64,000 bases of DNA from an uncultured Clostridia bacterium (lineage in GTDB: Bacteria > Bacillota > Clostridia > TANB77 > CAG-508). Numbering within the stretch: position 1 is the first letter of the stretch; the number at the start of each line of letters is the position of its first letter. The DNA is taken from positions 48,791 through 112,790 of the forward strand of contig CANQYM010000004.1 of the NCBI GenBank assembly GCA_947628085.1. The letters run 5' to 3'. Under the pieces are notes generated by a model, which saw only the letters and a list, made by a program, of their open reading frames with translations, did not search any database and had not been told where the DNA came from. Made by a program: the position numbers and the translations under genes. This document shows positions 1 through 64,000 of this stretch, piece after piece.

Positions 1-170
1 GATAAAGAATTTTTACTTTATGTATTAAAATACAATAAAAATAAGAGAAAGTATATTGTTGATAATTTAAAATATATTGATAAAAGCAAAATAATAATAT
101 TAAAAAACAGAAAAAGTATAAATAAGTGGACTAAAATGCTTGAAAACAAGTAAATAACAAAGGAGATAAT

Positions 171-1691
171 ATGGCTAAAAAAAGTATAGCAAAAAATTAC
201 ATATATAACATGGTATATCAAGTTTTAATACTTATATTGCCTTTAATAACAACTCCATATCTATCACGAGTTTTAGGAGCAGAAGGAATAGGTATATATA
301 GTTATACTTATGCTATTGTTACATATTTCATTCTTTTTGGATCTTTAGGGGTTGCTTTATATGGACAAAGAGAAATAGCCTATGCACAAGATAATCCAGA
401 AAAAAGAACAAAAGTTTTTATAGAAATTGTTATTTTTAGATTTATAACAATATTGCTTGCAACAGTACTTTATTTTTTCCTTTTTGTAAAAGGAAAAGAA
501 TATCAACTATATTATCAAATATTAATACTAGAACTTGTAGCTGCAATTTTTGATATTAGTTGGTTTTTCCAAGGACTAGAAGAATTTAAGAAAACTGTTA
601 CTAGAAATGTTTTAGTTAGAATTTGTAGCGTAAGTTTAGTATTTTTATTAGTTAAAACAAGAGAAGATTTAGCTAAATTTACTTTAATATATTCGCTTGC
701 AGATTTAATTGGAAATGCTTCTTTATGGTTTTATTTGCCAAAATATTTAAAAGGTGTAAAAGTAAAAAATATAAACATAAAACAACATTTACCACATATA
801 GTTCTACTTTTTATTCCACAAATTGCAAATCAAATATACAAAATATTAGATACAACTATGATTGGATGGTTAATTGAAGACAAATCAGAAACAGGTTATT
901 ACGAACAAGGGCAGAAAGTTATAAGACTTCTTCTAACAGTTGTAAATTCTTTAGGAATTGTTATGATTCCAAGAATGGCAAATGCTTTTGCAAATAATGA
1001 TAAAAAGCAAATTAAATCATATATGAATATGTCTTTTAAATTTACTTTCTTTTTGTCTTTTCCAATTATGCTTGGAATAGCAAGTATTTCTAGGGCATTT
1101 GTCCCAATATTTTTTGGCCCAGGATATGATAAAGTAAATTACATCATTTATATTTGCTGTCCAATGATTTTACTTATGGGAATTGAAAACGTAATTGGTA
1201 CTCAATACTTATTACCAACCAAAAGGCAAAAGGAATATACAAAATCAGTTACAGCAGGAGTAATAGTTAATTTTATTTTGAATTATATATTAATTTCATT
1301 ATATCAATCAATTGGAGCAGCTGTTGCAACAGTAATTTCTCAAGTTGTTGTAGATGTTCTTCAATATAATAATATTAAAAATGAAATTAAAATTAATGAA
1401 TTATTAAAGTCTGCTTCTAAATATTTCATCTCTGCACTTGTAATGTTTGGATTTTGTATTTTAACTAAATTTTTCTTAAATACAAATATTGTTCAAAATG
1501 GTATTTATAATTTAAGCTTTAATATGCAAATAAGTAAGGAGCACTTATTTAATACAATTTCAATTATTTCTCAAATGGCAGTTGGTGTAATTGTTTATAT
1601 TGCTACTTTAATTATTTTAAAAGATGATTATGTATTTAAATTTTTAGAAAAAATTAAAAATAAAATTTTAAGAAAAAAAGAAGAGGCTTAA
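171..1691 (+). CDS. Polysaccharide biosynthesis protein / oligosaccharide flippase (Wzx-like, MOP superfamily)
   Basis: A 506-aa ORF that is hydrophobic with many TM helices. The N-terminus (NYIYNMVYQVLILILPLITTPYLSRVLGAEGIGIYSYT) is typical of PST-family flippases. An RBS (aggagataat) precedes the ATG. Confidence 0.75.
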   Translation: MAKKSIAKNYIYNMVYQVLILILPLITTPYLSRVLGAEGIGIYSYTYAIVTYFILFGSLGVALYGQREIAYAQDNPEKRTKVFIEIVIFRFITILLATVLYFFLFVKGKEYQLYYQILILELVAAIFDISWFFQGLEEFKKTVTRNVLVRICSVSLVFLLVKTREDLAKFTLIYSLADLIGNASLWFYLPKYLKGVKVKNINIKQHLPHIVLLFIPQIANQIYKILDTTMIGWLIEDKSETGYYEQGQKVIRLLLTVVNSLGIVMIPRMANAFANNDKKQIKSYMNMSFKFTFFLSFPIMLGIASISRAFVPIFFGPGYDKVNYIIYICCPMILLMGIENVIGTQYLLPTKRQKEYTKSVTAGVIVNFILNYILISLYQSIGAAVATVISQVVVDVLQYNNIKNEIKINELLKSASKYFISALVMFGFCILTKFFLNTNIVQNGIYNLSFNMQISKEHLFNTISIISQMAVGVIVYIATLIILKDDYVFKFLEKIKNKILRKKEEA

Positions 1692-1694
1692 AAT

Positions 1695-2306
1695 ATGGAA
1701 AATAAAAAAGCTTTAGCAGTTTTTGGCGGATCTTTCAATCCGCCACTTAATTCTCATTTTTCCCTTGCAGAACAAATAGTTAGTGAATATGAGAATATAG
1801 AAAAAGTGGTCTTTGTTCCAGTAAATTCTAAATACGAAAAAGCGGGACTACTTTCAAATGAACATAGATATAATATGCTAAAACTAGTGTGTGATAAAAA
1901 CGATAATTTTCTTTTATCTAATATTGAATTAAAACAAGAAAAACAATTATCCACATTAGAAACTTTAGAGCTTTTGCAAAAAGAATATCCAGATAATCTT
2001 ATTTATTTTGTACTCGGAACAGATAATTTAAAAGAATTTTCAACATGGCGTAATCCAGAAAAATTAGTTTCAGAATTCAAAATTCTTGTTTTAGAACGAG
2101 ATGAAGATAAAATGGAAGAAATAATTAATAGTGATAATTTTTTACTAAAACATAAAGATTCTTTTATAAAAACAAAAGAAAACATTAGAAGTAATATTAG
2201 TTCAAGCTTTGTTAGAAACAAAATTAGAAGAGGAAAATCTATTAGATATTTAGTGCCAGATGAAATATATTTTTACATAAAGGAAAATAATTTGTTTAAA
2301 GATTAA
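1695..2306 (+). CDS. nadD: Nicotinate-nucleotide adenylyltransferase
   Basis: The GGSFNPP(H/L)N nucleotidyltransferase motif is present near the N-terminus. Length is 203 aa. The protein aligns along its length to Bacillus NadD as I remember it. Confidence 0.85.
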   Translation: MENKKALAVFGGSFNPPLNSHFSLAEQIVSEYENIEKVVFVPVNSKYEKAGLLSNEHRYNMLKLVCDKNDNFLLSNIELKQEKQLSTLETLELLQKEYPDNLIYFVLGTDNLKEFSTWRNPEKLVSEFKILVLERDEDKMEEIINSDNFLLKHKDSFIKTKENIRSNISSSFVRNKIRRGKSIRYLVPDEIYFYIKENNLFKD

Positions 2307-2347
2307 TTTTTTAAAAAGACTTTTAAGTAAGAAAGGAAGACGAAAAT

Positions 2348-3115
2348 ATGTTAGAAAAAGAAAAAATTTTTAAAGAAGCAGAAAATGCAATTGTATGGAT
2401 TCGTGAATTTATAGAAAGCACAGGAGCAAAGGGTGTTGTAGTAGGAAACAGTGGTGGAAAAGACTCAGCAACAGTAATTGCAATGGCAGTAAAAGCCTTA
2501 GGAAGTGAAAGAGTAGTAACAGTTGCAATGCCTTGTAATTCAATATCTTCAGACTTAGAAGATGCTAGACTAGTTGCAGAAACTTTTGAAGTTCCTTTTC
2601 TAGAAATTGATTTAACCAAAAGCTATACTGAAATGGAAAGCTCTATAAATGATTCTTTAGAAACATTAAATAAAGAATTAAATAGAGAAGCAAAAATAAA
2701 CATGAAACCACGTTTTAGAATGATTACACTTTATGCAATTGCTCAATCTTTAGGATATTTAGTAATAGGAACAGGAAACTTATGTGAGGCAATGGTTGGA
2801 TACACAACAAAATGGGGAGATAGCGCTTATGATTTTAATCCTATTGCAAACTTCACAGTTCCAGAAGTTTTAGCAATTGGAGAATATTTAGGAGTGCCAG
2901 AAAAAATAATAAAAAAAGCACCTAATGACGGTTTAGGTGGACAAACAGATGAAGAAAAAATGGGAGTTACTTATAAACAAATAGAAGAGTATATTGAAAC
3001 AGGAAAAACGGATTTAAATGCAATGCCTACAATTGAAAGATTAAATAAATCATCAAAACATAAAAGAAATCCAATTCCAACATACACTTTTGAAAGAACA
3101 AATTATTTGAAATAA
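2348..3115 (+). CDS. nadE: NH3-dependent NAD+ synthetase
   Basis: The SGGKDSA PP-loop ATP-pyrophosphatase motif is present. Length is 255 aa. It is adjacent to nadD and pncB. Confidence 0.85.
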   Translation: MLEKEKIFKEAENAIVWIREFIESTGAKGVVVGNSGGKDSATVIAMAVKALGSERVVTVAMPCNSISSDLEDARLVAETFEVPFLEIDLTKSYTEMESSINDSLETLNKELNREAKINMKPRFRMITLYAIAQSLGYLVIGTGNLCEAMVGYTTKWGDSAYDFNPIANFTVPEVLAIGEYLGVPEKIIKKAPNDGLGGQTDEEKMGVTYKQIEEYIETGKTDLNAMPTIERLNKSSKHKRNPIPTYTFERTNYLK

Positions 3116-3239
3116 GATAAAAATAAATAGTGCAAATAATAAAATTTAATAATAACGTATTATTAATATTAAAATAATAAAAACATAAATAACAAAATTT
3201 TAATAATAAAAAATCAATAAATAAAACTTAATATTAAAG

Positions 3240-3337
3240 AAGAGTTATATTATATTACTGAATGAAAGAAGCGAATCGAGAGTAACTGGAGTTAGCTTGA
3301 GCGAGCAATTGAAATGAAGTAATATAAAATAACTCTT
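3240..3337. repeat. IR-flanked GC-rich intergenic element, possible third member of the A/B element family, 40 nt downstream of the pncB stop
   Basis: The termini AAGAGTTATATTATATTACT and AGTAATATAAAATAACTCTT are reverse complements at 19/20 positions. The core GAAGCGAATCGAGAG...GCTTGAGCGAGCAATTG shares the GCTTGAGCGA and CGATTCGCTTC-type motifs with element A. The terminal-repeat fragment TATATTACT is also shared with A. Confidence 0.4.
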
Positions 3338-3366
3338 TTATTTATTAAGATATTTATTAAGAATAA

Positions 3367-4791
3367 TTATTTTCTAAGCATTTCTTGTTTCAAATTATAA
3401 AGCTTTTCAGATAAATCCACAAAGTATTTAGGTGGATTATCAATACGCTTTAATTCTTCCCAGAATGAATTTAAATCGTTTTTTGAATATTCAGCAATAC
3501 TTTTTACATCTGGAGAATTATAAACCAATTTTCCGCCTTCAAATATTTTTTGATGGAGCTCTTTAACATAATAATTTGTAATGTTTTTTTTCTTCCATGT
3601 AGCTAGAGGATCAAATAATGTATATTCCTCTTCTGATATTTTTTCATCATGTAAAGCAATTAAATCTCCTAAAGCCTTGTTATTTTCTTTTGAATAAAAT
3701 CTATAAACTTTTTTAAAGCTTGGATTTGTAACTTTATCTACATTTTCACTAATTTTAATTTTAGGTATTAATTTTCCATTTTTCTCTAAAGCAACTAATT
3801 TATATACGCCACCGAAAACAGGACTGCTTTTAGAAGTTATTAAATTTTCACCAACACCAAAAGAATCTACTTTAGCATCTTGCTCAAATAAAGAGGCGAT
3901 AAGTCTTTCATCTAAAGAATTTGTTACACAAATTTTGCAATCACTATATCCAGCTTTGTCTAATATTTTTCTAACTTCTTTTGATAAATATGCTAAATCT
4001 CCACTGTCTAGTCTAACTGCAACTGGTCTTATTCCTTGAGGTTTTAAAACTTCATCAAATACTTTAATTGCATTAGGTAAACCACTCTCTAAGGTATTAT
4101 ATGTATCTATTAAAAATGTGCAATTATTAGGATATATTTCAGCATATGCCTTAAAAGCCTCATATTCAGAATCAAAACTTTGAATCCAACTATGTGCCAT
4201 TGTTCCGCTTGCTGGAACATTAAAACTTTGTGCTGAAAGAGTGCAAGAGGTTCCAACAGCTCCACCAATAATTGCAGCTCTTGCTCCATAAACAGCAGCA
4301 TCAGCTCCATGTGCACGTCTAGCTCCAAATTCCATTACAGGACATTTCTTTGCTTGGTTTACAATTCTTCTTGTTTTTGTAGCAATTAAGCTTTGATGAT
4401 TTACAATTAAAAGAAGAATAGTTTCTAAAAGTTGAGCTTCTATAATAGGAGCTCTTACAGTAATTAATGGTTCATTTGGAAACACAACAGTTCCTTCTGG
4501 AATAGACCAAATATCTCCTGTGAATTTAAAATTTTCTAAGTATTTTAAAAATCCATCTGAGAAAATATTTTGACTTCTTAGATAATCAATATCTTCTTTA
4601 GTAAATTTTAAGTCTTTAATAAAATCTATAATCTGTTCTAATCCTGCAAAAATAGCAAATCCACCATTGTCTGGAACTTTTCTAAAAAATACATCAAAAT
4701 AGGCAACATCATTCATATTTTTTATGAAATATCCATTAGACATTGTGAATTCATAAAAATCTGCTATTAATTCTAAATTTCTTTTATTCAT
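3367..4791 (-). CDS. pncB: Nicotinate phosphoribosyltransferase
   Basis: The N-terminus MNKRNLELIADFYEFTMSNGYF is characteristic of PncB. I moved the start to the internal ATG at 4791, which has an AAGGAG RBS. The gene is convergent with nadE. Confidence 0.85.
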   Translation of the reverse strand: MNKRNLELIADFYEFTMSNGYFIKNMNDVAYFDVFFRKVPDNGGFAIFAGLEQIIDFIKDLKFTKEDIDYLRSQNIFSDGFLKYLENFKFTGDIWSIPEGTVVFPNEPLITVRAPIIEAQLLETILLLIVNHQSLIATKTRRIVNQAKKCPVMEFGARRAHGADAAVYGARAAIIGGAVGTSCTLSAQSFNVPASGTMAHSWIQSFDSEYEAFKAYAEIYPNNCTFLIDTYNTLESGLPNAIKVFDEVLKPQGIRPVAVRLDSGDLAYLSKEVRKILDKAGYSDCKICVTNSLDERLIASLFEQDAKVDSFGVGENLITSKSSPVFGGVYKLVALEKNGKLIPKIKISENVDKVTNPSFKKVYRFYSKENNKALGDLIALHDEKISEEEYTLFDPLATWKKKNITNYYVKELHQKIFEGGKLVYNSPDVKSIAEYSKNDLNSFWEELKRIDNPPKYFVDLSEKLYNLKQEMLRK

Positions 4792-4964
4792 AAAAAACTC
4801 CTTAAATTTAATTTTGCCTATATTATAAACCATTATGTCAAACAATTAAAGTATATTCTTAAATAAAATTAAAATTAATAAAAATTTAATTGTTTTTTAT
4901 ATAATAAAAAAGTATAATGTAAATGTAATATTTTGTGTGCTGAAAGAATATGGAGGTATGAAAT

Positions 4965-5513
4965 ATGGAATATTTAAGCAAATTTTTAAAGAAAACAGGT
5001 GCATCTTCACTAGTCTCTTCAATAGTTTTTGCAATAATAGGACTAGTTTTAATAATAAATCCTGATGCGATAATTAGAATTATATCTTTAGTTGTAGGAT
5101 TTATGTTTATCTTAGTTGGTGGATATAAAACTATTAATTACTTTGTAAATAAAGGAAATTACGATTTATATAATTATGATTTAGCTTTTGGAATAATTGC
5201 AATAGTTTTAGGATTAGTAACTATTATTTATTGCAGAGAAATAACAGCACTTTTTAGAATATTAATAGGACTTTGGATAATTTATAGTGCTGTAGTAAGA
5301 TTTAGTTTATCTGTAAAATTAAAATCTTTGGGAACAGATGCATGGAAATATAGTTTAATTTTATCAATAATTATGCTAATTTGTGGACTTTATGTATTAT
5401 TCACAACAGATATAATAGTTGTAGCAATAGGAGTTGTAATTTTAATTTATGCTATTATAGATATAGTAGAAAGCATAATATTCCTTTCAAACATTAAAGA
5501 TATAGAAAGTTAA
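4965..5513 (+). CDS. HdeD/DUF308-like multi-pass membrane protein
   Basis: A 182-aa ORF made of repeated hydrophobic helices with short loops. The GAGGT RBS sits 8 nt upstream of the start. Confidence 0.4.
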   Translation: MEYLSKFLKKTGASSLVSSIVFAIIGLVLIINPDAIIRIISLVVGFMFILVGGYKTINYFVNKGNYDLYNYDLAFGIIAIVLGLVTIIYCREITALFRILIGLWIIYSAVVRFSLSVKLKSLGTDAWKYSLILSIIMLICGLYVLFTTDIIVVAIGVVILIYAIIDIVESIIFLSNIKDIES

Positions 5514-5588
5514 TTTTTGTATAGACAAATTACAAAATTTAATGTAAAATAGTGATGTTAATTTTTTTACAAGGAAGGATTATTACAA

Positions 5589-6776
5589 ATGGAAAACGAT
5601 ACAATAGATAAAGAAAATCAAGAAGTAAGAAGAACGAGACGTAGAAGATCTAGAATTGGTGAGAGCATTGAAAGTGAAAGAAGAACTTCTAGAAAACATA
5701 ATAAAAGAAAAGGTGGAATAGCTTCAAAAGTTTTCACAGTTTTATTTTCTTTAGGAACAATTGGAATAATTTTTGTTATGTTTTTACTTTATGGGCCATA
5801 TTCAGGTTTTAGAGAATGGCTTGTTACAACAGCTATGACAACAATGACTCATCAATATTTTGCAACATGGTTTTATGATGAAGATACAATTAATTATATA
5901 TTAGATAAAAATAAAGTAGTTGAAATTGATGAAACAACAGATGCAAATGCCATAAATATGGCAGGATTAAAGCATACAACTGAATATGAAAATGAATTCG
6001 AAAGAGCTATTTTAGAAAGAGACGAAAAAAATAATGATTATAAAATAATAGAAATAAGTGAAAAGAAATTTGATGGTTATTTAGTAGCTGTTTATGATCC
6101 ATCAAGAGTACATACTGTTGTTACAGAAAAATTAGGTGTTTCTGGACAATATTTAACAACAATGGCTAAAAACAACGATGCATTAATTGCAATAAATGGC
6201 GGTGGTTTTAATGATCCAAACTTTAATAGTACAGGTGGACAACCTTTAGGAATTACTGTTTCAATGGGAACATATAAAACAACTGCTTCATATGGCGGTG
6301 CTGGAGGAATAATAGGATTTACAGGCGATGATAAATTAGTATTAGGAAAAATGACATTACAACAAGCACAAGAGCAAGGAATTAGAGACGCTGTTACATT
6401 TGGACCATTTTTAATAGTAAATGGAAAAGCCTCTTCTGTTGTAGGAAATGGAGGTTGGGGAACAGCTCCAAGAACAGCAATTGCACAAAGAAAAGATGGA
6501 ATTGTTTTATTCTTAATATTAGATGGAAGAACAGCATCTAAACCAGGTGCAGATATGGATGATTTAATAGACATTCTTCAAGATTATGGTGCATATAATG
6601 CAGCAAATCTTGATGGAGGAACATCAAGTGTTTTAGTAGTTAATGATGTAATTGTAAATGATCCAATAGATAGTACTGGTGCACATAAAACTAGACCTAT
6701 AGCATCAGGCTTTATAGTATCAAAAGATGATAGTGATGATAGTGATCATGAATTAGTTGAAGAAAAATTAAAATAA
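5589..6776 (+). CDS. Phosphodiester glycosidase family protein (NAGPA-like, DUF2233)
   Basis: It has an Arg-rich cytoplasmic N-terminus followed by a single TM helix. The AINGGGFNDPN...GGQPLGITVS region is typical of the PF09992 family. An intrinsic terminator lies at about 6790-6830. Confidence 0.55.
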   Translation: MENDTIDKENQEVRRTRRRRSRIGESIESERRTSRKHNKRKGGIASKVFTVLFSLGTIGIIFVMFLLYGPYSGFREWLVTTAMTTMTHQYFATWFYDEDTINYILDKNKVVEIDETTDANAINMAGLKHTTEYENEFERAILERDEKNNDYKIIEISEKKFDGYLVAVYDPSRVHTVVTEKLGVSGQYLTTMAKNNDALIAINGGGFNDPNFNSTGGQPLGITVSMGTYKTTASYGGAGGIIGFTGDDKLVLGKMTLQQAQEQGIRDAVTFGPFLIVNGKASSVVGNGGWGTAPRTAIAQRKDGIVLFLILDGRTASKPGADMDDLIDILQDYGAYNAANLDGGTSSVLVVNDVIVNDPIDSTGAHKTRPIASGFIVSKDDSDDSDHELVEEKLK

Positions 6777-6901
6777 AATCAAAAAATAAAAGCCCTAACT
6801 TGTGCGACTTTAGCACTAGTTAGGCTTTTTTAAAATTAAATATTGATTTATAAATTTATTTAAAATATAATAAGAAATAATTTATAAAATTGAGGGTAAT
6901 T

Positions 6902-8404
6902 ATGCCAGATTTTGAAATTTTTAGAGGTAATCCAAAAAGTCTTTTAAAACATTTTAGACATGATAATTTTATTCTAGTTTTTGTCATATTATTAGCAATA
7001 GTAATAGGACTATTTGTTGCTGGAACAATTTTTTTCTATACTAGTCAACAAAATAGTGATGTTATACAATCAGGGGTATTTATAAAAAACATTAATGTTT
7101 CAGGACTAACGAGAGAAGAAGCAATAAAACGTGTTAATGAAGAACTTTCTAACCAAATGAATGATCACATTGAACTTACATATAAAAATCATAATTATTA
7201 TGTTGAAATAGAACAAATAGAAGCTAAATTTGATGTTGAAGCTTCTGTTGATTATGCCTTTAATTTAGCAAAACATGGAACATTTTTAGAAAATTTATAT
7301 CAATACATATCTATTTTATTAACTAAAATTAATATAGACCCAAAACTTACATATAATGATGAAGCATTAACTTCATATTTAGAAACAATAGAAACATATC
7401 TTCCAGACCAATTAGAACAATATGGATATTATTTAGAAGATGACGAACTTTTTATAACAAATGGTGTAAATGGTGCTGGAATAGAATATGATGATTTAAA
7501 AAAGATGATAATAGATACAATACAAGACATTAGCTATTCTAGAGGATATATTCAAATTCCAACATACACAAAATATCCAGAACCAATAGATGTTGATGCA
7601 ATTCATCAAGATATTTATAGAGAAGTTCAAGATGCATATTTCACAACAGAGCCTTATGCTGTTTTTGCAGAGGTTACAGGAGTGGATTTTGATGTAGACC
7701 TTGTTAAAAACTTTATAAAAGAAAATCCAAATGCTCAAGAATATGAAATTCCTTTAACTTATACTGAGCCTAATGTTACAGTAAACGATTTGGGAAGAGA
7801 AGCTTTTCCAGATTTAGTAGGTTCATATGCTACTAAATATGTTACAAGTAATAGAGATAGAACTACTAATTTAAGATTAGCAGCAAGCAAAATAGATGGA
7901 ACTGTTGTAATGCCAGGAGAAATTTTTTCATATAATAAAGTTGTTGGGAAAAGAACAATAGCAGCAGGATATAAAGAAGCAGCAATTTATCAAGATGGAG
8001 AAGTAACATCAGGACTTGGAGGAGGAATATGCCAAATTTCAACAACATTATATAATGCGGCTATTGCAGCAAATATGGAAATTGAAACAAGAAGAAATCA
8101 TATGTTTGTACCTTCATATATAGAAGCTGGTAAAGATGCTACTGTTGTTTGGGGCTCAACAGACTTTAAATTTAAAAATAGAAGAGATTATCCAGTAAAA
8201 ATAGAAGCATCTGTAGAAGGCGGAATTGCTAGAATAAACATATATGGCTTAAAAACAGATGATGAATATGACATATCTTTATATACAAGAACTATAAAAT
8301 CTACAGCAACAACTTTAGTTGTTGAATCTTATAGAGAATATAGAAGAGATGGACAAGTTGTTAAGAGAGATAAATTATATACAGATACATATAAAAAGCA
8401 ATAA
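6902..8404 (+). CDS. VanW family protein
   Basis: The C-terminal region (YATKYVTSNRDRTTNLRLAASKIDGTVVMPGEIFSYNKVVGKRT...GGGICQISTTLYNAA) matches the VanW domain. I moved the start to ATG 6902, which has a GAGGG RBS. Confidence 0.7.
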   Translation: MPDFEIFRGNPKSLLKHFRHDNFILVFVILLAIVIGLFVAGTIFFYTSQQNSDVIQSGVFIKNINVSGLTREEAIKRVNEELSNQMNDHIELTYKNHNYYVEIEQIEAKFDVEASVDYAFNLAKHGTFLENLYQYISILLTKINIDPKLTYNDEALTSYLETIETYLPDQLEQYGYYLEDDELFITNGVNGAGIEYDDLKKMIIDTIQDISYSRGYIQIPTYTKYPEPIDVDAIHQDIYREVQDAYFTTEPYAVFAEVTGVDFDVDLVKNFIKENPNAQEYEIPLTYTEPNVTVNDLGREAFPDLVGSYATKYVTSNRDRTTNLRLAASKIDGTVVMPGEIFSYNKVVGKRTIAAGYKEAAIYQDGEVTSGLGGGICQISTTLYNAAIAANMEIETRRNHMFVPSYIEAGKDATVVWGSTDFKFKNRRDYPVKIEASVEGGIARINIYGLKTDDEYDISLYTRTIKSTATTLVVESYREYRRDGQVVKRDKLYTDTYKKQ

Positions 8405-8416
8405 AATGAGGTAAAA

Positions 8417-9070
8417 ATGAGAATTAGAAGAAAGAAATGGGCAAAGGAAGAACTAGAAAAATCAAATTTTTATATAGATAAACCACAAGAATTTAAAGGA
8501 AAATGGAAAGAAAAGTTTAATAATAATAGTAGTGCATTACACATAGAACTAGGTTCGGGAAAAGGTCTTTTTATTTCAAAGCTAGCTTCTAAAAATTCAA
8601 ATATAAACTATATCGCAGTAGATATGATAGAAGCAATGCTTGGATTATCTAAAAGAAATATTGAAAATGCATATAATTTTCAAGATCCAAATAATTTATT
8701 TTTAATTAGAGCAAACATAGAACAAATATCAGATGTTTTTGAAAAGAAAGATGAAGTAGAAAGAATATACATAAATTTTTGTAACCCATGGCCTAAGAAA
8801 AAACACAATAAAAGAAGACTAACACATCCAAAACAATTAGTTCAATATAAAGAATTTTTAAAGCCAGGTGGAGAAATATATTTTAAAACAGATTCAGATG
8901 AGCTTTTTGAAGCAAGTTTAGAATACTTAAATGAGACTGGATTTAAAATTGTTTCAAAAACATATAATCTTTATAATGAAAACATTTTTGAAGAAAATAT
9001 AATAACAGAACATGAAAAAATGTTTTCAGATGAGGGAATAAAAATAAAAGCTTTAATTGCAAAATTATAA
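8417..9070 (+). CDS. trmB: tRNA (guanine46-N7)-methyltransferase
   Basis: The protein is collinear with B. subtilis TrmB. Shared segments include HIELGSGKG..INYIA(V)D and NF(C/S)(N/D)PWPKKKH.KRRL. Confidence 0.85.
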   Translation: MRIRRKKWAKEELEKSNFYIDKPQEFKGKWKEKFNNNSSALHIELGSGKGLFISKLASKNSNINYIAVDMIEAMLGLSKRNIENAYNFQDPNNLFLIRANIEQISDVFEKKDEVERIYINFCNPWPKKKHNKRRLTHPKQLVQYKEFLKPGGEIYFKTDSDELFEASLEYLNETGFKIVSKTYNLYNENIFEENIITEHEKMFSDEGIKIKALIAKL

Positions 9071-9169
9071 TTTAAAGTATTTGTCATATATTTTTAAAAT
9101 AATTTTAAGATTATTTTAAGGTTATATATATAAAATTTAATAAAAATTATAAAAGAGGAGGACAAGACT

Positions 9170-10300
9170 TTGTTACAGGTAAAAAATGTTACTAAAAAAT
9201 ACGGCAATTTTTATGCCGTAAGAAATATTAACTTCGAAGTCAATGATGGAGAAATAGTAGGATTCCTTGGACGTAATGGAGCAGGAAAAACAACTACTAT
9301 GAACATGATTACAGGTTTTATTGATCCAACAGAAGGCGAAATAATTGTAAATGGTTATAATGTTGAAACAAAACCTCGAAAAGTAAAAAAAGAAATAGGC
9401 TATATGCCAGAAGGAACACCATTATATTATGATTTAACAGTTAAAGAATTTATAACTTATATGGCTGAGCTTAAATTAATTCCTAAAAAAGATAGAAAAG
9501 AAGCAATTGAAAAAGTTATTGAAAGTACAGGACTTAAAATAGTTGAAAATAGTTTAACTAGAAACTTATCTAGAGGATATAAACAAAGAGTAAGCCTAGC
9601 TGGTGCAATTGTTGGAGATCCTAAAATATTAATTTTAGACGAACCAACTGTTGGATTAGATCCAAAGCAAGTTATAGAAATAAGAGAACTTATTAGATCT
9701 TTTGGAAAAAATCACACTGTATTTATTAGTTCACATATTTTATCAGAAATCAGACAAATATGTGATAAAGTTATTATTATAGATAAAGGCGAAATTGTTT
9801 CAGTAGATACACCAAGAAATTTGGAAAATAAAACTACTGATACCAATATTTTAAAAATAGTTGTTGACGATTTAAGTAATAAATTTATTTCTTTGAAAGA
9901 TGAAATTTCTGAGATTAAAGAAATAAAATTAGTTAAGGAAAATGAAGAGGATAAAACTAAAGAATATATAGTTGAAGCTACTACTAATAAAGATATAAGA
10001 AAAGATATTTTTTCTAGTTGTGCAAAAAATAATATAACAATTTTAGAAATGAAAAAACATGAAGCTTCACTAGAAGAGGCATTTATAAAAATAGTAGAAG
10101 ATAGACCTGAATATAGTAAAAAAGAAATTGAAAAAATACAATATGAAAAAGAACTTGATGAATTAAGAGAAGAAGAAAAATACAAAAAAGAAGAAAAAGA
10201 AAATAAAAAACAAGCTAAGAAAGAAGAAAAAGCACGTAAAAAAGCAGAAAAAGAGGAAAGAAAGAAAAAAGAATCTGAAAATGAAGGAGGAGAAGAATAA
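9170..10300 (+). CDS. ABC transporter ATP-binding protein (GldA-like) with a Lys/Glu-rich C-terminal tail
   Basis: Walker A (GRNGAGKTT), the signature LSRGYKQRVSLA and Walker B (ILILDEPT) are all present. The start is TTG behind AGAGGAGG. The last 60 aa or so are KE-rich and low-complexity. Confidence 0.85.
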   Translation: MLQVKNVTKKYGNFYAVRNINFEVNDGEIVGFLGRNGAGKTTTMNMITGFIDPTEGEIIVNGYNVETKPRKVKKEIGYMPEGTPLYYDLTVKEFITYMAELKLIPKKDRKEAIEKVIESTGLKIVENSLTRNLSRGYKQRVSLAGAIVGDPKILILDEPTVGLDPKQVIEIRELIRSFGKNHTVFISSHILSEIRQICDKVIIIDKGEIVSVDTPRNLENKTTDTNILKIVVDDLSNKFISLKDEISEIKEIKLVKENEEDKTKEYIVEATTNKDIRKDIFSSCAKNNITILEMKKHEASLEEAFIKIVEDRPEYSKKEIEKIQYEKELDELREEEKYKKEEKENKKQAKKEEKARKKAEKEERKKKESENEGGEE

Positions 10301-18690: not shown

Positions 18691-19899
18691 ATGGCTAATA
18701 TTAATGATTATTTATTATGGAGAGGAGATGTTCCAATCAATTCTAATTTTCCATTTAATGAAGTTGACAGCATGATATTAGCAAGATTTGCTTATATGAT
18801 TTTTAGCAAAATAGAAATGAATCCAAAAGAAACAATTGGCTCTATTTCAGAGAAAATGAAAGACTTTCCAAATGAAGAATTCTTATATAATGGTGATAAA
18901 GAATTAATAACAAATTTAGGAGCTAGCAATAGATTTAAAAATCTTCTTGTTACTGACTATGTAGAAAATGTAGACGAGGAAATAGAAAAGCAATTTGGAG
19001 CAATAACAGTTCATTTACCACATTATGAGTTATATGTATCATATTTAGGAACAGATTTTAGCATAAATGGTTGGAAAGAAGACTTTAATATGTCTTTTAT
19101 GGATAATGTTCCTTGCCAAGTTTCTGGAAAAGAATATTTGGAAATGATTGCAAATAAATATAAATTTAAAAAGATTAGAGTAGGGGGACATTCAAAAGGT
19201 GGTAATGTAGCAATTTATTCTGCAATTACAGTTTCTCCTAAAATACAAAATAGAATTATAAAAGTATATAATTATGATGGCCCAGGCTTTAGTAAAAATA
19301 TAATTGAAAAATATGAAACAGATGATATTATTAGTAAAACACAAACTTACATACCACAAGATTCAATAATAGGAAGACTATTAAATCATAAAGAAAAAAT
19401 GCTAATTGCATATAGTACAGAAAAAGGAATTTTGCAACACGATATTTTTTCTTGGCAAGTTATGAAAAATGATTTAGAAAAATCTGATAATTATACATCA
19501 GCAAGTGAAAATATAGACCAAACCATAACAAATTGGTTAGAAGACACTACTGTAGAGCAAAGAAAAGTATTTGTAAATGTAATTTTTGAATTGTTGTTTT
19601 CTACTAATGCAACTACATTTATGGAGCTATATAAAAATTTTACAACATCTTTGCCTTTAGCGCTAGCAAAATATAAAGAAATTTCTCCTGAAGATAAAAA
19701 AGAAGTTGGAGAAATGGCAAAACAGCTTATAACTTATTATGTTGGAACTATTAAAAAACAAGAAATAGATAAACTAAATAATATGAAAACAAAATATATT
19801 TCAAATACAAAAAATAAAATGAAAGAAATTAATGAGAAAATTATGAGTAAATTTAAAAAAGATAAAAAAGCATTACCAGAAGAAAATAAAAAGCCTTAA
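18691..19899 (+). CDS. DUF2974 (Mbeg1-like) alpha/beta-hydrolase family protein
   Basis: The GHSKGG nucleophile-elbow motif is present. Length is 402 aa. A bidirectional terminator (AAGCCTTAaattTTAAGGCTT) lies at 19893-19916. Confidence 0.5.
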   Translation: MANINDYLLWRGDVPINSNFPFNEVDSMILARFAYMIFSKIEMNPKETIGSISEKMKDFPNEEFLYNGDKELITNLGASNRFKNLLVTDYVENVDEEIEKQFGAITVHLPHYELYVSYLGTDFSINGWKEDFNMSFMDNVPCQVSGKEYLEMIANKYKFKKIRVGGHSKGGNVAIYSAITVSPKIQNRIIKVYNYDGPGFSKNIIEKYETDDIISKTQTYIPQDSIIGRLLNHKEKMLIAYSTEKGILQHDIFSWQVMKNDLEKSDNYTSASENIDQTITNWLEDTTVEQRKVFVNVIFELLFSTNATTFMELYKNFTTSLPLALAKYKEISPEDKKEVGEMAKQLITYYVGTIKKQEIDKLNNMKTKYISNTKNKMKEINEKIMSKFKKDKKALPEENKKP

Positions 19900-19918
19900 A
19901 TTTTAAGGCTTTTTTATT

Positions 19919-21517
19919 TTAAAAATTAGAATCTATAAATTTATCAGTAGCTTTTAGTCTTTCTAAAACATATTCTTCAAATTTAGTTAGTTTTTCTTCT
20001 TCATTATTATAATTACTATCAACCCATCTAGTTTTATCTCTATTGAATGCACCAGAATCGTAAATTTGCTTAGAATAATTAGAAATAAGTTCTTTTAAAT
20101 GTGATTCGGAATAGTAAGTGTCTCGTAATTCTTTATATCTATTTTTTACTAAATCATTAATTTTAGTATCATTTAAATTCTTTAGAGCTCCGATTGCATT
20201 TAATTTAAAGTTAATAGTCTCATCAACAGCTACAGCATATTCGTTGGTAAAGTTTTTGCTAGTTTCATTATAAACATTTCCCATAGACAAATCATAATCC
20301 CAAGGAGTATAGATAAAAACATTTTTATTATGATGTTTTTTTATTGATATGAAAACATTTTTTAGAACGTCGGCTTTTGCATTGTCATTTCCTTGAATAA
20401 ATTCTTGGAACAGATAATAATCTATAACATTGTTTATATCACTTATATTATATAATTCATCTACATTTTTACTTTGCAAAAGAGTTACATAATAATTTTT
20501 TAAATATTGCCAGCCAGTAGCTTCATCTTTAGCTTCATTTCTTAATTCATAATTTGGAAGTTTATTTTCTTTATATTCTAAAACATGAGATTCAGTTTCA
20601 TCATATTGATTTTTTGAAAATAGATATTCTTGATTATTATCTATATTTAATTGTTTTTCATCAATACGATATCCTAAAGCATAAAGTCCCCAATATTCAT
20701 TATTTATAAAAAGCTCAAGAAATTTATATTGATTTCCATTAGTTATTCCAAACATATTATTTTTAGCAGAAGCCTCATACCATAAGTTGCTTGCAAAAAC
20801 ATTTCTAATTTTTTCTTGGTCATTGTATGCAGCATATAATATCCAATCATCATCTTTTCTCATACCTAACAAAGATAGGTGATTTTTTCTTGTGTTATTT
20901 CCTAAAGATTCCATTTTTAATGAAAGTTTAAAACATTTTTTAGGAAATACTGCTGATATTTGACCACGAATATGCATTTTTCCATCAGACCTTGTAATTC
21001 TTTTAGCAGATTTTTTACTATTATCAAAAAGATATAAAGACATGTTTATATCTGATGTTCGAGATAAGTTGTCAATATCATTAGACGTAATATTTAATAT
21101 TGGCAAAGTGGTACACCTTAATGCATATATTGTAAATTCAGTATCGTTATATAGCATTATTTCTACACAATCATTATTTTCTATTAAATTATCGGTTATT
21201 TTTTTATTAATTACTAATTTTAAATCGTCTTTATTAGTTTTATAACTAACAGTTGGATTATATCTATTACTATAACTTTCTATTAGGGAATAGTAATAAG
21301 TACAATTAACATTATCAAAAAGAAGCTCATAATCATTGAATTTTAATGATGTTGTAAAATTTTCATTTGTCATTGTTCTTTTACTAATTATTTCATTCCA
21401 AGTTTCATCACTAACTAATAAATCTTCATAATTACAGCTTTTATGATAAAGAAAGACAGAAAATATTAAAATTAATAAAATTAATATTATACAAATTAAT
21501 ATAATTTTTTTATTCAT
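19919..21517 (-). CDS. CotH kinase-family protein (membrane-anchored)
   Basis: A 532-aa ORF with an N-terminal TM anchor. CotH-like segments are present (WDYDLS..G, Y/N-rich). It is the third gene of a VTC - DUF4956 - CotH triad. Confidence 0.55.
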   Translation of the reverse strand: MNKKIILICIILILLILIFSVFLYHKSCNYEDLLVSDETWNEIISKRTMTNENFTTSLKFNDYELLFDNVNCTYYYSLIESYSNRYNPTVSYKTNKDDLKLVINKKITDNLIENNDCVEIMLYNDTEFTIYALRCTTLPILNITSNDIDNLSRTSDINMSLYLFDNSKKSAKRITRSDGKMHIRGQISAVFPKKCFKLSLKMESLGNNTRKNHLSLLGMRKDDDWILYAAYNDQEKIRNVFASNLWYEASAKNNMFGITNGNQYKFLELFINNEYWGLYALGYRIDEKQLNIDNNQEYLFSKNQYDETESHVLEYKENKLPNYELRNEAKDEATGWQYLKNYYVTLLQSKNVDELYNISDINNVIDYYLFQEFIQGNDNAKADVLKNVFISIKKHHNKNVFIYTPWDYDLSMGNVYNETSKNFTNEYAVAVDETINFKLNAIGALKNLNDTKINDLVKNRYKELRDTYYSESHLKELISNYSKQIYDSGAFNRDKTRWVDSNYNNEEEKLTKFEEYVLERLKATDKFIDSNF

Positions 21518-21526
21518 ATTTTTATC

Positions 21527-22195
21527 CTATACAATATCTTCTTGGTCATATTCAATTATAGAAAATTTTTCAACAAATTTTTGCTCTTTTAAATCTTTAG
21601 TTAAATCCTCAGGATTTTTTAGTAGCATTTCTATGGCATAGTCTAAACCTTTAGAAGTAAAGTTTCTGCTTTTAATTCTAAATCTTTTTACATGCTTTTT
21701 TAAAACATCAACAATATTTTTTTCTTCACAATCCTTACAGTGAATAACAAGCACATAAGGTAACTTTCCAAATTTTATATTTTCTAAAACTGCTAAAAGT
21801 ATTGTTACTGCAATAGAAGTTAGAATTGCTACTTCATATAATTGACAGCCACATATAATTCCAATATATACAGACCAAAGAATATATAACATATCTATTG
21901 GATCTTTTACTGCTGTTCTAAATCTTATGATAGCAAGAGCACCAATTGTTCCTAAAGTAATAACAATATTAGATTGTAAGCATAAAATTATTGTTGATAT
22001 GAAAAATGGTAATATTGTTATTAAAATATTAAATTGTTTATTATAAAAACTTCTGTGTGATACAAATCTGTAAATTAAAAATTCATAAACTGATAATACG
22101 AATACAACTAATAAAACAGATAGGGTAGTGGTAACTCCTATATCAATTCCAAATGAATTAAAAATGTTATTAAAAACTTCAATTATTCTACTCAT
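21527..22195 (-). CDS. DUF4956-like integral membrane protein
   Basis: A 222-aa ORF with 4-5 TM helices. It sits between the VTC and CotH genes, and its start overlaps the VTC stop. Confidence 0.45.
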   Translation of the reverse strand: MSRIIEVFNNIFNSFGIDIGVTTTLSVLLVVFVLSVYEFLIYRFVSHRSFYNKQFNILITILPFFISTIILCLQSNIVITLGTIGALAIIRFRTAVKDPIDMLYILWSVYIGIICGCQLYEVAILTSIAVTILLAVLENIKFGKLPYVLVIHCKDCEEKNIVDVLKKHVKRFRIKSRNFTSKGLDYAIEMLLKNPEDLTKDLKEQKFVEKFSIIEYDQEDIV

Positions 22196-22890
22196 AATAA
22201 ATTACCTATTACTTTCTTTCTTCCTATATAATATTTTGAAAAAGAAGTTTGATTAAATCCTGTTGAACAAACTATATTTTTTATATATCCTGGTAAAATA
22301 TCATCAAATTTCACTTCTAAAATATGATAATTATGTTCTTGCAAAGGAAAAGCTACATAATTTCCAGTAAGAAAATTATCAATATCATAAGAAGCAGTGA
22401 TATTTGTATCGATTGTTATACGAATATTTAAAATTGGCTCTATAAAAGCTGTTCTTTCATAGTTAATAATTACTTTAGGTTTAAAACTTTTTGTAATAAT
22501 ATCTACTATGAATTCTTTTAGTAGTGCTTTGTCTGTTTTCCAAAAGATATCCATATAATCACTAGAAATTATTTGATTAAATTCTTTAGTAGTTAAGCTA
22601 CATTTTCTTTTATGACATTTTCCAGATAATTTTTCTTTTTTCTCTAAAAATAGATTTGTACTTAAATCATTATAATATCTAATTCTCCATTTTGACCTTT
22701 TAAAATCACCAGATTCAACTTGTTTTGCTGATGTGTTTTTATAATCATCAAAATACAAACTATGTATAATATAATTTCCATTTTTTGTTGAATTTTCATC
22801 GAGCTGTAATAATGGGGAGAGTCTAGATTTTAATAATTCAAGATTGCAATTTGATAAGATATATTTCTGTTCATTCCTATATTTTTTCAT
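22192..22890 (-). CDS. VTC (polyphosphate polymerase / CYTH-like) domain protein
   Basis: The N-terminus MKKYRNEQKYIL carries the ExKY motif of VTC/CYTH domains. I moved the start to ATG 22890, which has a GGAGG RBS. Confidence 0.55.
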   Translation of the reverse strand: MKKYRNEQKYILSNCNLELLKSRLSPLLQLDENSTKNGNYIIHSLYFDDYKNTSAKQVESGDFKRSKWRIRYYNDLSTNLFLEKKEKLSGKCHKRKCSLTTKEFNQIISSDYMDIFWKTDKALLKEFIVDIITKSFKPKVIINYERTAFIEPILNIRITIDTNITASYDIDNFLTGNYVAFPLQEHNYHILEVKFDDILPGYIKNIVCSTGFNQTSFSKYYIGRKKVIGNLL

Positions 22891-22972
22891 AAAAACCTCC
22901 GTGCAAATTTTATCATAGGATTCTAATAAAATCAATATTTTTGTGTATTTTAAAAGAAATTAACATAAAATA

Positions 22973-23001
22973 TTGAAAAAAAACATAAAAGTTGTTATAA
23001 T
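22973..23001 (+). promoter_or_regulatory. Near-consensus extended -10 promoter upstream of hppA
   Basis: TTGAAA, a 17-nt spacer, then TGtTATAAT. A long 5' UTR of about 180 nt follows. It contains a hairpin (ATAGCCtttatacAGGCTAT) and AGTAACTTT direct repeats. Confidence 0.55.
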
Positions 23002-23183
23002 GGAAATGCATAGCCTTTATACAGGCTATTTGAAATAGAGATTAGGTTTATAAGAAAGGAGATGAAAAGAGAAAACAAAGAGTAACTTTAAGTGAATAGG
23101 AGATGATAACAACAGAAGACAACTAGTAACTTTTGAGAATCTCTGCTAACTCGTTGGACAACGATAGAATGGAGGCAAGTAAC

Positions 23184-25334
23184 ATGACGTATTTGATCAT
23201 CACATTGATCGTGGCAATCACGGCGATTGCTTATGCCATACGGAACTACATTTACCTCAAGGGACTTTCCGAAGGGACTAAGGAGATGGTTCAAATCGCG
23301 AAATTCATTCGCGATGGTGCGAACACTTTTCTTAGGAAACTGTACGCCATTGTTATTCCGGTTATGCTAGCAATAGCTCTTGTGCTGTCAGGAATGCTCG
23401 ACTTCTCAGTCGCTGTTGCATTCATTATTGGCACATTAATGAGCGCAGCGGCTGGAATCTTTGGTATGCAGGGTGCTACTCGTGCGAATGTGCGTGTGGC
23501 AGAAAAGGCAAGAAGCACCCAAAACATCTTTGAGACCCTAAAAGTTGCTGTCCTAGGCGGTAGTATAAATGGACTTTCTACAATGGGCTTCGCTTTGCTT
23601 GGACTGGTGATTGTTTCAATTCTGTATCATAACCAGTTGTTTGACATTAGCGAAACCACGAATAGTTGGGGAATTGGTTACATCCCGATTTCTCAAATAC
23701 TTACCGCCTATGCCTTGGGATGCTCTGTAATTGCCATCTTTGCACGTGTTGCGGGTGGTATATATACAAAGGGTTCAGACACTGCAGCAGATCTTGTCGG
23801 TAAAACGGAAGAACACATTCCAGAGGATGATCCCCGGAATGCTGCGGTTATCGCTGATAACGTTGGCGACAATGTTGGCGATACAGCAGGACTTGGTTCC
23901 GATTTGCTCGAATCCTTTATGGGAACGATTGTATCTACGATAGTGCTCTTGATTCACACTATTGTGAGTTATCTGGCAAGAAACATGGAGTTCAGTCAGA
24001 AACTCTTTGAGAAACTCTATATCTTTCCCATTGTTTTCGTGACTATCGGGCTATTCTCCTGTATGCTCGCTCTCTTCAGATTTTTGAAGAAGAAAGCACC
24101 GGTCGACGATGAGCCAATTAACCCTCATGCAGAGCTTAACAAGTTCACATGGACTTCTGCTGGCCTTACAGCAGTTCTCAATATAGCCTTCACGTTTATG
24201 CTTTTCGGAGGCGAAAATGTTGGTGGTCTGCCTTTTAAGTTTGGATTTGCTTCACTGATTATTTCTGCCGTTGTTGGTATTGTCGCAGGTATTGCCATTG
24301 GCATTATCACTGAAATTTATACGAGCGATGAAAAATCAACAACGAAGAAAATCGTCGAAATTGCTCCCAAAGGGGCATCTTTGGTTATAAATCAAGGTAT
24401 GGCTGGAGCAATGAAGTCGGTTCTTCCGACAGTAATTGTATTGGCCTGCATTGTTCTTATACCATATGCCTGTGCCGGTTTTATTGGAATTGCGATTTCT
24501 GCAGTTGGTATGCTGTCATTTGTTGCAGCAACAGTTACTGTGGACTCGTATGGACCAATTGCCGACAATGCTGGAGGAATTGCCGAAATGGCAAAACTCG
24601 GCGATGATGTCCGCAAAATAACCGATATGCTAGATGCAGTGGGAAATACCACTGCTGCAATTGGTAAAGGACTTGCAATTGGCGCTGCTTCTTCTACCAC
24701 TATTGGTATGATGATTGCTTATGTTTATATCTTTAATCCGCCCACAGCGGAGGTAAGTTTAAACATGATCAACCCGCTAGTTTTCGCAGGACTGCTAGTG
24801 GGTTGTGCAATAACATACTTCTTCTCTGGTATGCTAATCGAGGCAGTAGCTGAAGTGGCTGAAAAAATGGTTCAGGAAGTGCGTAGGCAGTTTGCAGAAA
24901 TCCCTGGACTTCGTGAAGGGGAAGCACTGCCGGACTATAATGAGTGTGTTGAAATCGCTACAGTGGGAGCAATCAAAGAAATGAAGCTTCCTGCAATAAT
25001 TGCGATTATACTACCGATCGTTGGTGGGTTCATTATGGGACCGCTATTTGTTGGTGGCATACTCATGGGCGCTATTCTGTCTGCCATTGTTCTTGCAGTC
25101 TTTTGCGGAAATTCTGGTGGAGCATGGGATAACGCCAAGAAGCTTGTTGAAGCTCTTGGCAAAAAAGGCTACCCAGAACACATCGCAACAGTTGTGGGAG
25201 ACACTGTTGGCGATTCACTCAAAGATACTGTTGGACCGAGCTTGGACATATTTATCAAGATTATGTCCACGGTATCAATATTATTCGCACCACTCTTTTC
25301 TGTATACAACCTAATAAATCTTATCAGCAAATAA
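23184..25334 (+). CDS. hppA: Membrane-bound proton/sodium-translocating pyrophosphatase (H+-PPase)
   Basis: The DNVGDNVGD and VGDTVGD motifs are present in a 16-TM architecture. The start is set at MTYLIITLIV after GGAGG. GC is roughly 45-48% against about 25% in the flanks. A terminator-like hairpin lies at 25362-25385. Confidence 0.9.
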   Translation: MTYLIITLIVAITAIAYAIRNYIYLKGLSEGTKEMVQIAKFIRDGANTFLRKLYAIVIPVMLAIALVLSGMLDFSVAVAFIIGTLMSAAAGIFGMQGATRANVRVAEKARSTQNIFETLKVAVLGGSINGLSTMGFALLGLVIVSILYHNQLFDISETTNSWGIGYIPISQILTAYALGCSVIAIFARVAGGIYTKGSDTAADLVGKTEEHIPEDDPRNAAVIADNVGDNVGDTAGLGSDLLESFMGTIVSTIVLLIHTIVSYLARNMEFSQKLFEKLYIFPIVFVTIGLFSCMLALFRFLKKKAPVDDEPINPHAELNKFTWTSAGLTAVLNIAFTFMLFGGENVGGLPFKFGFASLIISAVVGIVAGIAIGIITEIYTSDEKSTTKKIVEIAPKGASLVINQGMAGAMKSVLPTVIVLACIVLIPYACAGFIGIAISAVGMLSFVAATVTVDSYGPIADNAGGIAEMAKLGDDVRKITDMLDAVGNTTAAIGKGLAIGAASSTTIGMMIAYVYIFNPPTAEVSLNMINPLVFAGLLVGCAITYFFSGMLIEAVAEVAEKMVQEVRRQFAEIPGLREGEALPDYNECVEIATVGAIKEMKLPAIIAIILPIVGGFIMGPLFVGGILMGAILSAIVLAVFCGNSGGAWDNAKKLVEALGKKGYPEHIATVVGDTVGDSLKDTVGPSLDIFIKIMSTVSILFAPLFSVYNLINLISK

Positions 25335-25498
25335 TGATAAACTGCTGTGAAAATATGCGAAGAGCTCCTTGGGGAATTTCCCAGGGAGTTCTTCCTTATA
25401 TGAAAATTAAAATTAAATTTTTAAAAAAATTGATTATTATTAATTGATATGATAATATATTTAAATAGAAATATACAAAAGTAGAGGAGTTAGAAAAG

Positions 25499-25924
25499 AT
25501 GACAAAATTTTTATATTGGATTGTTGAGTTAATTTCAAAAGCACATACTTTCATTATGCATATAAACGATACCTATGAATATGAGTTCACAGATAAAGAA
25601 TTACACTTTATAATTATTGGGTTATTAGGAATTTTTTTAATTATTATAATATATCCAATTTTTAAGCATCTTGCTAAGAAAAATCATTTTCTAACTTTAA
25701 CAGGAATTTATGTTTTTACTTTAATTGTTGTTATAACTTTTGCCATTGAAATTGGACAAAAAATTACAAACACTGGAAATATGGAATTTGCTGATGTGCT
25801 ATTTGGAATTACAGGCTTTGTATCGATGTATATTGGTTTGGCAGTAATTGTTGGAATTATTAAATTTATAACAAGCATTATAAAAAAACATATAAATAAA
25901 GTAGAAAATAAAAACAATGGATAA
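25499..25924 (+). CDS. Hypothetical membrane protein
   Basis: A 141-aa ORF with four hydrophobic helices. A GAGGAG RBS precedes the start. Confidence 0.4.
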   Translation: MTKFLYWIVELISKAHTFIMHINDTYEYEFTDKELHFIIIGLLGIFLIIIIYPIFKHLAKKNHFLTLTGIYVFTLIVVITFAIEIGQKITNTGNMEFADVLFGITGFVSMYIGLAVIVGIIKFITSIIKKHINKVENKNNG

Positions 25925-25953
25925 ATAAAATAATTTACAAAAGAGGAGTATAT

Positions 25954-27273
25954 ATGAAAGAAAAAGGAATTTTACTTCCAATCTTTTCTTTGCCAAGTAA
26001 ATATGGTATTGGTGATTTTGGAAAAGAAGCATATGAATTCATAGATATATTAAGTGAGAATAATATGAAATATTGGCAAATTTTGCCTATAAATGCTTGT
26101 GAAAATTTACCATATTCACCACAAAGTTATTATGCACTAAATGAAAGCTATATATCACTAGATTTGTTAAAAGAAGAAAATTTAATTGAAAATCCTGAAG
26201 TAAGGAAAGATACAAATAGAGTAAAATATGATAATTTTAAAGAAAAATATTATTATGAAGCTTTTAGAAATTTTACTAAAAATGAAGAATATGAGAAGTT
26301 TATCGAAAACAAAGAAATAGAAGAATATGCTGAATTTATAAGTGATTTAAAAGGAGAAGAAAAAGATTATCATTTGTTTCTGCAATATATAGCAAGCAAA
26401 CAATGGCTTAATTTAAAGCAATATGCAAATTCAAAAAATGTGGAAATAATTGGAGATATGCCGATATATCCAACTTTTGAATCAAGCGAAACAAAATATC
26501 ATCCAGAATGTTTTGAAATGGAAAATGGAGAATTTACTTTTGAATCAGGCACACCACCAGATTATTTTAATTCTGATGGCCAAAAGTGGAATAGTCCAGT
26601 ATATAATATTGAAAACATTAAAAATAATAATTATGAATATTTAGTAAAAAGGTTTAAATATTATTTAAAACTATTTGACAAAGTTAGAATAGATTACTTT
26701 AGAGGATATGATTCATTCTTTAAAATACCAATTGGTAAAACTGGAAAGAAAGGCTTTTATGTAGATGGTGTAAGTTATGGATTTTTTGATGAGCTATTTA
26801 AAAACAAAAACATAAAAGTTGATAACCTAATAATAGAAGATTTAGGAGATATAAGAGAAGAAACAATTAAATTAAGAAATTATTATGGATTTACAAGACA
26901 AAAAATTTTACAATTCACAATAGACTTAAATAATTTATATGATAGAGATAATGAATCTGAAAATGTTTTAGTCTATCCAGGAAATCATGATAATTATACA
27001 ATATATGGCTGGTATAAAACTTTAAATGATGAATACAAGGAAAGATTAAAAGAGTTTTTAAGAAGAAATGAATGTTATGATATAAATGTTAATATTGGTA
27101 TGATGCAATATTGTTCAAAATGCAAGGCAAAAATGGCAATAATATCAGTTCAAGATATTTTAGGTTTAGACGATAGTGCTAGAATTAATTTTCCAGGAAC
27201 AATTTCAGAAAGCAATTGGTCTTGGAAACTTACGAGTTTTGATGATTTTAAAGAAAGAATAAAAGACTTTTAA
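25954..27273 (+). CDS. 4-alpha-glucanotransferase (GH77 amylomaltase-like, short form)
   Basis: The N-terminus GILLPIFSLPSKYGIGDFG...YWQILP and the GDMPIY segment match the MalQ/GH77 family. Length is 439 aa. Confidence 0.65.
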   Translation: MKEKGILLPIFSLPSKYGIGDFGKEAYEFIDILSENNMKYWQILPINACENLPYSPQSYYALNESYISLDLLKEENLIENPEVRKDTNRVKYDNFKEKYYYEAFRNFTKNEEYEKFIENKEIEEYAEFISDLKGEEKDYHLFLQYIASKQWLNLKQYANSKNVEIIGDMPIYPTFESSETKYHPECFEMENGEFTFESGTPPDYFNSDGQKWNSPVYNIENIKNNNYEYLVKRFKYYLKLFDKVRIDYFRGYDSFFKIPIGKTGKKGFYVDGVSYGFFDELFKNKNIKVDNLIIEDLGDIREETIKLRNYYGFTRQKILQFTIDLNNLYDRDNESENVLVYPGNHDNYTIYGWYKTLNDEYKERLKEFLRRNECYDINVNIGMMQYCSKCKAKMAIISVQDILGLDDSARINFPGTISESNWSWKLTSFDDFKERIKDF

Positions 27274-27300
27274 ATGAATGTAAATGGGGAGGAAAATATA

Positions 27301-27354
27301 ATGTCTAAAAACATTGATACTGTGCGCACACACACACGGGGACTCATTAAATGA
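27301..27354 (+). other. Out-of-frame upstream start peptide (MSKNIDTVRTHTRGLIK) ending at the (CA)5 tract, with a strong GGGAGG RBS
   Basis: The ATG is 9 nt after GGGAGG. This reading frame is +1 relative to the downstream acyltransferase ORF. The (CA)5 tract at 27327-27336 lies between the ATG and the conserved body of the acyltransferase. Confidence 0.5.
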
Positions 27355-28489
27355 AAATGATGTAATAAAAAATAAAAAAATTGGAAAAGAAAGAGATTCT
27401 AACTTTGAGCTTTTAAGAATATTTGCTATTTTTATGATAATAGTAAGCCATTTTTGCTATCATGGAGGAGTTTTAGAAAATGTAGTAAGTGAAAAAATCA
27501 CAACAAATCTAATAATAACTCAGATTTTATATTTTCAAAATTGGACTATTAGTGTTTTCATAATGATAACAGGATATTTTATGATTAAATCAAAAGCTAA
27601 TTATAAAAAAATAATTAATCTTATAATAGAGATGTTTTTTTATTCAATAGTTTTTATGGGAATATTTTATGGGTTAAATATTGTAAAATTTGATATTAAA
27701 CGATGTATATCTAATATTTTTCCTATTTTTTGGAGCGGAAATTGGTTTGTTAAATATTATATTATACTTTATTTATTGATACCATACCTTAATATATTTA
27801 TTGAAAAACTAAGTAAAGAACAATTACAAAAGGTTATTGTATTATTTTTGATAATTTTTTCTATTATTTCTACTATTACTCATAACGCTTGGAATTTTAC
27901 ATGGCATAATATATTTATATTAGATTATATTATAGGAGCTTATATTAGGCTTTATCCTATAAAGAAATTAGAAAATAATAAAATAAATATAATATCTTTA
28001 TTATTAATTACTATTTTATCTTTAGTTTTTTCAGTAACCTGTATGCTTCTTTCAAAAATATTAGATGTTTCTATTTTGTTTAAAATACCAGGAGCATTAA
28101 TAAATTCTTTTTCATCACCAGTTCCAATTTTAATAGCATTCTTTATTTTTCATTTATTTAAAAATATAAAGATAAAATCTAAATTAATAAACTATATAGC
28201 ATCTTCTACTTTAGGAATATATTTAGTTCATGACAATAGTTTTATTAGAGATTGGATATGGAAAACGTTGGTGCCAAATGCTAACTTTTTAGGATTAAAC
28301 ACACTATTATACATTTTATTTATGCTTGCAAAAGTAGCTATTGTATTTCTAGTTTCTGTTGCGGTTGATAAAATTAGAATTATTTTACTTCAAAAATTAG
28401 AAGATAAACTAAGCAATAAAATTTATAATATATTACTAAATTTTAAAAATTTTATTAAAAGAAAAGTTTATAATAAAATAACATTATAA
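27314..28489 (+). CDS. Acyltransferase-3 family (OatA/OafA-like) O-acyltransferase, possibly phase-variable
   Basis: The FELLRIFAIFMIIVSHF start of the acyltransferase-3 domain and about ten TM helices are present. As written the only start is a TTG with no RBS. The well-placed ATG is out of frame. Confidence 0.6.
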   Translation: MILCAHTHGDSLNENDVIKNKKIGKERDSNFELLRIFAIFMIIVSHFCYHGGVLENVVSEKITTNLIITQILYFQNWTISVFIMITGYFMIKSKANYKKIINLIIEMFFYSIVFMGIFYGLNIVKFDIKRCISNIFPIFWSGNWFVKYYIILYLLIPYLNIFIEKLSKEQLQKVIVLFLIIFSIISTITHNAWNFTWHNIFILDYIIGAYIRLYPIKKLENNKINIISLLLITILSLVFSVTCMLLSKILDVSILFKIPGALINSFSSPVPILIAFFIFHLFKNIKIKSKLINYIASSTLGIYLVHDNSFIRDWIWKTLVPNANFLGLNTLLYILFMLAKVAIVFLVSVAVDKIRIILLQKLEDKLSNKIYNILLNFKNFIKRKVYNKITL

Positions 28490-28561
28490 TTTGAAAATAT
28501 AAAATTTGCATTTTAAAGTCGAAATAATATATAATAGTAAAAAAATGGGAGGAATAAAATA

Positions 28562-28921
28562 ATGGTTAAAGAAAGAAATATTGTTGTATGTATTTTATTA
28601 TCAATAATAACATGTGGTATTTATGCTATTTATTGGTTTATAACATTAACAGATGATACTTCAAAATTAAATAATGATCCAGATTTTTCAGGAGTTAAAT
28701 CTTTTATCTTTTCTCTTATTACTTGTGGTATCTATGGTATTTATTGGAACTATAAAATAGGTAAAGAAATGTATGAAGCAAATCAAAAAGCTGGGATTCA
28801 AGCAAGTGATAATTCTGTAATATACTTAATTTTATCAATATTTGGATTAAGTATTATTACATACTGTTTAGTTCAAAGTGAATTAAATACTATAGCTAAA
28901 CAAACTGGTAATGCTCAATAA
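28562..28921 (+). CDS. DUF4234-like small membrane protein
   Basis: The CGIYAIYW motif is duplicated across two TM helices. Length is 119 aa. Confidence 0.45.
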   Translation: MVKERNIVVCILLSIITCGIYAIYWFITLTDDTSKLNNDPDFSGVKSFIFSLITCGIYGIYWNYKIGKEMYEANQKAGIQASDNSVIYLILSIFGLSIITYCLVQSELNTIAKQTGNAQ

Positions 28922-29318
28922 TAAGAAAAATATTATATTAGTCATAGGGATTTTGATTTTTGTTATTCTTTTTCAAGACAATATTGGAATCCCTTGCTTC
29001 TTTCATGAACTAACAGGATTATATTGCCCAGGTTGTGGTATCACAAGAGCATTTCTTTCATTAATCAAATTAGACTTATATCAAGCATTTAGATATAATA
29101 TGTTGGTAATAATATTATTACCTTTTTTTGCTATGTATACAATTTATAAATTAATTATGAAAGGAAATAAAAAAATACCAAATTTTATTTGGTATTTTTT
29201 ATTAATCATTACAATATTATTTGGAATACTTAGAAATATTTCTGCTTTCTCATTTCTTGCCCCAACTAAGGAAAATTTAAAAAATAAGCCCTATTGTTCT
29301 TGGCATAATATATATTAA
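28911..29318 (+). CDS. DUF2752-like membrane protein
   Basis: The CPGCGITRAF motif is present. Length is 135 aa. Its start overlaps the end of the upstream gene. Confidence 0.5.
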   Translation: MLNNKKNIILVIGILIFVILFQDNIGIPCFFHELTGLYCPGCGITRAFLSLIKLDLYQAFRYNMLVIILLPFFAMYTIYKLIMKGNKKIPNFIWYFLLIITILFGILRNISAFSFLAPTKENLKNKPYCSWHNIY

Positions 29319-29339
29319 ATTAATGATTGGAGAAATGTA

Positions 29340-29765
29340 GTGAAAATAATAAAATTTGAAGAAAAATATCGAGATGATATGATTTTTATGGTATTAAGTG
29401 CTAAAAATGCTTTAGGCAGAGTTCCAAAACTAAACGAAGATTTATTAGATATAAAAAAGAATTATTTTGACAAAGGACATCCTTTTTGGATAGCATTAGA
29501 TGAATTTGATAGAGTAATTGGATGTATAGGTACAAGAAGTGATGAAGATGGAAAAATATTTTTATCAAGATTATATGTTAAATTCGATCATAAGAGACAT
29601 GGGATTGGTAGTCAATTATTGCAACTAGCAGAAGATTCTGCAAGGGAAAGAGGATATAAAGAAATACATGTTCATTTAGGAAAAGATTATTTAGAAAGTC
29701 ATATTTTTTATCCAAAACATGGATATATTGAATATCAAAATTTATATATGAAGAAAAAATTGTAA
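29340..29765 (+). CDS. GNAT family N-acetyltransferase
   Basis: The acetyl-CoA-binding-like segment HGIGSQLLQLAEDSARERGY is present. Length is 141 aa. The start is GTG. Confidence 0.65.
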   Translation: MKIIKFEEKYRDDMIFMVLSAKNALGRVPKLNEDLLDIKKNYFDKGHPFWIALDEFDRVIGCIGTRSDEDGKIFLSRLYVKFDHKRHGIGSQLLQLAEDSARERGYKEIHVHLGKDYLESHIFYPKHGYIEYQNLYMKKKL

Positions 29766-29849
29766 GTTGTTACACAAAAAAGATTTATTAAAATTTGATT
29801 ATATAAATGATTTATGTGATAAATTTAGTGAAGTATTAAATAAATAAGG

Positions 29850-30512
29850 ATGGTACTAATAGTTATGAAAATAGATGAATTAAATATTGAATATGATAAA
29901 TTACAATTAAAGTATGGAGCAAAAGAATTAACATCTATATATAATGGCGGTTGTACAGAAAATCCGAATTTTTGCTTTATTTTTATGAATCCTACTGGAA
30001 AAAATATTGCATCTAATCCAGAATGGAAAGGCAGAAGATCTCCATGGATTGGAACTAAAAATATATGGAAATTATTTTATCGAATAGGTTTACTTGATGA
30101 AGAAATATATATGAATATTATGTCAAAGAAACCTCAAGAATGGAATGAAGAGTTTGCAAATTTAGTATATGATAATGTAATAAAACATAAATACTTTATT
30201 ACGAATTTAGGAAAATGCACTCAATTAGATGCAAGAGTATTACCTAATTCAGTTTATAATCAATATTTAGATTTATTATTCAAAGAAATAGAAATAATAA
30301 ATCCTAAAGCAATTATTACACTTGGAAATCAAGTTAGCTCTATCGTATTAAATAAAAAAATATCAGTATCACAATGTAGAAAACAGAGCTTTTCAAAAAA
30401 TATTTTAGGGAAAATTTATAAAGTCTATCCAGTTTATTATCCAATAGGAAATGGAATGATGAATATGGATAAAGCAATAGAAGACTTAAATTATATTCAA
30501 AAATTTTCATAG
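29850..30512 (+). CDS. Uracil-DNA glycosylase superfamily protein (family 4/5-like)
   Basis: The segments FMNPTGKN...SPWIG and FITNLGKCTQ...IEIINPKAIITLGNQVS are collinear with family-4 UDG motifs (GEGPG...; ICNVVKCRP...IEIINP..IVALG). The start may instead be the ATG at 29865. Confidence 0.5.
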   Translation: MVLIVMKIDELNIEYDKLQLKYGAKELTSIYNGGCTENPNFCFIFMNPTGKNIASNPEWKGRRSPWIGTKNIWKLFYRIGLLDEEIYMNIMSKKPQEWNEEFANLVYDNVIKHKYFITNLGKCTQLDARVLPNSVYNQYLDLLFKEIEIINPKAIITLGNQVSSIVLNKKISVSQCRKQSFSKNILGKIYKVYPVYYPIGNGMMNMDKAIEDLNYIQKFS

Positions 30513-30675
30513 TTAATACAGACTTTTTTATTATATAATAAAATTGAAATATTCAATATTGACAAACTATTTTTTCTATAATAATATACAAACAATAGTT
30601 CTTAAATATAGTAAAGACAGATGTATTATTAAAAGTAATAATAAGAACTAAATTTTATAAAAAGGATGTGTTCTT

Positions 30676-31617
30676 ATGGAAGAAAAGAAAAATGAAATTA
30701 TAATATTTGAAAATCAAGATGTTAAACTTGAAGTTAATTTAAAAGAAGATAATGTGTGGATTACTGCAAATCAAATGGCTATACTGTTTGATAAAGATGA
30801 AACTACTATCAGAAAGCATATTAATAATGTGTTCAAAGATAAAGAATTAGAAAAAGATAACAACAGGCAAAAAATGCGCGTTGATGGTGTAAAGCAATTA
30901 GTACCATTTTACAATTTAGATGTTATTATATCAGTAGGATATAGAGTAAAGTCAAAAAATGGTGTAATTTTTAGACAATGGGCAAATAAAATTTTAAAAG
31001 ACTATATGTTAAAAGGTTATGCTGTAAATCAAAAAAGATTAGAATATCTAGAAAAAACAATAAAACTTATAGATATTGCTAATAGAATTGATAAAAGATT
31101 AGAAGGAAATGATGCAAAAGAGATTTTAAAAGTAATTGGAAATTATTCAAAAGCTCTTGACTTATTAGACGATTATGATCACAAAACATTAAAGAAGCCA
31201 AATGGAAATGTTGACGAAAGAAAAGTTGAATATAATGAATGCTTAAAAGTTATAGACAAATTAAGATTTAATCAAGAAAGTTCTTTATTTGCAGTAGAAA
31301 GAGATAAGGGATTAGAATCAATTATAGGTAATATTTATCAAAGTTTTGCTGGACAAGATGTTTATAAAAGTATAGAAGAAAAAGGAGCTAATTTTTTATA
31401 TTTAATTGTGAAAAATCATGTATTTGCTGATGGAAATAAAAGAATAGCAGCTACCTTATTTATATATTTTTTGAACTTTTATGGTATTCTATATAAAAAT
31501 GGAAAACAAACAATAGATAACAATACTTTAGCTGCATTAACTTTGTTAATAGCAGAATCAAATCCTAAAGAAAAGGAAATTCTTATAGATTTAGTAATGA
31601 ATTTTTTAAATGATTGA
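30676..31617 (+). CDS. RhuM-domain / Fic (Doc) family protein
   Basis: The N-terminus IIIFENQDVKLEVNLKEDNVWITANQMAILF matches the virulence-RhuM domain. The C-terminus carries the Fic motif HVFADGNKRIAA (HxFx[DE]GNxR). Confidence 0.7.
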   Translation: MEEKKNEIIIFENQDVKLEVNLKEDNVWITANQMAILFDKDETTIRKHINNVFKDKELEKDNNRQKMRVDGVKQLVPFYNLDVIISVGYRVKSKNGVIFRQWANKILKDYMLKGYAVNQKRLEYLEKTIKLIDIANRIDKRLEGNDAKEILKVIGNYSKALDLLDDYDHKTLKKPNGNVDERKVEYNECLKVIDKLRFNQESSLFAVERDKGLESIIGNIYQSFAGQDVYKSIEEKGANFLYLIVKNHVFADGNKRIAATLFIYFLNFYGILYKNGKQTIDNNTLAALTLLIAESNPKEKEILIDLVMNFLND

Positions 31618-32734
31618 GTAAAAATAAATCACAATTTTTAAAAAGCTGAAAAACGCTAGGGTAGGAGAGAGGGCTAGTTTTTAAAATTTTGAAAATATAA
31701 AAATATAATATATTTAAAAGTTTCTAAAATTCTAATATTAAAATTTCAAAAATTTTAGTATTAGAATTTTTTATGAAAAATATAATTATAAAATTAAAAA
31801 TCTGAATTTATAAAAATTTAAAAATTTTGATTTCAAATTTGTTTGTATAATTTTATAAAAAACCGAACATTTGTTATTTGAGAAATTTTTTATATGTTTA
31901 AGATAAATTTTAAAATTTTTACATTATAATTATATGTTTTTTAAATATGTCTATAATCTTATATAGATTATAGTTTTTTAGCGTCTTAAAATCGTTTTTA
32001 AGGCGTTTTTATATTTTATTAAACAAAGTTACATTACTTAAATTATAATTCTAAATATCATTTTATTATGATGATCTAAAAAATATCATAAAAATACTGG
32101 AATTTCTGCAATTTATAAAAATCTCTAAAAATGGCTAAAAAAACGACGCACGAGAATCGATTTTAAGCCGTTTTTATTTTAAAGTAATATAAGTTTGTTG
32201 TCTAAAAAATAAGGCTATATTTAGAAAATAGCGATTTTGGAGGTTTTTGATAAAAAATGAAAATAATATAATAAAAAATAAAAAAGTGAAAAAATAATAC
32301 AGAAATATTCATATAAAAATGTTATAAATATAAGAATTGTTGAAATCATTGAAAATAAAGACTTACTAGAATCGATTATAAAGCGATTTAAAATAAAAGT
32401 AATATAGTTTATTGTCTAAAATAAGAGCTTAATAGAGGCTGTAATGAAGATATAGCAAGAAGTATAGGTATTATAGATATATGTTTGAAATCCTACTCCT
32501 TTTTGCACAAAACTTTGATTTTGTGCAAAGTTGTATATCTATTTTTACACAAATTTTGATTTACCTTCCCATGCTTTCTTCTATTGTTTTTGATAAATTT
32601 AAAGTATTTTCCTTTTAAATCTATTTTTATAAATTTAAGTTTTATTAAATATTTTTTAATCTTAGATTAATTTTCAATTTCGTTTTATATTTTTTATTAA
32701 AAAAATTATTTTAAATTTTATTTTTTATATTCCT

Positions 32735-33337
32735 TTATTCCCTATTTTTTAATTCTTTTAATTTATTATATAAAATTTTTACATTTTCCATTTCAAATGT
32801 ATTTTTACCATAATGCTCTTCTTCTCTTCTTTTGCAAAATCCTTCAAATTCTGATATAGCAACATCAATATTACTTGGATTTACTTTGTCTTCATAAACT
32901 TTTAAAGCTGTATTTATATAACCGCATATGGCACATGCTGTCATTGCTCTAAAATATGAAATTTCATTTAAAGTAGATATTTTATATAATTTCATTGCAA
33001 AATTATCATCTATTTTTTGAGGATTAGTTAAAATCATTTTTTCGCAAACATAAACATCATTATCACTTACAGTCTTATAAAGCTTGCTATCTTCTGGAAT
33101 TTTAACTTCGCATAATGTATCTCCTCTAATAAGCCATCTAAAAACGTAATTATAGGTTGATATGCAAAATCCTCCCATTTTCATACTTTCTGTTGCATTT
33201 AAATCAATTTCTTTATCTGCAATAACAACTTCATCTATAGGAAATTTCTTTCCATCCCTATATTCTTTTGTTGTTTGGATTACTCTATAATATTTTTTAT
33301 TTTTATCTGCTTCACATTCAAAAAGTTTTCCTAACAT
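32735..33337 (-). CDS. Hypothetical protein (Cys-containing, no recognised domain)
   Basis: A 200-aa ORF with an AAGGAG RBS. It lies downstream of the ABC exporter pair and is separated from it by a long-stem terminator. Confidence 0.4.
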   Translation of the reverse strand: MLGKLFECEADKNKKYYRVIQTTKEYRDGKKFPIDEVVIADKEIDLNATESMKMGGFCISTYNYVFRWLIRGDTLCEVKIPEDSKLYKTVSDNDVYVCEKMILTNPQKIDDNFAMKLYKISTLNEISYFRAMTACAICGYINTALKVYEDKVNPSNIDVAISEFEGFCKRREEEHYGKNTFEMENVKILYNKLKELKNRE

Positions 33338-33407
33338 TATATTATTTTAACTCCTTATGTATTTAAATAAAACAATTTTTACATTAATATAATTTTATTT
33401 ATAAAAA

Positions 33408-33451
33408 GACATTTCATATACATATCGTACTTTAAATGTATATGAAATGTC
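33408..33451 (-). terminator. Long-stem intrinsic terminator and possible operator palindrome
   Basis: A perfect 16-bp inverted repeat (GACATTTCATATACAT / ATGTATATGAAATGTC) has a 12-nt loop and is followed by TTTTTAT on the minus strand. A TTGACA hexamer is embedded in the left arm. Confidence 0.6.
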
Positions 33452-33470
33452 AATAGTAAGTTAAATTTAT

Positions 33471-35216
33471 TTATCCTAAGCTTTCATAATATGAATTATA
33501 TAATTTTGAATAATATCCTTTTTTATTCAAAAGTTCTTTATGATTTCCTTCTTCTATTATTTCTCCATTATCTAAAACAATTATTTTATCTACATTTACT
33601 ATTGTAGATAACCTATGAGCAATAAAAATAGCTGTTTTTTCTGCTGAAAGCTTATCAATAGACTTTTGAATAAGCTCTTCTGTATGAGTATCAATGTTTG
33701 CAGTTGCCTCATCTAGTATGAATATATCTGGATTATGAGCAAAAATTCTTGCAAAAGCCAATAATTGCTTTTGACCTGCAGAAAAAGAAGAGCCTCTTTC
33801 TTTTGAAATTGTATTTATTCCTTGTGGAAGAGAATTAACGAATTTACTTGCAGAACTTAGTTTTAATGCATTTTCTATTTCTTCATCTGAAATTTTTCTA
33901 TTTAATTTTATATTATCTTTTATACTTCTTGCAAAAATAAATGGATCTTGCAAAATTGTTCCAATATGACGTCTTAAATCACGTTTATTTATCTCTTTAA
34001 TATTTACACCATCTAATAGTATTTCTCCCTTTTGAACATCATAAAACCTGTTTACCAAATTTGTTATTGTTGTTTTTCCAGAACCTGTTTTTCCAACTAA
34101 AGCTATAGTTTCACCAGGATTTATTGTAAAAGAAATATTTTTTAGAACCCAATTATTTTCATTATATGCAAACCAAACATTCTTAAATTCAAGTTTTCCT
34201 TTAACTTCTTTTAATTCTTTTCCAGAGTCAAAATCTTCTAAATATTGTTTTTCATCTAAAATATCATAAATTTTATTTATAGAAACTATTGCTTCTTGTA
34301 CAACTTCTATGTTATCTATAATTCTTGTTATAGGTTCAAACAAAGATTTAATATAACTTACAAAAATATAAATTGAACCTACGGGAATTGTAATTCCCCA
34401 AAAGTGATTAATTGAACTTACAACTATTATTGTTATAGCTAGATTTTCAAATAAAGTCATTAATCCTGGAAATAATCCTTCATAAATAGAAGATGGTATT
34501 CTTACTCTTATAAATTCACTAGTTAATTTTTCACATTCATCTTGTTTTTCTTTTTGGATATTAAAAATTTTTATTAGTTTCGCACCATAAATAGATTCTG
34601 CTAGAAAAGTATTTATATTTGTTCTTACAACCTTTGATGCATCATATATTTTGTTTAATATATAAGTTAGGCCTACAGAAGTTATGATTACAAAAGGCAA
34701 TAATATAAAAGTTAATAAACTCAATTTAAAGCTAAAATATATCATTACTAATATAATTCCAATAATTGATATTATATCTCTAAAAAAAGTAGTTATAACT
34801 TCTTTAAAAAGTGCTGAAATATCTTCAACATCATTTGTAATTCTAACAAAAAGTTTTCCGGCAGGTGTTTTATCATGAAAACTAATATTAGCATCTTGAG
34901 TATACTTATAAATCTTATTTCTTATTGAAAATAAAATTTCCTCACCCATAACATTTGTTTTCATTCTAGTTATAAAATCTAATATATTACTAATTATAAC
35001 AATAGCAAAATAAATTATTCCAATTGTTGTTATACTTATAAAAGTTTTTTCTACGATGCCTAAACTTAAGAAATCATCTATTAAAACTTTTACTAGATAT
35101 GGCTTTGAAAGTTCTAAAATGTTTATTAATATTGACATTATAGATACAAAAATTATAGTTTTTTTATGTGGTTTTGCAATTTTCTTAAATCTTTCCCATG
35201 TTTTTTTCATAGCCAT
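33471..35216 (-). CDS. ABC transporter ATP-binding/permease protein (type I exporter half-transporter)
   Basis: A 581-aa ORF with six TM helices followed by a nucleotide-binding domain. Walker A (GKTGSGKTT), the signature LSAGQKQLLAFAR and Walker B (ILDEAT) are present. Confidence 0.85.
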   Translation of the reverse strand: MAMKKTWERFKKIAKPHKKTIIFVSIMSILINILELSKPYLVKVLIDDFLSLGIVEKTFISITTIGIIYFAIVIISNILDFITRMKTNVMGEEILFSIRNKIYKYTQDANISFHDKTPAGKLFVRITNDVEDISALFKEVITTFFRDIISIIGIILVMIYFSFKLSLLTFILLPFVIITSVGLTYILNKIYDASKVVRTNINTFLAESIYGAKLIKIFNIQKEKQDECEKLTSEFIRVRIPSSIYEGLFPGLMTLFENLAITIIVVSSINHFWGITIPVGSIYIFVSYIKSLFEPITRIIDNIEVVQEAIVSINKIYDILDEKQYLEDFDSGKELKEVKGKLEFKNVWFAYNENNWVLKNISFTINPGETIALVGKTGSGKTTITNLVNRFYDVQKGEILLDGVNIKEINKRDLRRHIGTILQDPFIFARSIKDNIKLNRKISDEEIENALKLSSASKFVNSLPQGINTISKERGSSFSAGQKQLLAFARIFAHNPDIFILDEATANIDTHTEELIQKSIDKLSAEKTAIFIAHRLSTIVNVDKIIVLDNGEIIEEGNHKELLNKKGYYSKLYNSYYESLG

Positions 35217-35228
35217 ATCTCCTTTCTT

Positions 35229-36971
35229 CTAATTTAATATATTTATTTCTTGCATAGATGCTTGTTCTGTATAAAACTTATTATATAGTCCTTTATTTTT
35301 AAGAAGAGTTTTATGAGTTCCTTCCTCTATTATTTTTCCTTTGTCAAAAACAACTATTTTATCTGCATCTTTTACATCAGAAATTCTATTTGAAATAATA
35401 ATACAAGTTTTTCCTTTTACTAAATTTTTTATATTAGCTAATAAACTTTTTTCAGTTCTATTATCTAAAGCAGAAAAAGTATCATCAAAAATTATTATAT
35501 TGCTTTTATTTAAAAATGCCCTTGAAATAACAACTCTCTGCTTTTGTCCACCAGAAAGGTCTATTCCCCTCTCTCCTATTATTGTATATAGCCCATTTTT
35601 CATACTTCTAACTTCATCTAAAAATATTGATTTTTCAGCACTTTCAAGTATTTCTGTATCTGTAAAATATTCTTTGAAAAGTGTTATATTTTCTTTTATT
35701 GTTGTTGAAAATAAAAAGTTATCTTGAGTAATATAAGATATATTTTTTCTCAAATTTGATAGTTCAATTTCATTTATATCTTGATTTCCAATGAAAATTT
35801 TTCCATCTTGAACAGGATATAATCTTAAAAGTAAATTCATTAAAGTTGTTTTTCCGCTTCCGATTGTTCCGATTATTCCAAGTGTTTGTCCTTCTTTGAT
35901 TTCAACAGAAATGTCATCTAAAACTCTATCTATATTTCCTGGATAATTAAATGTTAAATTCTTTATTAAAATATCTCCAGATATTTTTTTATTGTTTTTA
36001 GAAGTATCTATTTTTAAAGTTTCTTCTTCTAATTTAAATACATTTTCTAATCTATAATAAGATATTTGTGCTCTTTTAAATTTTGAAATAATATTTGGAA
36101 GAATATATATTGGAGTATAAAATAAATCAATATATCCTATAAATGCAACAAAATCTCCTAATGTTATAGTGCTATTTAAAACTAATTTTGAACCATAGAT
36201 AACAGTAATTCCATAGCAAAATCCGAAACATATATTTATTGATGTTGAAATTAATGTAGAATATAAGTCTACTGAAATGTTACTTTTTTTCAATATTTTA
36301 TTTTTCTTCATAAATTTCTTAAGCTGATTTGTTTCTCCAGCATAAGCCTTTGTTGTTCGAATTGCATCTGTACTTTCTTGAACATACTCTGAAAGATTAG
36401 TAAAATACTTTTGAGACTTTTTAAAGCTTTCTTCTACATATTTTTTTAGAATTATAATTATGTATGTAGTAATTAAAATTGGACACATTGTTGCAATTGT
36501 TAATGAAGTATTAATATTTTTCATAGTGTATGTTGCTATTATAAATATGAAAAATATTCTTGTGCCACCAGATAGTATTTTATACATTAGGCCTCTTATT
36601 TCACCAATATCTTTTACGAAATAAGACATTATTTCACCATTTTTAATGTCTTGAATGCTTGTTAATTTAATTTTTAAAAAGTGTTCAAATAATTTATCTT
36701 TAAGTCCTTTTTCTAAAGTTCTAGTTGTTCGTGCCATAAAATATTTCCATGTAACTCTTAAAACTAAAGCAATTAAAGCTGTAATTATCAATAGAAAAAT
36801 GTAATTATAAATTATTTCTCTATTTTTATTTATATCATAAAGTAAATCTATAATTTTTCCTAAAATTTTTGAAGGAAAAGTAAGAAAATACATATTTATT
36901 GCAATACAAATAATTATTATTGCTATTTGCCAAAATATTTTCTTTAATATTTCAAGCAATATTTTTTTCAT
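35229..36971 (-). CDS. ABC transporter ATP-binding/permease protein (heterodimer partner)
   Basis: A 580-aa ORF with Walker A (GTIGSGKTT), the signature LSGGQKQRVVISRAF and Walker B (IIFDDTFSALD). It is adjacent to and co-oriented with the partner gene. Confidence 0.85.
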   Translation of the reverse strand: MKKILLEILKKIFWQIAIIIICIAINMYFLTFPSKILGKIIDLLYDINKNREIIYNYIFLLIITALIALVLRVTWKYFMARTTRTLEKGLKDKLFEHFLKIKLTSIQDIKNGEIMSYFVKDIGEIRGLMYKILSGGTRIFFIFIIATYTMKNINTSLTIATMCPILITTYIIIILKKYVEESFKKSQKYFTNLSEYVQESTDAIRTTKAYAGETNQLKKFMKKNKILKKSNISVDLYSTLISTSINICFGFCYGITVIYGSKLVLNSTITLGDFVAFIGYIDLFYTPIYILPNIISKFKRAQISYYRLENVFKLEEETLKIDTSKNNKKISGDILIKNLTFNYPGNIDRVLDDISVEIKEGQTLGIIGTIGSGKTTLMNLLLRLYPVQDGKIFIGNQDINEIELSNLRKNISYITQDNFLFSTTIKENITLFKEYFTDTEILESAEKSIFLDEVRSMKNGLYTIIGERGIDLSGGQKQRVVISRAFLNKSNIIIFDDTFSALDNRTEKSLLANIKNLVKGKTCIIISNRISDVKDADKIVVFDKGKIIEEGTHKTLLKNKGLYNKFYTEQASMQEINILN

Positions 36972-37085
36972 TTTATTTTCCTCCTTTTCCTTAAATTTTG
37001 TATTTAGAATTTTATGTGATAAGTAAATAGTTTTATATACCTTAAAAAGAGCCGAATAATTTACAGTCTATTCAGCTCTTAAATT

Positions 37086-38420
37086 TTATTTTATAGTTTT
37101 AGAAATTATTTCTATGAATTCTTTATTATCTTTTGTTCTCATCATTTGATTTATTAATCTTTCTGTAAAATCAGCTGTTGTAAGAGTTGAATAAGTTTTT
37201 CTAACTAAATTTATTGTGTCGTATTCTTTTTCAGTAAGTAGAAGCTCATCTCTTCTTGTTCCTGATTTATTTACATCAATTGCTGGGAAAACTCTTTTTT
37301 CAGAAAGACTTCTATCAAGAAATACTTCCATATTTCCTGTTCCTTTAAATTCTTCAAAAATAACTTCATCCATTCTGCTTCCAGTTTCAATAAGTGCTGT
37401 TCCAAGAACAGTTAGACTTCCAGCATCTTCTGTGTTTCTTGCTGCACCAAAAAAGCGTTTTGGTTTATGAAGAGCTGCTGGATCAAAACCACCAGATAAA
37501 GTTCTTCCTGATGAAGGAATAACTAAGTTATATGCTCTTGCTAAACGAGTAATGCTATCTAATAATACAACTACATCTTTATTTTGAGTTGTAAGTCTTT
37601 TAGCTCTTTCTATTACCATTTCAGCAACTTTAACATGATGTTCAGGTTGCTCGTCAAAAGTAGAATAAATAACATCACCTTTTATAGAACGTTTCATTTC
37701 AGTAACTTCTTCTGGTCTTTCATCTATTAATAAAACTATTAAATAAACTTCTGGATTATTTGCTGTAATACTATTTGCAATTTTCTTTAAAATTGTTGTT
37801 TTTCCGGCTTTTGGAGGAGCAACAATCATACCTCTTTGTCCTTTTCCTATTGGTGACATTAAGTCCATTAATCTCATAGTATAGTCATTTGAGGTTGTTT
37901 CTAATTTTAATTTTTCTACTGGATAAATAGGAATTAAATCATCAAAATTTTTTCTTTTCATTGCTTTTTCAGGGTGCTCACCATTAACTTCTCCAACATA
38001 AATTAATGCTGGAAATTTTTCTCCCTCTTTTGGTGTTCTTTTAATTCCTTTTATCATATCACCTGTATCTAATTTAAATCTTCTAATTTGAACTGGTGAA
38101 ACATAAACATCTTTATTTGTTGATAAATAATTATCTCCTCTTAAAAATCCATATCCATCTGGTAAAAGTTCTAATATTCCTTCAACATATTCATCATCTT
38201 CACTAGTTAATTTATAGTCTATATCATTAGTTACTTCATCATTTTTGGAAGAGTTATCTACACTTAAATTTTCTTTGCTTTGATTATAGTTTTCTAATAT
38301 TTTTTCAATAAGTTCTGATTTCTTTAATTTAGAAATATTAGGAATTCCTTTGTCCTTTGCTAAATTTCTTAAATCAATAAGAGATAAGCTATCTAGTTCC
38401 ATATAATTAGCCCCTTTCAA
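37086..38420 (-). CDS. rho: Transcription termination factor Rho
   Basis: It has an N-terminal RNA-binding/OB region and the RecA-like ATPase ([21 protein letters not shown]). Length is 444 aa. An intrinsic terminator lies at about 37046-37080. Confidence 0.9.
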
Positions 38421-38517
38421 TATATATAATTTTATTTTGGATTTTTGTTTAAAGAAAAAAATAAAAGTAATTTAATTTAAAATTAAACTACTTAAAATAT
38501 ATAATAAAGATACAAAA

Positions 38518-39135
38518 TTATTTATTAATATCGATATATACAGTTTCATTTGGTAAGTACATATCTAATTTTTCTCTAGCTACTTTTTCAATATATTCTT
38601 TTGAATTAACATTAGATTGAGTAGCTACAAGCTCTTCTTTTTCATCTTCTAATTCTTGGATTTGACTAGAATAATAAGAGATATCTTGATTATATGAGTT
38701 TAATTTTATTTGTTGATTAATAAAAGTAAATATGAAATATATTATAGCTAAAACAACTATTAAGTTAAGTATTTTATTTATTTTTATAATATTCATCTTA
38801 AGTATCTCCAATATTTTTTTACAAAATTCTACAATTACATAAAGAATTATAACACATATGTTGCTTATTGTCAAAAAATAAATTATTATTCCTAAAAAAA
38901 TTCCTAAAAAAAGATAAAATCTCACTTCCCCACTATTTAATTTGATTATTCCTAATATAATTAAATAGGTTGAAAATATAATAAACAGTAAGTCTTGAAT
39001 AAAAGTTACTTTATCTGATGTTTTAAAACATTTTCTTATTGCCTTAAAAACATCAAAGATTAAACCTATAATTATTCCTATAATGAAAAAAAATATAAAA
39101 ATTTGCCCTTGAGAAAAATTATACATAGTATTCAC
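38518..39135 (-). CDS. YabQ-like spore-cortex membrane domain fused to an FtsB/DivIC-like septum-formation-initiator coiled coil
   Basis: The N-terminal 120 aa or so form a YabQ-like TM bundle. The C-terminus (QQIKLNSYNQDISYYSSQIQELEDEKEELVATQ...EYIEKVAREKLDMYLPNE) is DivIC/FtsB-like. The gene follows yabP, as in the B. subtilis yabP-yabQ-divIC operon. Confidence 0.5.
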   Translation of the reverse strand: MNTMYNFSQGQIFIFFFIIGIIIGLIFDVFKAIRKCFKTSDKVTFIQDLLFIIFSTYLIILGIIKLNSGEVRFYLFLGIFLGIIIYFLTISNICVIILYVIVEFCKKILEILKMNIIKINKILNLIVVLAIIYFIFTFINQQIKLNSYNQDISYYSSQIQELEDEKEELVATQSNVNSKEYIEKVAREKLDMYLPNETVYIDINK

Positions 39136-39145
39136 TTCTTTCTGT

Positions 39146-39439
39146 CTATTTAAAGATTTTACTTAATAAACCTTTACCTCCTTTTTTAGAAGGAACTTCA
39201 GAATTTGAATAAGCTAAACTTGAAATTTGACCATCAACAACAAAATCTGAAGTATCGATACTTAATTTGTTTATTTTTAAATTTTCTCCCTTTATAGTTA
39301 GTAATCCAAGTTGAGTTTCTATTATTATAATTTGATCATCAAAGCTAAAAACATCAAGCACTCCAGTAACATTCAATTTTTCACGATTTTCAAGCATTAT
39401 ATTTTGAAAAGCATTATTAGAATTTTTATATTCTTCCAT
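39146..39439 (-). CDS. yabP: Sporulation protein YabP
   Basis: The 97-aa protein shows the YabP pattern ENREKLNVTGVLDVFSFDDQIIIIETQLGLLTIKGENLKINKL. Confidence 0.7.
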   Translation of the reverse strand: MEEYKNSNNAFQNIMLENREKLNVTGVLDVFSFDDQIIIIETQLGLLTIKGENLKINKLSIDTSDFVVDGQISSLAYSNSEVPSKKGGKGLLSKIFK

Positions 39440-39564
39440 ATTTATAACCTCTCTTAATTTTCTTTAGAAATGTATATATATTATTTATTCGCTTGAATTG
39501 ATTTTAGAACAATTTCTTTGTTTTATAATTATTTTTATTACAATATTTTGCTTTCTTATAATAC

Positions 39565-39701
39565 CTTTTTATATTGATTTTAAATACCGCGTAAGCGACC
39601 AACCGAAGCGTAAGCGGAGGGCGATTGGAGCAATCTTCCTTTTGGCTTTTTTATAAAAAAGAAGATTGCGACACACAAGGTATTAAAAATCAATATAAAA
39701 A
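39565..39701 (-). repeat. IR-flanked structured intergenic element B, homologous to element A in the opposite genomic orientation
   Basis: The 24-bp termini CTTTTTATATTGATTTTAAATACC and GGTATTAAAAATCAATATAAAAAG are reverse complements at 23/24 positions. The reverse complement of the core aligns to element A. GTGTCGCAATCTTCTT is identical and AAGATTGCTCCAATCGCcCtcCGCTTAcGCTTCG is about 80% identical. Confidence 0.6.
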
Positions 39702-39843
39702 GATATTATAAGAACATAAAATCTGAATAAGGGATTTTATAAGAATATAAAATCCAGTTTAAAGATTTTGCATTGATTGAAAATCTAAATAAAAAAGAGT
39801 TTAATTGTATAATTAAACTCTTCTAAAACAAATTTTATATAAC

Positions 39844-41052
39844 TTATTTTCCAAAAAACTTTTCGTGAATTGCTTTCACAGCTAAATCAGCATCATTTGA
39901 ATTTACTAAAACAGAAATTTTAATTTCTGAAGTTGTTATCATATGCATATTTATATTTTTTTCATATAATGCTTCAAACATACTTGCTGCTACACCTGGT
40001 TTATTAGCAATTCCAACACCAATTATTGAAACTTTTGCTAAGTTTTCACTATGCAATATTTCATGAATTCCAAGTGAATTTTTATTTTCTTCTAAAACTT
40101 GCAAAGTTTTCTGCAGGTCATTCATTTTTACTGTAAAAGCTATGTCTTTAGTAATATGTTCACCAAAAGATTGAGAAATTATATCTACATTTATAAAATT
40201 TTTAGCAAGAATTTTGAATAATTCATAAGTTTTACCAATTTTGTTTTCTAATCCTACTATTGTAATTCTTGAAATATAATTATCTTTTGTTACGCCATTT
40301 ATTACTAGATCTTCTAAATTTTTATTATTTAAAACTGTTCCTAAACTATCTTTTTCAAATGTTGATTTCACATAAATTGGAACATTATATTTTTTTCCTA
40401 TTTCTACACATCTATTATGAAGGACCTTAGCTCCCATACTAGACATTTCTAGCATTTCGTCATAAGAAATTGATTGTAATTTTTCAACTCTTGAAACAAT
40501 TCTAGGATCTGATGTATATACACCATCAACATCTGTATAAATATCACATCTTTCAGCTTTTAAACTTGCTGCTAGTGCAACAGCTGTTGTATCTGAACCT
40601 CCTCTACCAAAAGTTGTTATATTTCCATTTTCATCTATACCTTGAAATCCAGCAACTATAACAATATTTCCAGTATCAAGATATTCTTCAATTGTTTCAT
40701 TATTAATATATCTAATTCTACTATTTGAAAATTCACTGTTGGTTATAATTGGAATTTGCCAACCAGTTAAAGAAACAGCATTATAATTCATTTTTTGTAA
40801 AAGCATTGCTAATTTTGCAATTGTAATTTGCTCTCCTGTTGAAACTAGAACATCATGTTCACGTTTGTTTGGATTATCTGTAATTTCAGCTTCTTCTGAA
40901 ATAAGTCTATCTGTGGTTTTTCCTTGTGCTGAAACTACTACTACTAGTTTATTTCCTCTATTTACCTCTTTAATAATATGGTCTGCGACTAATTCTAACT
41001 TTTTTAAATTGGCCACAGAACTGCCTCCAAATTTTTGTACAACAATTCCCAT
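39844..41052 (-). CDS. Aspartate kinase
   Basis: The N-terminus MGIVVQKFGGSSV is followed by the amino-acid-kinase fold and C-terminal ACT domains. I moved the start to ATG 41052, which has a GAGGT RBS. Confidence 0.85.
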   Translation of the reverse strand: MGIVVQKFGGSSVANLKKLELVADHIIKEVNRGNKLVVVVSAQGKTTDRLISEEAEITDNPNKREHDVLVSTGEQITIAKLAMLLQKMNYNAVSLTGWQIPIITNSEFSNSRIRYINNETIEEYLDTGNIVIVAGFQGIDENGNITTFGRGGSDTTAVALAASLKAERCDIYTDVDGVYTSDPRIVSRVEKLQSISYDEMLEMSSMGAKVLHNRCVEIGKKYNVPIYVKSTFEKDSLGTVLNNKNLEDLVINGVTKDNYISRITIVGLENKIGKTYELFKILAKNFINVDIISQSFGEHITKDIAFTVKMNDLQKTLQVLEENKNSLGIHEILHSENLAKVSIIGVGIANKPGVAASMFEALYEKNINMHMITTSEIKISVLVNSNDADLAVKAIHEKFFGK

Positions 41053-41219
41053 TTTTTGTACCTCATCTTGCAAATGAATAATAGTAAATTTTAAATTTAA
41101 AAATTACTATGTAAATTTAATAGCCATTTACTATATTATATTTTTTTATAAAAAAATTAGTGAATGGCTATTATTAATATATTATGAAAATCTATGTGAT
41201 ATTTTATATATTATGCAAA

Positions 41220-41354
41220 TTATTTTTTTGCAAATTTTCCACAATCACAATCATCATTGTATCTTTTGTATCTTCCTGTTTTATCGCAATCAGCTTTTGA
41301 AGTTTTATAATTTCCTTTCCAGTAGTAACAATATTGACATTCTGTAGCAGACAT
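41220..41354 (-). CDS. Unannotated small Cys-rich protein (44 aa): MSATECQYCYYWKGNYKTSKADCDKTGRYKRYNDDCDCGKFAKK
   Basis: An AGGAGGTGAAGTGAT RBS is directly upstream of the ATG. The protein has six Cys arranged as CxxC...C...CxC. It lies between cpsB and aspartokinase on the same strand. Confidence 0.35.
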   Translation of the reverse strand: MSATECQYCYYWKGNYKTSKADCDKTGRYKRYNDDCDCGKFAKK

Positions 41355-41374
41355 ATCACTTCACCTCCTAAAAA

Positions 41375-42082
41375 TTAATCTATATCTTCATTATTAAGAA
41401 TTTTATTTGCGTTATTTGTTGTTAAATTCTCTAGTTCTTCATCTGATACAATTTTTGAAATTTTTTCTATTGCTAATGGAACTTTTGTGTATATTGAATT
41501 TGCCCTATGCACATCTGTTCCTAAAAAGCTAACTAAATGGTTTTTAAGCATTTTTTTAACAGTAAGCTTTGCACCTAAACCATAAACACCCAATATACTA
41601 GCATAATTTGATTGAAATAACACTCCCATTTCTTGTAGTTCATATAATAATTTAAAATCTTTTTGAACAACCAAATATCTTTCAGGATGTGCTAATATTA
41701 ATCTATAATTTTCCTCTTTTAATTTATTTATAATAGTTTTCAAATTAATAAAATGTTGTCTAAGTGGTAATTCGAATAATACATAGTTTGTTTTATTTAT
41801 TGTTGAAGCTTTGTATTCTTGAAGTAGTTCTAAAATATTAAATGTTAAGAAAATTTCGCTTCCTAAAAATACTTGAGGTAAGTCTTCTTCTTCATTTAAT
41901 TCATCAATTATACCTTTTCTTTTATATTCTGGAACCTCAAAACAATCTTGAGCATAATGAGATGTTGAAATAACTTTATCAAATCCAACATTTTTTGCTT
42001 CTTTTAATAGGCTAATTGTTTCTTCATATGTTTTAGAACCATCGTCTACATTTGGCAATATATGTGAGTGAAAATCTATCAT
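41375..42082 (-). CDS. cpsB: Tyrosine-protein phosphatase CpsB/YwqE (PHP family)
   Basis: The N-terminus MIDFHSHILPNVDDGS matches the PHP-domain His motifs. Length is 235 aa. Confidence 0.75.
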   Translation of the reverse strand: MIDFHSHILPNVDDGSKTYEETISLLKEAKNVGFDKVISTSHYAQDCFEVPEYKRKGIIDELNEEEDLPQVFLGSEIFLTFNILELLQEYKASTINKTNYVLFELPLRQHFINLKTIINKLKEENYRLILAHPERYLVVQKDFKLLYELQEMGVLFQSNYASILGVYGLGAKLTVKKMLKNHLVSFLGTDVHRANSIYTKVPLAIEKISKIVSDEELENLTTNNANKILNNEDID

Positions 42083-42102
42083 TTTATTTTATTCCTTTAC
42101 TA

Positions 42103-42831
42103 CTACTTTCTTTGTTTTGGTTTGAAATTTGTTAATTTTTCTCCATAGTAATAAGAATTTGTATATGTTTTATATTGCATTTGTACTTTATTTAATACAA
42201 CTCCTGCAACTTTACCACCAACATTTTCAATAGAAGCTTTTGCTTTGTTTAATTCTTCCATTTTTGTATAATTTTGTGCTGCAACTATAATTGAAAAATC
42301 AACAAGTCTTGCTAAAATAAGTGCATCTGTAACTACTAAACAAGGTGGAACATCAAAAATAATAATATCAAAAATTTCACTTAATGTATCTATAATTTTT
42401 TTCATTTTATTTGATACTAAAAGTTCTGATGGGTTTGGTGGTACACTTCCAGCTGTAATTAAATAAAGATTTTTTATTTCTGTTTCTTGTATATAATTTT
42501 TTATATCATCTTTTTTGTCTTTAAATATTTGGTCAACTACTCCAGATAAATAGTTTGAAATTCCAGGTCTTGGACGCAAATTAAATATAGCATATTGACG
42601 TCCTTTTCTCATATCTGCATCTATAATTAAAACTTTTTTATCTATTTGAGCAAATGCTGCTGCTAAGTTTGCTGTAACATAACTTTTTCCCTCTCCAGGA
42701 ACTGTGCTTGTTACTATCATAACCTTTTTTTCTGAATCTGCATTCATAAATTGGATATTTGTTCTTAAATTTCTAAACATCTCTGATTCAGGAGATTTTG
42801 GATTTTCTTGTACTACAACTTCTTTTTTCAT
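42103..42831 (-). CDS. cpsD: Tyrosine-protein kinase CpsD/YwqD (BY-kinase cytoplasmic subunit)
   Basis: It has a Walker A'-type P-loop (TSTVPGEGKSYVTANLA) and a C-terminal Tyr-rich tail (YKTYTNSYYYG). Confidence 0.8.
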   Translation of the reverse strand: MKKEVVVQENPKSPESEMFRNLRTNIQFMNADSEKKVMIVTSTVPGEGKSYVTANLAAAFAQIDKKVLIIDADMRKGRQYAIFNLRPRPGISNYLSGVVDQIFKDKKDDIKNYIQETEIKNLYLITAGSVPPNPSELLVSNKMKKIIDTLSEIFDIIIFDVPPCLVVTDALILARLVDFSIIVAAQNYTKMEELNKAKASIENVGGKVAGVVLNKVQMQYKTYTNSYYYGEKLTNFKPKQRK

Positions 42832-43616
42832 TATATTTTTCCTCCGTTTCCATAAGTAGTTTTTCTCTTTCCTGAGACAAGAGATGAACTAGAAGAAGAC
42901 TTAGATTTTGTCTTTTTCTTAACAGCTTCATCTGTGTAAACAATAGAGGTTAATACAGGAACTTTTATTATTCGCTCAATATCCGTATCTGTTTTAACTG
43001 TTGTGTCTAATGTGTTTATTAATAAAATATATGCAGAAACTAAGATAAATCCAATAAATGCTGCTATAATTATATTTTTAATTAAATGAATATTTATTGG
43101 TATATCATCTACTTCAGCAGTATCTAATACATAAATATTATTTACTTTAAAAATTTCTTCTGTTTTTTGTACAAAAACGGCTGCTATTTCATTTGCAATT
43201 GTACATGCAAGTTCCGGTTCTGTGTTTGTAACAGTGACTTCTATAACTTCAGTATCTGGTAGTGAAACAACAGATATTCCTTTTAAGAAATCTTCAACTG
43301 TCATATTTAAATTTAAATTTTGAATTACTTGATTTGCTACCAGTTTACTTGTAACAATTTCTGTATAGTTATGTACAATGTTTGAATTTAAATTAATATC
43401 GGTAGCTGTAATAGAAGCTGTTGTATCTTCGTCTGTTACTTGATTTTGCTCTCTAACTTGTACTAATATTAGCTTTGTTGTTGATTGATATTCTGGTACT
43501 ATAAAATTTATAGTATATATAGCACCTAAAATTCCTGATATAATCAGAATTGAAATAATTAAAAATTTTTTTCTCATGAAGATTGCAATTAATTCTTTTA
43601 AATCTATCTCTTCCAT
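42831..43616 (-). CDS. cpsC: Chain-length determinant / BY-kinase transmembrane activator CpsC/YwqC (Wzz-like)
   Basis: Two TM helices flank a periplasmic-type domain. Its stop overlaps the cpsD start. Confidence 0.7.
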   Translation of the reverse strand: MEEIDLKELIAIFMRKKFLIISILIISGILGAIYTINFIVPEYQSTTKLILVQVREQNQVTDEDTTASITATDINLNSNIVHNYTEIVTSKLVANQVIQNLNLNMTVEDFLKGISVVSLPDTEVIEVTVTNTEPELACTIANEIAAVFVQKTEEIFKVNNIYVLDTAEVDDIPINIHLIKNIIIAAFIGFILVSAYILLINTLDTTVKTDTDIERIIKVPVLTSIVYTDEAVKKKTKSKSSSSSSLVSGKRKTTYGNGGKI

Positions 43617-43787
43617 GTTTTTCCTCCGTATTTTTTGATAACAATATATATGCTGTGTATAATTATATTATAAAAAAATTTTTTTGGCAATATAAAAGTT
43701 CTTTAAAATTATTTATTTTTTAAAATTTTATTAAGATAATAATTTTGTTATTTTATTAATAATTTTACATCTACTTTTGCATTATAA

Positions 43788-44912
43788 TTAGTTTTTAATT
43801 ATCATTTTTAAATATTCTTTCATAAAATTATTTAAATCGCCATTCATAACTGCTTCAACATTTCCAACTTCATAATTAGTTCTATGATCTTTAACCAATG
43901 TATATGGACAAAAAACATAAGATCTTATTTGACTTCCCCATGCAATGTCTTTTTGAATTCCTTTTAATTCTGAAATTGTTTCTTTGTTTTCTTTTTCTTT
44001 TAAATCAATTAATTTGGATTTTAACATTCTCATTGCTGTTTCTTTATTCATAGTTTGAGAACGCTCAGACTGACAAGAAACAACTATATTTGTTGGAATA
44101 TGAGTAATTCTTACTGCAGAATCTGTTTTATTTATATGTTGTCCACCAGCACCAGATGACCTATATGTATCTATTCTTAAATCATCTGGATTAATATCAA
44201 CTTCTATATCGTCAGATATTTCTGGTAAAACTTCTACTGAAGCAAATGATGTATGCCTTCTTCCCCCACTATCAAATGGAGAAATTCTAACAAGTCTATG
44301 AACTCCCATTTCTCCTTTTAAAAATCCATAAGCATTTTCACCAGAAATTAAAAATGTAACACTTTTAATTCCAGCTTCATCACCTTCTAAATAATCTAAT
44401 TCTTTTACGCTAAATCCATTTGAAAAAGCCCACTTTGTGTACATTCTATAAAGCATTTCTACCCAGTCCTGGCTTTCTGTTCCACCAGCTCCTGGATGCA
44501 TTGTGATAATGGCATTATTATTATCATACTTTCCTGAAAATAATGTTTGAATTTCTAAATTACTTATACTTTTTTGTATCTCATTAGAATTATGTAATAG
44601 CTCTTTTAAAAGCTCTGCATCATGTTCTTCTTCTAATAAATCATTCATTTCCATTAAATTATCTAACTCTGAACTTATTTGCTGAAAAGAATTAATTTTC
44701 TTTTGTAAAGTCTTAATTCTAGCAAATATTTCATTTGATTTTTGGCTATTATCCCAAAATCCTTCTTCTAATGATTCTTTTTCTAGCTTTTTTAATTCAA
44801 GCATTAAAGATTCGATTTTCATCGAATCTTTAATTTGAATTAATTTAGCCTTTTGCTCTTCTAATAATCTTTTATTTTCTTCTAACTCTAACACAAAATT
44901 AATACCTTTCAT
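43788..44912 (-). CDS. prfB: Peptide chain release factor 2
   Basis: The SPF motif (RISPFDSGGRRHTSF) and GGQ motif (SGAGGQHINKT) are present. It is a single uninterrupted 374-aa ORF. The start lies 2 nt after the stop of the giant gene. Confidence 0.85.
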   Translation of the reverse strand: MKGINFVLELEENKRLLEEQKAKLIQIKDSMKIESLMLELKKLEKESLEEGFWDNSQKSNEIFARIKTLQKKINSFQQISSELDNLMEMNDLLEEEHDAELLKELLHNSNEIQKSISNLEIQTLFSGKYDNNNAIITMHPGAGGTESQDWVEMLYRMYTKWAFSNGFSVKELDYLEGDEAGIKSVTFLISGENAYGFLKGEMGVHRLVRISPFDSGGRRHTSFASVEVLPEISDDIEVDINPDDLRIDTYRSSGAGGQHINKTDSAVRITHIPTNIVVSCQSERSQTMNKETAMRMLKSKLIDLKEKENKETISELKGIQKDIAWGSQIRSYVFCPYTLVKDHRTNYEVGNVEAVMNGDLNNFMKEYLKMIIKN

Positions 44913-44914
44913 AT

Positions 44915-47900
44915 TTATTTGGTTTTATTTTGAATTGTTACATTTTGATTTTCTACTGTATTTGTATTTATATTCTTTTTTGTAGATATTGTGTTTGTTG
45001 TATTCGTAGTATTTGTTGTATTTTCTAAATCTATTGTATTGGTAAAGTCATTTTCTTCTACAATGTTTTCAGTATTAGAATTTTCATCTACTCTGTTATT
45101 ACTACTATTAACTATATTTCCTTCTACATCACTTGTAATAGTATTTTCTACTGTATTTGTTATATTTAAATCATCTAATTGAATTCCAGTGATGTTTAAT
45201 AGATTATCTGCTTCTAATGAAATACTTTTAGCATTAGGATTTTTATCAAATGGATTAATTGTGAAATCCTCTGTTTCTTTTTGTATTTGTCTGAAGTATT
45301 GTTTTTTAACAGCTGTGCTGTTTGAAAGATTTCTATTTCCAGATTGAGCGTCTTTTATTAATGCTTCAAGATATTTTTCGTAAATTTCTTTTGCGTTTAT
45401 ATATGTACCTTGATCATCATAATGCTCTCCTAATTTCTTATATCTGTCTAATTTGTATTTTTTGAATGTAATGCTTTCATCATTCATTATATAACGTAAT
45501 GCAGTTAAATCTGTTGTATTTCCGCCTTTACCATTTTTAATACCAACATATTTTTGACTATAGTAAGCACAAAGTCCATCATAATACCCACGTTCTCCAG
45601 CCATTTGCCATGCCAAGTATTTAAAGTTTGCTCCATCTGGACGGTCATTATCTGCATGTGGTTGATACCAGTGAATGTTGAAAATTGAATCTGTGTCTGC
45701 TCCTGGTGAACGTTGTTCATATTCTTTAACACCTGGTCTTAGCATTATACGATTATCCCAAAGTGCTTCCATAGATTTTAAGTTCATTCCTTGAACTCTA
45801 TCTGTTGTAAGTGGTGTGTATGCAACTACATCATCACCTTCGTCTTGATGAGCTTCATCAACTTGTGGATAAGATACTTGTACTGCAAGTTTTGCCTGAT
45901 CTTCTGGAGATAGTGTAAAGAATGCTTTTGCTTCTATCCAGTCTAAGAAGTCATTTGTATTAAAGTAATTTTTATAAAATACTGATAATTTCTTATCATT
46001 TTCAACTGTTGCACGATAGAAGTTTTGAGTTGTATTTTCTTTCATAAGGTCATCATCAAATATGTTTGGACTTACCCAACCATCTCTATAATATTGTTGT
46101 AAGAATCCTGCAGCATAGTCTTCTGCTCCACCTCTACGTCCATAACCATTTAAGAAAATTTTACTATCTTGGTTATGAAGAGTTTCGTGTGTTCCAACTC
46201 TAAAGTTATCTAGCATTTTTATAACAACCCAGAATACTTCATTTCCGTTTGCATAAGCGCCTCCTGAAGTACCTGCCCATCTATTTATAGCTTCAATGAA
46301 ATATTTGTGATATGGTTCTTGTGTTGTTAATGGATTATTATATACAGTTGCATTTCCTTGGCCTGTATAAGTTGTTCTCATATCATAGTTTACATCGCAA
46401 TATTTATTTAAAGTGTCTTTGCCCCAATATGTGTATCCAAATTCGTAGAATGCTTTAACTTCTTTTAACCAAACATTTACTTTCTTTTCGAATGCTGCAA
46501 TTTGATCTGGGTTGCTAGGATCTGTCATATAAACACGTAAAGATCCAAAGTATGCTTGTGTTGGTGAAGCAATTGCATAAGTACTATTTTCTGGAACTGT
46601 ACATAGTGGTAAGAAATCATTTTGTACTTTACCATCTTTCTTTAGATGATCCCATAATGTGTAATCAACGCCTTCTTTATCAATGCTTACTGTATAATAT
46701 CTTCCACCTTTCCAATGTTCCTTAAACCAAGTATTTCCATCTGTATAATGTGTTAATGTTTGTACATAGTAATCTAAGAATAATCCTAAGTTAGTTAATT
46801 TAGTATATTTTGCAAGACCATTGTTATAGAATCCTGCTGTTCCATTTGTTGCGGAATTTGTTCCAGTAATAAGTTCATTTGTGATATTTGCCATAGTCAT
46901 TCTATTATCAAACATTTCATTTGCATGGAACATTATTGAGTCTGCAACATTTATTCCATCCATATCTAAATTATACCAATATGTGAAATAATTATATGCA
47001 AATAACAAGTTCTTTAGTTTTCCAGTTCTTACTAAATCTTGTTTAATTAAGTTATCTAAAACTTCACTTTCAAAACTCATACTGTAATCCATATTAACTA
47101 AAGTATTTATAATAAAGTCTTTAATATGATTTTTAGTATAGTTTTCAAAATGTTCTTTATATAATCTACTATCTTCTCCTGAAACAATTGGCTCTAAGTC
47201 GTTATCATATGTGTAAGAAGAAGCCTCAGTAACAAGATAATTTATAATGTCTAAGTTAGGATTTATAATATACTTATTGTAGTTATATCCAACATTTAAA
47301 TCACTTATCATATATGATGCTACATTTCCATAGTAATCATCAAAATCTATATGATATTTCTTTGAAGTTTTATCTGTAAATACAATTCTTATTTCATTTA
47401 AGCTATTATAATTTTCTGTTGTAAGAGAAGAAATCATATTTCCTGATTTATCATAAGGAATAACATATTTAACTATTTTTGTGCTTAATTCGTTATCAGC
47501 AGGAATTTTGTTTCCATCTCTTATTATTTCTTTTGCATCATAGAATGGCATTATTTTGTACATATTGTGATATACAATTTCTTTATTTGAATCATAGTCT
47601 GGTAATTTATGTACTCTGTTATAATCTGGAATATATACTTCTGTGTTTTCTGGTTGTTCACCATCATCACTAAATGAAGCTGATACAGATTTAAGTACTG
47701 GTAAATTATTAATTGATGTATTACCATCTATTATCCAAGCTTGATCACTAAAATCTAATTTTTTAAAGAAATTGCTATCTATGTCTTTTGCATCTACTTC
47801 TTTTACAGCATTTGATAATGTATTTTTTAAACAATTTGTTTCTTTTAATTGATAATTGTCTTTTGAACCTTCTGCAAGAGTTGCTGTATTTTTATTTTCA

Positions 47901-50900
47901 TTGTAAATAGTATATATTTTACTATTTGTATTCATTAAACTTAAATTATTCTTTAATGTTGCTGTACCTCTTGCTAAAATACCACCATTTCCAATATATT
48001 CATTTCCAAAATATGGACTTACTTTTAAATTAACAATATTGTTTATTATATTAGAATTTCCACTTGCTTGTGCAACAAATCCTGAGTTAACTTGCCATCC
48101 TGATGGCATTGTTCCTGCAATGTAACAATTTTGAATTGTTGAATCTTTTAAACTAACTACTGCACCAGCATTATTTTGATTGCTATACATTACACTAAAG
48201 TTAAGGTTTACAACATTACATTTATCTATTACAGAACCATTTGTTATTTCATAAGCTATACCTGCATTATTGTTTCCACCACGAATTGTTACAAGGTCAA
48301 TATTAAGATTAGATAAATTACTATGATTTGCATTTAAAACAACTGTTGCTTGACTTCCTTGATTAATAAAATCAGTTCCCCTAAATACAATATTTTCAAC
48401 TGTTGCATCCTTTAATAAACTAAAGAATGGTTTATGAAGATTGCTTATTGTATGTCCATGTCCGTTTAAAGTACCTTTAAATTCAAAATCTATAATTGCT
48501 TTTGAATTTGTATTTACCGCATATTCATCTAAGTCATAATCTTTATCTAAATCAAATGTTCCTGTAGGATTTAATCTCATTTTGTCTACTAAAGATTGGA
48601 AAGATCCATCATATTGATATCCAGAAGAACTGCCTTCTAGAATATCTAATGTAACTTCTAGTGGTTTTAATTCTTCTTTTCCTGTAAATACCATTGCATC
48701 CGTGTATGCTAAAACTAATCTTAACTTTCCATTTTCCACATTATAATCTGTAATATTGCTATAGAATGGAGCAATGTTTCTCATAGAAACTTTAACTAAA
48801 CAATTTTCTAATACTTGAAGATTGCTTTCTGTTAAGCTATTAACCTTTTCTGCCCTACCATCATCTCCAAATTTATAAAGTGCAATATCTACTATATCTT
48901 TCATTTCAATATATCTAGTGTTTATGCTAATTATTTGATAGTAGATGTTCATATTTGTGTAATGGTTTGGATCATTTGTTTTATCTAAATCTCTATCATA
49001 ATCTGAATAAATAGTAGCAAAATATTTTTCTGTACTTGTTTTTTCAAAAGTAATTCTATTTGTTCCTACATTTAAATCTGATGTAGATAATGTGACTGGT
49101 TGATTATATTCGTCTTTTATTTCTAATCGTAGCTTATTATTTGATTTATCAGTATCTTCAATATTAATGTCTACATTAAGAATATCTCCATTATCAGAAA
49201 TTGCAGATTTAAGCTCTTTAACTTTTACTACATCTTTTAATATTTCATAATTTATATTTGCATTTTTAATCTCAATTTCATTACCACTATTTAGTGTTAC
49301 AGAAGAAATTGGTAAATTAACTTTTCCAGCTTTATCTGAACCTTTAATAGTTAAAGTATAGGTGTTATTTTCATCTTTTTCTGGTTCATAAACAGTATCT
49401 TTTATTTTAACTGTTTCAACACATAATTCTGGAACTTTTGTTGTGCTTTCAAATTTTACTAAAATGTCTTCATTCTTCTCAAAATATTCTGTTTTCTCAC
49501 CTTTTGAATTATAAGTTTCAATATTTTTAATGTCTACACTATAATCTCCTGTTAGCATAAATGGTTTTTCAAAAATTGATTTATCCATATATGAATTATC
49601 ATCACTAGATGTTTCATTTTTTAGAATATCTGTATCTAAGTCGAAAGAAGCAAATACTTCAAATTTTGAAAGTTCATCTTGTTTTGCATTAAACTCTAAT
49701 TCATTATGTGTTACAGTTTTACTGTGCTCAACATTTACATTTTGATCGTTATCATTTACTCTTGCATAAATGTTATTTGAAGTTAATATATGGTCATTAT
49801 CTACAAGATCAAAACTAAATTTAACTTTATTTTTATCTAATTGATTTTCTACTTTGTAATTTCTAATTTCTGGCATATCTTTTAGAACATCAATTTGATC
49901 TTTTCTAATAAATTCTTCTGTTGTTCCATTAGTGAATTTAATTGCTGAAACATCAACATCTTGAACTCCAGTTTTATTATCTGCTGTATAGTAAACCCTA
50001 TATTGTTCATTATCTAATGTTTGAACATCATAATCTTTTCCATTTATTACTAAATAAGAAATACCTACTGCTTTATCTTGATTTGTGTGATCTTCTGGGT
50101 CTATTTTAATAACTGTTGTACTACTAATTGTATAATCAATTGTAATTGTTTCTCCTTTTGAAGGATATACAGTTGAGAATTTGCTTCCTAAAATTGAACT
50201 ATTAACACTTGATTTAAACTCTCCATCAAATGCTGGCCATTCAATATAAAATTTATCATATCCAGGAATTTCATAAAGTTTAGCTCTAACTTGTAATTTG
50301 TAAACAGCAGTTGGTGGATTTGGAATATCAAATTCAACAGTTGTATCTGTTCTTTTTACTTCTTTTTCAGCAATAAGTCCATTTTGTGAATCCATTAATT
50401 TAAATGTAAACTCAGATGCCATCTTTTTATCTTCATCTACTAATTTAAATCTAAATCTTACTTTTTTCTCTTTAACATCTTCTGAATACTCAAGAATGTT
50501 AAATGTTGGCATTTCTTGAACTACACTTACAGGTATTCTGCTAACACCATCTTTTTCTGGTATATCTAAGGATACACCATTTTCCAATATTACTTTTTGA
50601 TAAGTAATTAATGTTAAATCAACACTTTCTGCTCTAAATGGAACAATATAACTATTTTCTCTTTCTCCCTGCTCTACATCATATTCTTTATCATTAACTA
50701 TTACTTTTACTACTTTATAAGGAGTTCCAGTTGTACAATCAAATGTTAAGAAACTACTTTCATTATCTTTTTTCCTTGATAAATAATAGAATCCAAAACC
50801 ATCTTCAAAATCAAGTTTATATGTTTGGTTATTTGTTAATAAGAATGTTTCATCATATATTTTTTCTGTTCCTGTTGTTGTAAATTCTTCAGATTCATCA

Positions 50901-53900
50901 CTTTCTTCACCAGAAATAGCATTTGTGATGAAGTTTGCTATTCTTCTAAAGATACTTACTTTTTCTGTTGGTTTCAAATCATAATTTACATCAACTGTAA
51001 CATTATAGTTATGATTAAACTCAGTCATGCCAAGTTCTTTTAATTTATATTCATAATCATTTCCGCCTTTGGTTAAATCTTTTTCAGCAACTACTTTTCC
51101 ATTATTTGTCATATCTTTTATAATCATTTTTGGATGTGGTTTTGCCAAAGACTCATCTAAGTCATTTATTTTGAATGTTGCCTTGCTTCCATCTTCTGCA
51201 ATCATAAAGTGTGTTAATGTTGGCTTATCTTTTAATACTTGTATGCTACATGGTTCTACACCTTCTGCATAGCTTATATGGTCTGTATCTATTAGACTAT
51301 TTCCAATTTGAACTTTAGTTACCCTTTGCTCAAAAATACCTGTTTTCTTTGGTGAAATTAAAGTTACGGTATAAGTATCATTTACAATTTCACCTTTTTC
51401 ATTTTTAACTTTCACTGCATCAAAGCTATCTTCACCTATATAAATTTTTCTTACTTCCTGGTCAACATTTGTATTTAATTTAACTGTTATAGTAACTTCT
51501 TCTTCTTTATTTGAGTATTCTTTATCAATTGTTTGTTCTACAACAGTAGCTCTTGATTCAGAAATCATACTCTTTGTAAATAAAGCTGTTTCTTCAAATG
51601 TTTCACCATCGCCAATATCATGATTTGCTCTTAATTCAATATGATATTCATTTAATTTTAATAATGGCATTTCAAGAGTATTTACATCAGTTGTGCTAAA
51701 TTCAGAAATATCTTCAGATGTAGCTATGATTGAACCAGCACTATTTTTCATATATGCTTTTAAAGACTTAACAGTTGAGTCCTCATCAACTAATTTATAT
51801 TTAATTATAGCTAAATTGTCTTTTGTATTTTCGTTAATATCAGTTACTTCAATTGCAGTTGGAAGAACTTTTTCATGAACATATCTTAAATTTCTGTTAA
51901 TTTCAAAAGTTTTTGTTCCTATTCCTACACTCTGTAATCTAAGTATGTTAACGCCTTTTTCTCCAGGGTCTAAATCCAATTTATAAATATTATCATTTCC
52001 TTTAGTAACTGGATATTTTATATCATTTATTGTTATGCTATCTACGTCTTTATAAGATAAAACGCCATTTTCAAAAGAAATATGAACTTTTGAGTTTGTT
52101 GGTACTCTCTCTGATATAGAAAGATTTTTCATTCTAAAGTCAACATTGTTTTTATCTGTAATTTCTAATTGCTCTTCTTTAACTATTTCATTTTGAACAT
52201 CTTGCCTATCTTCTCTTAAGCTAAAGTTATTTTCAAGAATAATCTTATATTGTTTTCCTGTTTCTAGATTTTCAAAAGTATGAGTATTTGCTCCCACTGT
52301 AATTGTTTCTGATTTTACTTCTGTATCACTTTGAACATCTATTAATTTAAGCTTGCTTTCTAATAATGCATTATCTGTATCTGTTATATTAAATTTAACT
52401 ATTATACTATTTTCATGGTTTGTAGAAGTATAGTCTGTCATTGTAGGTTTATCTTTTAATACTTCAAATTTTGCTGTTAAATCTTTTCCTTCAAACTCAG
52501 TTTCAACTTTACTACTATTTAGTTTTACAGAATCGATTGTTAATTCTTGTAATCCTGAAACTGTATTAGTAACAATATCTACATAATATTGATGTTCGCT
52601 ACTTCCATCTTGAACTTTTTTAACTTGATATTCTGTGCCTTCAAATTTCTCATCTTTTAAGTCATTTACTACAACAGTTTCTGGCTCATAAGATGTTGAA
52701 TTACTTGAATTAAATCTTAATTGTATTTGTTCTCCTTTAGCAAAATAACTAGAAGGCTCATTTGACTCTGTTTTGTAGGTTGCTAAATTAGAAACTGTTA
52801 GTTTATAGTCAGATACTAAAGTAAAGTTTTTATTCATTGTAATTTTATTTGTATTATGATCTTCTTCTGTTCCTGCTGTTATTTCATCATTATCTAAGTC
52901 ATAATCAACTTCAACATTTAATGTATGTTCTTCATCTGGCTTAACTGTGACATTAAATGGATTAGAACCTGAATGAAGTGATATTTCTTGATCATGAATA
53001 CTTGCTTTTCCACCAGTTACTGCATTATCTTGGTCTGTTATTGTTATTATGAATGATACAATATTTTGATTTAAATGGTCTGTTGATGTTATATTAACTG
53101 TTGGAACAGCTTTTAAAACTTCAACCTTTTCTTGATGTGCCTCACTTAATGTTACAGTTTGACCATTTGCAAAATAGATTTTATTAATATTAATATTTTC
53201 TGTTGTTGCATAATCTGCTACTTTAAATATCATTTTGTAATCATTTGTTGTTCCAGCAGCTTGCAAATCATATTCTGAATTATCATTTACAACTACTTTT
53301 GTTGGAGCGGAATTTACATTTGATAAAATTTTATAAGAAATTTCTACTGTTTCACCTTTATTTGGATATCTATTTGATACACTATTTGTAGTAATAGCTG
53401 CTGTTGGCACAATTTCAACTTCGTTTTCACTTTCTAATAATTTTTCTCTAGAATGTGAAAGTCCATCTACTAAATTAAAGTCTCCTAAAATTTCTACTTT
53501 ATATTTTTTTGCTTCTGAAACATTAAAGTTAACTTCTCTAATATCTTTTTCTACAGTTTTATCTTCAATAGTATTTCCTTGTTCATCTTTTAAAACTATA
53601 TATAATTTTGATAAAGTTTTATCATCATCTTTCACATCATAAGTTACTTTAATTCTTGTATTTTGAACATTTTCAAGTTTAATATTATTTGCTATAGGTG
53701 GTGTTTTGAATATTACAGTTTTAACATCATCTGTAACTTCTAGTTTTTTATTATTTGTTAAACTTACACTATCTATTTTAATTTCTGTTCTCTTTCCTAG
53801 TTGTTCATTAGAAATCATATAGTCAAAAGTATAAGTATCTGTAGTATTTTCTACTTTTTTAGCAAGATATGAATTTTCTCCTACTGTAATATTTGCTAAG

Positions 53901-56900
53901 TCATATATTGATTTATTCGTAGACTTAAATTGTAATGTAACTCTGTTATCTGTTCTATATACATTTAGTACAACAAGGTCTGATACTTTAAGCTCATATT
54001 CTTTAACAAAATATAATTCTTGTATTCCAAAAGATTCTTCTGCTTGATTTTCATTATTATTAATGTCAAAGTCTAAGTCATAAGTTATTTTTAGCTCTAC
54101 ATTATACTTTTTGTATTCTGCTACATCTAAGTTGTAGTTATAATTATCTTTTGTAAGAGGAACTTCAGTTTGTTCACCTGTTTCTGCATCTGTAATTAAA
54201 ATTCTGCCACTTACAAATGACATATCATCATCAGTCATTTTAAAACTTAAAATAGGTTTTATATTATCTAAATTTAATCTTAATTCTGAAACAGAAAGTT
54301 TATCTTTTAATATAAATATTGTTACAGATGGGCTATTTTTAATTTCTAATTCTTCATCAGCACAAACAACTTTTGTTACTTTAAATTCTTTATTTCCAAC
54401 CTCTTGAGGTATTACTATTTCTGCTTTATATGCTCCTGTTTCATCTTTATGTAGGTTAGTTGCTAAAATACCATTTATTTCTACACTTTGAATATCTTTA
54501 GAAGTATTAGATTTTACAGTAAATGTTATTTCTGCTGTTTTTCCTTTTTGTGCATATTTTTCTGCAGAAACACTAGTAATTTTTAAGTTAACTCCTACTT
54601 TTACTTCTTTTTCATCAGAAATAGCTTCTTGAAGATGAGATTTTGCGTCATTAATTTCGTAATCTGCCAAAATTTGTACGAAATAAGTTCCTTCAGCATA
54701 AATTTCATTTGAGGTAAATTTAATCTCATTAGGGTCTGTAATTTCAACCTTATTAATAATTTCGTTATTTAATTTTAAAACAGCATATTTTTTTGATAAT
54801 GTGTTATCTTTATCTGTAAAATCAATATTTTTAACAGTTATAACTGTTTTTTCACTATTTACAGATACTTCTCCTATTGTTGCTGTTGGTTTATCTTTAA
54901 ATACAACGATTGGGTTTAAGTTTTGGAATAAATCACTATTTGTATTTTTATTAAATACCTTTAAGTTGTTTAAAATTAATTCTTCTAAAGTTATTTCTGT
55001 TCTTTTATTATTTGCTTTTTCTAATGGAATTTCTACTGTATAGCTATTATCATCTTTAACAGCTTTATATTCATGTTTAACTCCATTAAATCCAATTAAT
55101 ACTTTTTCAATATAATTTTTAGAAGAGTTTTCACTTGAGAATTTTAATATTACTTTTCCAGATTCTGAATCCAAAGTAAATTTAACATCTTTAAGTGTTA
55201 AATTATAATTTAATTGGATATTAAAATCATGACTTACAAAAGTTTTTGTATTCTCATTTTTTTCGTTATTATTATCATTATCTAAATCATAAGTAATTTC
55301 TAGAGAAATATTATAATTTTTAAATTCTTCAATATTTTCTAATTCATATGTTTGTATTATAGTTCCACTTGCATGTTTAATAATTGGCATTTTTTGTATG
55401 TCATTTGTTTCTAAATTTTTAATAATTATATTTCCACTAACGAATGTAGATTCTAAATCTGTTAGTGAAAAACGAACTTTTGGCTTTCCACCTTGTGAAA
55501 CTTCTGAATCGTCTATTCTTAAGTTTTCTATACTTAATTCAGATTTTAATATTTCTGTTTGTAAATTACATGCACTCTGAATTTCTTGCTCGCCATAATA
55601 AATTCTTGTTGCTTTAACATCAAATATTCCATTTTCTGGTCTTTGAGTTGGTGCTTTGAATATTACTTTATATGTTTCATCATTTACTTTTTCAGCAGAA
55701 AGTTTAACATTATTTACTAAAATATGTGTTACTTCTTTATTTGTGTTATCTGATATTACATATGTTACTTCTACATTCTCTCCTTTTTTAACAAATGTTG
55801 GAATACTAGATTTTTCTTGAACGAAGTTTGCAATTATTGGGCTATCTATTTTTTCTTCATACTCTTTTGTTATTTTTTCTTCGCCATTTCCAATGTTGTA
55901 AGTAACTTCTATTTCTACTTTGTATGAACCAGATTCAGTAATATCTATATTTCCAGAATAAATATTTGAATCTTGATTTTTCTGTAATTCTACTGTTTTT
56001 ACAACATTATTGTTCTCATCCTTTACTAAAGCTTTTACAGAAATTATACTATTTTCTTCATCAACAGTATTTACTTCAAAGTTTACTTTTCCCTCTAATA
56101 TTTTTGTAGAAACGCTTTCTATAGAAGGTTTTTCTTTTATGTATGAATATTCTAATGTTTGATTAACAGATGCTTCATAACCATTTTCTAGTCTAACAGT
56201 TTGAAGTGTTATTTGATTTTTATAATTTGTTTCTTTTGGTAATTCTACTTTGTAAACATTATTTTCTTTTTGAACTGCATACTCTTTATCATTAACAACT
56301 ACTACTTTTACATCATAATAAGATTCTTTTGCATTTTCAAAAGAAAGAATTAATTTTTCATTTTTTGAAACTTTAGATGTTAAATTTAAGTTCTTAGCTT
56401 CAAATCCATATTCTCTAATAAATTTTAAATCTCCATTTTTATTTTCAAAAATATCGTCTATGAAGTCTACTTTTGTAGTAAAATCTTCAGCAATGCTTTC
56501 ATCTAAAGCGTTATGATCTAAGTCATATTCAACATCAAAATCATAATGATATGTTTTTCCATCGCTTAAATTTACTGCAAATTTATTTTCTCCTATCTTT
56601 ATATCATTAAATTTTGATTCAAATACAACATTTCCTTCTTCATCTTTTATTATGAATTTAGCAGTTTTACAAGCTTTATCTGGGTCATTTAAAGTAAAGC
56701 TTATTTCTGGAACTTCTTTCTTATCATCTATTTTAAAATTCTCAACTGTTGGTTTATCTTTTAAAACATCTATAAGAATTGTATATCTAGCTCTAACTGT
56801 TATGTTATTAGCAAGCTTAATATCAGTAATATTTAGCTTTTGTACTCCAGCTTTATTAAAAGCATCTAAAGTTACTTGATAATGATTTGACTCACTGCTT

Positions 56901-62933: not shown

Positions 62934-63085
62934 ATATTTTTATGTTTTTTCATTTTATTAAATTATAATTTATCATATTCCTCATCATTAACAGGTTCAA
63001 GCCATTCATTTGATGTGTTTTCTCAGTGACTTTAAATATGAATTTCCTATAAAAAATAGATTATGCTTTTGCAAGCTACTTTTCT

Positions 63086-63990
63086 TTAAAAACTTATTAT
63101 TTTATTGTAAGTATCTATTGCATAATTATCTGTCATTCCAGATATATAATATATGATTGCTTGGTAAAATTCTTGCTCCTTCTCTATATTGAAAATTACT
63201 TTATTTTCACAGTCGCTATATCTATCATAATTCCAATATAATTTTAACCACTTTTCAAAATCTTTTATAATTTCTGGATATACTTTTTTTATATGTTCTT
63301 TATTCTTATAATATTTTTTAAGTGTGTTATATATAGTTTTTAATATAATTTCAAAATATTCTGTAGAAGGCTGTAATCTTTCATCTTTGTAAATATATTT
63401 ATAATTGAAATCTTTCAATTTTTCAATAAATTCAAAAGATTTATTAGAAAATTTTAAACCAACATTTTCATTACTATTTTCACATAAATCATAGACTAAG
63501 TTATTAATTATAATAGTATTGTTTATAGCATCATTTTTGCTCAAATTCATTATATCTCTTAATTCTTTTAAATGCTTATCTAGGATTCCTATTGTAATAG
63601 CATCTTGTATATCTCTTCCTAAATATGCTATTTTATCTGCAATTTTTACTGTGCATCCTTCCCAAGTATATGGATTAAATTGATTTGGAAAATTATAATC
63701 ATATAAATCAATATATTCTTCTCTTGGTTTCAAACTGTTTTCGTCAATTTCGCCACAGTGTGAAATAATACCATCTTTTACAGCATATGTAAGATTAAGA
63801 TTTTGCAGATGTTGTTTATCATCTTCTAATAAAATAATTTTATCCACCATTTCTAGTCCATTTTTTTCGTGCCAAAATGTTTTTCCTATATCTTCTCTTG
63901 ATATTTCTGATAGTATTTTTTCTCCTTGATGTCCAAAAGGACTATGTCCTATGTCATGACTCATAGCAATTGCTTTCGTTAACTTTGCAT
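63086..63990 (-). CDS. HD-domain dGTP triphosphohydrolase-like protein (N-terminus beyond the window edge)
   Basis: The HD motif SHDIGHSPFGHQGE is present. The ORF runs off the right end of the window, so it is partial. Confidence 0.6.
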
Positions 63991-64000
63991 TTAATCCTAA

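Follow-up and report, generated by a model that had tools for sequence, protein, structure and literature searches.

A predicted Na+-pyrophosphatase gene with apparently long-maintained GC-richness in an AT-rich bacterial lineage

The window, a stretch of 64,000 nucleotides from an uncultured Clostridia bacterium, contains an hppA gene markedly richer in GC than its surroundings. On a narrow balance of probability, this is a Na+-pyrophosphatase gene whose GC-richness is lineage-wide and long maintained, with selection on the mRNA as the presumed force, and which is in addition exchanged as an allele within the species group of the window. The same GC excess was found in all sampled relatives, all of them with AT-rich genomes, and it is thus read as a long-maintained property of the gene and not as a sign that it was imported recently from a high-GC donor.

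The hppA gene and the encoded pyrophosphatase

The coding sequence and its ribosome binding site are located as follows.

23184-25334, plus strand: hppA coding sequence, 716 aa, assigned by profile matches
23171-23175, plus strand: Shine-Dalgarno (SD) sequence GGAGG of hppA, 8 nt 5' of the ATG, by direct reading of the sequence

The translated protein matched the Pfam family H_PPase (PF03030) over the full length of the profile (positions 1-645 of 645, E 1.1e-211) and the NCBIfam model NF001960 'sodium-translocating pyrophosphatase' with a score of 679.6 (cutoff 546). Proteins of the PF03030 family have about 16 transmembrane helices and 650-800 aa. The best solved structure was the Na+-PPase of Thermotoga maritima (Tm-PPase, 4AV3; E 2e-197, aligned residues 8-707). 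The likeness to Tm-PPase includes the full-length alignment, the acidic, Asp-rich PPi/Mg-binding motifs DNVGDNVGD, DNAGG and GDTVGD, which are all present and aligned, the Ala of GNTTAAIGKG and the Glu of DLLESF. One motif differs, being GDSLKD in HppA of the window and in the allele of the sister MAG, and GDPLKD in Tm-PPase and in the clade of nearest relatives. The plant H+-PPase 6AFU has DLFGSYAES in place of DLLESF. According to the published literature on the family, Ala instead of Lys in GNTT(A/K)A marks K+ dependence, and the Glu of DLLES in helix 6 corresponds to the gate position E246 of Tm-PPase, typical of the Na+ type and shifted by one turn in plant H+-PPases. A dN/dS of 0.043 was obtained between the window and sister alleles. 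Judged from these features, the gene is an intact, selectively constrained and K+-dependent membrane pyrophosphatase of the Na+ type with predicted Na+ pumping; the sequence does not tell whether Na+ alone or Na+ plus H+ would be pumped.

Base composition and codon use in the window

The exact GC content of hppA is 0.441 (GC1, GC2 and GC3 of 0.524, 0.400 and 0.397), while the 43 other ORFs of the window have a mean GC of 0.258 (sd 0.027) and a mean GC3 of 0.127 (sd 0.038). The initial annotation had estimated by eye 45-48% GC for the gene, which is slightly too high although the ORF is indeed GC-rich, and about 25% for the flanks; the composition of the gene is indeed atypical. Computed in 100-nt steps, the GC profile goes up at about 23000 and down at about 25400. 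Four G/C-ending codons listed as rare elsewhere in the window proved to be so, with clear enrichment in hppA: GCG (12% vs 2% in the other ORFs), CGC (14% vs 1%), CTC (19% vs 0%) and ACG (23% vs 1%). A-ending codons are halved in the gene.

Ordinary translational selection, by which hppA would be highly expressed and the host-optimal codons would happen to end in G or C, is a very improbable explanation. It could account for the rise of C-ending codons in two-fold pyrimidine families (TTC 43% vs 15%, AAC 46% vs 16%, ATC 28% vs 3%) and would suit the strong predicted promoter, but host-rare G-ending codons rise equally (CCG 42% vs 1%, ACG 23% vs 1%, CTG 16% vs 1%, CAG 56% vs 7%, AAG 42% vs 11% in host genes), the untranslated leader is GC-enriched too, and hppA of the AT-rich Clostridium paraputrificum has a GC3 of 0.14 and thus no excess. 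Highly expressed genes of low-GC Firmicutes favour A-ending codons for Lys, Glu and Gln; the window itself contains no ribosomal or other highly expressed reference genes.

The atypical composition had been attributed to a recent import of the gene from a higher-GC donor; in this model, the unit landed behind a host-type promoter or evolved one, and is now ameliorating toward 26% GC. The sharp borders in GC and GC3 would fit, and the resemblance of the neighbouring unit at 62.5 kb to a true recent import speaks in the same direction. As had been stated, the layout recurs at 62.5 kb, where a TG-containing promoter, a GC-rich ORF and a terminator were identified.

62354-62382: promoter of the second GC-rich unit, TTTACA-17-TATAAT with TG
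62502-62843: second GC-rich ORF, GC 0.54, GC3 0.70
62890-62918: terminator of the second unit

Promoter, leader and 3' hairpin

hppA is, by prediction, expressed as a self-contained monocistronic unit consisting of a strong extended -10 promoter, a leader of ~176 nt, the ORF and a 3' hairpin.

22959-23001, plus strand: promoter including the upstream/-35 block, from consensus scan and clade conservation; function predicted
22959-22979, plus strand: conserved upstream/-35 block ATTAACATAAAATATTGAAAA, an identical 21-mer in L100 (HppA 60% identical)
22973-22978, plus strand: -35 box TTGAAA, followed by a 17-nt A-rich spacer
22993-23001, plus strand: extended -10 box TGtTATAAT
23010-23029, plus strand: 5'-proximal stem-loop of 7 bp, ATAGCCU/AGGCUAU, ~3 nt after the predicted transcription start
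23054-23135, plus strand: two tandem modules with a period of 44 nt (direct repeats D2/D3/D12)
23054-23061: SD-like box, copy 1, GAAAGGAG, ~125 nt before the ATG
23098-23102: SD-like box, copy 2, AGGAG
25359-25394, plus strand: 3' hairpin with a 16-bp G+C-rich stem, GAAU loop and weak U-tract

With 11 of 12 consensus matches, TTGAAA-17-TATAAT with TG (22973-23001) was the top-scoring site of the region, and the near-perfect sigma-A-type promoter of the initial annotation was thus recovered. Its description as host-like, in the sense of captured, was not supported. The signature AAWATTGAAAAW-N6-AAAA-NN-TGNTAWAAT was detected in 12 of 124 loci and solely 5' of hppA, in window-type sequences as well as in distant clade members, which indicates that the promoter travels with the gene. 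The architecture of promoter, leader and terminator is common to relatives with 55-61% identical HppA, so that this host was not the source of the promoter, an argument against a recent import.

The leader extends over ~176 nt from a transcription start predicted ~7 nt 3' of the -10 box; the long, repeat-bearing 5' UTR of ~180 nt claimed earlier was confirmed with both its repeat and its hairpin. The 5' hairpin (dG -8.1 kcal/mol, z -1.8) is kept in the sister allele and in a third allele, with changes in the loop only. Among the clade leaders examined, 14/14 were predicted to begin with a hairpin, of unrelated sequence and with a mean z of -1.65, the start being derived from the predicted -10 box; the leaders of L125-L127 likewise start with a hairpin by inspection of the sequence. 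The copies of the tandem duplication (23057-23091 and 23098-23135) are 79% identical, and their ends correspond to the 'AGTAACTTT repeats' noted before. Each module is composed of the SD-like box, an A-rich stretch with an incidental mini-ORF, and GTAACTTT. An upstream SD-like box of the type (A)AAGGAG(G), with extended complementarity to the 3' end of 16S rRNA, was found 52-195 nt before the start codon in 13/14 clade leaders and also in L125-L127, and a GTAAC(T) motif recurs in most clade leaders.

The mini-ORFs (MKRENKE and MITTEDN, each followed by a stop codon) were rejected as functional elements, as their frame, length, start and presence vary among alleles and clade members. Their 'ATG' abuts the SD-like box with no spacer, and they are read as by-products of this box. 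Comparison with Rfam 15 gave no match in the window at gathering score, no match in the region 22900-23260 with E values up to 10, and no match in 12 leaders of clade hppA genes. The fold of the whole leader was no better than that of shuffled sequences (z 0.34), and a riboswitch was discarded on both grounds.

The 3' hairpin (dG -28.6 kcal/mol, z -6.1) was missed by the terminator scan because its T-run is short. The sister allele retains it, with G-C in place of a G-U pair, and analogous hairpins with GAATTC-like centres lie 3' of hppA in L100, L103, L125 and L126. The GC content of the leaders is 0.21-0.40 (0.29 or above in 11/13) and exceeds that of other intergenic DNA (0.19-0.29) in 11/13 loci.

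Nearest relatives and the clade-wide GC3 excess

A homologue search among 5.8 billion proteins gave, apart from the 93% identical allele of the sister MAG, a best match of 60% identity. The lack of a close homologue could be explained by an unsampled donor. The nearest clade to HppA of the window shows 55-61% identity, and in a neighbour-joining tree both grouped together in 200/200 bootstraps, while HppA of the window grouped with the GC-richer Clostridia outgroup in 0/200; the exact placement is uncertain because of its long branch.

The anomaly is shared by these relatives. The 22 clade loci sampled comprise L100, L103, 17 loci from metagenomes that were retrieved by a codon-degenerate motif specific to the clade, NVGDTAGLGSDLLES, and L125-L127. 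In 22/22, the contigs have 25-32% GC and hppA has a GC3 of 0.19-0.46 against 0.09-0.21 for neighbouring genes. The 17 motif-found loci have a flank GC of 0.25-0.32 (not informative for L108, because its flank has only 83 nt), a neighbour GC3 of 0.11-0.21 and an hppA GC3 of 0.19-0.41. The hppA genes of L125, L126 and L127 have a GC3 of 0.27, 0.46 and 0.22, with 0.16, 0.11 and 0.09 in their neighbours. In every clade member A3 is reduced (0.18-0.40 vs 0.33-0.50 in the flanks) and T3 is unchanged; such an A3-specific excess is unlike the general codon usage expected from a donor. The host is spore-forming Bacillota-like, as judged from YabP/DivIC, Spo0A, SpoIIID and CotH, and the genomes of the sampled clade members are likewise ascribed to spore-forming Bacillota.

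In 59 unrelated genomes, the GC3 of hppA followed that of its neighbours (hppA GC3 = 1.16 x neighbour GC3 - 0.06; r 0.95, residual sd 0.056). The window gene lies 5.6 sd above this regression and the clade members have z values of 2.0-7.6. Five low-GC genomes among the 59 showed no excess, by which an upward pull on GC3 from the high GC1 and GC2 of the protein was rejected. Other GC-rich ORFs in the clade loci, considered as a possible sign of expression-linked GC, are small unknown ORFs and not highly expressed genes.

Stationarity and polarised substitutions

Silent substitutions could be polarised in one trio of a syntenic subclade (L107 and L114, with L111). GC3 was stationary, with 0.33 at the internal node and 0.32 and 0.335 at the leaves, which argues against amelioration of a recent import. 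The probability of AT-to-GC change, P(W>S), was 0.105 [0.036-0.154] in hppA and 0.021 [0.005-0.042] in the flanks; by parsimony, the values were 0.14-0.16 and 0.03. AT-to-GC silent change in hppA is thus 4-5 times faster than in the flanking genes, as estimated from a trio with a wide bootstrap interval for equilibrium GC3 (0.11-0.66) and a flank sample of 318 sites.

In three syntenic pairs other than that of window and sister, hppA and its flanks show equal A<->T divergence, a sign of vertical co-descent. In other clade pairs, the 1.5-3.5-fold higher dS of hppA is accounted for by hypermutable GC sites. For the clade as a whole, vertical descent is deduced from composition together with three syntenic groups.

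Alleles, locus and assembly

Comparison of the window with the sister MAG revealed a sharply delimited block.

22971-25430, plus strand: block of deep divergence between alleles, of the same extent as the transcription unit, from the promoter spacer to just past the 3' hairpin

Sliding identity is 98-100% up to 22970, 71-85% over 22971-24301, 83-93% over 24302-25301, 78% at 25302-25401 and 91-96% downstream. At fourfold sites, hppA has an A<->T divergence of 0.18, compared with 0.012, 0.071 and 0.039 in other genes. The unit is thus far more diverged than its flanks, and its alleles are older than these. Hypermutability of GC sites alone was rejected as the source of the window-sister dS, as A<->T differences at sites with AT in both are raised 2.6-15-fold over those of other genes. 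In the species group of the window, no fewer than three deeply diverged alleles, with 13-18% DNA difference, occur between near-identical flanks, the third in L087/L089. This points to a swap of the whole unit as an allele among relatives by homologous recombination, which would account for the sharp borders in composition and divergence, for the number of alleles and for the difference in GC3 between the window (0.40) and sister (0.52) alleles.

The high divergence of the alleles relative to their flanks would also be compatible with an import, and the silent AT/GC differences between window and sister (141:63 toward AT gain in the window, for a pair without outgroup) together with the two GC3 values look like an ongoing decay from an ancestor near 0.6. 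However, hppA is present in all related contigs that reach the interval between VTC and GH77, and the presence/absence check of the initial annotation revealed no empty site among them. The window has no tRNA, and neither flanking direct repeats nor mobility genes were found at the borders of the unit. Phage or mobile carriage was rejected, with 0 IMG/VR matches for the clade motif and no att-like repeats. Recombinase genes near some clade loci have a housekeeping xer-type look and lie away from the borders. Compared with recently transferred islands of the Lawrence-Ochman amelioration model, hppA is alike in its atypical GC and GC3, its sharp borders and a turnover of silent sites faster than in resident genes. 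It is unlike them in that its composition is shared by relatives from AT-rich hosts and is stationary in the trio that could be polarised, in having no donor, mobility genes, att sites or empty site, and in deviating to higher GC solely through loss of A-ending codons. Taken together, a recent import from a high-GC donor is quite unlikely; of the original proposal, the atypical composition, the sharp borders and something horizontal at the locus remain, while the donor and the recency do not.

A recombination hot spot, in which GC3 would be kept high by gene conversion biased toward GC or by GC-richer alleles coming in repeatedly and the mRNA features would be incidental, is an unlikely alternative that draws on the same alleles. 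The divergence is mosaic within the gene (~77% identity in the 5' half, ~88% in the 3' half), GC3 varies among close relatives (0.40/0.52 and 0.28/0.36/0.38), and biased conversion also predicts a raised rate of AT-to-GC fixation. It does not predict the A3 depletion with unchanged T3, the excess folding or the GC-enriched leader, and in the three other syntenic pairs the GC3 excess persists although nothing points to extra recombination. Biased conversion reportedly has small effects on GC3 in bacteria, while the GC3 of hppA is 2-4 times that of its neighbours.

An artefact, either a chimeric join or contamination from another organism of the metagenome, has a negligible probability. The source is a MAG-type assembly and several metagenome contigs end inside hppA, but a 12,992-bp metagenome contig from ENA, assembled independently, agrees with 17733-30724 of the window except for 1 mismatch, and five further contigs contain the window-type 3' part plus the junction at 100% identity. 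The sister MAG carries its diverged allele at the same place, and the AT-rich DNA around the promoter runs on into the divergent VTC operon. A chimera is ruled out by these independent assemblies.

Selection on the mRNA and likeness to known stabilisers

Returning to long-term maintenance of the GC-richness, it probably acts through selection on the mRNA. Local folding of hppA mRNA against synonymous permutations gave z -5.3 for the window and -7.5 and -4.9 for other hppA genes, with +1.5 to -2.4 for six host genes in a test that can be inflated by regional differences in composition. Excess folding was also obtained for 3/4 outgroup hppA genes, which have no GC excess; structure alone thus does not explain the anomaly.

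Stabilisation of mRNA by STAB-SD and 5' stem-loops is established in Bacillus (Agaisse & Lereclus 1996; Hambraeus et al. 2002; both as cited in PMC7509114 and PMC12970973). The clade-wide box of GAAAGGAG(G) type, 52-195 nt upstream of the start, is alike to the STAB-SD of Bacillus thuringiensis cry3A as presented in these sources, in being a far-upstream SD-like sequence that is not used for initiation of hppA. The predicted stem-loop, if it stands at the 5' end of the transcript as placed by the -10 box, would resemble that of the aprE leader, which is there described as combining a 5' stem-loop with ribosome binding. In distinction to the stabilisers so described, the box of the window is duplicated in the 44-nt tandem repeat, and its stabilising role is putative; the conserved UGUAAC(U) motif of the hppA leaders has no counterpart in them. 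The conserved leader with its 5' hairpin, STAB-SD-like box and UGUAAC motif may itself be an undescribed cis-regulatory element.

Under mRNA selection, the G+C-enriched and locally structured coding region would act together with the 5' stem-loop, the STAB-SD-like decoy and the 3' hairpin. The combined outcome would be an mRNA that persists for long, is translated slowly, or both, and that encodes a pump of 16 helices in a cell with otherwise extremely A+U-rich messages. Independently of this, the unit would be exchanged as an allele via homologous recombination in the species group of the window. In bacteria, synonymous variants with more GC have been associated with gains in expression and fitness (Raghavan et al. 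2012, as cited in PMC8495750). Selection on synonymous GC (Hildebrand 2010; Raghavan, Kelkar & Ochman 2012) is alike in that AT-to-GC changes are fixed above the mutational expectation; the effects reported are genome-wide and weak, while here a single gene has a GC3 2-4 times that of its neighbours in a whole clade. It is tentatively suggested, as a possibility short of an even chance, that one housekeeping-type gene has held its own equilibrium (GC3 0.2-0.5 vs ~0.1) over a very long period via avoidance of A-ending codons, selection on mRNA structure and stability, and a conserved leader.

Significance

Outliers in composition or codon use are routinely scored as recent horizontal transfers, and for the strongest such outlier of the window no comparative test supports a high-GC donor, which calls for caution in the use of island-prediction tools. 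hppA seems to be a long-standing resident, with active maintenance of its deviation. The gene is an ordinary Na+-pyrophosphatase gene and its leader elements are of known types, so that the finding is of value for its evolutionary pattern and does not add a new molecular system. Should mRNA selection be the cause, hppA would be a natural, clade-wide counter-example to the equation of atypicality with foreign DNA, and would lend itself well to measurements of RNA-level selection on GC content. It would also represent a natural experiment, as the same protein family occurs in other AT-rich clostridia without the anomaly, and the contrast could show how much synonymous GC and coding structure weigh for a large polytopic pump in an AT-rich cell.

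Composition and identity of the hppA unit

The GC-rich unit on the forward strand of the window consists of the following features:

22973-23001 (+): predicted promoter TTGAAA-17-TATAAT with an upstream TG, 11/12 matches
23010-23029 (+): 5' leader hairpin, from folding prediction
23184-25334 (+): hppA ORF, 716 aa, with GGAGG 8 nt before the ATG
25359-25394 (+): 16-bp G+C-rich hairpin ending the unit, dG -28.6 kcal/mol, z -6.1

HppA belongs to the membrane pyrophosphatases, with a full-length match to Pfam PF03030 (E 1e-211) and a score that passes the cutoff of NCBIfam NF001960 ('sodium-translocating pyrophosphatase'). The closest solved structure is the K+-stimulated Na+ pump of Thermotoga maritima (4AV3, E 2e-197). 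Alignment to 4AV3 showed that the Ala of GNTTAAIGKG and the Glu of DLLES are retained, residues which in the literature on the family characterise K+-dependent, Na+-type enzymes. A dN/dS of 0.043 against the closest allele indicates strong purifying selection. Judged from its sequence, the product is an ordinary K+-dependent Na+-pyrophosphatase. It was placed on a long branch, and it carries GDSLKD (25202-25219), as does the sister MAG allele (L002); the conserved form of this motif, present in Tm-PPase and in 115 of 121 HppA sequences aligned, is GDPLKD.

The atypical composition proposed in the initial annotation was borne out by exact calculation: GC is 0.441 in hppA against a mean of 0.258 in the 43 other ORFs, and GC3 is 0.397 against 0.127 (sd 0.038). 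GC rises at about 23000 and drops at about 25400. The GC-ending codons pointed out earlier (GCG, CGC, CTC, ACG) are indeed 6- to >20-fold enriched. A chimeric assembly, another concern raised there, was ruled out by an independent metagenome contig of 12,992 bp which covers the locus with 1 base different from the window, and by five further contigs matching the 3' part of hppA and its junction exactly. Contigs from several samples of the window's strain group (L086-L090, L093-L097) terminate within hppA or at its border. This fits a break in the assembly graph caused by diverged alleles present side by side, or by low coverage.

Relatives of hppA and their GC3 excess

Among 5.8 billion proteins, the sole close relative of HppA is a 93% identical allele in the sister MAG GCA_947601495.1; the next best is 60% identical. 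The relatives at 55-61% identity form one clade with mutual identities of 65-85%, which HppA of the window joined in 200/200 bootstraps of a neighbour-joining tree. A grouping with the next group out, the HppAs of Clostridia/Oscillospiraceae MAGs of 45-58% GC, was obtained in 0/200. DNA was available for 22 clade loci: two were found by exact-protein look-up, 17 by a metagenome scan with a codon-degenerate pattern of the clade-specific peptide NVGDTAGLGSDLLES, and three came from further subclades. All 22 lie in AT-rich DNA (flanks 0.25-0.32 GC, neighbouring ORFs GC3 0.09-0.21) and show GC3 enrichment of hppA (0.19-0.46), while the neighbouring genes vary from subclade to subclade.

In 59 unrelated genomes, GC3 of hppA follows that of its neighbours (slope 1.16, r 0.95, residual sd 0.056), and none of the five low-GC genomes among them displays a GC3 excess. 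The window hppA lies 5.6 sd above this regression line, the sister allele 7.6 and the clade members 2.0-6.0. The GC anomaly is therefore a property of the hppA gene lineage rather than of the window genome. The recent import from a higher-GC donor put forward in the initial annotation is mostly contradicted, since 22/22 clade relatives are hosted in AT-rich DNA and share the excess, and the GC-richer outgroup gained 0/200 bootstraps.

In all clade hppA, the gain in G3 and C3 is made at the expense of A3 (0.18-0.40 vs 0.33-0.50 in the flanks), with T3 the same as in the flanks. Ordinary tRNA-adaptation would explain such a codon bias by the codon preference of the host. It is argued against by the G-ending codons CCG, ACG, CTG, CAG and AAG, which are nearly unused by the host and are raised in hppA as much as the C-ending ones. 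The untranslated leaders (0.21-0.40 GC, 11/13 at no less than 0.29) are also richer in GC than other intergenic DNA (0.19-0.29) in 11/13 loci, so that the compositional deviation extends over the transcript.

Promoter, leader and 3' hairpin

The repeat-containing leader with a hairpin was found as described earlier, the AGTAACTTT repeats being the ends of a 44-nt tandem duplication. The consensus promoter was likewise recovered; its reading as host-like was not supported. The 21-mer ATTAACATAAAATATTGAAAA of the promoter region, unique within the window, recurs unchanged upstream of hppA in L100, a clade locus with just 60% protein identity. Across 124 loci, the signature AAWATTGAAAAW-N6-AAAA-NN-TGNTAWAAT was found in 12, with a single copy in each, and every copy precedes hppA. 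As this architecture is common to distant clade members, it does not represent the capture of a foreign ORF by a promoter of the host; the regulatory architecture is passed on together with the gene.

All clade leaders are of considerable length (about 100-370 nt), and 14/14 open with a predicted hairpin of unrelated sequence (mean z -1.65). An SD-like GAAAGGAG(G) box is located 52-195 nt before the start codon in 13/14 leaders and in L125-L127. Mini-ORFs downstream of it lack conservation and were taken as incidental. Box and 5' stem-loop are similar to two types of mRNA stabiliser in Bacillus, STAB-SD and aprE (Agaisse & Lereclus 1996; Hambraeus et al. 2002; cited via PMC7509114 and PMC12970973), and could act in an analogous way. 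No Rfam family matched the hppA leaders. A strong 3' hairpin follows hppA in the loci inspected. Most clade leaders, among them L100, L105, L111, L116, L121 and L125-L127, also carry a UGUAAC(U) motif 3' of the box, at 23083-23088 and 23127-23132 in the window; inspection of the leader sequences gave no pairing partner for it. The leader of L106, which comprises the 368 nt before hppA, is unusually long and includes two ~100-nt tandem repeats with many CACAGGTTGCGATT-like units.

Steady state of GC3 in one syntenic trio

Three syntenic clade loci with flanking genes in common (L107, L114, L111) were compared at those fourfold sites where both sequences have A or T. Here, A<->T divergence was 0.18 in hppA vs 0.30 in the flanks, and 0.34 vs 0.34; the pair L112/L115 gave 0.17 vs 0.21. 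This likeness indicates that hppA descended together with its neighbours in these loci. When strong/weak states of silent third positions were fitted with a three-leaf latent-class model, this yielded an hppA GC3 of 0.33 at the internal node and of 0.32 and 0.335 at the leaves. Weak-to-strong change per site was 0.105 in hppA (bootstrap 0.036-0.154) and 0.021 in the flanks (0.005-0.042); parsimony gave 0.14-0.16 and 0.03. On this one trio, with wide intervals, the GC excess is maintained and not decaying: GC3 stands at a gene-specific steady state resulting from a 4-5-fold higher AT-to-GC fixation rate in hppA. In syntenic clade pairs, dS of hppA is 1.5-3.5 times that of the flanks, which is attributed to strong/weak turnover.

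Probable allele exchange at the locus

The initial annotation suggested checking for the gene in sister strains, and its finding there goes against a recent import: in the sister MAG GCA_947601495.1, hppA occupies the corresponding position, with the divergent VTC/DUF4956/CotH operon on one side and orf141-GH77 on the other. Between window and sister, dS is 1.06 for hppA and 0.02-0.41 for sixteen other shared genes. Hypermutable GC sites were rejected as the sole source of this divergence, because a higher A<->T divergence remains when only fourfold sites with A or T in both alleles are counted (hppA 0.18; upstream flank 0.012; downstream flank 0.071; another contig 0.039). Identity is 98-100% up to the promoter, drops to 71-85% exactly there (22971), is mosaic within hppA (about 77%, then about 88%) and returns to 91-96% past the 3' hairpin. 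A third allele in other samples (L087/L089) is 87% identical to the sister allele and 81-86% to that of the window. Deep divergence between near-identical flanks points to swapping of the whole unit within this species group, or to old alleles kept while the flanks were homogenised. The only horizontal process supported by these patterns is a different, more local one, allele exchange among relatives. GC3 is 0.40 in the window allele and 0.52 in the sister allele, with silent differences of 141:63 towards AT gain in the window. From this two-allele comparison, the window allele may be in decay, or each allele may have a set-point of its own.

The VTC-domain (polyphosphate-polymerase-like), DUF4956 and CotH-kinase operon (19919-22890, -) is near-identical in all strains (dS 0.02-0.09), the DUF4956 protein being identical in 21 contigs. 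Its pairing with a pyrophosphatase may point to a connection with polyphosphate/pyrophosphate metabolism, although this pairing was observed in no group other than that of the window.

Other compositional outliers

62354-62918 (+): GC-rich unit with promoter TTTACA-17-TGgTATAAT, ~120-nt leader with CTCGAC-type repeats and 12-bp terminator
62502-62843 (+): ORF of this unit, 113 aa, GC 0.54, GC3 0.70 > GC1 0.50 > GC2 0.41

The recurrence of the hppA arrangement at 62.5 kb, as noted initially, is correct with regard to layout (promoter, leader, GC-rich ORF, terminator). The 113-aa ORF has no homologue among 5.8 billion proteins and no match in Pfam or Rfam, and two other assemblies of this strain type lack a gene call for it; fold z is -2.9. 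In contrast to hppA, it gives the impression of a foreign ORFan that did arrive recently.

A third outlier is a 320-aa ORF (58624-59586, -; GC 0.35, GC3 0.33) in which no Pfam domain was found. It is located between a DUF2207 gene and the gene for a 4,520-aa protein, and an identical protein occurs in 5 contigs. The 4,520-aa ORF (44915-58477, -), with dockerin and peptidase M26 C-terminal domains, is of host-normal composition (GC3 0.11) and kept in the sister MAG (C-terminal 1,167 aa 97.5% identical).

Folding of the hppA message

Native mRNA was compared in 120-nt windows with sequences whose synonymous codons were permuted within the gene. Folding z was -5.3 for hppA of the window, -7.5 for the sister and -4.9 for L100; six other window genes ranged from +1.5 to -2.4. 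Sustained selection on the mRNA, for stability and/or structure, is the likeliest explanation for the GC-richness. In a genome of 26% GC, a structured hppA message would be attainable only through higher GC3. The main non-adaptive rival is recombination-linked biased conversion, which would keep hppA GC-rich. As regards selection on the message, excess folding was also obtained for outgroup hppA from unrelated genomes (L010, -6.1; L004, -3.7; L003, -3.3), with 0.0 for L050 of Clostridium paraputrificum. Selection for a structured message may thus extend beyond the clade and perhaps be a wider property of hppA.

Follow-up and report, generated by a model that had tools for sequence, protein, structure and literature searches.

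OafA proteins of Haemophilus influenzae have a C-terminal SGNH domain, and O-antigen and exopolysaccharide acetylases that consist of an AT3 part only are carried on mobile or accessory loci, Oac of Shigella phage SF6 being an example. The H. influenzae oafA gene encodes an AT3-family LOS O-acetyltransferase and contains a tetranucleotide repeat (GCAA/AGCA) of 8–17 copies, with ON and OFF alleles among strains (PMC10505976). In Helicobacter pylori, the CT number of oipA varies strongly between strains, and 536 sequences comprised 386 ON and 150 OFF forms (PMC10564699). In oipA and sabA, the dinucleotide repeat lies a few codons past the start, and the number of units sets the frame of the ATG relative to the gene body (PMC10564699; PMC2715451). 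Phasome screens use a cut-off of six or more units for dinucleotide repeats (PMC6321876).

The locus analysed here lies within a 64-kb stretch of DNA (the window). It resembles oafA in that a simple repeat is located in the 5′ coding region of a putative AT3 surface-glycan enzyme, where changes in unit number would flip the frame between ON and OFF, and it shares with oipA and sabA the placement of a dinucleotide repeat a few codons past a start. Unlike oafA, the window repeat is a dinucleotide of five interrupted units, neither polymorphism nor an ON allele was found for it in the assemblies and proteins searched, and the 391-aa protein is AT3-only rather than fused to an SGNH domain. Unlike oipA, all sequences of the window locus agree, and homologous codons on either side of the repeat are in frame with it.

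The gene (27314..28489, plus strand) encodes an Acyl_transf_3 membrane O-acyltransferase of 391 aa (protein P0001) with a TTG start, in the reading frame that we call frame B. Its match to Pfam PF01757 scores 92.3 bits (cut-off 31; E 4e-26) and spans model positions 3–322 of 326 (residues 30–349). The R-X10-H motif RIFAIFMIIVSH is intact in TM1 and, in alignment with 14 homologues, is accompanied by ITGYFMI (TG(Y/F)) and SSTLGIYLVHD (S-x-x-x-Y-L-x-H); only three deviations occur at columns that are invariant in eight relatives. The O-acyltransferase of the original prediction can be specified, from PF01757, as a surface-type AT3 enzyme. Relatives carry the JGI annotation ‘surface polysaccharide O-acyltransferase-like enzyme’ (annotation only). 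As a 10-TM-type AT3 protein within the range of ~330–390 aa, strain-specific and encoded in a variable locus, it is similar to SF6 Oac, but no phage context was found for the window gene. A phage origin was considered and set aside, as the sole phage match is weak (25% identity). When the genome contigs were scanned with the AT3 protein, the best relative was 35% identical.

Two overlapping reading frames are present at the start of the gene. A Shine–Dalgarno (SD) sequence, GGAGG (27288..27292, plus strand), is located 8 nt before ATG 27301 and 21 nt before TTG 27314. Judged by genome-wide SD-to-start usage, SD-ATG 27301 is a canonical start for this genome. In the window, GGAGG is followed by a start codon 5–10 nt on in 18 cases, and a near-identical GGAGGAAAAATATAATG opens a 242-aa gene at 42831. 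Most of these 18 starts open ORFs of more than 100 codons, whereas ATG 27301 opens only 17 (27301..27354, plus strand, frame A), reading MSKNIDTVRTHTRGLIK and ending at TGA 27352–54. Frame A contains CGC and CGG, the two rarest Arg codons (0.27 and 0.20 per 1000 codons). TGA is taken as a stop codon because RF2 is present; its use as a sense codon was ruled out by RF2 and by the intact ORFs under table 11. The AT3 ORF is in the +1 frame relative to ATG 27301 and opens after TAA 27299–27301. TTG 27314 is the only canonical start in that frame upstream of the catalytic R-X10-H motif, and the next in-frame ATG (27434) is inside TM1, past the conserved Arg. ATT 27380 or an ATA as start was ruled out, neither having an SD. 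Candidate AT3 N-termini are MILCAH..., MSKT..., MSKNIDTVRTHTHGD..., or none. No terminator was identified on the plus strand between malQ, the upstream gene, and AT3; the predicted folding of 27270–27400 is unremarkable (z = −0.78), and a search of Rfam gave no match.

The repeat is part of a perfect alternating pyrimidine/purine run of 18 nt (27321..27338, plus strand) that includes the 10-nt palindrome TGTGCGCACA and (CA)5 at 27327–27336, followed by C at 27337. In frame B this run encodes C-A-H-T-H; the tract as a whole, TGTGCGCACACACACACGGGG, extends over 27321–27341. No other non-AT dinucleotide repeat of at least five units and no other alternating purine/pyrimidine run of at least 16 nt is present in the window; the chance expectation for CACACACACA is 0.02 occurrences per 64 kb, and two of 100 shuffles gave a match. 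With five units, interrupted as GCGC(AC)5, the tract is below the cut-off of six (PMC6321876). Two short homopolymers are also present, A5 (27307..27311) and G4 (27338..27341), both on the plus strand. In silico, addition of one CA unit gives a 396-aa protein beginning MSKNIDTVRTHTHGDSLNE; removal of two units fuses the frames and removal of one does not. Fusion also results from loss of one A from A5, which yields MSKTLILCAHTHGD... and parallels MTETLQFYTH of the homologue P0004, and from loss of one G from G4, a second possible −1 fusion site. Thus, the CA tract is not the only place where the frames could be joined. The framework of the original prediction stands: ATG 27301 has an ideal RBS and runs into an early stop, (CA)5 is where it was placed, the acyltransferase ORF is in the +1 frame with a TTG lacking an RBS as its sole start, and gain of one or loss of two CA units joins this ORF to the ATG.

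The AT3 gene is located on a strain-specific segment of ~1.2 kb (27282..28498, plus strand) that is missing in close relatives. To its left is malQ (25954..27273, plus strand; 4-alpha-glucanotransferase, PF02446, 355 bits), a conserved flank with no terminator before the next start, and to its right is a DUF4234 gene (28562..28921, plus strand; PF14018) that is present also in relatives without AT3. The malQ homologues are 97–98% identical in relatives with other downstream content. Aligned by blastn to one of these (L050), the window matches only at 25179–27281 and 28499–29285, with an unrelated 71 nt in place of the AT3 segment. DUF4234 directly follows malQ in L050–L053 and is split in L050; L048 departs from the window directly past the malQ stop codon, and one haplotype has a tyrosine integrase immediately 3′ of malQ. 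Judged from these haplotypes, the locus downstream of malQ is hypervariable. A direct-repeat search around the insertion gave only AAATGGGGAGGAA (27282) and AAAATGGGAGGAA (28542), which are similar SD regions; because neither is at an insertion boundary, they are not read as a target-site duplication.

The closest homologue of the AT3 protein (371 aa) is ~80% identical, and its SD and ATG have been destroyed in the window gene. Homology to L044 by blastn begins at 27364, and a MAFFT alignment with L042, L043, L044 and L003 identifies 27364..27397 (plus strand) as a remnant of the ancestral 5′ UTR and the start of the AT3 body. Relative to the homologues in this alignment, the SD AGGA has become AAAA, ATG has become ATT (27380–82) and there is a net 8-nt deletion. 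The ancestral start is lost relative to P0121, L042 and L043, and the remnant is now translated through as N-E-N-D-V-I-K-N-K-K-I-G. The alignments show the 5′ end to be a mosaic, in which a module is joined to an L044-like body at ~27345–27364. With its own SD and ATG destroyed, AT3 would now depend for its expression on the upstream module of SD, ATG and CA tract.

Only one other carrier of this module was found (L058), a very divergent AT3 gene (36% aa identity) with an intact 362-aa ORF. A 29-nt core, TTGATACTGT-GCGC(AC)5-GGGGA (27314..27342, plus strand), is common to both 5′ ends at 27 of 29 positions, including G4, while 16 of the 61 module positions differ and the flanks have diverged. 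The L058 tract is a perfect (AC)7, 14 nt long as in the window, and encodes Y-T-H-T-H; its two differences from the window tract are both A>G and keep the purine/pyrimidine alternation. Also as in the window, the ATG of L058 is out of frame and 13 nt separate it from TTG. The corresponding spacing is 12 nt in P0004, where the ATG is in frame and TAT ACA CAT GTG GAT, without a repeat, stands in place of the tract. The P0004 gene is part of a cluster for polysaccharide synthesis that also includes a flippase and a CTP-transferase. In L067 the ATG is in frame B, and AACAAAAATACATAC is found instead of (AC)n. In shuffle tests, the P0004 N-terminus agreed with frame B (p = 0.017) but not with frame A (p = 0.60); restricted to the zone 5′ of the tract, the test gave p = 0.09. 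These alignments show the CA tract to be in-frame coding sequence, (Thr-His)n, of the enzyme. The 1-nt offset of the ATG relative to the AT3 frame probably lies upstream of the tract, between codon 3 and TTG, in or beside A5, a localisation drawn from short alignments and one in-frame relative.

Several collections were searched as well. Metagenome contigs gave no match to the flanks with a variable gap, and the eight matches they gave to the module pattern all lie in a dispersed repeat (TTGATACTGTAATCACACACAACGGGGA) that is unrelated and lacks AT3 context. The pattern had no match in viral contigs. A profile search with the N-terminal alignment returned short AT3 N-terminal fragments only, none with the LIL-x-x-HTHGD tail, and HMMER searches of 1.84 billion protein representatives with the N-terminal 56 aa gave no match over residues 1–13.

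At least seven public contigs, from several samples, carry identical sequence. The tract is spanned by six identical sequences (the window, L001, L002, L055, L056 and L057), and the same tract sequence is present in ENA assemblies of two samples and in Logan assemblies of three runs. The exact tract-containing, TTG-start protein P0001 is encoded on four contigs, and its cluster has one member. When the ON-form protein was searched against a collection of 15 billion proteins, only the TTG-start form was recovered, with no ON allele and no tract-length variant. These are low-coverage consensus assemblies (~2–6x) of one near-clonal lineage (0–3 SNPs per 6–7 kb) in which minority alleles would be invisible, and the right-flank contigs stop short of the tract. 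The end of L057, 5 nt past the tract, was considered as an assembly-graph branch and is read instead as a coverage break, because a branch arising from variable tract length would be expected to stop the contig ahead of GGGG. The configuration is the same in every available assembly and in L058, the only other gene with the module.

We tentatively favour a fixed OFF or attenuated gene over high-frequency switching, with TTG 27314, which has no SD, giving a trickle of expression. (CA)5 would be the Thr-His-coding part of a ~60-nt 5′ module that consists of SD, ATG, 13 nt, TTG-ATA-CTG-T, a 14-nt alternating (G/A)C tract and GGGG. This module would head a strain-specific AT3 gene that came in by horizontal transfer and has lost its own SD and ATG. 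The canonical SD-ATG would be one base off the enzyme frame through an offset in the A5 zone rather than in the CA tract, the length of which would keep the flanking homologous codons in frame. Ribosomes that bind at the SD would make a 17-aa peptide, the frame of which overlaps and occludes the AT3 start, and the enzyme would be made only at a trickle from TTG 27314. With its start occluded and only an SD-less TTG available, the gene would be stably attenuated or OFF; TTG is the probable start and expression is probably low. What counts against this explanation is that TTG 27314 has no SD at 5–13 nt and lies beneath an out-of-frame ORF with strong initiation; even a trickle of expression from it is conjectural. 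The arrangement is like that of attenuating upstream ORFs and leader peptides in that a strongly initiated 17-codon ORF with very rare codons runs, in a different frame, across the point where the main ORF begins. It differs in that the region gives no sign of regulated stalling or conserved structure, with conservation judged from two sequences. As a counter-point, a perfect consensus SD-ATG that is kept out of frame has the look of an OFF phase variant.

Active slipped-strand phase variation, with CA units gained and lost, (CA)6 or (CA)3 as the ON forms and (CA)5 as the dominant OFF form, is the first alternative to consider, and we regard it as unlikely. The locus is laid out exactly as an OFF variant would be, and one added CA unit restores the 396-aa protein; the simple sequence repeat (SSR) falls among the first 13 codons of an enzyme predicted to modify the surface, at an accessory locus. 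H. influenzae oafA, with ON and OFF strains and 8–17 tetranucleotide repeats, is a precedent (PMC10505976). The tract itself is improbable by chance, at 0.02 expected occurrences per window, and in this 26% GC genome it uses the disfavoured codon CAC (2.1 per 1000, versus 10.8 for CAT). The same module has a perfect (AC)7 in L058, above the six-unit cut-off, and its use of CAC is hard to explain without slippage dynamics. On the other side, tract length is the same in two diverged copies of the module, the window tract is interrupted and has only five units, the alignment of homologues sets the offset upstream of it, and a scan of the 64-kb window revealed no other SSR and no poly-G/C of six or more. 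A comparison of tract length across strains, suggested with the original prediction, gave no length variant in at least seven contigs, all of them consensus assemblies, and the protein collection held no ON allele. Of the switch originally proposed, then, the geometry and the surface-type AT3 enzyme hold up and (AC)7 of L058 adds to them; the invariant length, the missing ON allele, the in-frame tract of five units and the upstream offset speak against it.

Somewhat less probable is that the gene is a recent start-frameshift pseudogene, cut off from its only functional start by a 1-nt insertion in the A run or a slip of the tract, with a body that has not yet decayed. With the ancestral SD and ATG lost, no good start is left except the upstream ATG, which is out of frame. 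AT3 relatives from the same sample series are often broken (deletions in L003, 166 + 213 aa in L044, a 76-aa remnant in L067), the DUF4234 neighbour is split in L050, and dN/dS of the AT3 body (0.29–0.62) is fairly high at its upper end. However, the 13-nt offset from ATG to TTG is shared with L058, despite 16 differences in 61 module positions and an intact 362-aa ORF there, and thus looks old rather than recent. When a pseudogene was tested for, the ATG was out of frame, yet an in-frame TTG lies 13 nt downstream, the layout also of intact L058. The predicted AT3 body shows no sign of decay: its 391 codons are free of internal stops at 26% GC, the window branch is not accelerated (24 amino-acid changes, versus 22 on the sister branch), and the dN/dS range of 0.29–0.62 is counted here too.

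Two proposals concern the module itself. A portable 5′ control module (SD-ATG, 13-nt spacer, (G/A)C tract, GGGG) might be exchanged between divergent AT3 genes of uncultured gut bacteria, being OFF by default and released by repeat slippage or by −2/+1 recoding at CGG; we consider this improbable. It is quite doubtful that the 29-nt core acts at the DNA level, as a site of recombination or exchange or as a portable 5′ expression module, linking the leader to different AT3 bodies and retaining the CA tract as one of its parts. Near-identity of the core between genes for proteins of 36% identity would fit such an element, as would the demonstrable chimerism of the window gene at ~27345–27364, the hypervariable locus with an integrase after malQ in one haplotype, and tract differences that preserve alternation. 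Against it, just two copies have been identified. Neither the window nor the other loci retrieved contain a partner site or inverted copy, no recombinase is adjacent in the window haplotype, and no more copies were found in JGI metagenomes, viral contigs or the 1.84 billion protein representatives.

Programmed recoding is very improbable. Ribosomes that started at the ATG would shift into the AT3 frame by +1 on A-AAA-A (27306–27311) or by −2 at ACA, where tRNA-Thr would move from ACA 27334–36 to ACA 27332–34 with the rare CGG 27337–39 in the A site. Both slips re-pair perfectly in the window sequence, CGG is the rarest Arg codon, and ACACACACGGGG is kept in L058; yet the slippery A run is absent from L058 (GAA ATT), −2 shifting is rare, and neither a stimulatory RNA structure nor an Rfam match was predicted for the region. 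Low coverage of the assemblies (~2–6x) would speak for the sequencing or assembly indel that the original prediction had allowed for, but this is effectively excluded, as the sequence is identical between independent SPAdes (ENA) and Logan assemblies of several runs, and a different gene, L058, has the same frame relation.

An RBS-equipped ATG out of frame beside a repeat is insufficient to call phase variation; the repeat here is in-frame coding sequence of conserved length. If the tract does switch, a gene for surface O-acylation would be under SSR control in an uncultured gut bacterium of very high AT content, with relevance to phage and antibody evasion, in a lineage outside the classical set of Haemophilus, Neisseria, Campylobacter and Helicobacter. 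If the module is portable and default-OFF, it would represent a contingency system in a lineage without described SSR switching. The present evidence points to an accessory gene that has acquired a foreign 5′ module as its new start region and is now in a silent or attenuated register.

The Acyl_transf_3 (AT3) gene begins, as the original prediction held, out of frame with a well-equipped ATG. A Shine-Dalgarno (SD) sequence, GGAGG (27288-27292, + strand), lies 8 nt upstream of an ATG at 27301, a start of the canonical type for this genome as judged from genome start usage, and the + strand ORF that it opens (frame A) reads MSKNIDTVRTHTRGLIK and ends at a TGA (27352-27354). The 391-aa AT3 ORF (27314-28489, + strand; PF01757, 92 bits) occupies a second frame (frame B), which opens just 3' of a TAA (27299-27301). 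Its sole canonical start 5' of the R-X10-H motif is a TTG at 27314 without an SD of its own, also as predicted; the next frame-B ATG (27434) is within TM1. The alternating tract TGTGCGCACACACACACGGGG (27321-27341, + strand), including (CA)5 at 27327-27336, is unmatched in the window (26.5% GC), which has no other alternating purine/pyrimidine run of at least 16 nt; by chance, 0.02 occurrences would be expected per 64 kb. Read in frame A, it contains CGC and CGG, which at 0.27 and 0.20 per 1000 are the two least used Arg codons. In silico edits reproduced fusion of the two frames by addition of one CA or removal of two; deleting a single base of either the G4 run or the A5 run (27307-27311) also fuses them. 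A perfect 10-nt palindrome, TGTGCGCACA (27321-27330), includes an FspI-type TGCGCA site and arises from two A>G differences relative to the (AC)7 of L058, a distant AT3 carrier; both keep the purine/pyrimidine alternation.

The 5' sequence of L058 is tgactgaaaTTGTTGATACTGT(AC)7GGGGAT. A core of 29 nt (27314-27342) is identical at 27 positions in the window and L058, and the alternating tract is 14 nt in both. This is the unusual feature: a nearly identical core, known in only two copies, on AT3 genes whose proteins (P0041 in L058) are 36% identical overall. The ATG-to-TTG distance is 13 nt in both, assuming that the A of the L058 ATG is just off the end of its 1.9x contig, which stops 12 nt before the core. 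The L058 ATG frame is likewise out of register, with a stop after 18 codons. In P0004, a protein 47% identical to the window AT3, the start is in frame (ATG ACG GAA ACG TTG CAG TTC TAT ACA CAT GTG GAT; M-T-E-T-L-Q-F-Y-T-H-V-D), ATG to TTG is only 12 nt, and there is no repeat. L067, a decayed L058 relative, has a frame-B ATG at the CTG position and AACAAAAATACATAC in place of the (AC)7. Frame B of the window (T-L-I-L-C-A-H-T-H-G-D-S-L-N-E-N-D) can be aligned with the N-termini of L058, P0004 and L067, whereas frame A cannot (shuffle p against P0004 of 0.017 and 0.60, respectively). By this alignment, the CA tract encodes (Thr-His)n in a poorly conserved cytoplasmic tail, longer than in P0004 by 6 nt with the frame kept, and the one-base ATG offset would lie upstream of it, past codon 3 but before the TTG, within the A5 run or next to it.

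The window gene has a mosaic 5' end. Its nearest homologue, P0121 (371 aa; about 80% amino acid and 87% nucleotide identity), has the N-terminus MEKVKKERDSNFELLRI and an SD of AAGGA ahead of its start. Window DNA is homologous into the 5' UTR of the P0121 gene, from at least 27364, and a net 8-nt deletion brings this old UTR into the AT3 body frame. The corresponding ancestral SD is AAAA and the ancestral ATG is ATT (27380) in the window; AT3 is therefore reliant on the upstream module (SD, ATG and CA tract). The body is without decay: no stop interrupts its 391 codons at 26% GC, comparison with the sister gene gives a dN/dS of 0.29-0.62, and the window branch has 24 amino acid changes against 22 for the sister. 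By sequence, this is a bona fide AT3-only O-acyltransferase.

The exact TTG-start protein, tract-encoded residues included, is on four public contigs, and its cluster has one member. No base of the SD, ATG, A5 run, tract or G4 differs in L001 and L002 (ENA assemblies, two samples) or in L055-L057 (Logan assemblies, three runs). Given this identity, and 3 SNPs in 7.2 kb against L001 and none against L002, these sequences and the window represent a single near-clonal lineage sampled repeatedly, in low-coverage assemblies. The relatives used for comparison come from one sample series, as MAGs and metagenome contigs.

We tentatively favor a fixed or attenuated configuration of the AT3 start. The SD would load ribosomes onto the ATG at 27301, and these would read through the AT3 start while making a 17-aa peptide. 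For ribosome-binding sites of the low-GC Gram-positive type, the 21 nt from the SD to the TTG exceeds the range of SD-directed initiation. Because the SD serves the out-of-frame ATG and the TTG is too distant, the enzyme would be OFF or made in trickle amounts only. The register is shared by L058, which has an intact ORF, and the window body changes at the rate of its intact sister, which suggests a tolerated, stable configuration and not a fresh lesion.

Active switching at the simple sequence repeat (SSR), as originally predicted, is the main rival, although we consider it rather doubtful. The OFF-like geometry of the SD-ATG relative to the AT3 frame stands, L058 carries a perfect (AC)7, the CAC codons of the repeat are disfavoured, and switches of similar layout, with a repeat in the 5' coding region, are known from oafA (PMC10505976) and oipA (PMC10564699). 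However, the window has five interrupted units, against a cut-off of six or more for dinucleotide repeats in phasome screens (PMC6321876), and by alignment its tract is in-frame coding. (CA)5 is identical in every assembly, with no tract-length polymorphism among L001, L002 and L055-L057 (low-coverage, one near-clonal lineage); both module copies are equal in tract length; a search with the hypothetical ON-form protein found no ON allele; and the 64-kb window holds no further SSR. The locus thus departs from contingency loci in three of four testable features (repeat number, polymorphism and the occurrence of ON as well as OFF alleles), and is at most another example of an already known type. 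A recent pseudogene is somewhat less probable again: AT3 decay is frequent in related contigs, but the offset is common to the window and L058. That the 29-nt core is a recombination or portable-module site is improbable, and recoding, whether +1 on A-AAA-A or -2 at ACA-CGG, more so. An assembly artefact is scarcely credible, as the indel once offered as an alternative to switching is contradicted by the identical ENA and Logan assemblies.

Several other features were observed. Lesions are frequent in AT3 relatives of the same sample series (L003, internal deletions; L044, split into 166 + 213 aa; L067, a 76-aa remnant), and a roughly 19-nt deletion splits DUF4234 in L050; these are low-coverage contigs, and some lesions could be assembly errors. 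JGI metagenome contigs L059-L066 were rejected as module copies: their match is a chance one to a dispersed repeat ending ...TTGATACTGTAATCACACACAACGGGGATGAACCACTTAAA, with flanks that differ per contig, a multi-copy mobile element with no relation to the AT3 module. In the window, a GC island (62400-62950; 46-55% GC in a 26% GC genome) adjoining a DUF1653 gene (61928-62185, -) looks like a recent foreign insertion and contains a 113-aa ORF (62502-62843, +; SD AAGGAAGGAG) with no Pfam match. The 1.1 kb at 31618-32734 has no ORF >45 aa and no Rfam match. Its 31619-32208 part shares 70-74% identity with sequence adjoining AT3 or Fic genes on the unrelated contigs L044 and L047; a degraded gene or conserved non-coding DNA may account for it. 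The prfB gene (RF2; TIGR00020, 518 bits; 43788-44912, -) is one uninterrupted 374-aa ORF, the usual programmed +1 frameshift being absent. A giant ORF of 4520 aa (44915-58477, -) has no NCBIfam match and contains tandem repeats of 18 and 36 nt (57115-57328). A CotH, DUF4956 and VTC-domain cluster (19919-22935, -), beside a membrane H+-pyrophosphatase gene (23133-25334), is conserved in L048 (1-2887; 97.6% nucleotide identity).

Strains with malQ 97-98% identical differ in what comes downstream, in at least three haplotypes: AT3, GNAT, UDG-like and RhuM/Fic in the window (27274-33400); a minimal DUF4234-DUF2752-NUDIX set directly after malQ in L050-L053; and a tyrosine-integrase island with radical-SAM in L048 and L049. 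The interval 27282-28498 is private to the window in comparison with L050, and the AT3 gene is accessory. The more distant homologue P0004 is located within a polysaccharide-synthesis cluster, and a role for the window AT3 in surface-glycan acylation would fit this setting.

Follow-up and report, generated by a model that had tools for sequence, protein, structure and literature searches.

The window analysed here, a 64-kb stretch of DNA from an uncultured, low-GC, spore-forming Clostridia bacterium of the rabbit gut, carries one giant open reading frame (ORF) that takes up 21.2% of its length, as an earlier note on this DNA had described (21%). The parts of the encoded protein are listed in Table 1.

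Table 1. Features of the giant ORF and their positions in the 64-kb window (residue numbers refer to the protein; a slash within residues marks a candidate cleavage site)
Feature	Residues	Position	Strand	Evidence
Whole ORF	4,520 aa plus stop	44915..58477	minus	ATG start; identical product on 3 public contigs
Signal peptide (MKK...VNVYA/ND)	1-23	58409..58477	minus	Sequence; kept in orthologues
Cohesin	27-145	58043..58399	minus	PF00963; AF2 beta-sandwich (pLDDT 70-89); Foldseek
Acidic linker, conserved KDGLxEGESxP motif	146-185	57923..58042	minus	Sequence comparison with relatives
TM1	186-210	57848..57922	minus	Hydropathy; AF2 helix 188-211
Short K/R-rich loop, SRINKRGK	211-218	57824..57847	minus	Sequence; K/R-rich in all family members
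TM2, ending in candidate signal-peptidase site ISA(236)/F(237)	219-237	57767..57823	minus	Analogous ARA/M in Gemella IgA1 protease
Type-I dockerin	246-294	57596..57742	minus	PF00404; two Ca-binding loops by pattern
N/S/P/T-rich low-complexity linker	300-489	57011..57580	minus	Sequence; same-species indels located here
Stalk, half-module plus 13 modules	490-3290	48608..57010	minus	Pattern; module comparison; AF2; Foldseek
Complete M26 unit: NTD, beta-helix middle domain, catalytic CTD	3291-4410	45248..48607	minus	phmmer against PDB; Pfam
HETLH, predicted zinc-binding/catalytic motif	4097-4101	46175..46189	minus	Pattern; alignment; in every orthologue
Glu4119, predicted third zinc ligand	4119	46121..46123	minus	Aligns with Glu of GPEF in IgA1 protease
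N/T-rich low-complexity tail	4411-4520	44918..45247	minus	Sequence; indels relative to same-species copy

Since the source is a short-read metagenome and a related contig (P0001) carries a truncated product of 240 residues, the ORF might be an artefact of chimeric or collapsed repeats, or two genes fused by a sequencing error. We give this explanation hardly any weight. The identical protein was found on three contigs and partial copies occur in further samples, the truncated copies in other ENA samples adjoining an identical prfB, while continuous orthologues of 3,818-6,181 residues are present in many MAGs and a member of the same family in Clostridium tertium genomes. The copy in a GTDB MAG of the same species (4,505 residues, 99% identical) has indels confined to the low-complexity linker and tail and an unchanged module count. 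Furthermore, the repeat check that the earlier note had proposed revealed diverged stalk modules (12-34% identical pairwise) and no long DNA repeats. Within the limits of short reads, an artefact is thus excluded, and the ORF was confirmed as real and reproducibly assembled. The P0001 product, a cohesin-TM protein 62% identical to the N-terminus, was also considered as an unfused anchor gene and rejected, because its contig is short (1,066 bp) with 1.26x coverage and because a MAG of its species (L009), identical to it at the N-terminus, has a continuous ORF of 4,447 residues from which P0001 diverges right after KKGKIV in a frameshift-like manner; the same low coverage and continuous gene count against the artefact.

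Protease, stalk and N-terminal cassette

Whole-protein scans against Pfam and NCBIfam were nearly empty, with Dockerin_1 as the sole hmmscan match, and the remaining domains had to be recovered from split segments. Between them, the two kinds of scan retrieved the cohesin, dockerin, M26_N and M26_C domains, for which the earlier note had suggested a HMMER/Pfam check. By its sequence, the C-terminal enzyme is assigned to peptidase family M26 as a predicted zinc metalloprotease of the ZmpA/B/C type. Peptidase_M26_N matched at about aa 3176-3392 (E 9e-20, 71.4 bits against a cut-off of 27.7) and Peptidase_M26_C at about aa 3718-4353 (E 1.8e-28, 99.6 bits against a cut-off of 22), both in the split-segment scan. 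Searches of the PDB with phmmer produced end-to-end alignments with 7uvk/7uvl (E ~1e-49) and 6xja/6xjb/7jgj (E ~1e-39); a single alignment paired residues 217-1336 of the 1,446-residue C-terminal segment with residues 1024-2168 of 7uvk (E 1.4e-49). HETLH and Glu4119 align with the HEMTH...E of solved IgA1 proteases (7uvk), and HETLH is conserved in all 11 orthologues compared. The M26/ZmpB-like zincin that had been proposed from HETLH and a downstream Glu therefore agrees with both the Pfam matches and the structural alignments.

At the level of paralogues, none of the specific NCBIfam cut-offs of 3,000 bits was reached by the M26 unit (ZmpB 151, ZmpA 136, ZmpC 119 and ZmpD 63 bits), which could thus be placed with none of the four. 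Metallo-IgA1 proteases carry a G5 domain in their N-terminal half (PMC9637739), and none was found in the whole-protein and split Pfam scans of the window protein. For the GLUG/beta-helix region proposed earlier, the Pfam GLUG model had no match in the window protein, the 'FKGTLNGHGHTISNL' region falls within the M26_N match, and GLUG (PF07581) is precomputed only for the relatives P0003-P0005. A host IgA or a mucin-type glycoprotein is a plausible substrate.

The stalk modules start at aa 572, 780, 977, 1193, 1390, 1590, 1788, 2007, 2201, 2415, 2653, 2865 and 3080, and the additional half-module occupies aa 490-571. The earlier count of about 13 double Ig-like modules and their two-domain build stand, since AF2 folded one module as two beta-sandwich domains (pLDDT 79), but the length of about 230 residues does not, as the spacing is 194-238 residues with a mean of 209. 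The modules fall into two roughly alternating subtypes, and their Foldseek matches were generic throughout (Ig, FN3, MG and BIg; E ~1e-3), with no specific fold relative among them. The N/S- and P/T-rich linkers and the N/T-rich tail were likewise where they had been described. The former contain imperfect 18/36-nt tandem repeats (57115-57328), and the latter has neither a sorting signal nor a TM segment.

At the other end of the protein, the cohesin-like beta-sandwich seen after the signal peptide proved to be a cohesin by three approaches: the split-segment Pfam match (E 5.5e-15, 56.2 bits against a cut-off of 24.1), the AF2 model and Foldseek, whose best 22 matches were all solved cohesin modules (best E 1.2e-8). 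The closest of these were the Clostridium perfringens GH84C and GH33 cohesins, and cohesins of Clostridium acetobutylicum and Ruminococcus flavefaciens were also matched. The type-I dockerin with two Ca-loops is equally well founded (Dockerin_1, E 1.6e-8, 35.1 bits against a cut-off of 22.9). Its loops, DINQDGVVDEKD at aa 247 and DINNDGKVDGSD at aa 281, match the DxNxDGxxDxxD form and lie about 34 residues apart. In the AF2 model of the N-terminus, made from a shallow alignment, the cohesin and the TM helices were resolved and the dockerin stayed below pLDDT 50.

The TM hairpin described earlier exists as two TM helices and a K/R loop, which is probably cytoplasmic, but it is not new as an anchor, because M26 proteases canonically begin with just such a module, a signal peptide and then two TM segments. 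Neither an LPXTG before TM1, where the window protein reads ...LETEKTFPW, nor a C-terminal sorting signal is present; of the features of a sortase-anchored surface protein, it has TM1 and the SRINKRGK tail and lacks the LPXTG. Within the clade of the window protein, a small residue is kept 9-10 positions before the dockerin (ISA/FK, TIS/FR, IIT/FK). Several orthologues have a weak site behind TM2, with Thr, Val or Ile at -1, and Lys or Arg follows at +2; positive charges after TM2 are as numerous as in the loop. These traits disfavour a cleaved signal peptide, and they leave the positive-inside rule ambiguous. The (-3,-1) signal-peptidase rule is satisfied in 74 of 81 sequences, a count made without a control for a rule that is permissive.

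A family with M26 cargo

Word-indexed homologue searches returned 2, 4 and 5 matches, and the family became visible through a genome scan and an exhaustive phmmer search, in which aa 1-315 gave 831 matches. Of the best 150 representatives, 84 combine a cohesin at the N-terminus with two TMs and a dockerin loop. This cassette, ordered as signal peptide, cohesin, TM1, K/R loop, TM2 and dockerin, heads dozens of protein clusters. Among the 33 cassette representatives of at least 2,000 residues, M26 is present in 31; the remaining two stop short within the M26_N or beta-helix region, and no cargo other than M26 was seen. Members occur in rabbit-gut Clostridia MAGs, in Erysipelotrichaceae MAGs and in cultured C. 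tertium (3,417 residues). Species-level MAGs of the rabbit gut supplied 11 full-length orthologues, which keep the cassette and are 51-99% identical in the M26 part, and the protease unit is 26-37% identical to its best database relatives outside the clade.

The search of other clostridia that the earlier note had advised thus yielded both orthologues and a cultured member, and the combination that it did not recognise turns out not to be unique: it belongs to a widespread, conserved family. The enzyme type is already known; for the anchoring arrangement, our literature searches on cohesins or dockerins in connection with M26, IgA1 protease or C. tertium turned up no description.

In many relatives, a genuine LPXTG immediately precedes TM1 (LPYTG, LPKTG, LPNTG, IPKTG and others), among them P0069 with LPQTG, whose cluster takes in C. 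tertium WP_271845996.1. In the LPXTG-bearing relatives, TM2 ends in G-T-(I/V)-Y-A, AYA/F, AHA/F or VYA/F, 5-12 residues before the dockerin. Comparison of these sequences indicates that LPXTG was lost in the clade of the window protein, which has kept the candidate ISA/F site. Two members (L023 and L024) retain the TM pair with a degenerate dockerin, from which it follows that some lineages can do without docking.

The cohesin and the dockerin of the same protein plausibly pair with each other, a reading that their strict co-occurrence on one polypeptide strengthens. Alternatively, the cohesin could capture other dockerin proteins while the dockerin docks onto a separate cohesin that serves as anchor, giving a small non-cellulosomal assembly of the kind that C. 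perfringens toxins and glycosidases form. The structural proximity to the C. perfringens GH84C and GH33 cohesins is in keeping with such recruitment, and Adams et al. reportedly found in 2008 that these bind the dockerins of other enzymes. Stand-alone sortase-anchored cohesins related to that of the window protein also exist in metagenomes (P0002, P0007-P0009). However, the 64-kb window encodes no cohesin or dockerin besides those of the 4,520-residue protein, which also speaks for self-pairing. No partner or neighbouring gene is conserved across the family, the synteny with prfB and cps being limited to the three closest genomes. Moreover, the presence of both modules on one polypeptide in 84 representatives, with M26 cargo only, is the pattern of obligate partners. 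Recruitment of foreign partners is therefore improbable.

L003/L004 carry a cassette of two genes, a sortase-type cohesin gene followed by a gene for a signal-anchor and dockerin-like surface protein, which forms an independent parallel. It also prompted the idea that the hairpin arose when a cohesin-anchor gene recently fused with one for a signal peptide, dockerin and enzyme. This origin was demoted, since M26 proteases that have neither cohesin nor dockerin already possess the two-TM module as standard. One rabbit-gut Clostridia MAG has three paralogous loci of the M26 protease family described here.

Models for attachment to the cell

Streptococcal Zmps consist of a signal peptide, LPXTG, two TMs, a putative second signal-peptidase site, variable repeats and a protease of about 1,200 residues (PMC3518915), and the second TM of M26 proteases has been proposed to be a second signal peptide, the mature enzyme beginning about 56 residues after LPXTG (PMC9637739). 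The Gemella IgA1 protease (sequence of 7uvk_A) shows the same succession of KLPNTG, TM1, KGKNKSRK, TM2 and ARA/MED. The window protein resembles these enzymes in its signal peptide, two TMs with a K/R loop, variable region and C-terminal protease of about 1,100-1,200 residues, as well as in the HExxH plus Glu, the end-to-end NTD/MD/CTD and the N-terminal attachment with a distal catalytic head. In contrast, its cohesin replaces the short LPXTG-bearing segment (in the relatives, the cohesin precedes LPXTG), a dockerin lies directly past TM2, and G5 is missing. The spacer also differs, with about 2,800 residues of ordered Ig-like modules against 131-1,561 residues of largely unstructured repeats in the streptococcal and Gemella enzymes, and the window protein belongs to an anaerobic gut bacterium of the Clostridia.

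On these grounds, we propose that the protease would be cut free after TM2 and its dockerin-tipped stalk clipped back onto its own retained cohesin, a model to which we give an even chance. The first ~300 residues would derive from the standard M26 export and anchoring module, with a cohesin inserted ahead of TM1 and a dockerin directly behind TM2. Sec export would begin at the first signal peptide, placing the cohesin outside; TM1 would stop the transfer, leaving the K/R loop inside, and TM2 would restart the export of the remaining ~4,280 residues. Signal peptidase could then cut at ISA236/F237, behind TM2, so that the N-terminal fragment (cohesin, TM1 and TM2) would be retained in the membrane, whereas sortase would instead link the cohesin to peptidoglycan in the LPXTG-keeping relatives. 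Finally, the freed dockerin would bind the retained cohesin in a Ca-dependent manner, and its own pro-fragment would hold the enzyme without a covalent bond. The P/T/S/N-rich linker (aa 300-489) would cross the cell wall, and the stalk of about 27 Ig-like domains, which in extended form would measure roughly 100 nm, would lift the catalytic head past the capsule layer, where it might cleave a host glycoprotein, the precedents being IgA hinge or mucin-type substrates.

TM2 could also remain uncleaved, in line with the helical hairpin of the earlier note, in which case the single chain would be held permanently by TM1 and TM2, and cohesin and dockerin would form a clasp in cis or head-to-tail clusters and lattices in trans. 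Two clear TM helices with an 8-residue K/R loop between them fit such an anchor, and a cis contact would be sterically easy with the dockerin ~9 residues past TM2 and the cohesin on a linker of ~40 residues. The weak or atypical signal-peptidase site of the window clade, with Lys at +2, points in the same direction, and the loss of LPXTG makes sense if the hairpin itself anchors the protein. Three proteins of 305-324 residues that stop right after the dockerin (P0132, P0067 and P0080) are possible stand-alone cassettes and would suit it as well. Nevertheless, the relatives have textbook AXA-type sites past TM2 and LPXTG ahead of TM1, cleavage behind the second TM has been reported for the homologous module of streptococci (PMC3518915, PMC9637739), and the strict conservation of the cohesin-dockerin pair would need a separate explanation. 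We regard the uncleaved hairpin as possible but rather doubtful. Because relatives keep both LPXTG and an AXA-type site, and because of the M26 precedent, processing followed by re-docking appears at least as likely.

Some observations sit uneasily with cleavage and re-docking. If the three short proteins are complete, the cut would free nothing but a dockerin, an outcome for which the model has no account, and the window clade combines the absence of LPXTG with a post-TM2 site that is weak in several orthologues. The more specific reading of the locus as a one-gene, self-assembling anchor and cargo, in which signal peptidase (and sortase where LPXTG is kept) makes the cuts and re-docking is 1:1, is offered as a tentative one that falls somewhat short of an even chance.

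Known systems and significance

Cohesins and dockerins outside plant-fibre degradation, on enzymes that degrade host glycans or host proteins, are shared with C. perfringens GH84C/NagJ, GH33/NanJ and mu-toxin. There, however, the partners are on different proteins and form hetero-complexes, whereas in the window protein they lie on one polypeptide with a two-TM module between them and a protease as cargo. As in anchoring scaffoldins (sortase-anchored ScaE of R. flavefaciens, SLH-anchored SdbA/OlpB), a cell-bound cohesin would retain a dockerin partner, and the cohesin, LPXTG, TM and K/R tail of the relatives reproduce the layout of a sortase-anchored cohesin; unlike in scaffoldins, anchor and cargo are one chain with one cohesin and one dockerin. 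With a single cohesin, and no CAZyme or CBM domain above cut-off in whole and split Pfam scans, the protein lacks the hallmarks of a cellulosome or amylosome.

The precursors of Clostridioides difficile SlpA (HMW/LMW) and of CwpV are cleaved, and their parts re-associate non-covalently at the surface. The proposed model likewise has one precursor that would be cut and whose halves would be kept together non-covalently, although SlpA and CwpV interact through unrelated domains, are cleaved by unrelated mechanisms and contain neither cohesin nor dockerin.

M26 proteases (IgA1 protease, ZmpB, ZmpC) are major streptococcal host-interaction factors whose retention on the cell after N-terminal processing has so far only been modelled. 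Here, a recognisable high-affinity binding pair flanks the M26 processing module, which makes re-docking on the enzyme's own pro-fragment directly testable. If the model is true, the family would present the first natural case of a cohesin and a dockerin that are encoded in cis and obligately partnered with each other, and it would provide a concrete model for the retention of N-terminally processed M26 proteases, including the pneumococcal IgA1 protease. It would also extend cohesin-dockerin biology from multi-enzyme fibre degradation to the self-anchoring of a single protease, and the cassette might find use in surface display engineering.

The family further shows that M26 enzymes are widespread in anaerobic gut Firmicutes (Clostridia, Erysipelotrichaceae and C. 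tertium). Rabbits have 14-15 IgA subclasses with diverse hinges, for which an arms race has been invoked as the explanation (PMC6082545, PMC10435986). The expansion and rapid divergence of the family in rabbit-gut Clostridia could be the bacterial side of this arms race, and its members are candidates for the microbial IgA proteases that, by a long-standing idea, drove the exceptional hinge diversity of rabbit IgA.

Finally, the stalk recalls SiiE and SasG/Aap, in which a long tandem beta-sandwich rod also projects a functional head, and the length of the orthologues varies. In contrast to those proteins, its repeats are old and diverged rather than near-identical and recombining, its head is a protease instead of an adhesin domain, and it lacks the near-identical DNA repeats that drive length variation in periscope-type proteins. 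The Foldseek matches of the stalk modules include SiiE BIg domains.

Domains of the giant protease

The giant gene encodes an M26 protease with a cohesin-dockerin pair in cis, flanking the N-terminal processing module that is standard in M26 proteases. Cohesin-dockerin M26 sequences are already public under automatic names, and full-text literature searches that paired cohesin or dockerin with M26, IgA1 protease or C. tertium turned up no account of this layout. The cis-encoded pair plausibly offers a self-docking mechanism that is readily testable.

The domain list of the earlier note was correct, with cohesin, dockerin and M26 signatures recovered by Pfam searches of the whole protein and of segments, AF2 models and alignments to solved structures. 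Dockerin_1 (aa 246-294, E 1.6e-8) was the sole match in an hmmscan of the whole protein, which left the cohesin and the two M26 domains undetected; these were clearly significant when six segments were scanned separately with the same library. Giant low-complexity proteins are better scanned piecewise. The AF2 model of the N-terminus contains a confident beta-sandwich and two helices (aa 188-211 and 217-245), the closest structural matches of the sandwich being solved cohesins, C. perfringens GH84C and GH33 first (E ~1e-8).

The stalk had been described as ~13 tandem modules of two Ig-like domains. We mapped 13 module starts, and the AF2 model of one module, with the 13 internal copies as alignment, shows two beta-sandwich domains (pLDDT 79) linked by a low-confidence loop of ~20 residues. 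With a mean length of 209 aa, the modules are shorter than the proposed ~230 aa; they fall into two roughly alternating subtypes and share a pairwise identity of only 12-34%. Foldseek matches of the modelled module were all generic (tandem Ig, FN3, macroglobulin and SiiE-BIg). The stalk comprises about 27 Ig-like domains and, at roughly 4 nm per domain, we estimate it to be a rod of ~100 nm. The stretch previously read as GLUG has no match to the Pfam GLUG model and falls within the M26_N match.

The M26-like zincin that HETLH and a downstream Glu had suggested is borne out over the full unit. The C-terminal 1,446 aa gave one continuous alignment to the entire structured unit of solved IgA1 proteases (Gemella 7uvk/7uvl, E ~1e-49; S. 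pneumoniae 6xja/6xjb/7jgj, E ~1e-39), and HETLH (aa 4097-4101) and Glu4119 align with their catalytic HEMTH...E. Judged by this alignment, the M26 unit is complete, with its predicted catalytic residues intact. Its scores with the ZmpA-D models are only 63-151 bits (cut-offs, 3,000 bits), and its identity to the nearest database proteins from outside the window clade does not exceed 37%.

An assembly artefact was rejected because three public contigs carry an identical 4,520-aa product, a conspecific GTDB MAG carries a 4,505-aa copy (99% identical, with indels confined to the low-complexity linker, at aa 366 and 432-443, and the tail), and no long DNA repeats were found within the gene, only imperfect 18/36-nt repeats in the P/T linker. 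In other samples, contig-truncated copies of the gene adjoin an identical prfB.

Features of the window and of the giant gene product (aa, residues of the window protein)
Feature	Position	Strand	Remarks
CotH	19919-21517		cluster adjoining 733-aa ORF
DUF4956	21527-22195		same CotH/DUF4956/VTC-domain cluster
VTC-domain gene	22192-22935		same CotH/DUF4956/VTC-domain cluster
prfB (release factor 2)	43788-44912	-	uninterrupted 374-aa ORF
Giant ORF	44915-58477	-	ATG start, uninterrupted, 4,520 aa, 21.2% of window
Cohesin	aa 27-145		E 5.5e-15, segment hmmscan
Extra half-module	aa 490-571		stalk
Module starts, first seven of 13	aa 572, 780, 977, 1193, 1390, 1590, 1788		stalk
Module starts, last six of 13	aa 2007, 2201, 2415, 2653, 2865, 3080		stalk
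Peptidase_M26_N	aa ~3176-3392		E 9e-20, segment hmmscan
Peptidase_M26_C	aa ~3718-4353		E 1.8e-28, segment hmmscan
320-aa protein	58624-59586	-	N-terminal membrane anchor, HEMMH zincin motif; directly upstream of giant gene
113-aa ORF	62502-62843	+	in GC island; GGAAGGAG ribosome-binding site, terminator-like hairpin just downstream

The N-terminal cassette and its possible cleavage

The two TM helices, read in the earlier note as a hairpin anchor, are not a new device but already standard in related proteases. All streptococcal Zmps have a signal peptide, an N-terminal LPXTG, two TM segments, variable repeats (131-1,561 aa) and a protease of ~1,200 aa, and their second TM segment has been proposed as a second signal peptide (PMC3518915); the mature enzyme is stated to start 56 residues after LPXTG (PMC9637739). 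In the full-length Gemella sequence that accompanies 7uvk, KLPNTG is followed by a hydrophobic segment, KGKNKSRK, another hydrophobic segment and ARA↓MED (arrow, candidate cleavage site).

Many members of the cohesin-dockerin family carry a bona fide LPXTG directly before TM1 (LPQTG in the C. tertium cluster, LPYTG, LPKTG, LPNTG, IPKTG, VPLTG and others). In these members the loop after TM1 holds 4-9 Lys or Arg, TM2 ends in G-T-(I/V)-Y-A, AYA↓F, AHA↓F or VYA↓F, and KG(D/E)LNxDG lies 5-12 residues further on. Since many members keep the LPXTG, the K/R loop and the post-TM2 site, the family follows the M26 blueprint, into which a cohesin has been placed in front of LPXTG and a dockerin immediately after the second signal-peptidase site. 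The signal peptide, LPXTG (in many family members), two TMs and K/R loop are common to this family and the streptococcal and Gemella proteases, whereas the cohesin before LPXTG and the dockerin after TM2 are features of this family, added to their blueprint. The window clade has lost LPXTG (...EKTFPW...) but has retained a small residue at 9-10 aa ahead of the dockerin, the site reading ISA↓FK in the window protein and TIS↓FR or IIT↓FK in relatives.

The most economical reading is a cut after TM2 and recapture of the dockerin-tipped enzyme by its own cohesin. The first signal peptide would start export, TM1 would stop transfer and TM2 would restart it, whereupon signal peptidase would cut after TM2. 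The cohesin fragment would stay behind, in the membrane in the window clade or, in members with LPXTG, attached to peptidoglycan by sortase, and would recapture the dockerin-tipped mature enzyme. This topology, the cleavage and the cohesin-dockerin self-binding are inferred. Counting against cleavage in the window clade are a -1 position occupied by Thr, Val or Ile in several orthologues, a +2 position occupied by Lys or Arg, equal numbers of positive charges behind TM2 and in the loop, and a dockerin decayed in two lineages. The main rival, to which we give about one third of the probability, is the uncleaved hairpin originally proposed, with cohesin and dockerin pairing in cis or in trans. 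Three proteins of ~305-324 aa that end right after the dockerin also count against cleavage (P0132, 306 aa, MEG2457451.1, from a Bacilli MAG; P0067, 305 aa; P0080, 324 aa). They are made up of signal peptide, cohesin, (LPXTG), TM1, TM2 and dockerin alone, and could be either stand-alone cassettes or fragments of genes; if genuine, they are unexplained by cleavage and redocking. Recruitment of other partners by the cohesin and dockerin is less likely, because the 64-kb window holds no other cohesin or dockerin and the two modules are always found together.

Family members, hosts and substrates

A scan of one genome per species yielded 19 loci matching the M26 part, with 51-99% identity to the window protein within that part. 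Seventeen are titled as uncultured Clostridia MAGs from rabbit samples ('Lapin-xxx'); of the other two, one lies in a 'Lapin' MAG titled Bacilli and one in a MAG of an uncultured Clostridium sp. that belongs to a different project. The architecture of the window protein is conserved: in all 11 complete ORFs (3,818-4,872 aa) the N-terminus runs from signal peptide through cohesin, TM1 and K/R loop to TM2, and HETLH is present; nine keep the dockerin Ca-binding loops, the dockerin being degenerate in two. Three paralogous giant M26 loci in one rabbit-gut MAG, Lapin-011__bin86 (L020, L022 and L025; 53-71% identity to the window M26 unit), point to expansion and divergence of the gene within this genome. 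An apparent 240-aa 'cohesin-only' protein (P0001; L002, 308-1030) is most likely a frameshift artefact, given a contig coverage of 1.26x and a continuous 4,447-aa gene in a MAG of the same species (L009).

An exhaustive phmmer search of 1.84 billion cluster representatives with aa 1-315 gave 831 matches at E <= 1e-3. Among the best 150 of these 831, 139 have an N-terminal cohesin, 84 of them also with two hydrophobic segments and then a dockerin loop; 31 of the 33 full-cassette proteins of at least 2,000 aa carry an M26 unit, and the other two end inside M26_N or the beta-helix region. Therefore, among long proteins from the best 150 of 831 matches, the cassette is exclusively linked to M26 cargo. 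M26-linked cassette proteins measure 2,029-6,181 aa, with lengths of ~2,400-2,900 aa the commonest. Sources of named members include Clostridium tertium (WP_271845996.1, 3,417 aa, 'ZmpA/ZmpB/ZmpC family metallo-endopeptidase'), Erysipelotrichaceae MAGs (MDY5251951.1) and one Enterococcus columbae MAG. Of five distant members scanned, four exceeded the Pfam cut-off for Dockerin_1 and/or Cohesin, and the fifth (P0146) had only a sub-threshold cohesin match.

Two further loci (L003, 970-3164; L004, 776-2427) hold a two-gene cassette, an unfused pair of cohesin anchor and dockerin cargo in which the cargo is different. Its first gene encodes a sortase-type cohesin protein (P0002: NAKTG, TM, RKRSRK), and the second, 15 bp on, a signal-anchor, a single dockerin-like loop (GDVNKDGFVDQID), Ig-like domains and leucine-rich repeats.

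M26 enzymes are known to cleave the IgA1 hinge and mucin-type or cell-surface glycoproteins. Two papers describe 14-15 subclasses of rabbit IgA, differing mainly in the hinge, a diversity that the authors ascribe to bacterial-protease pressure (PMC6082545, PMC10435986). The rabbit context is suggestive, and we offer a link between this diversity and giant M26 proteases as a hypothesis only.

Neighbouring genes and base composition

The giant gene's stop codon is followed 2 nt later by the start of prfB, a spacing that suggests co-transcription; inspection of the prfB ORF revealed no apparent programmed +1 frameshift. The 320-aa HEMMH protein matched no Pfam family, and its gene is absent from the same position in a sister species (L002), where a DUF2207 gene is directly followed by the cohesin start. 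Synteny with prfB and cps is limited to the three closest genomes, and no conserved partner gene was found near giant M26 loci across the compared genomes.

Elsewhere in the window, a GC bump at 23-25 kb corresponds to the ORF of a Gly/Ala-rich 733-aa membrane protein (23133-25334), which by eye looks like an H+-pyrophosphatase; the region 19919-25334 is ordinary. A second, ~500-bp island (62400-62930) has 50-55% GC in a genome of ~25% GC and gave no Pfam match, nor any Rfam match even at E <= 1. Its 113-aa ORF may be a recently acquired foreign gene.
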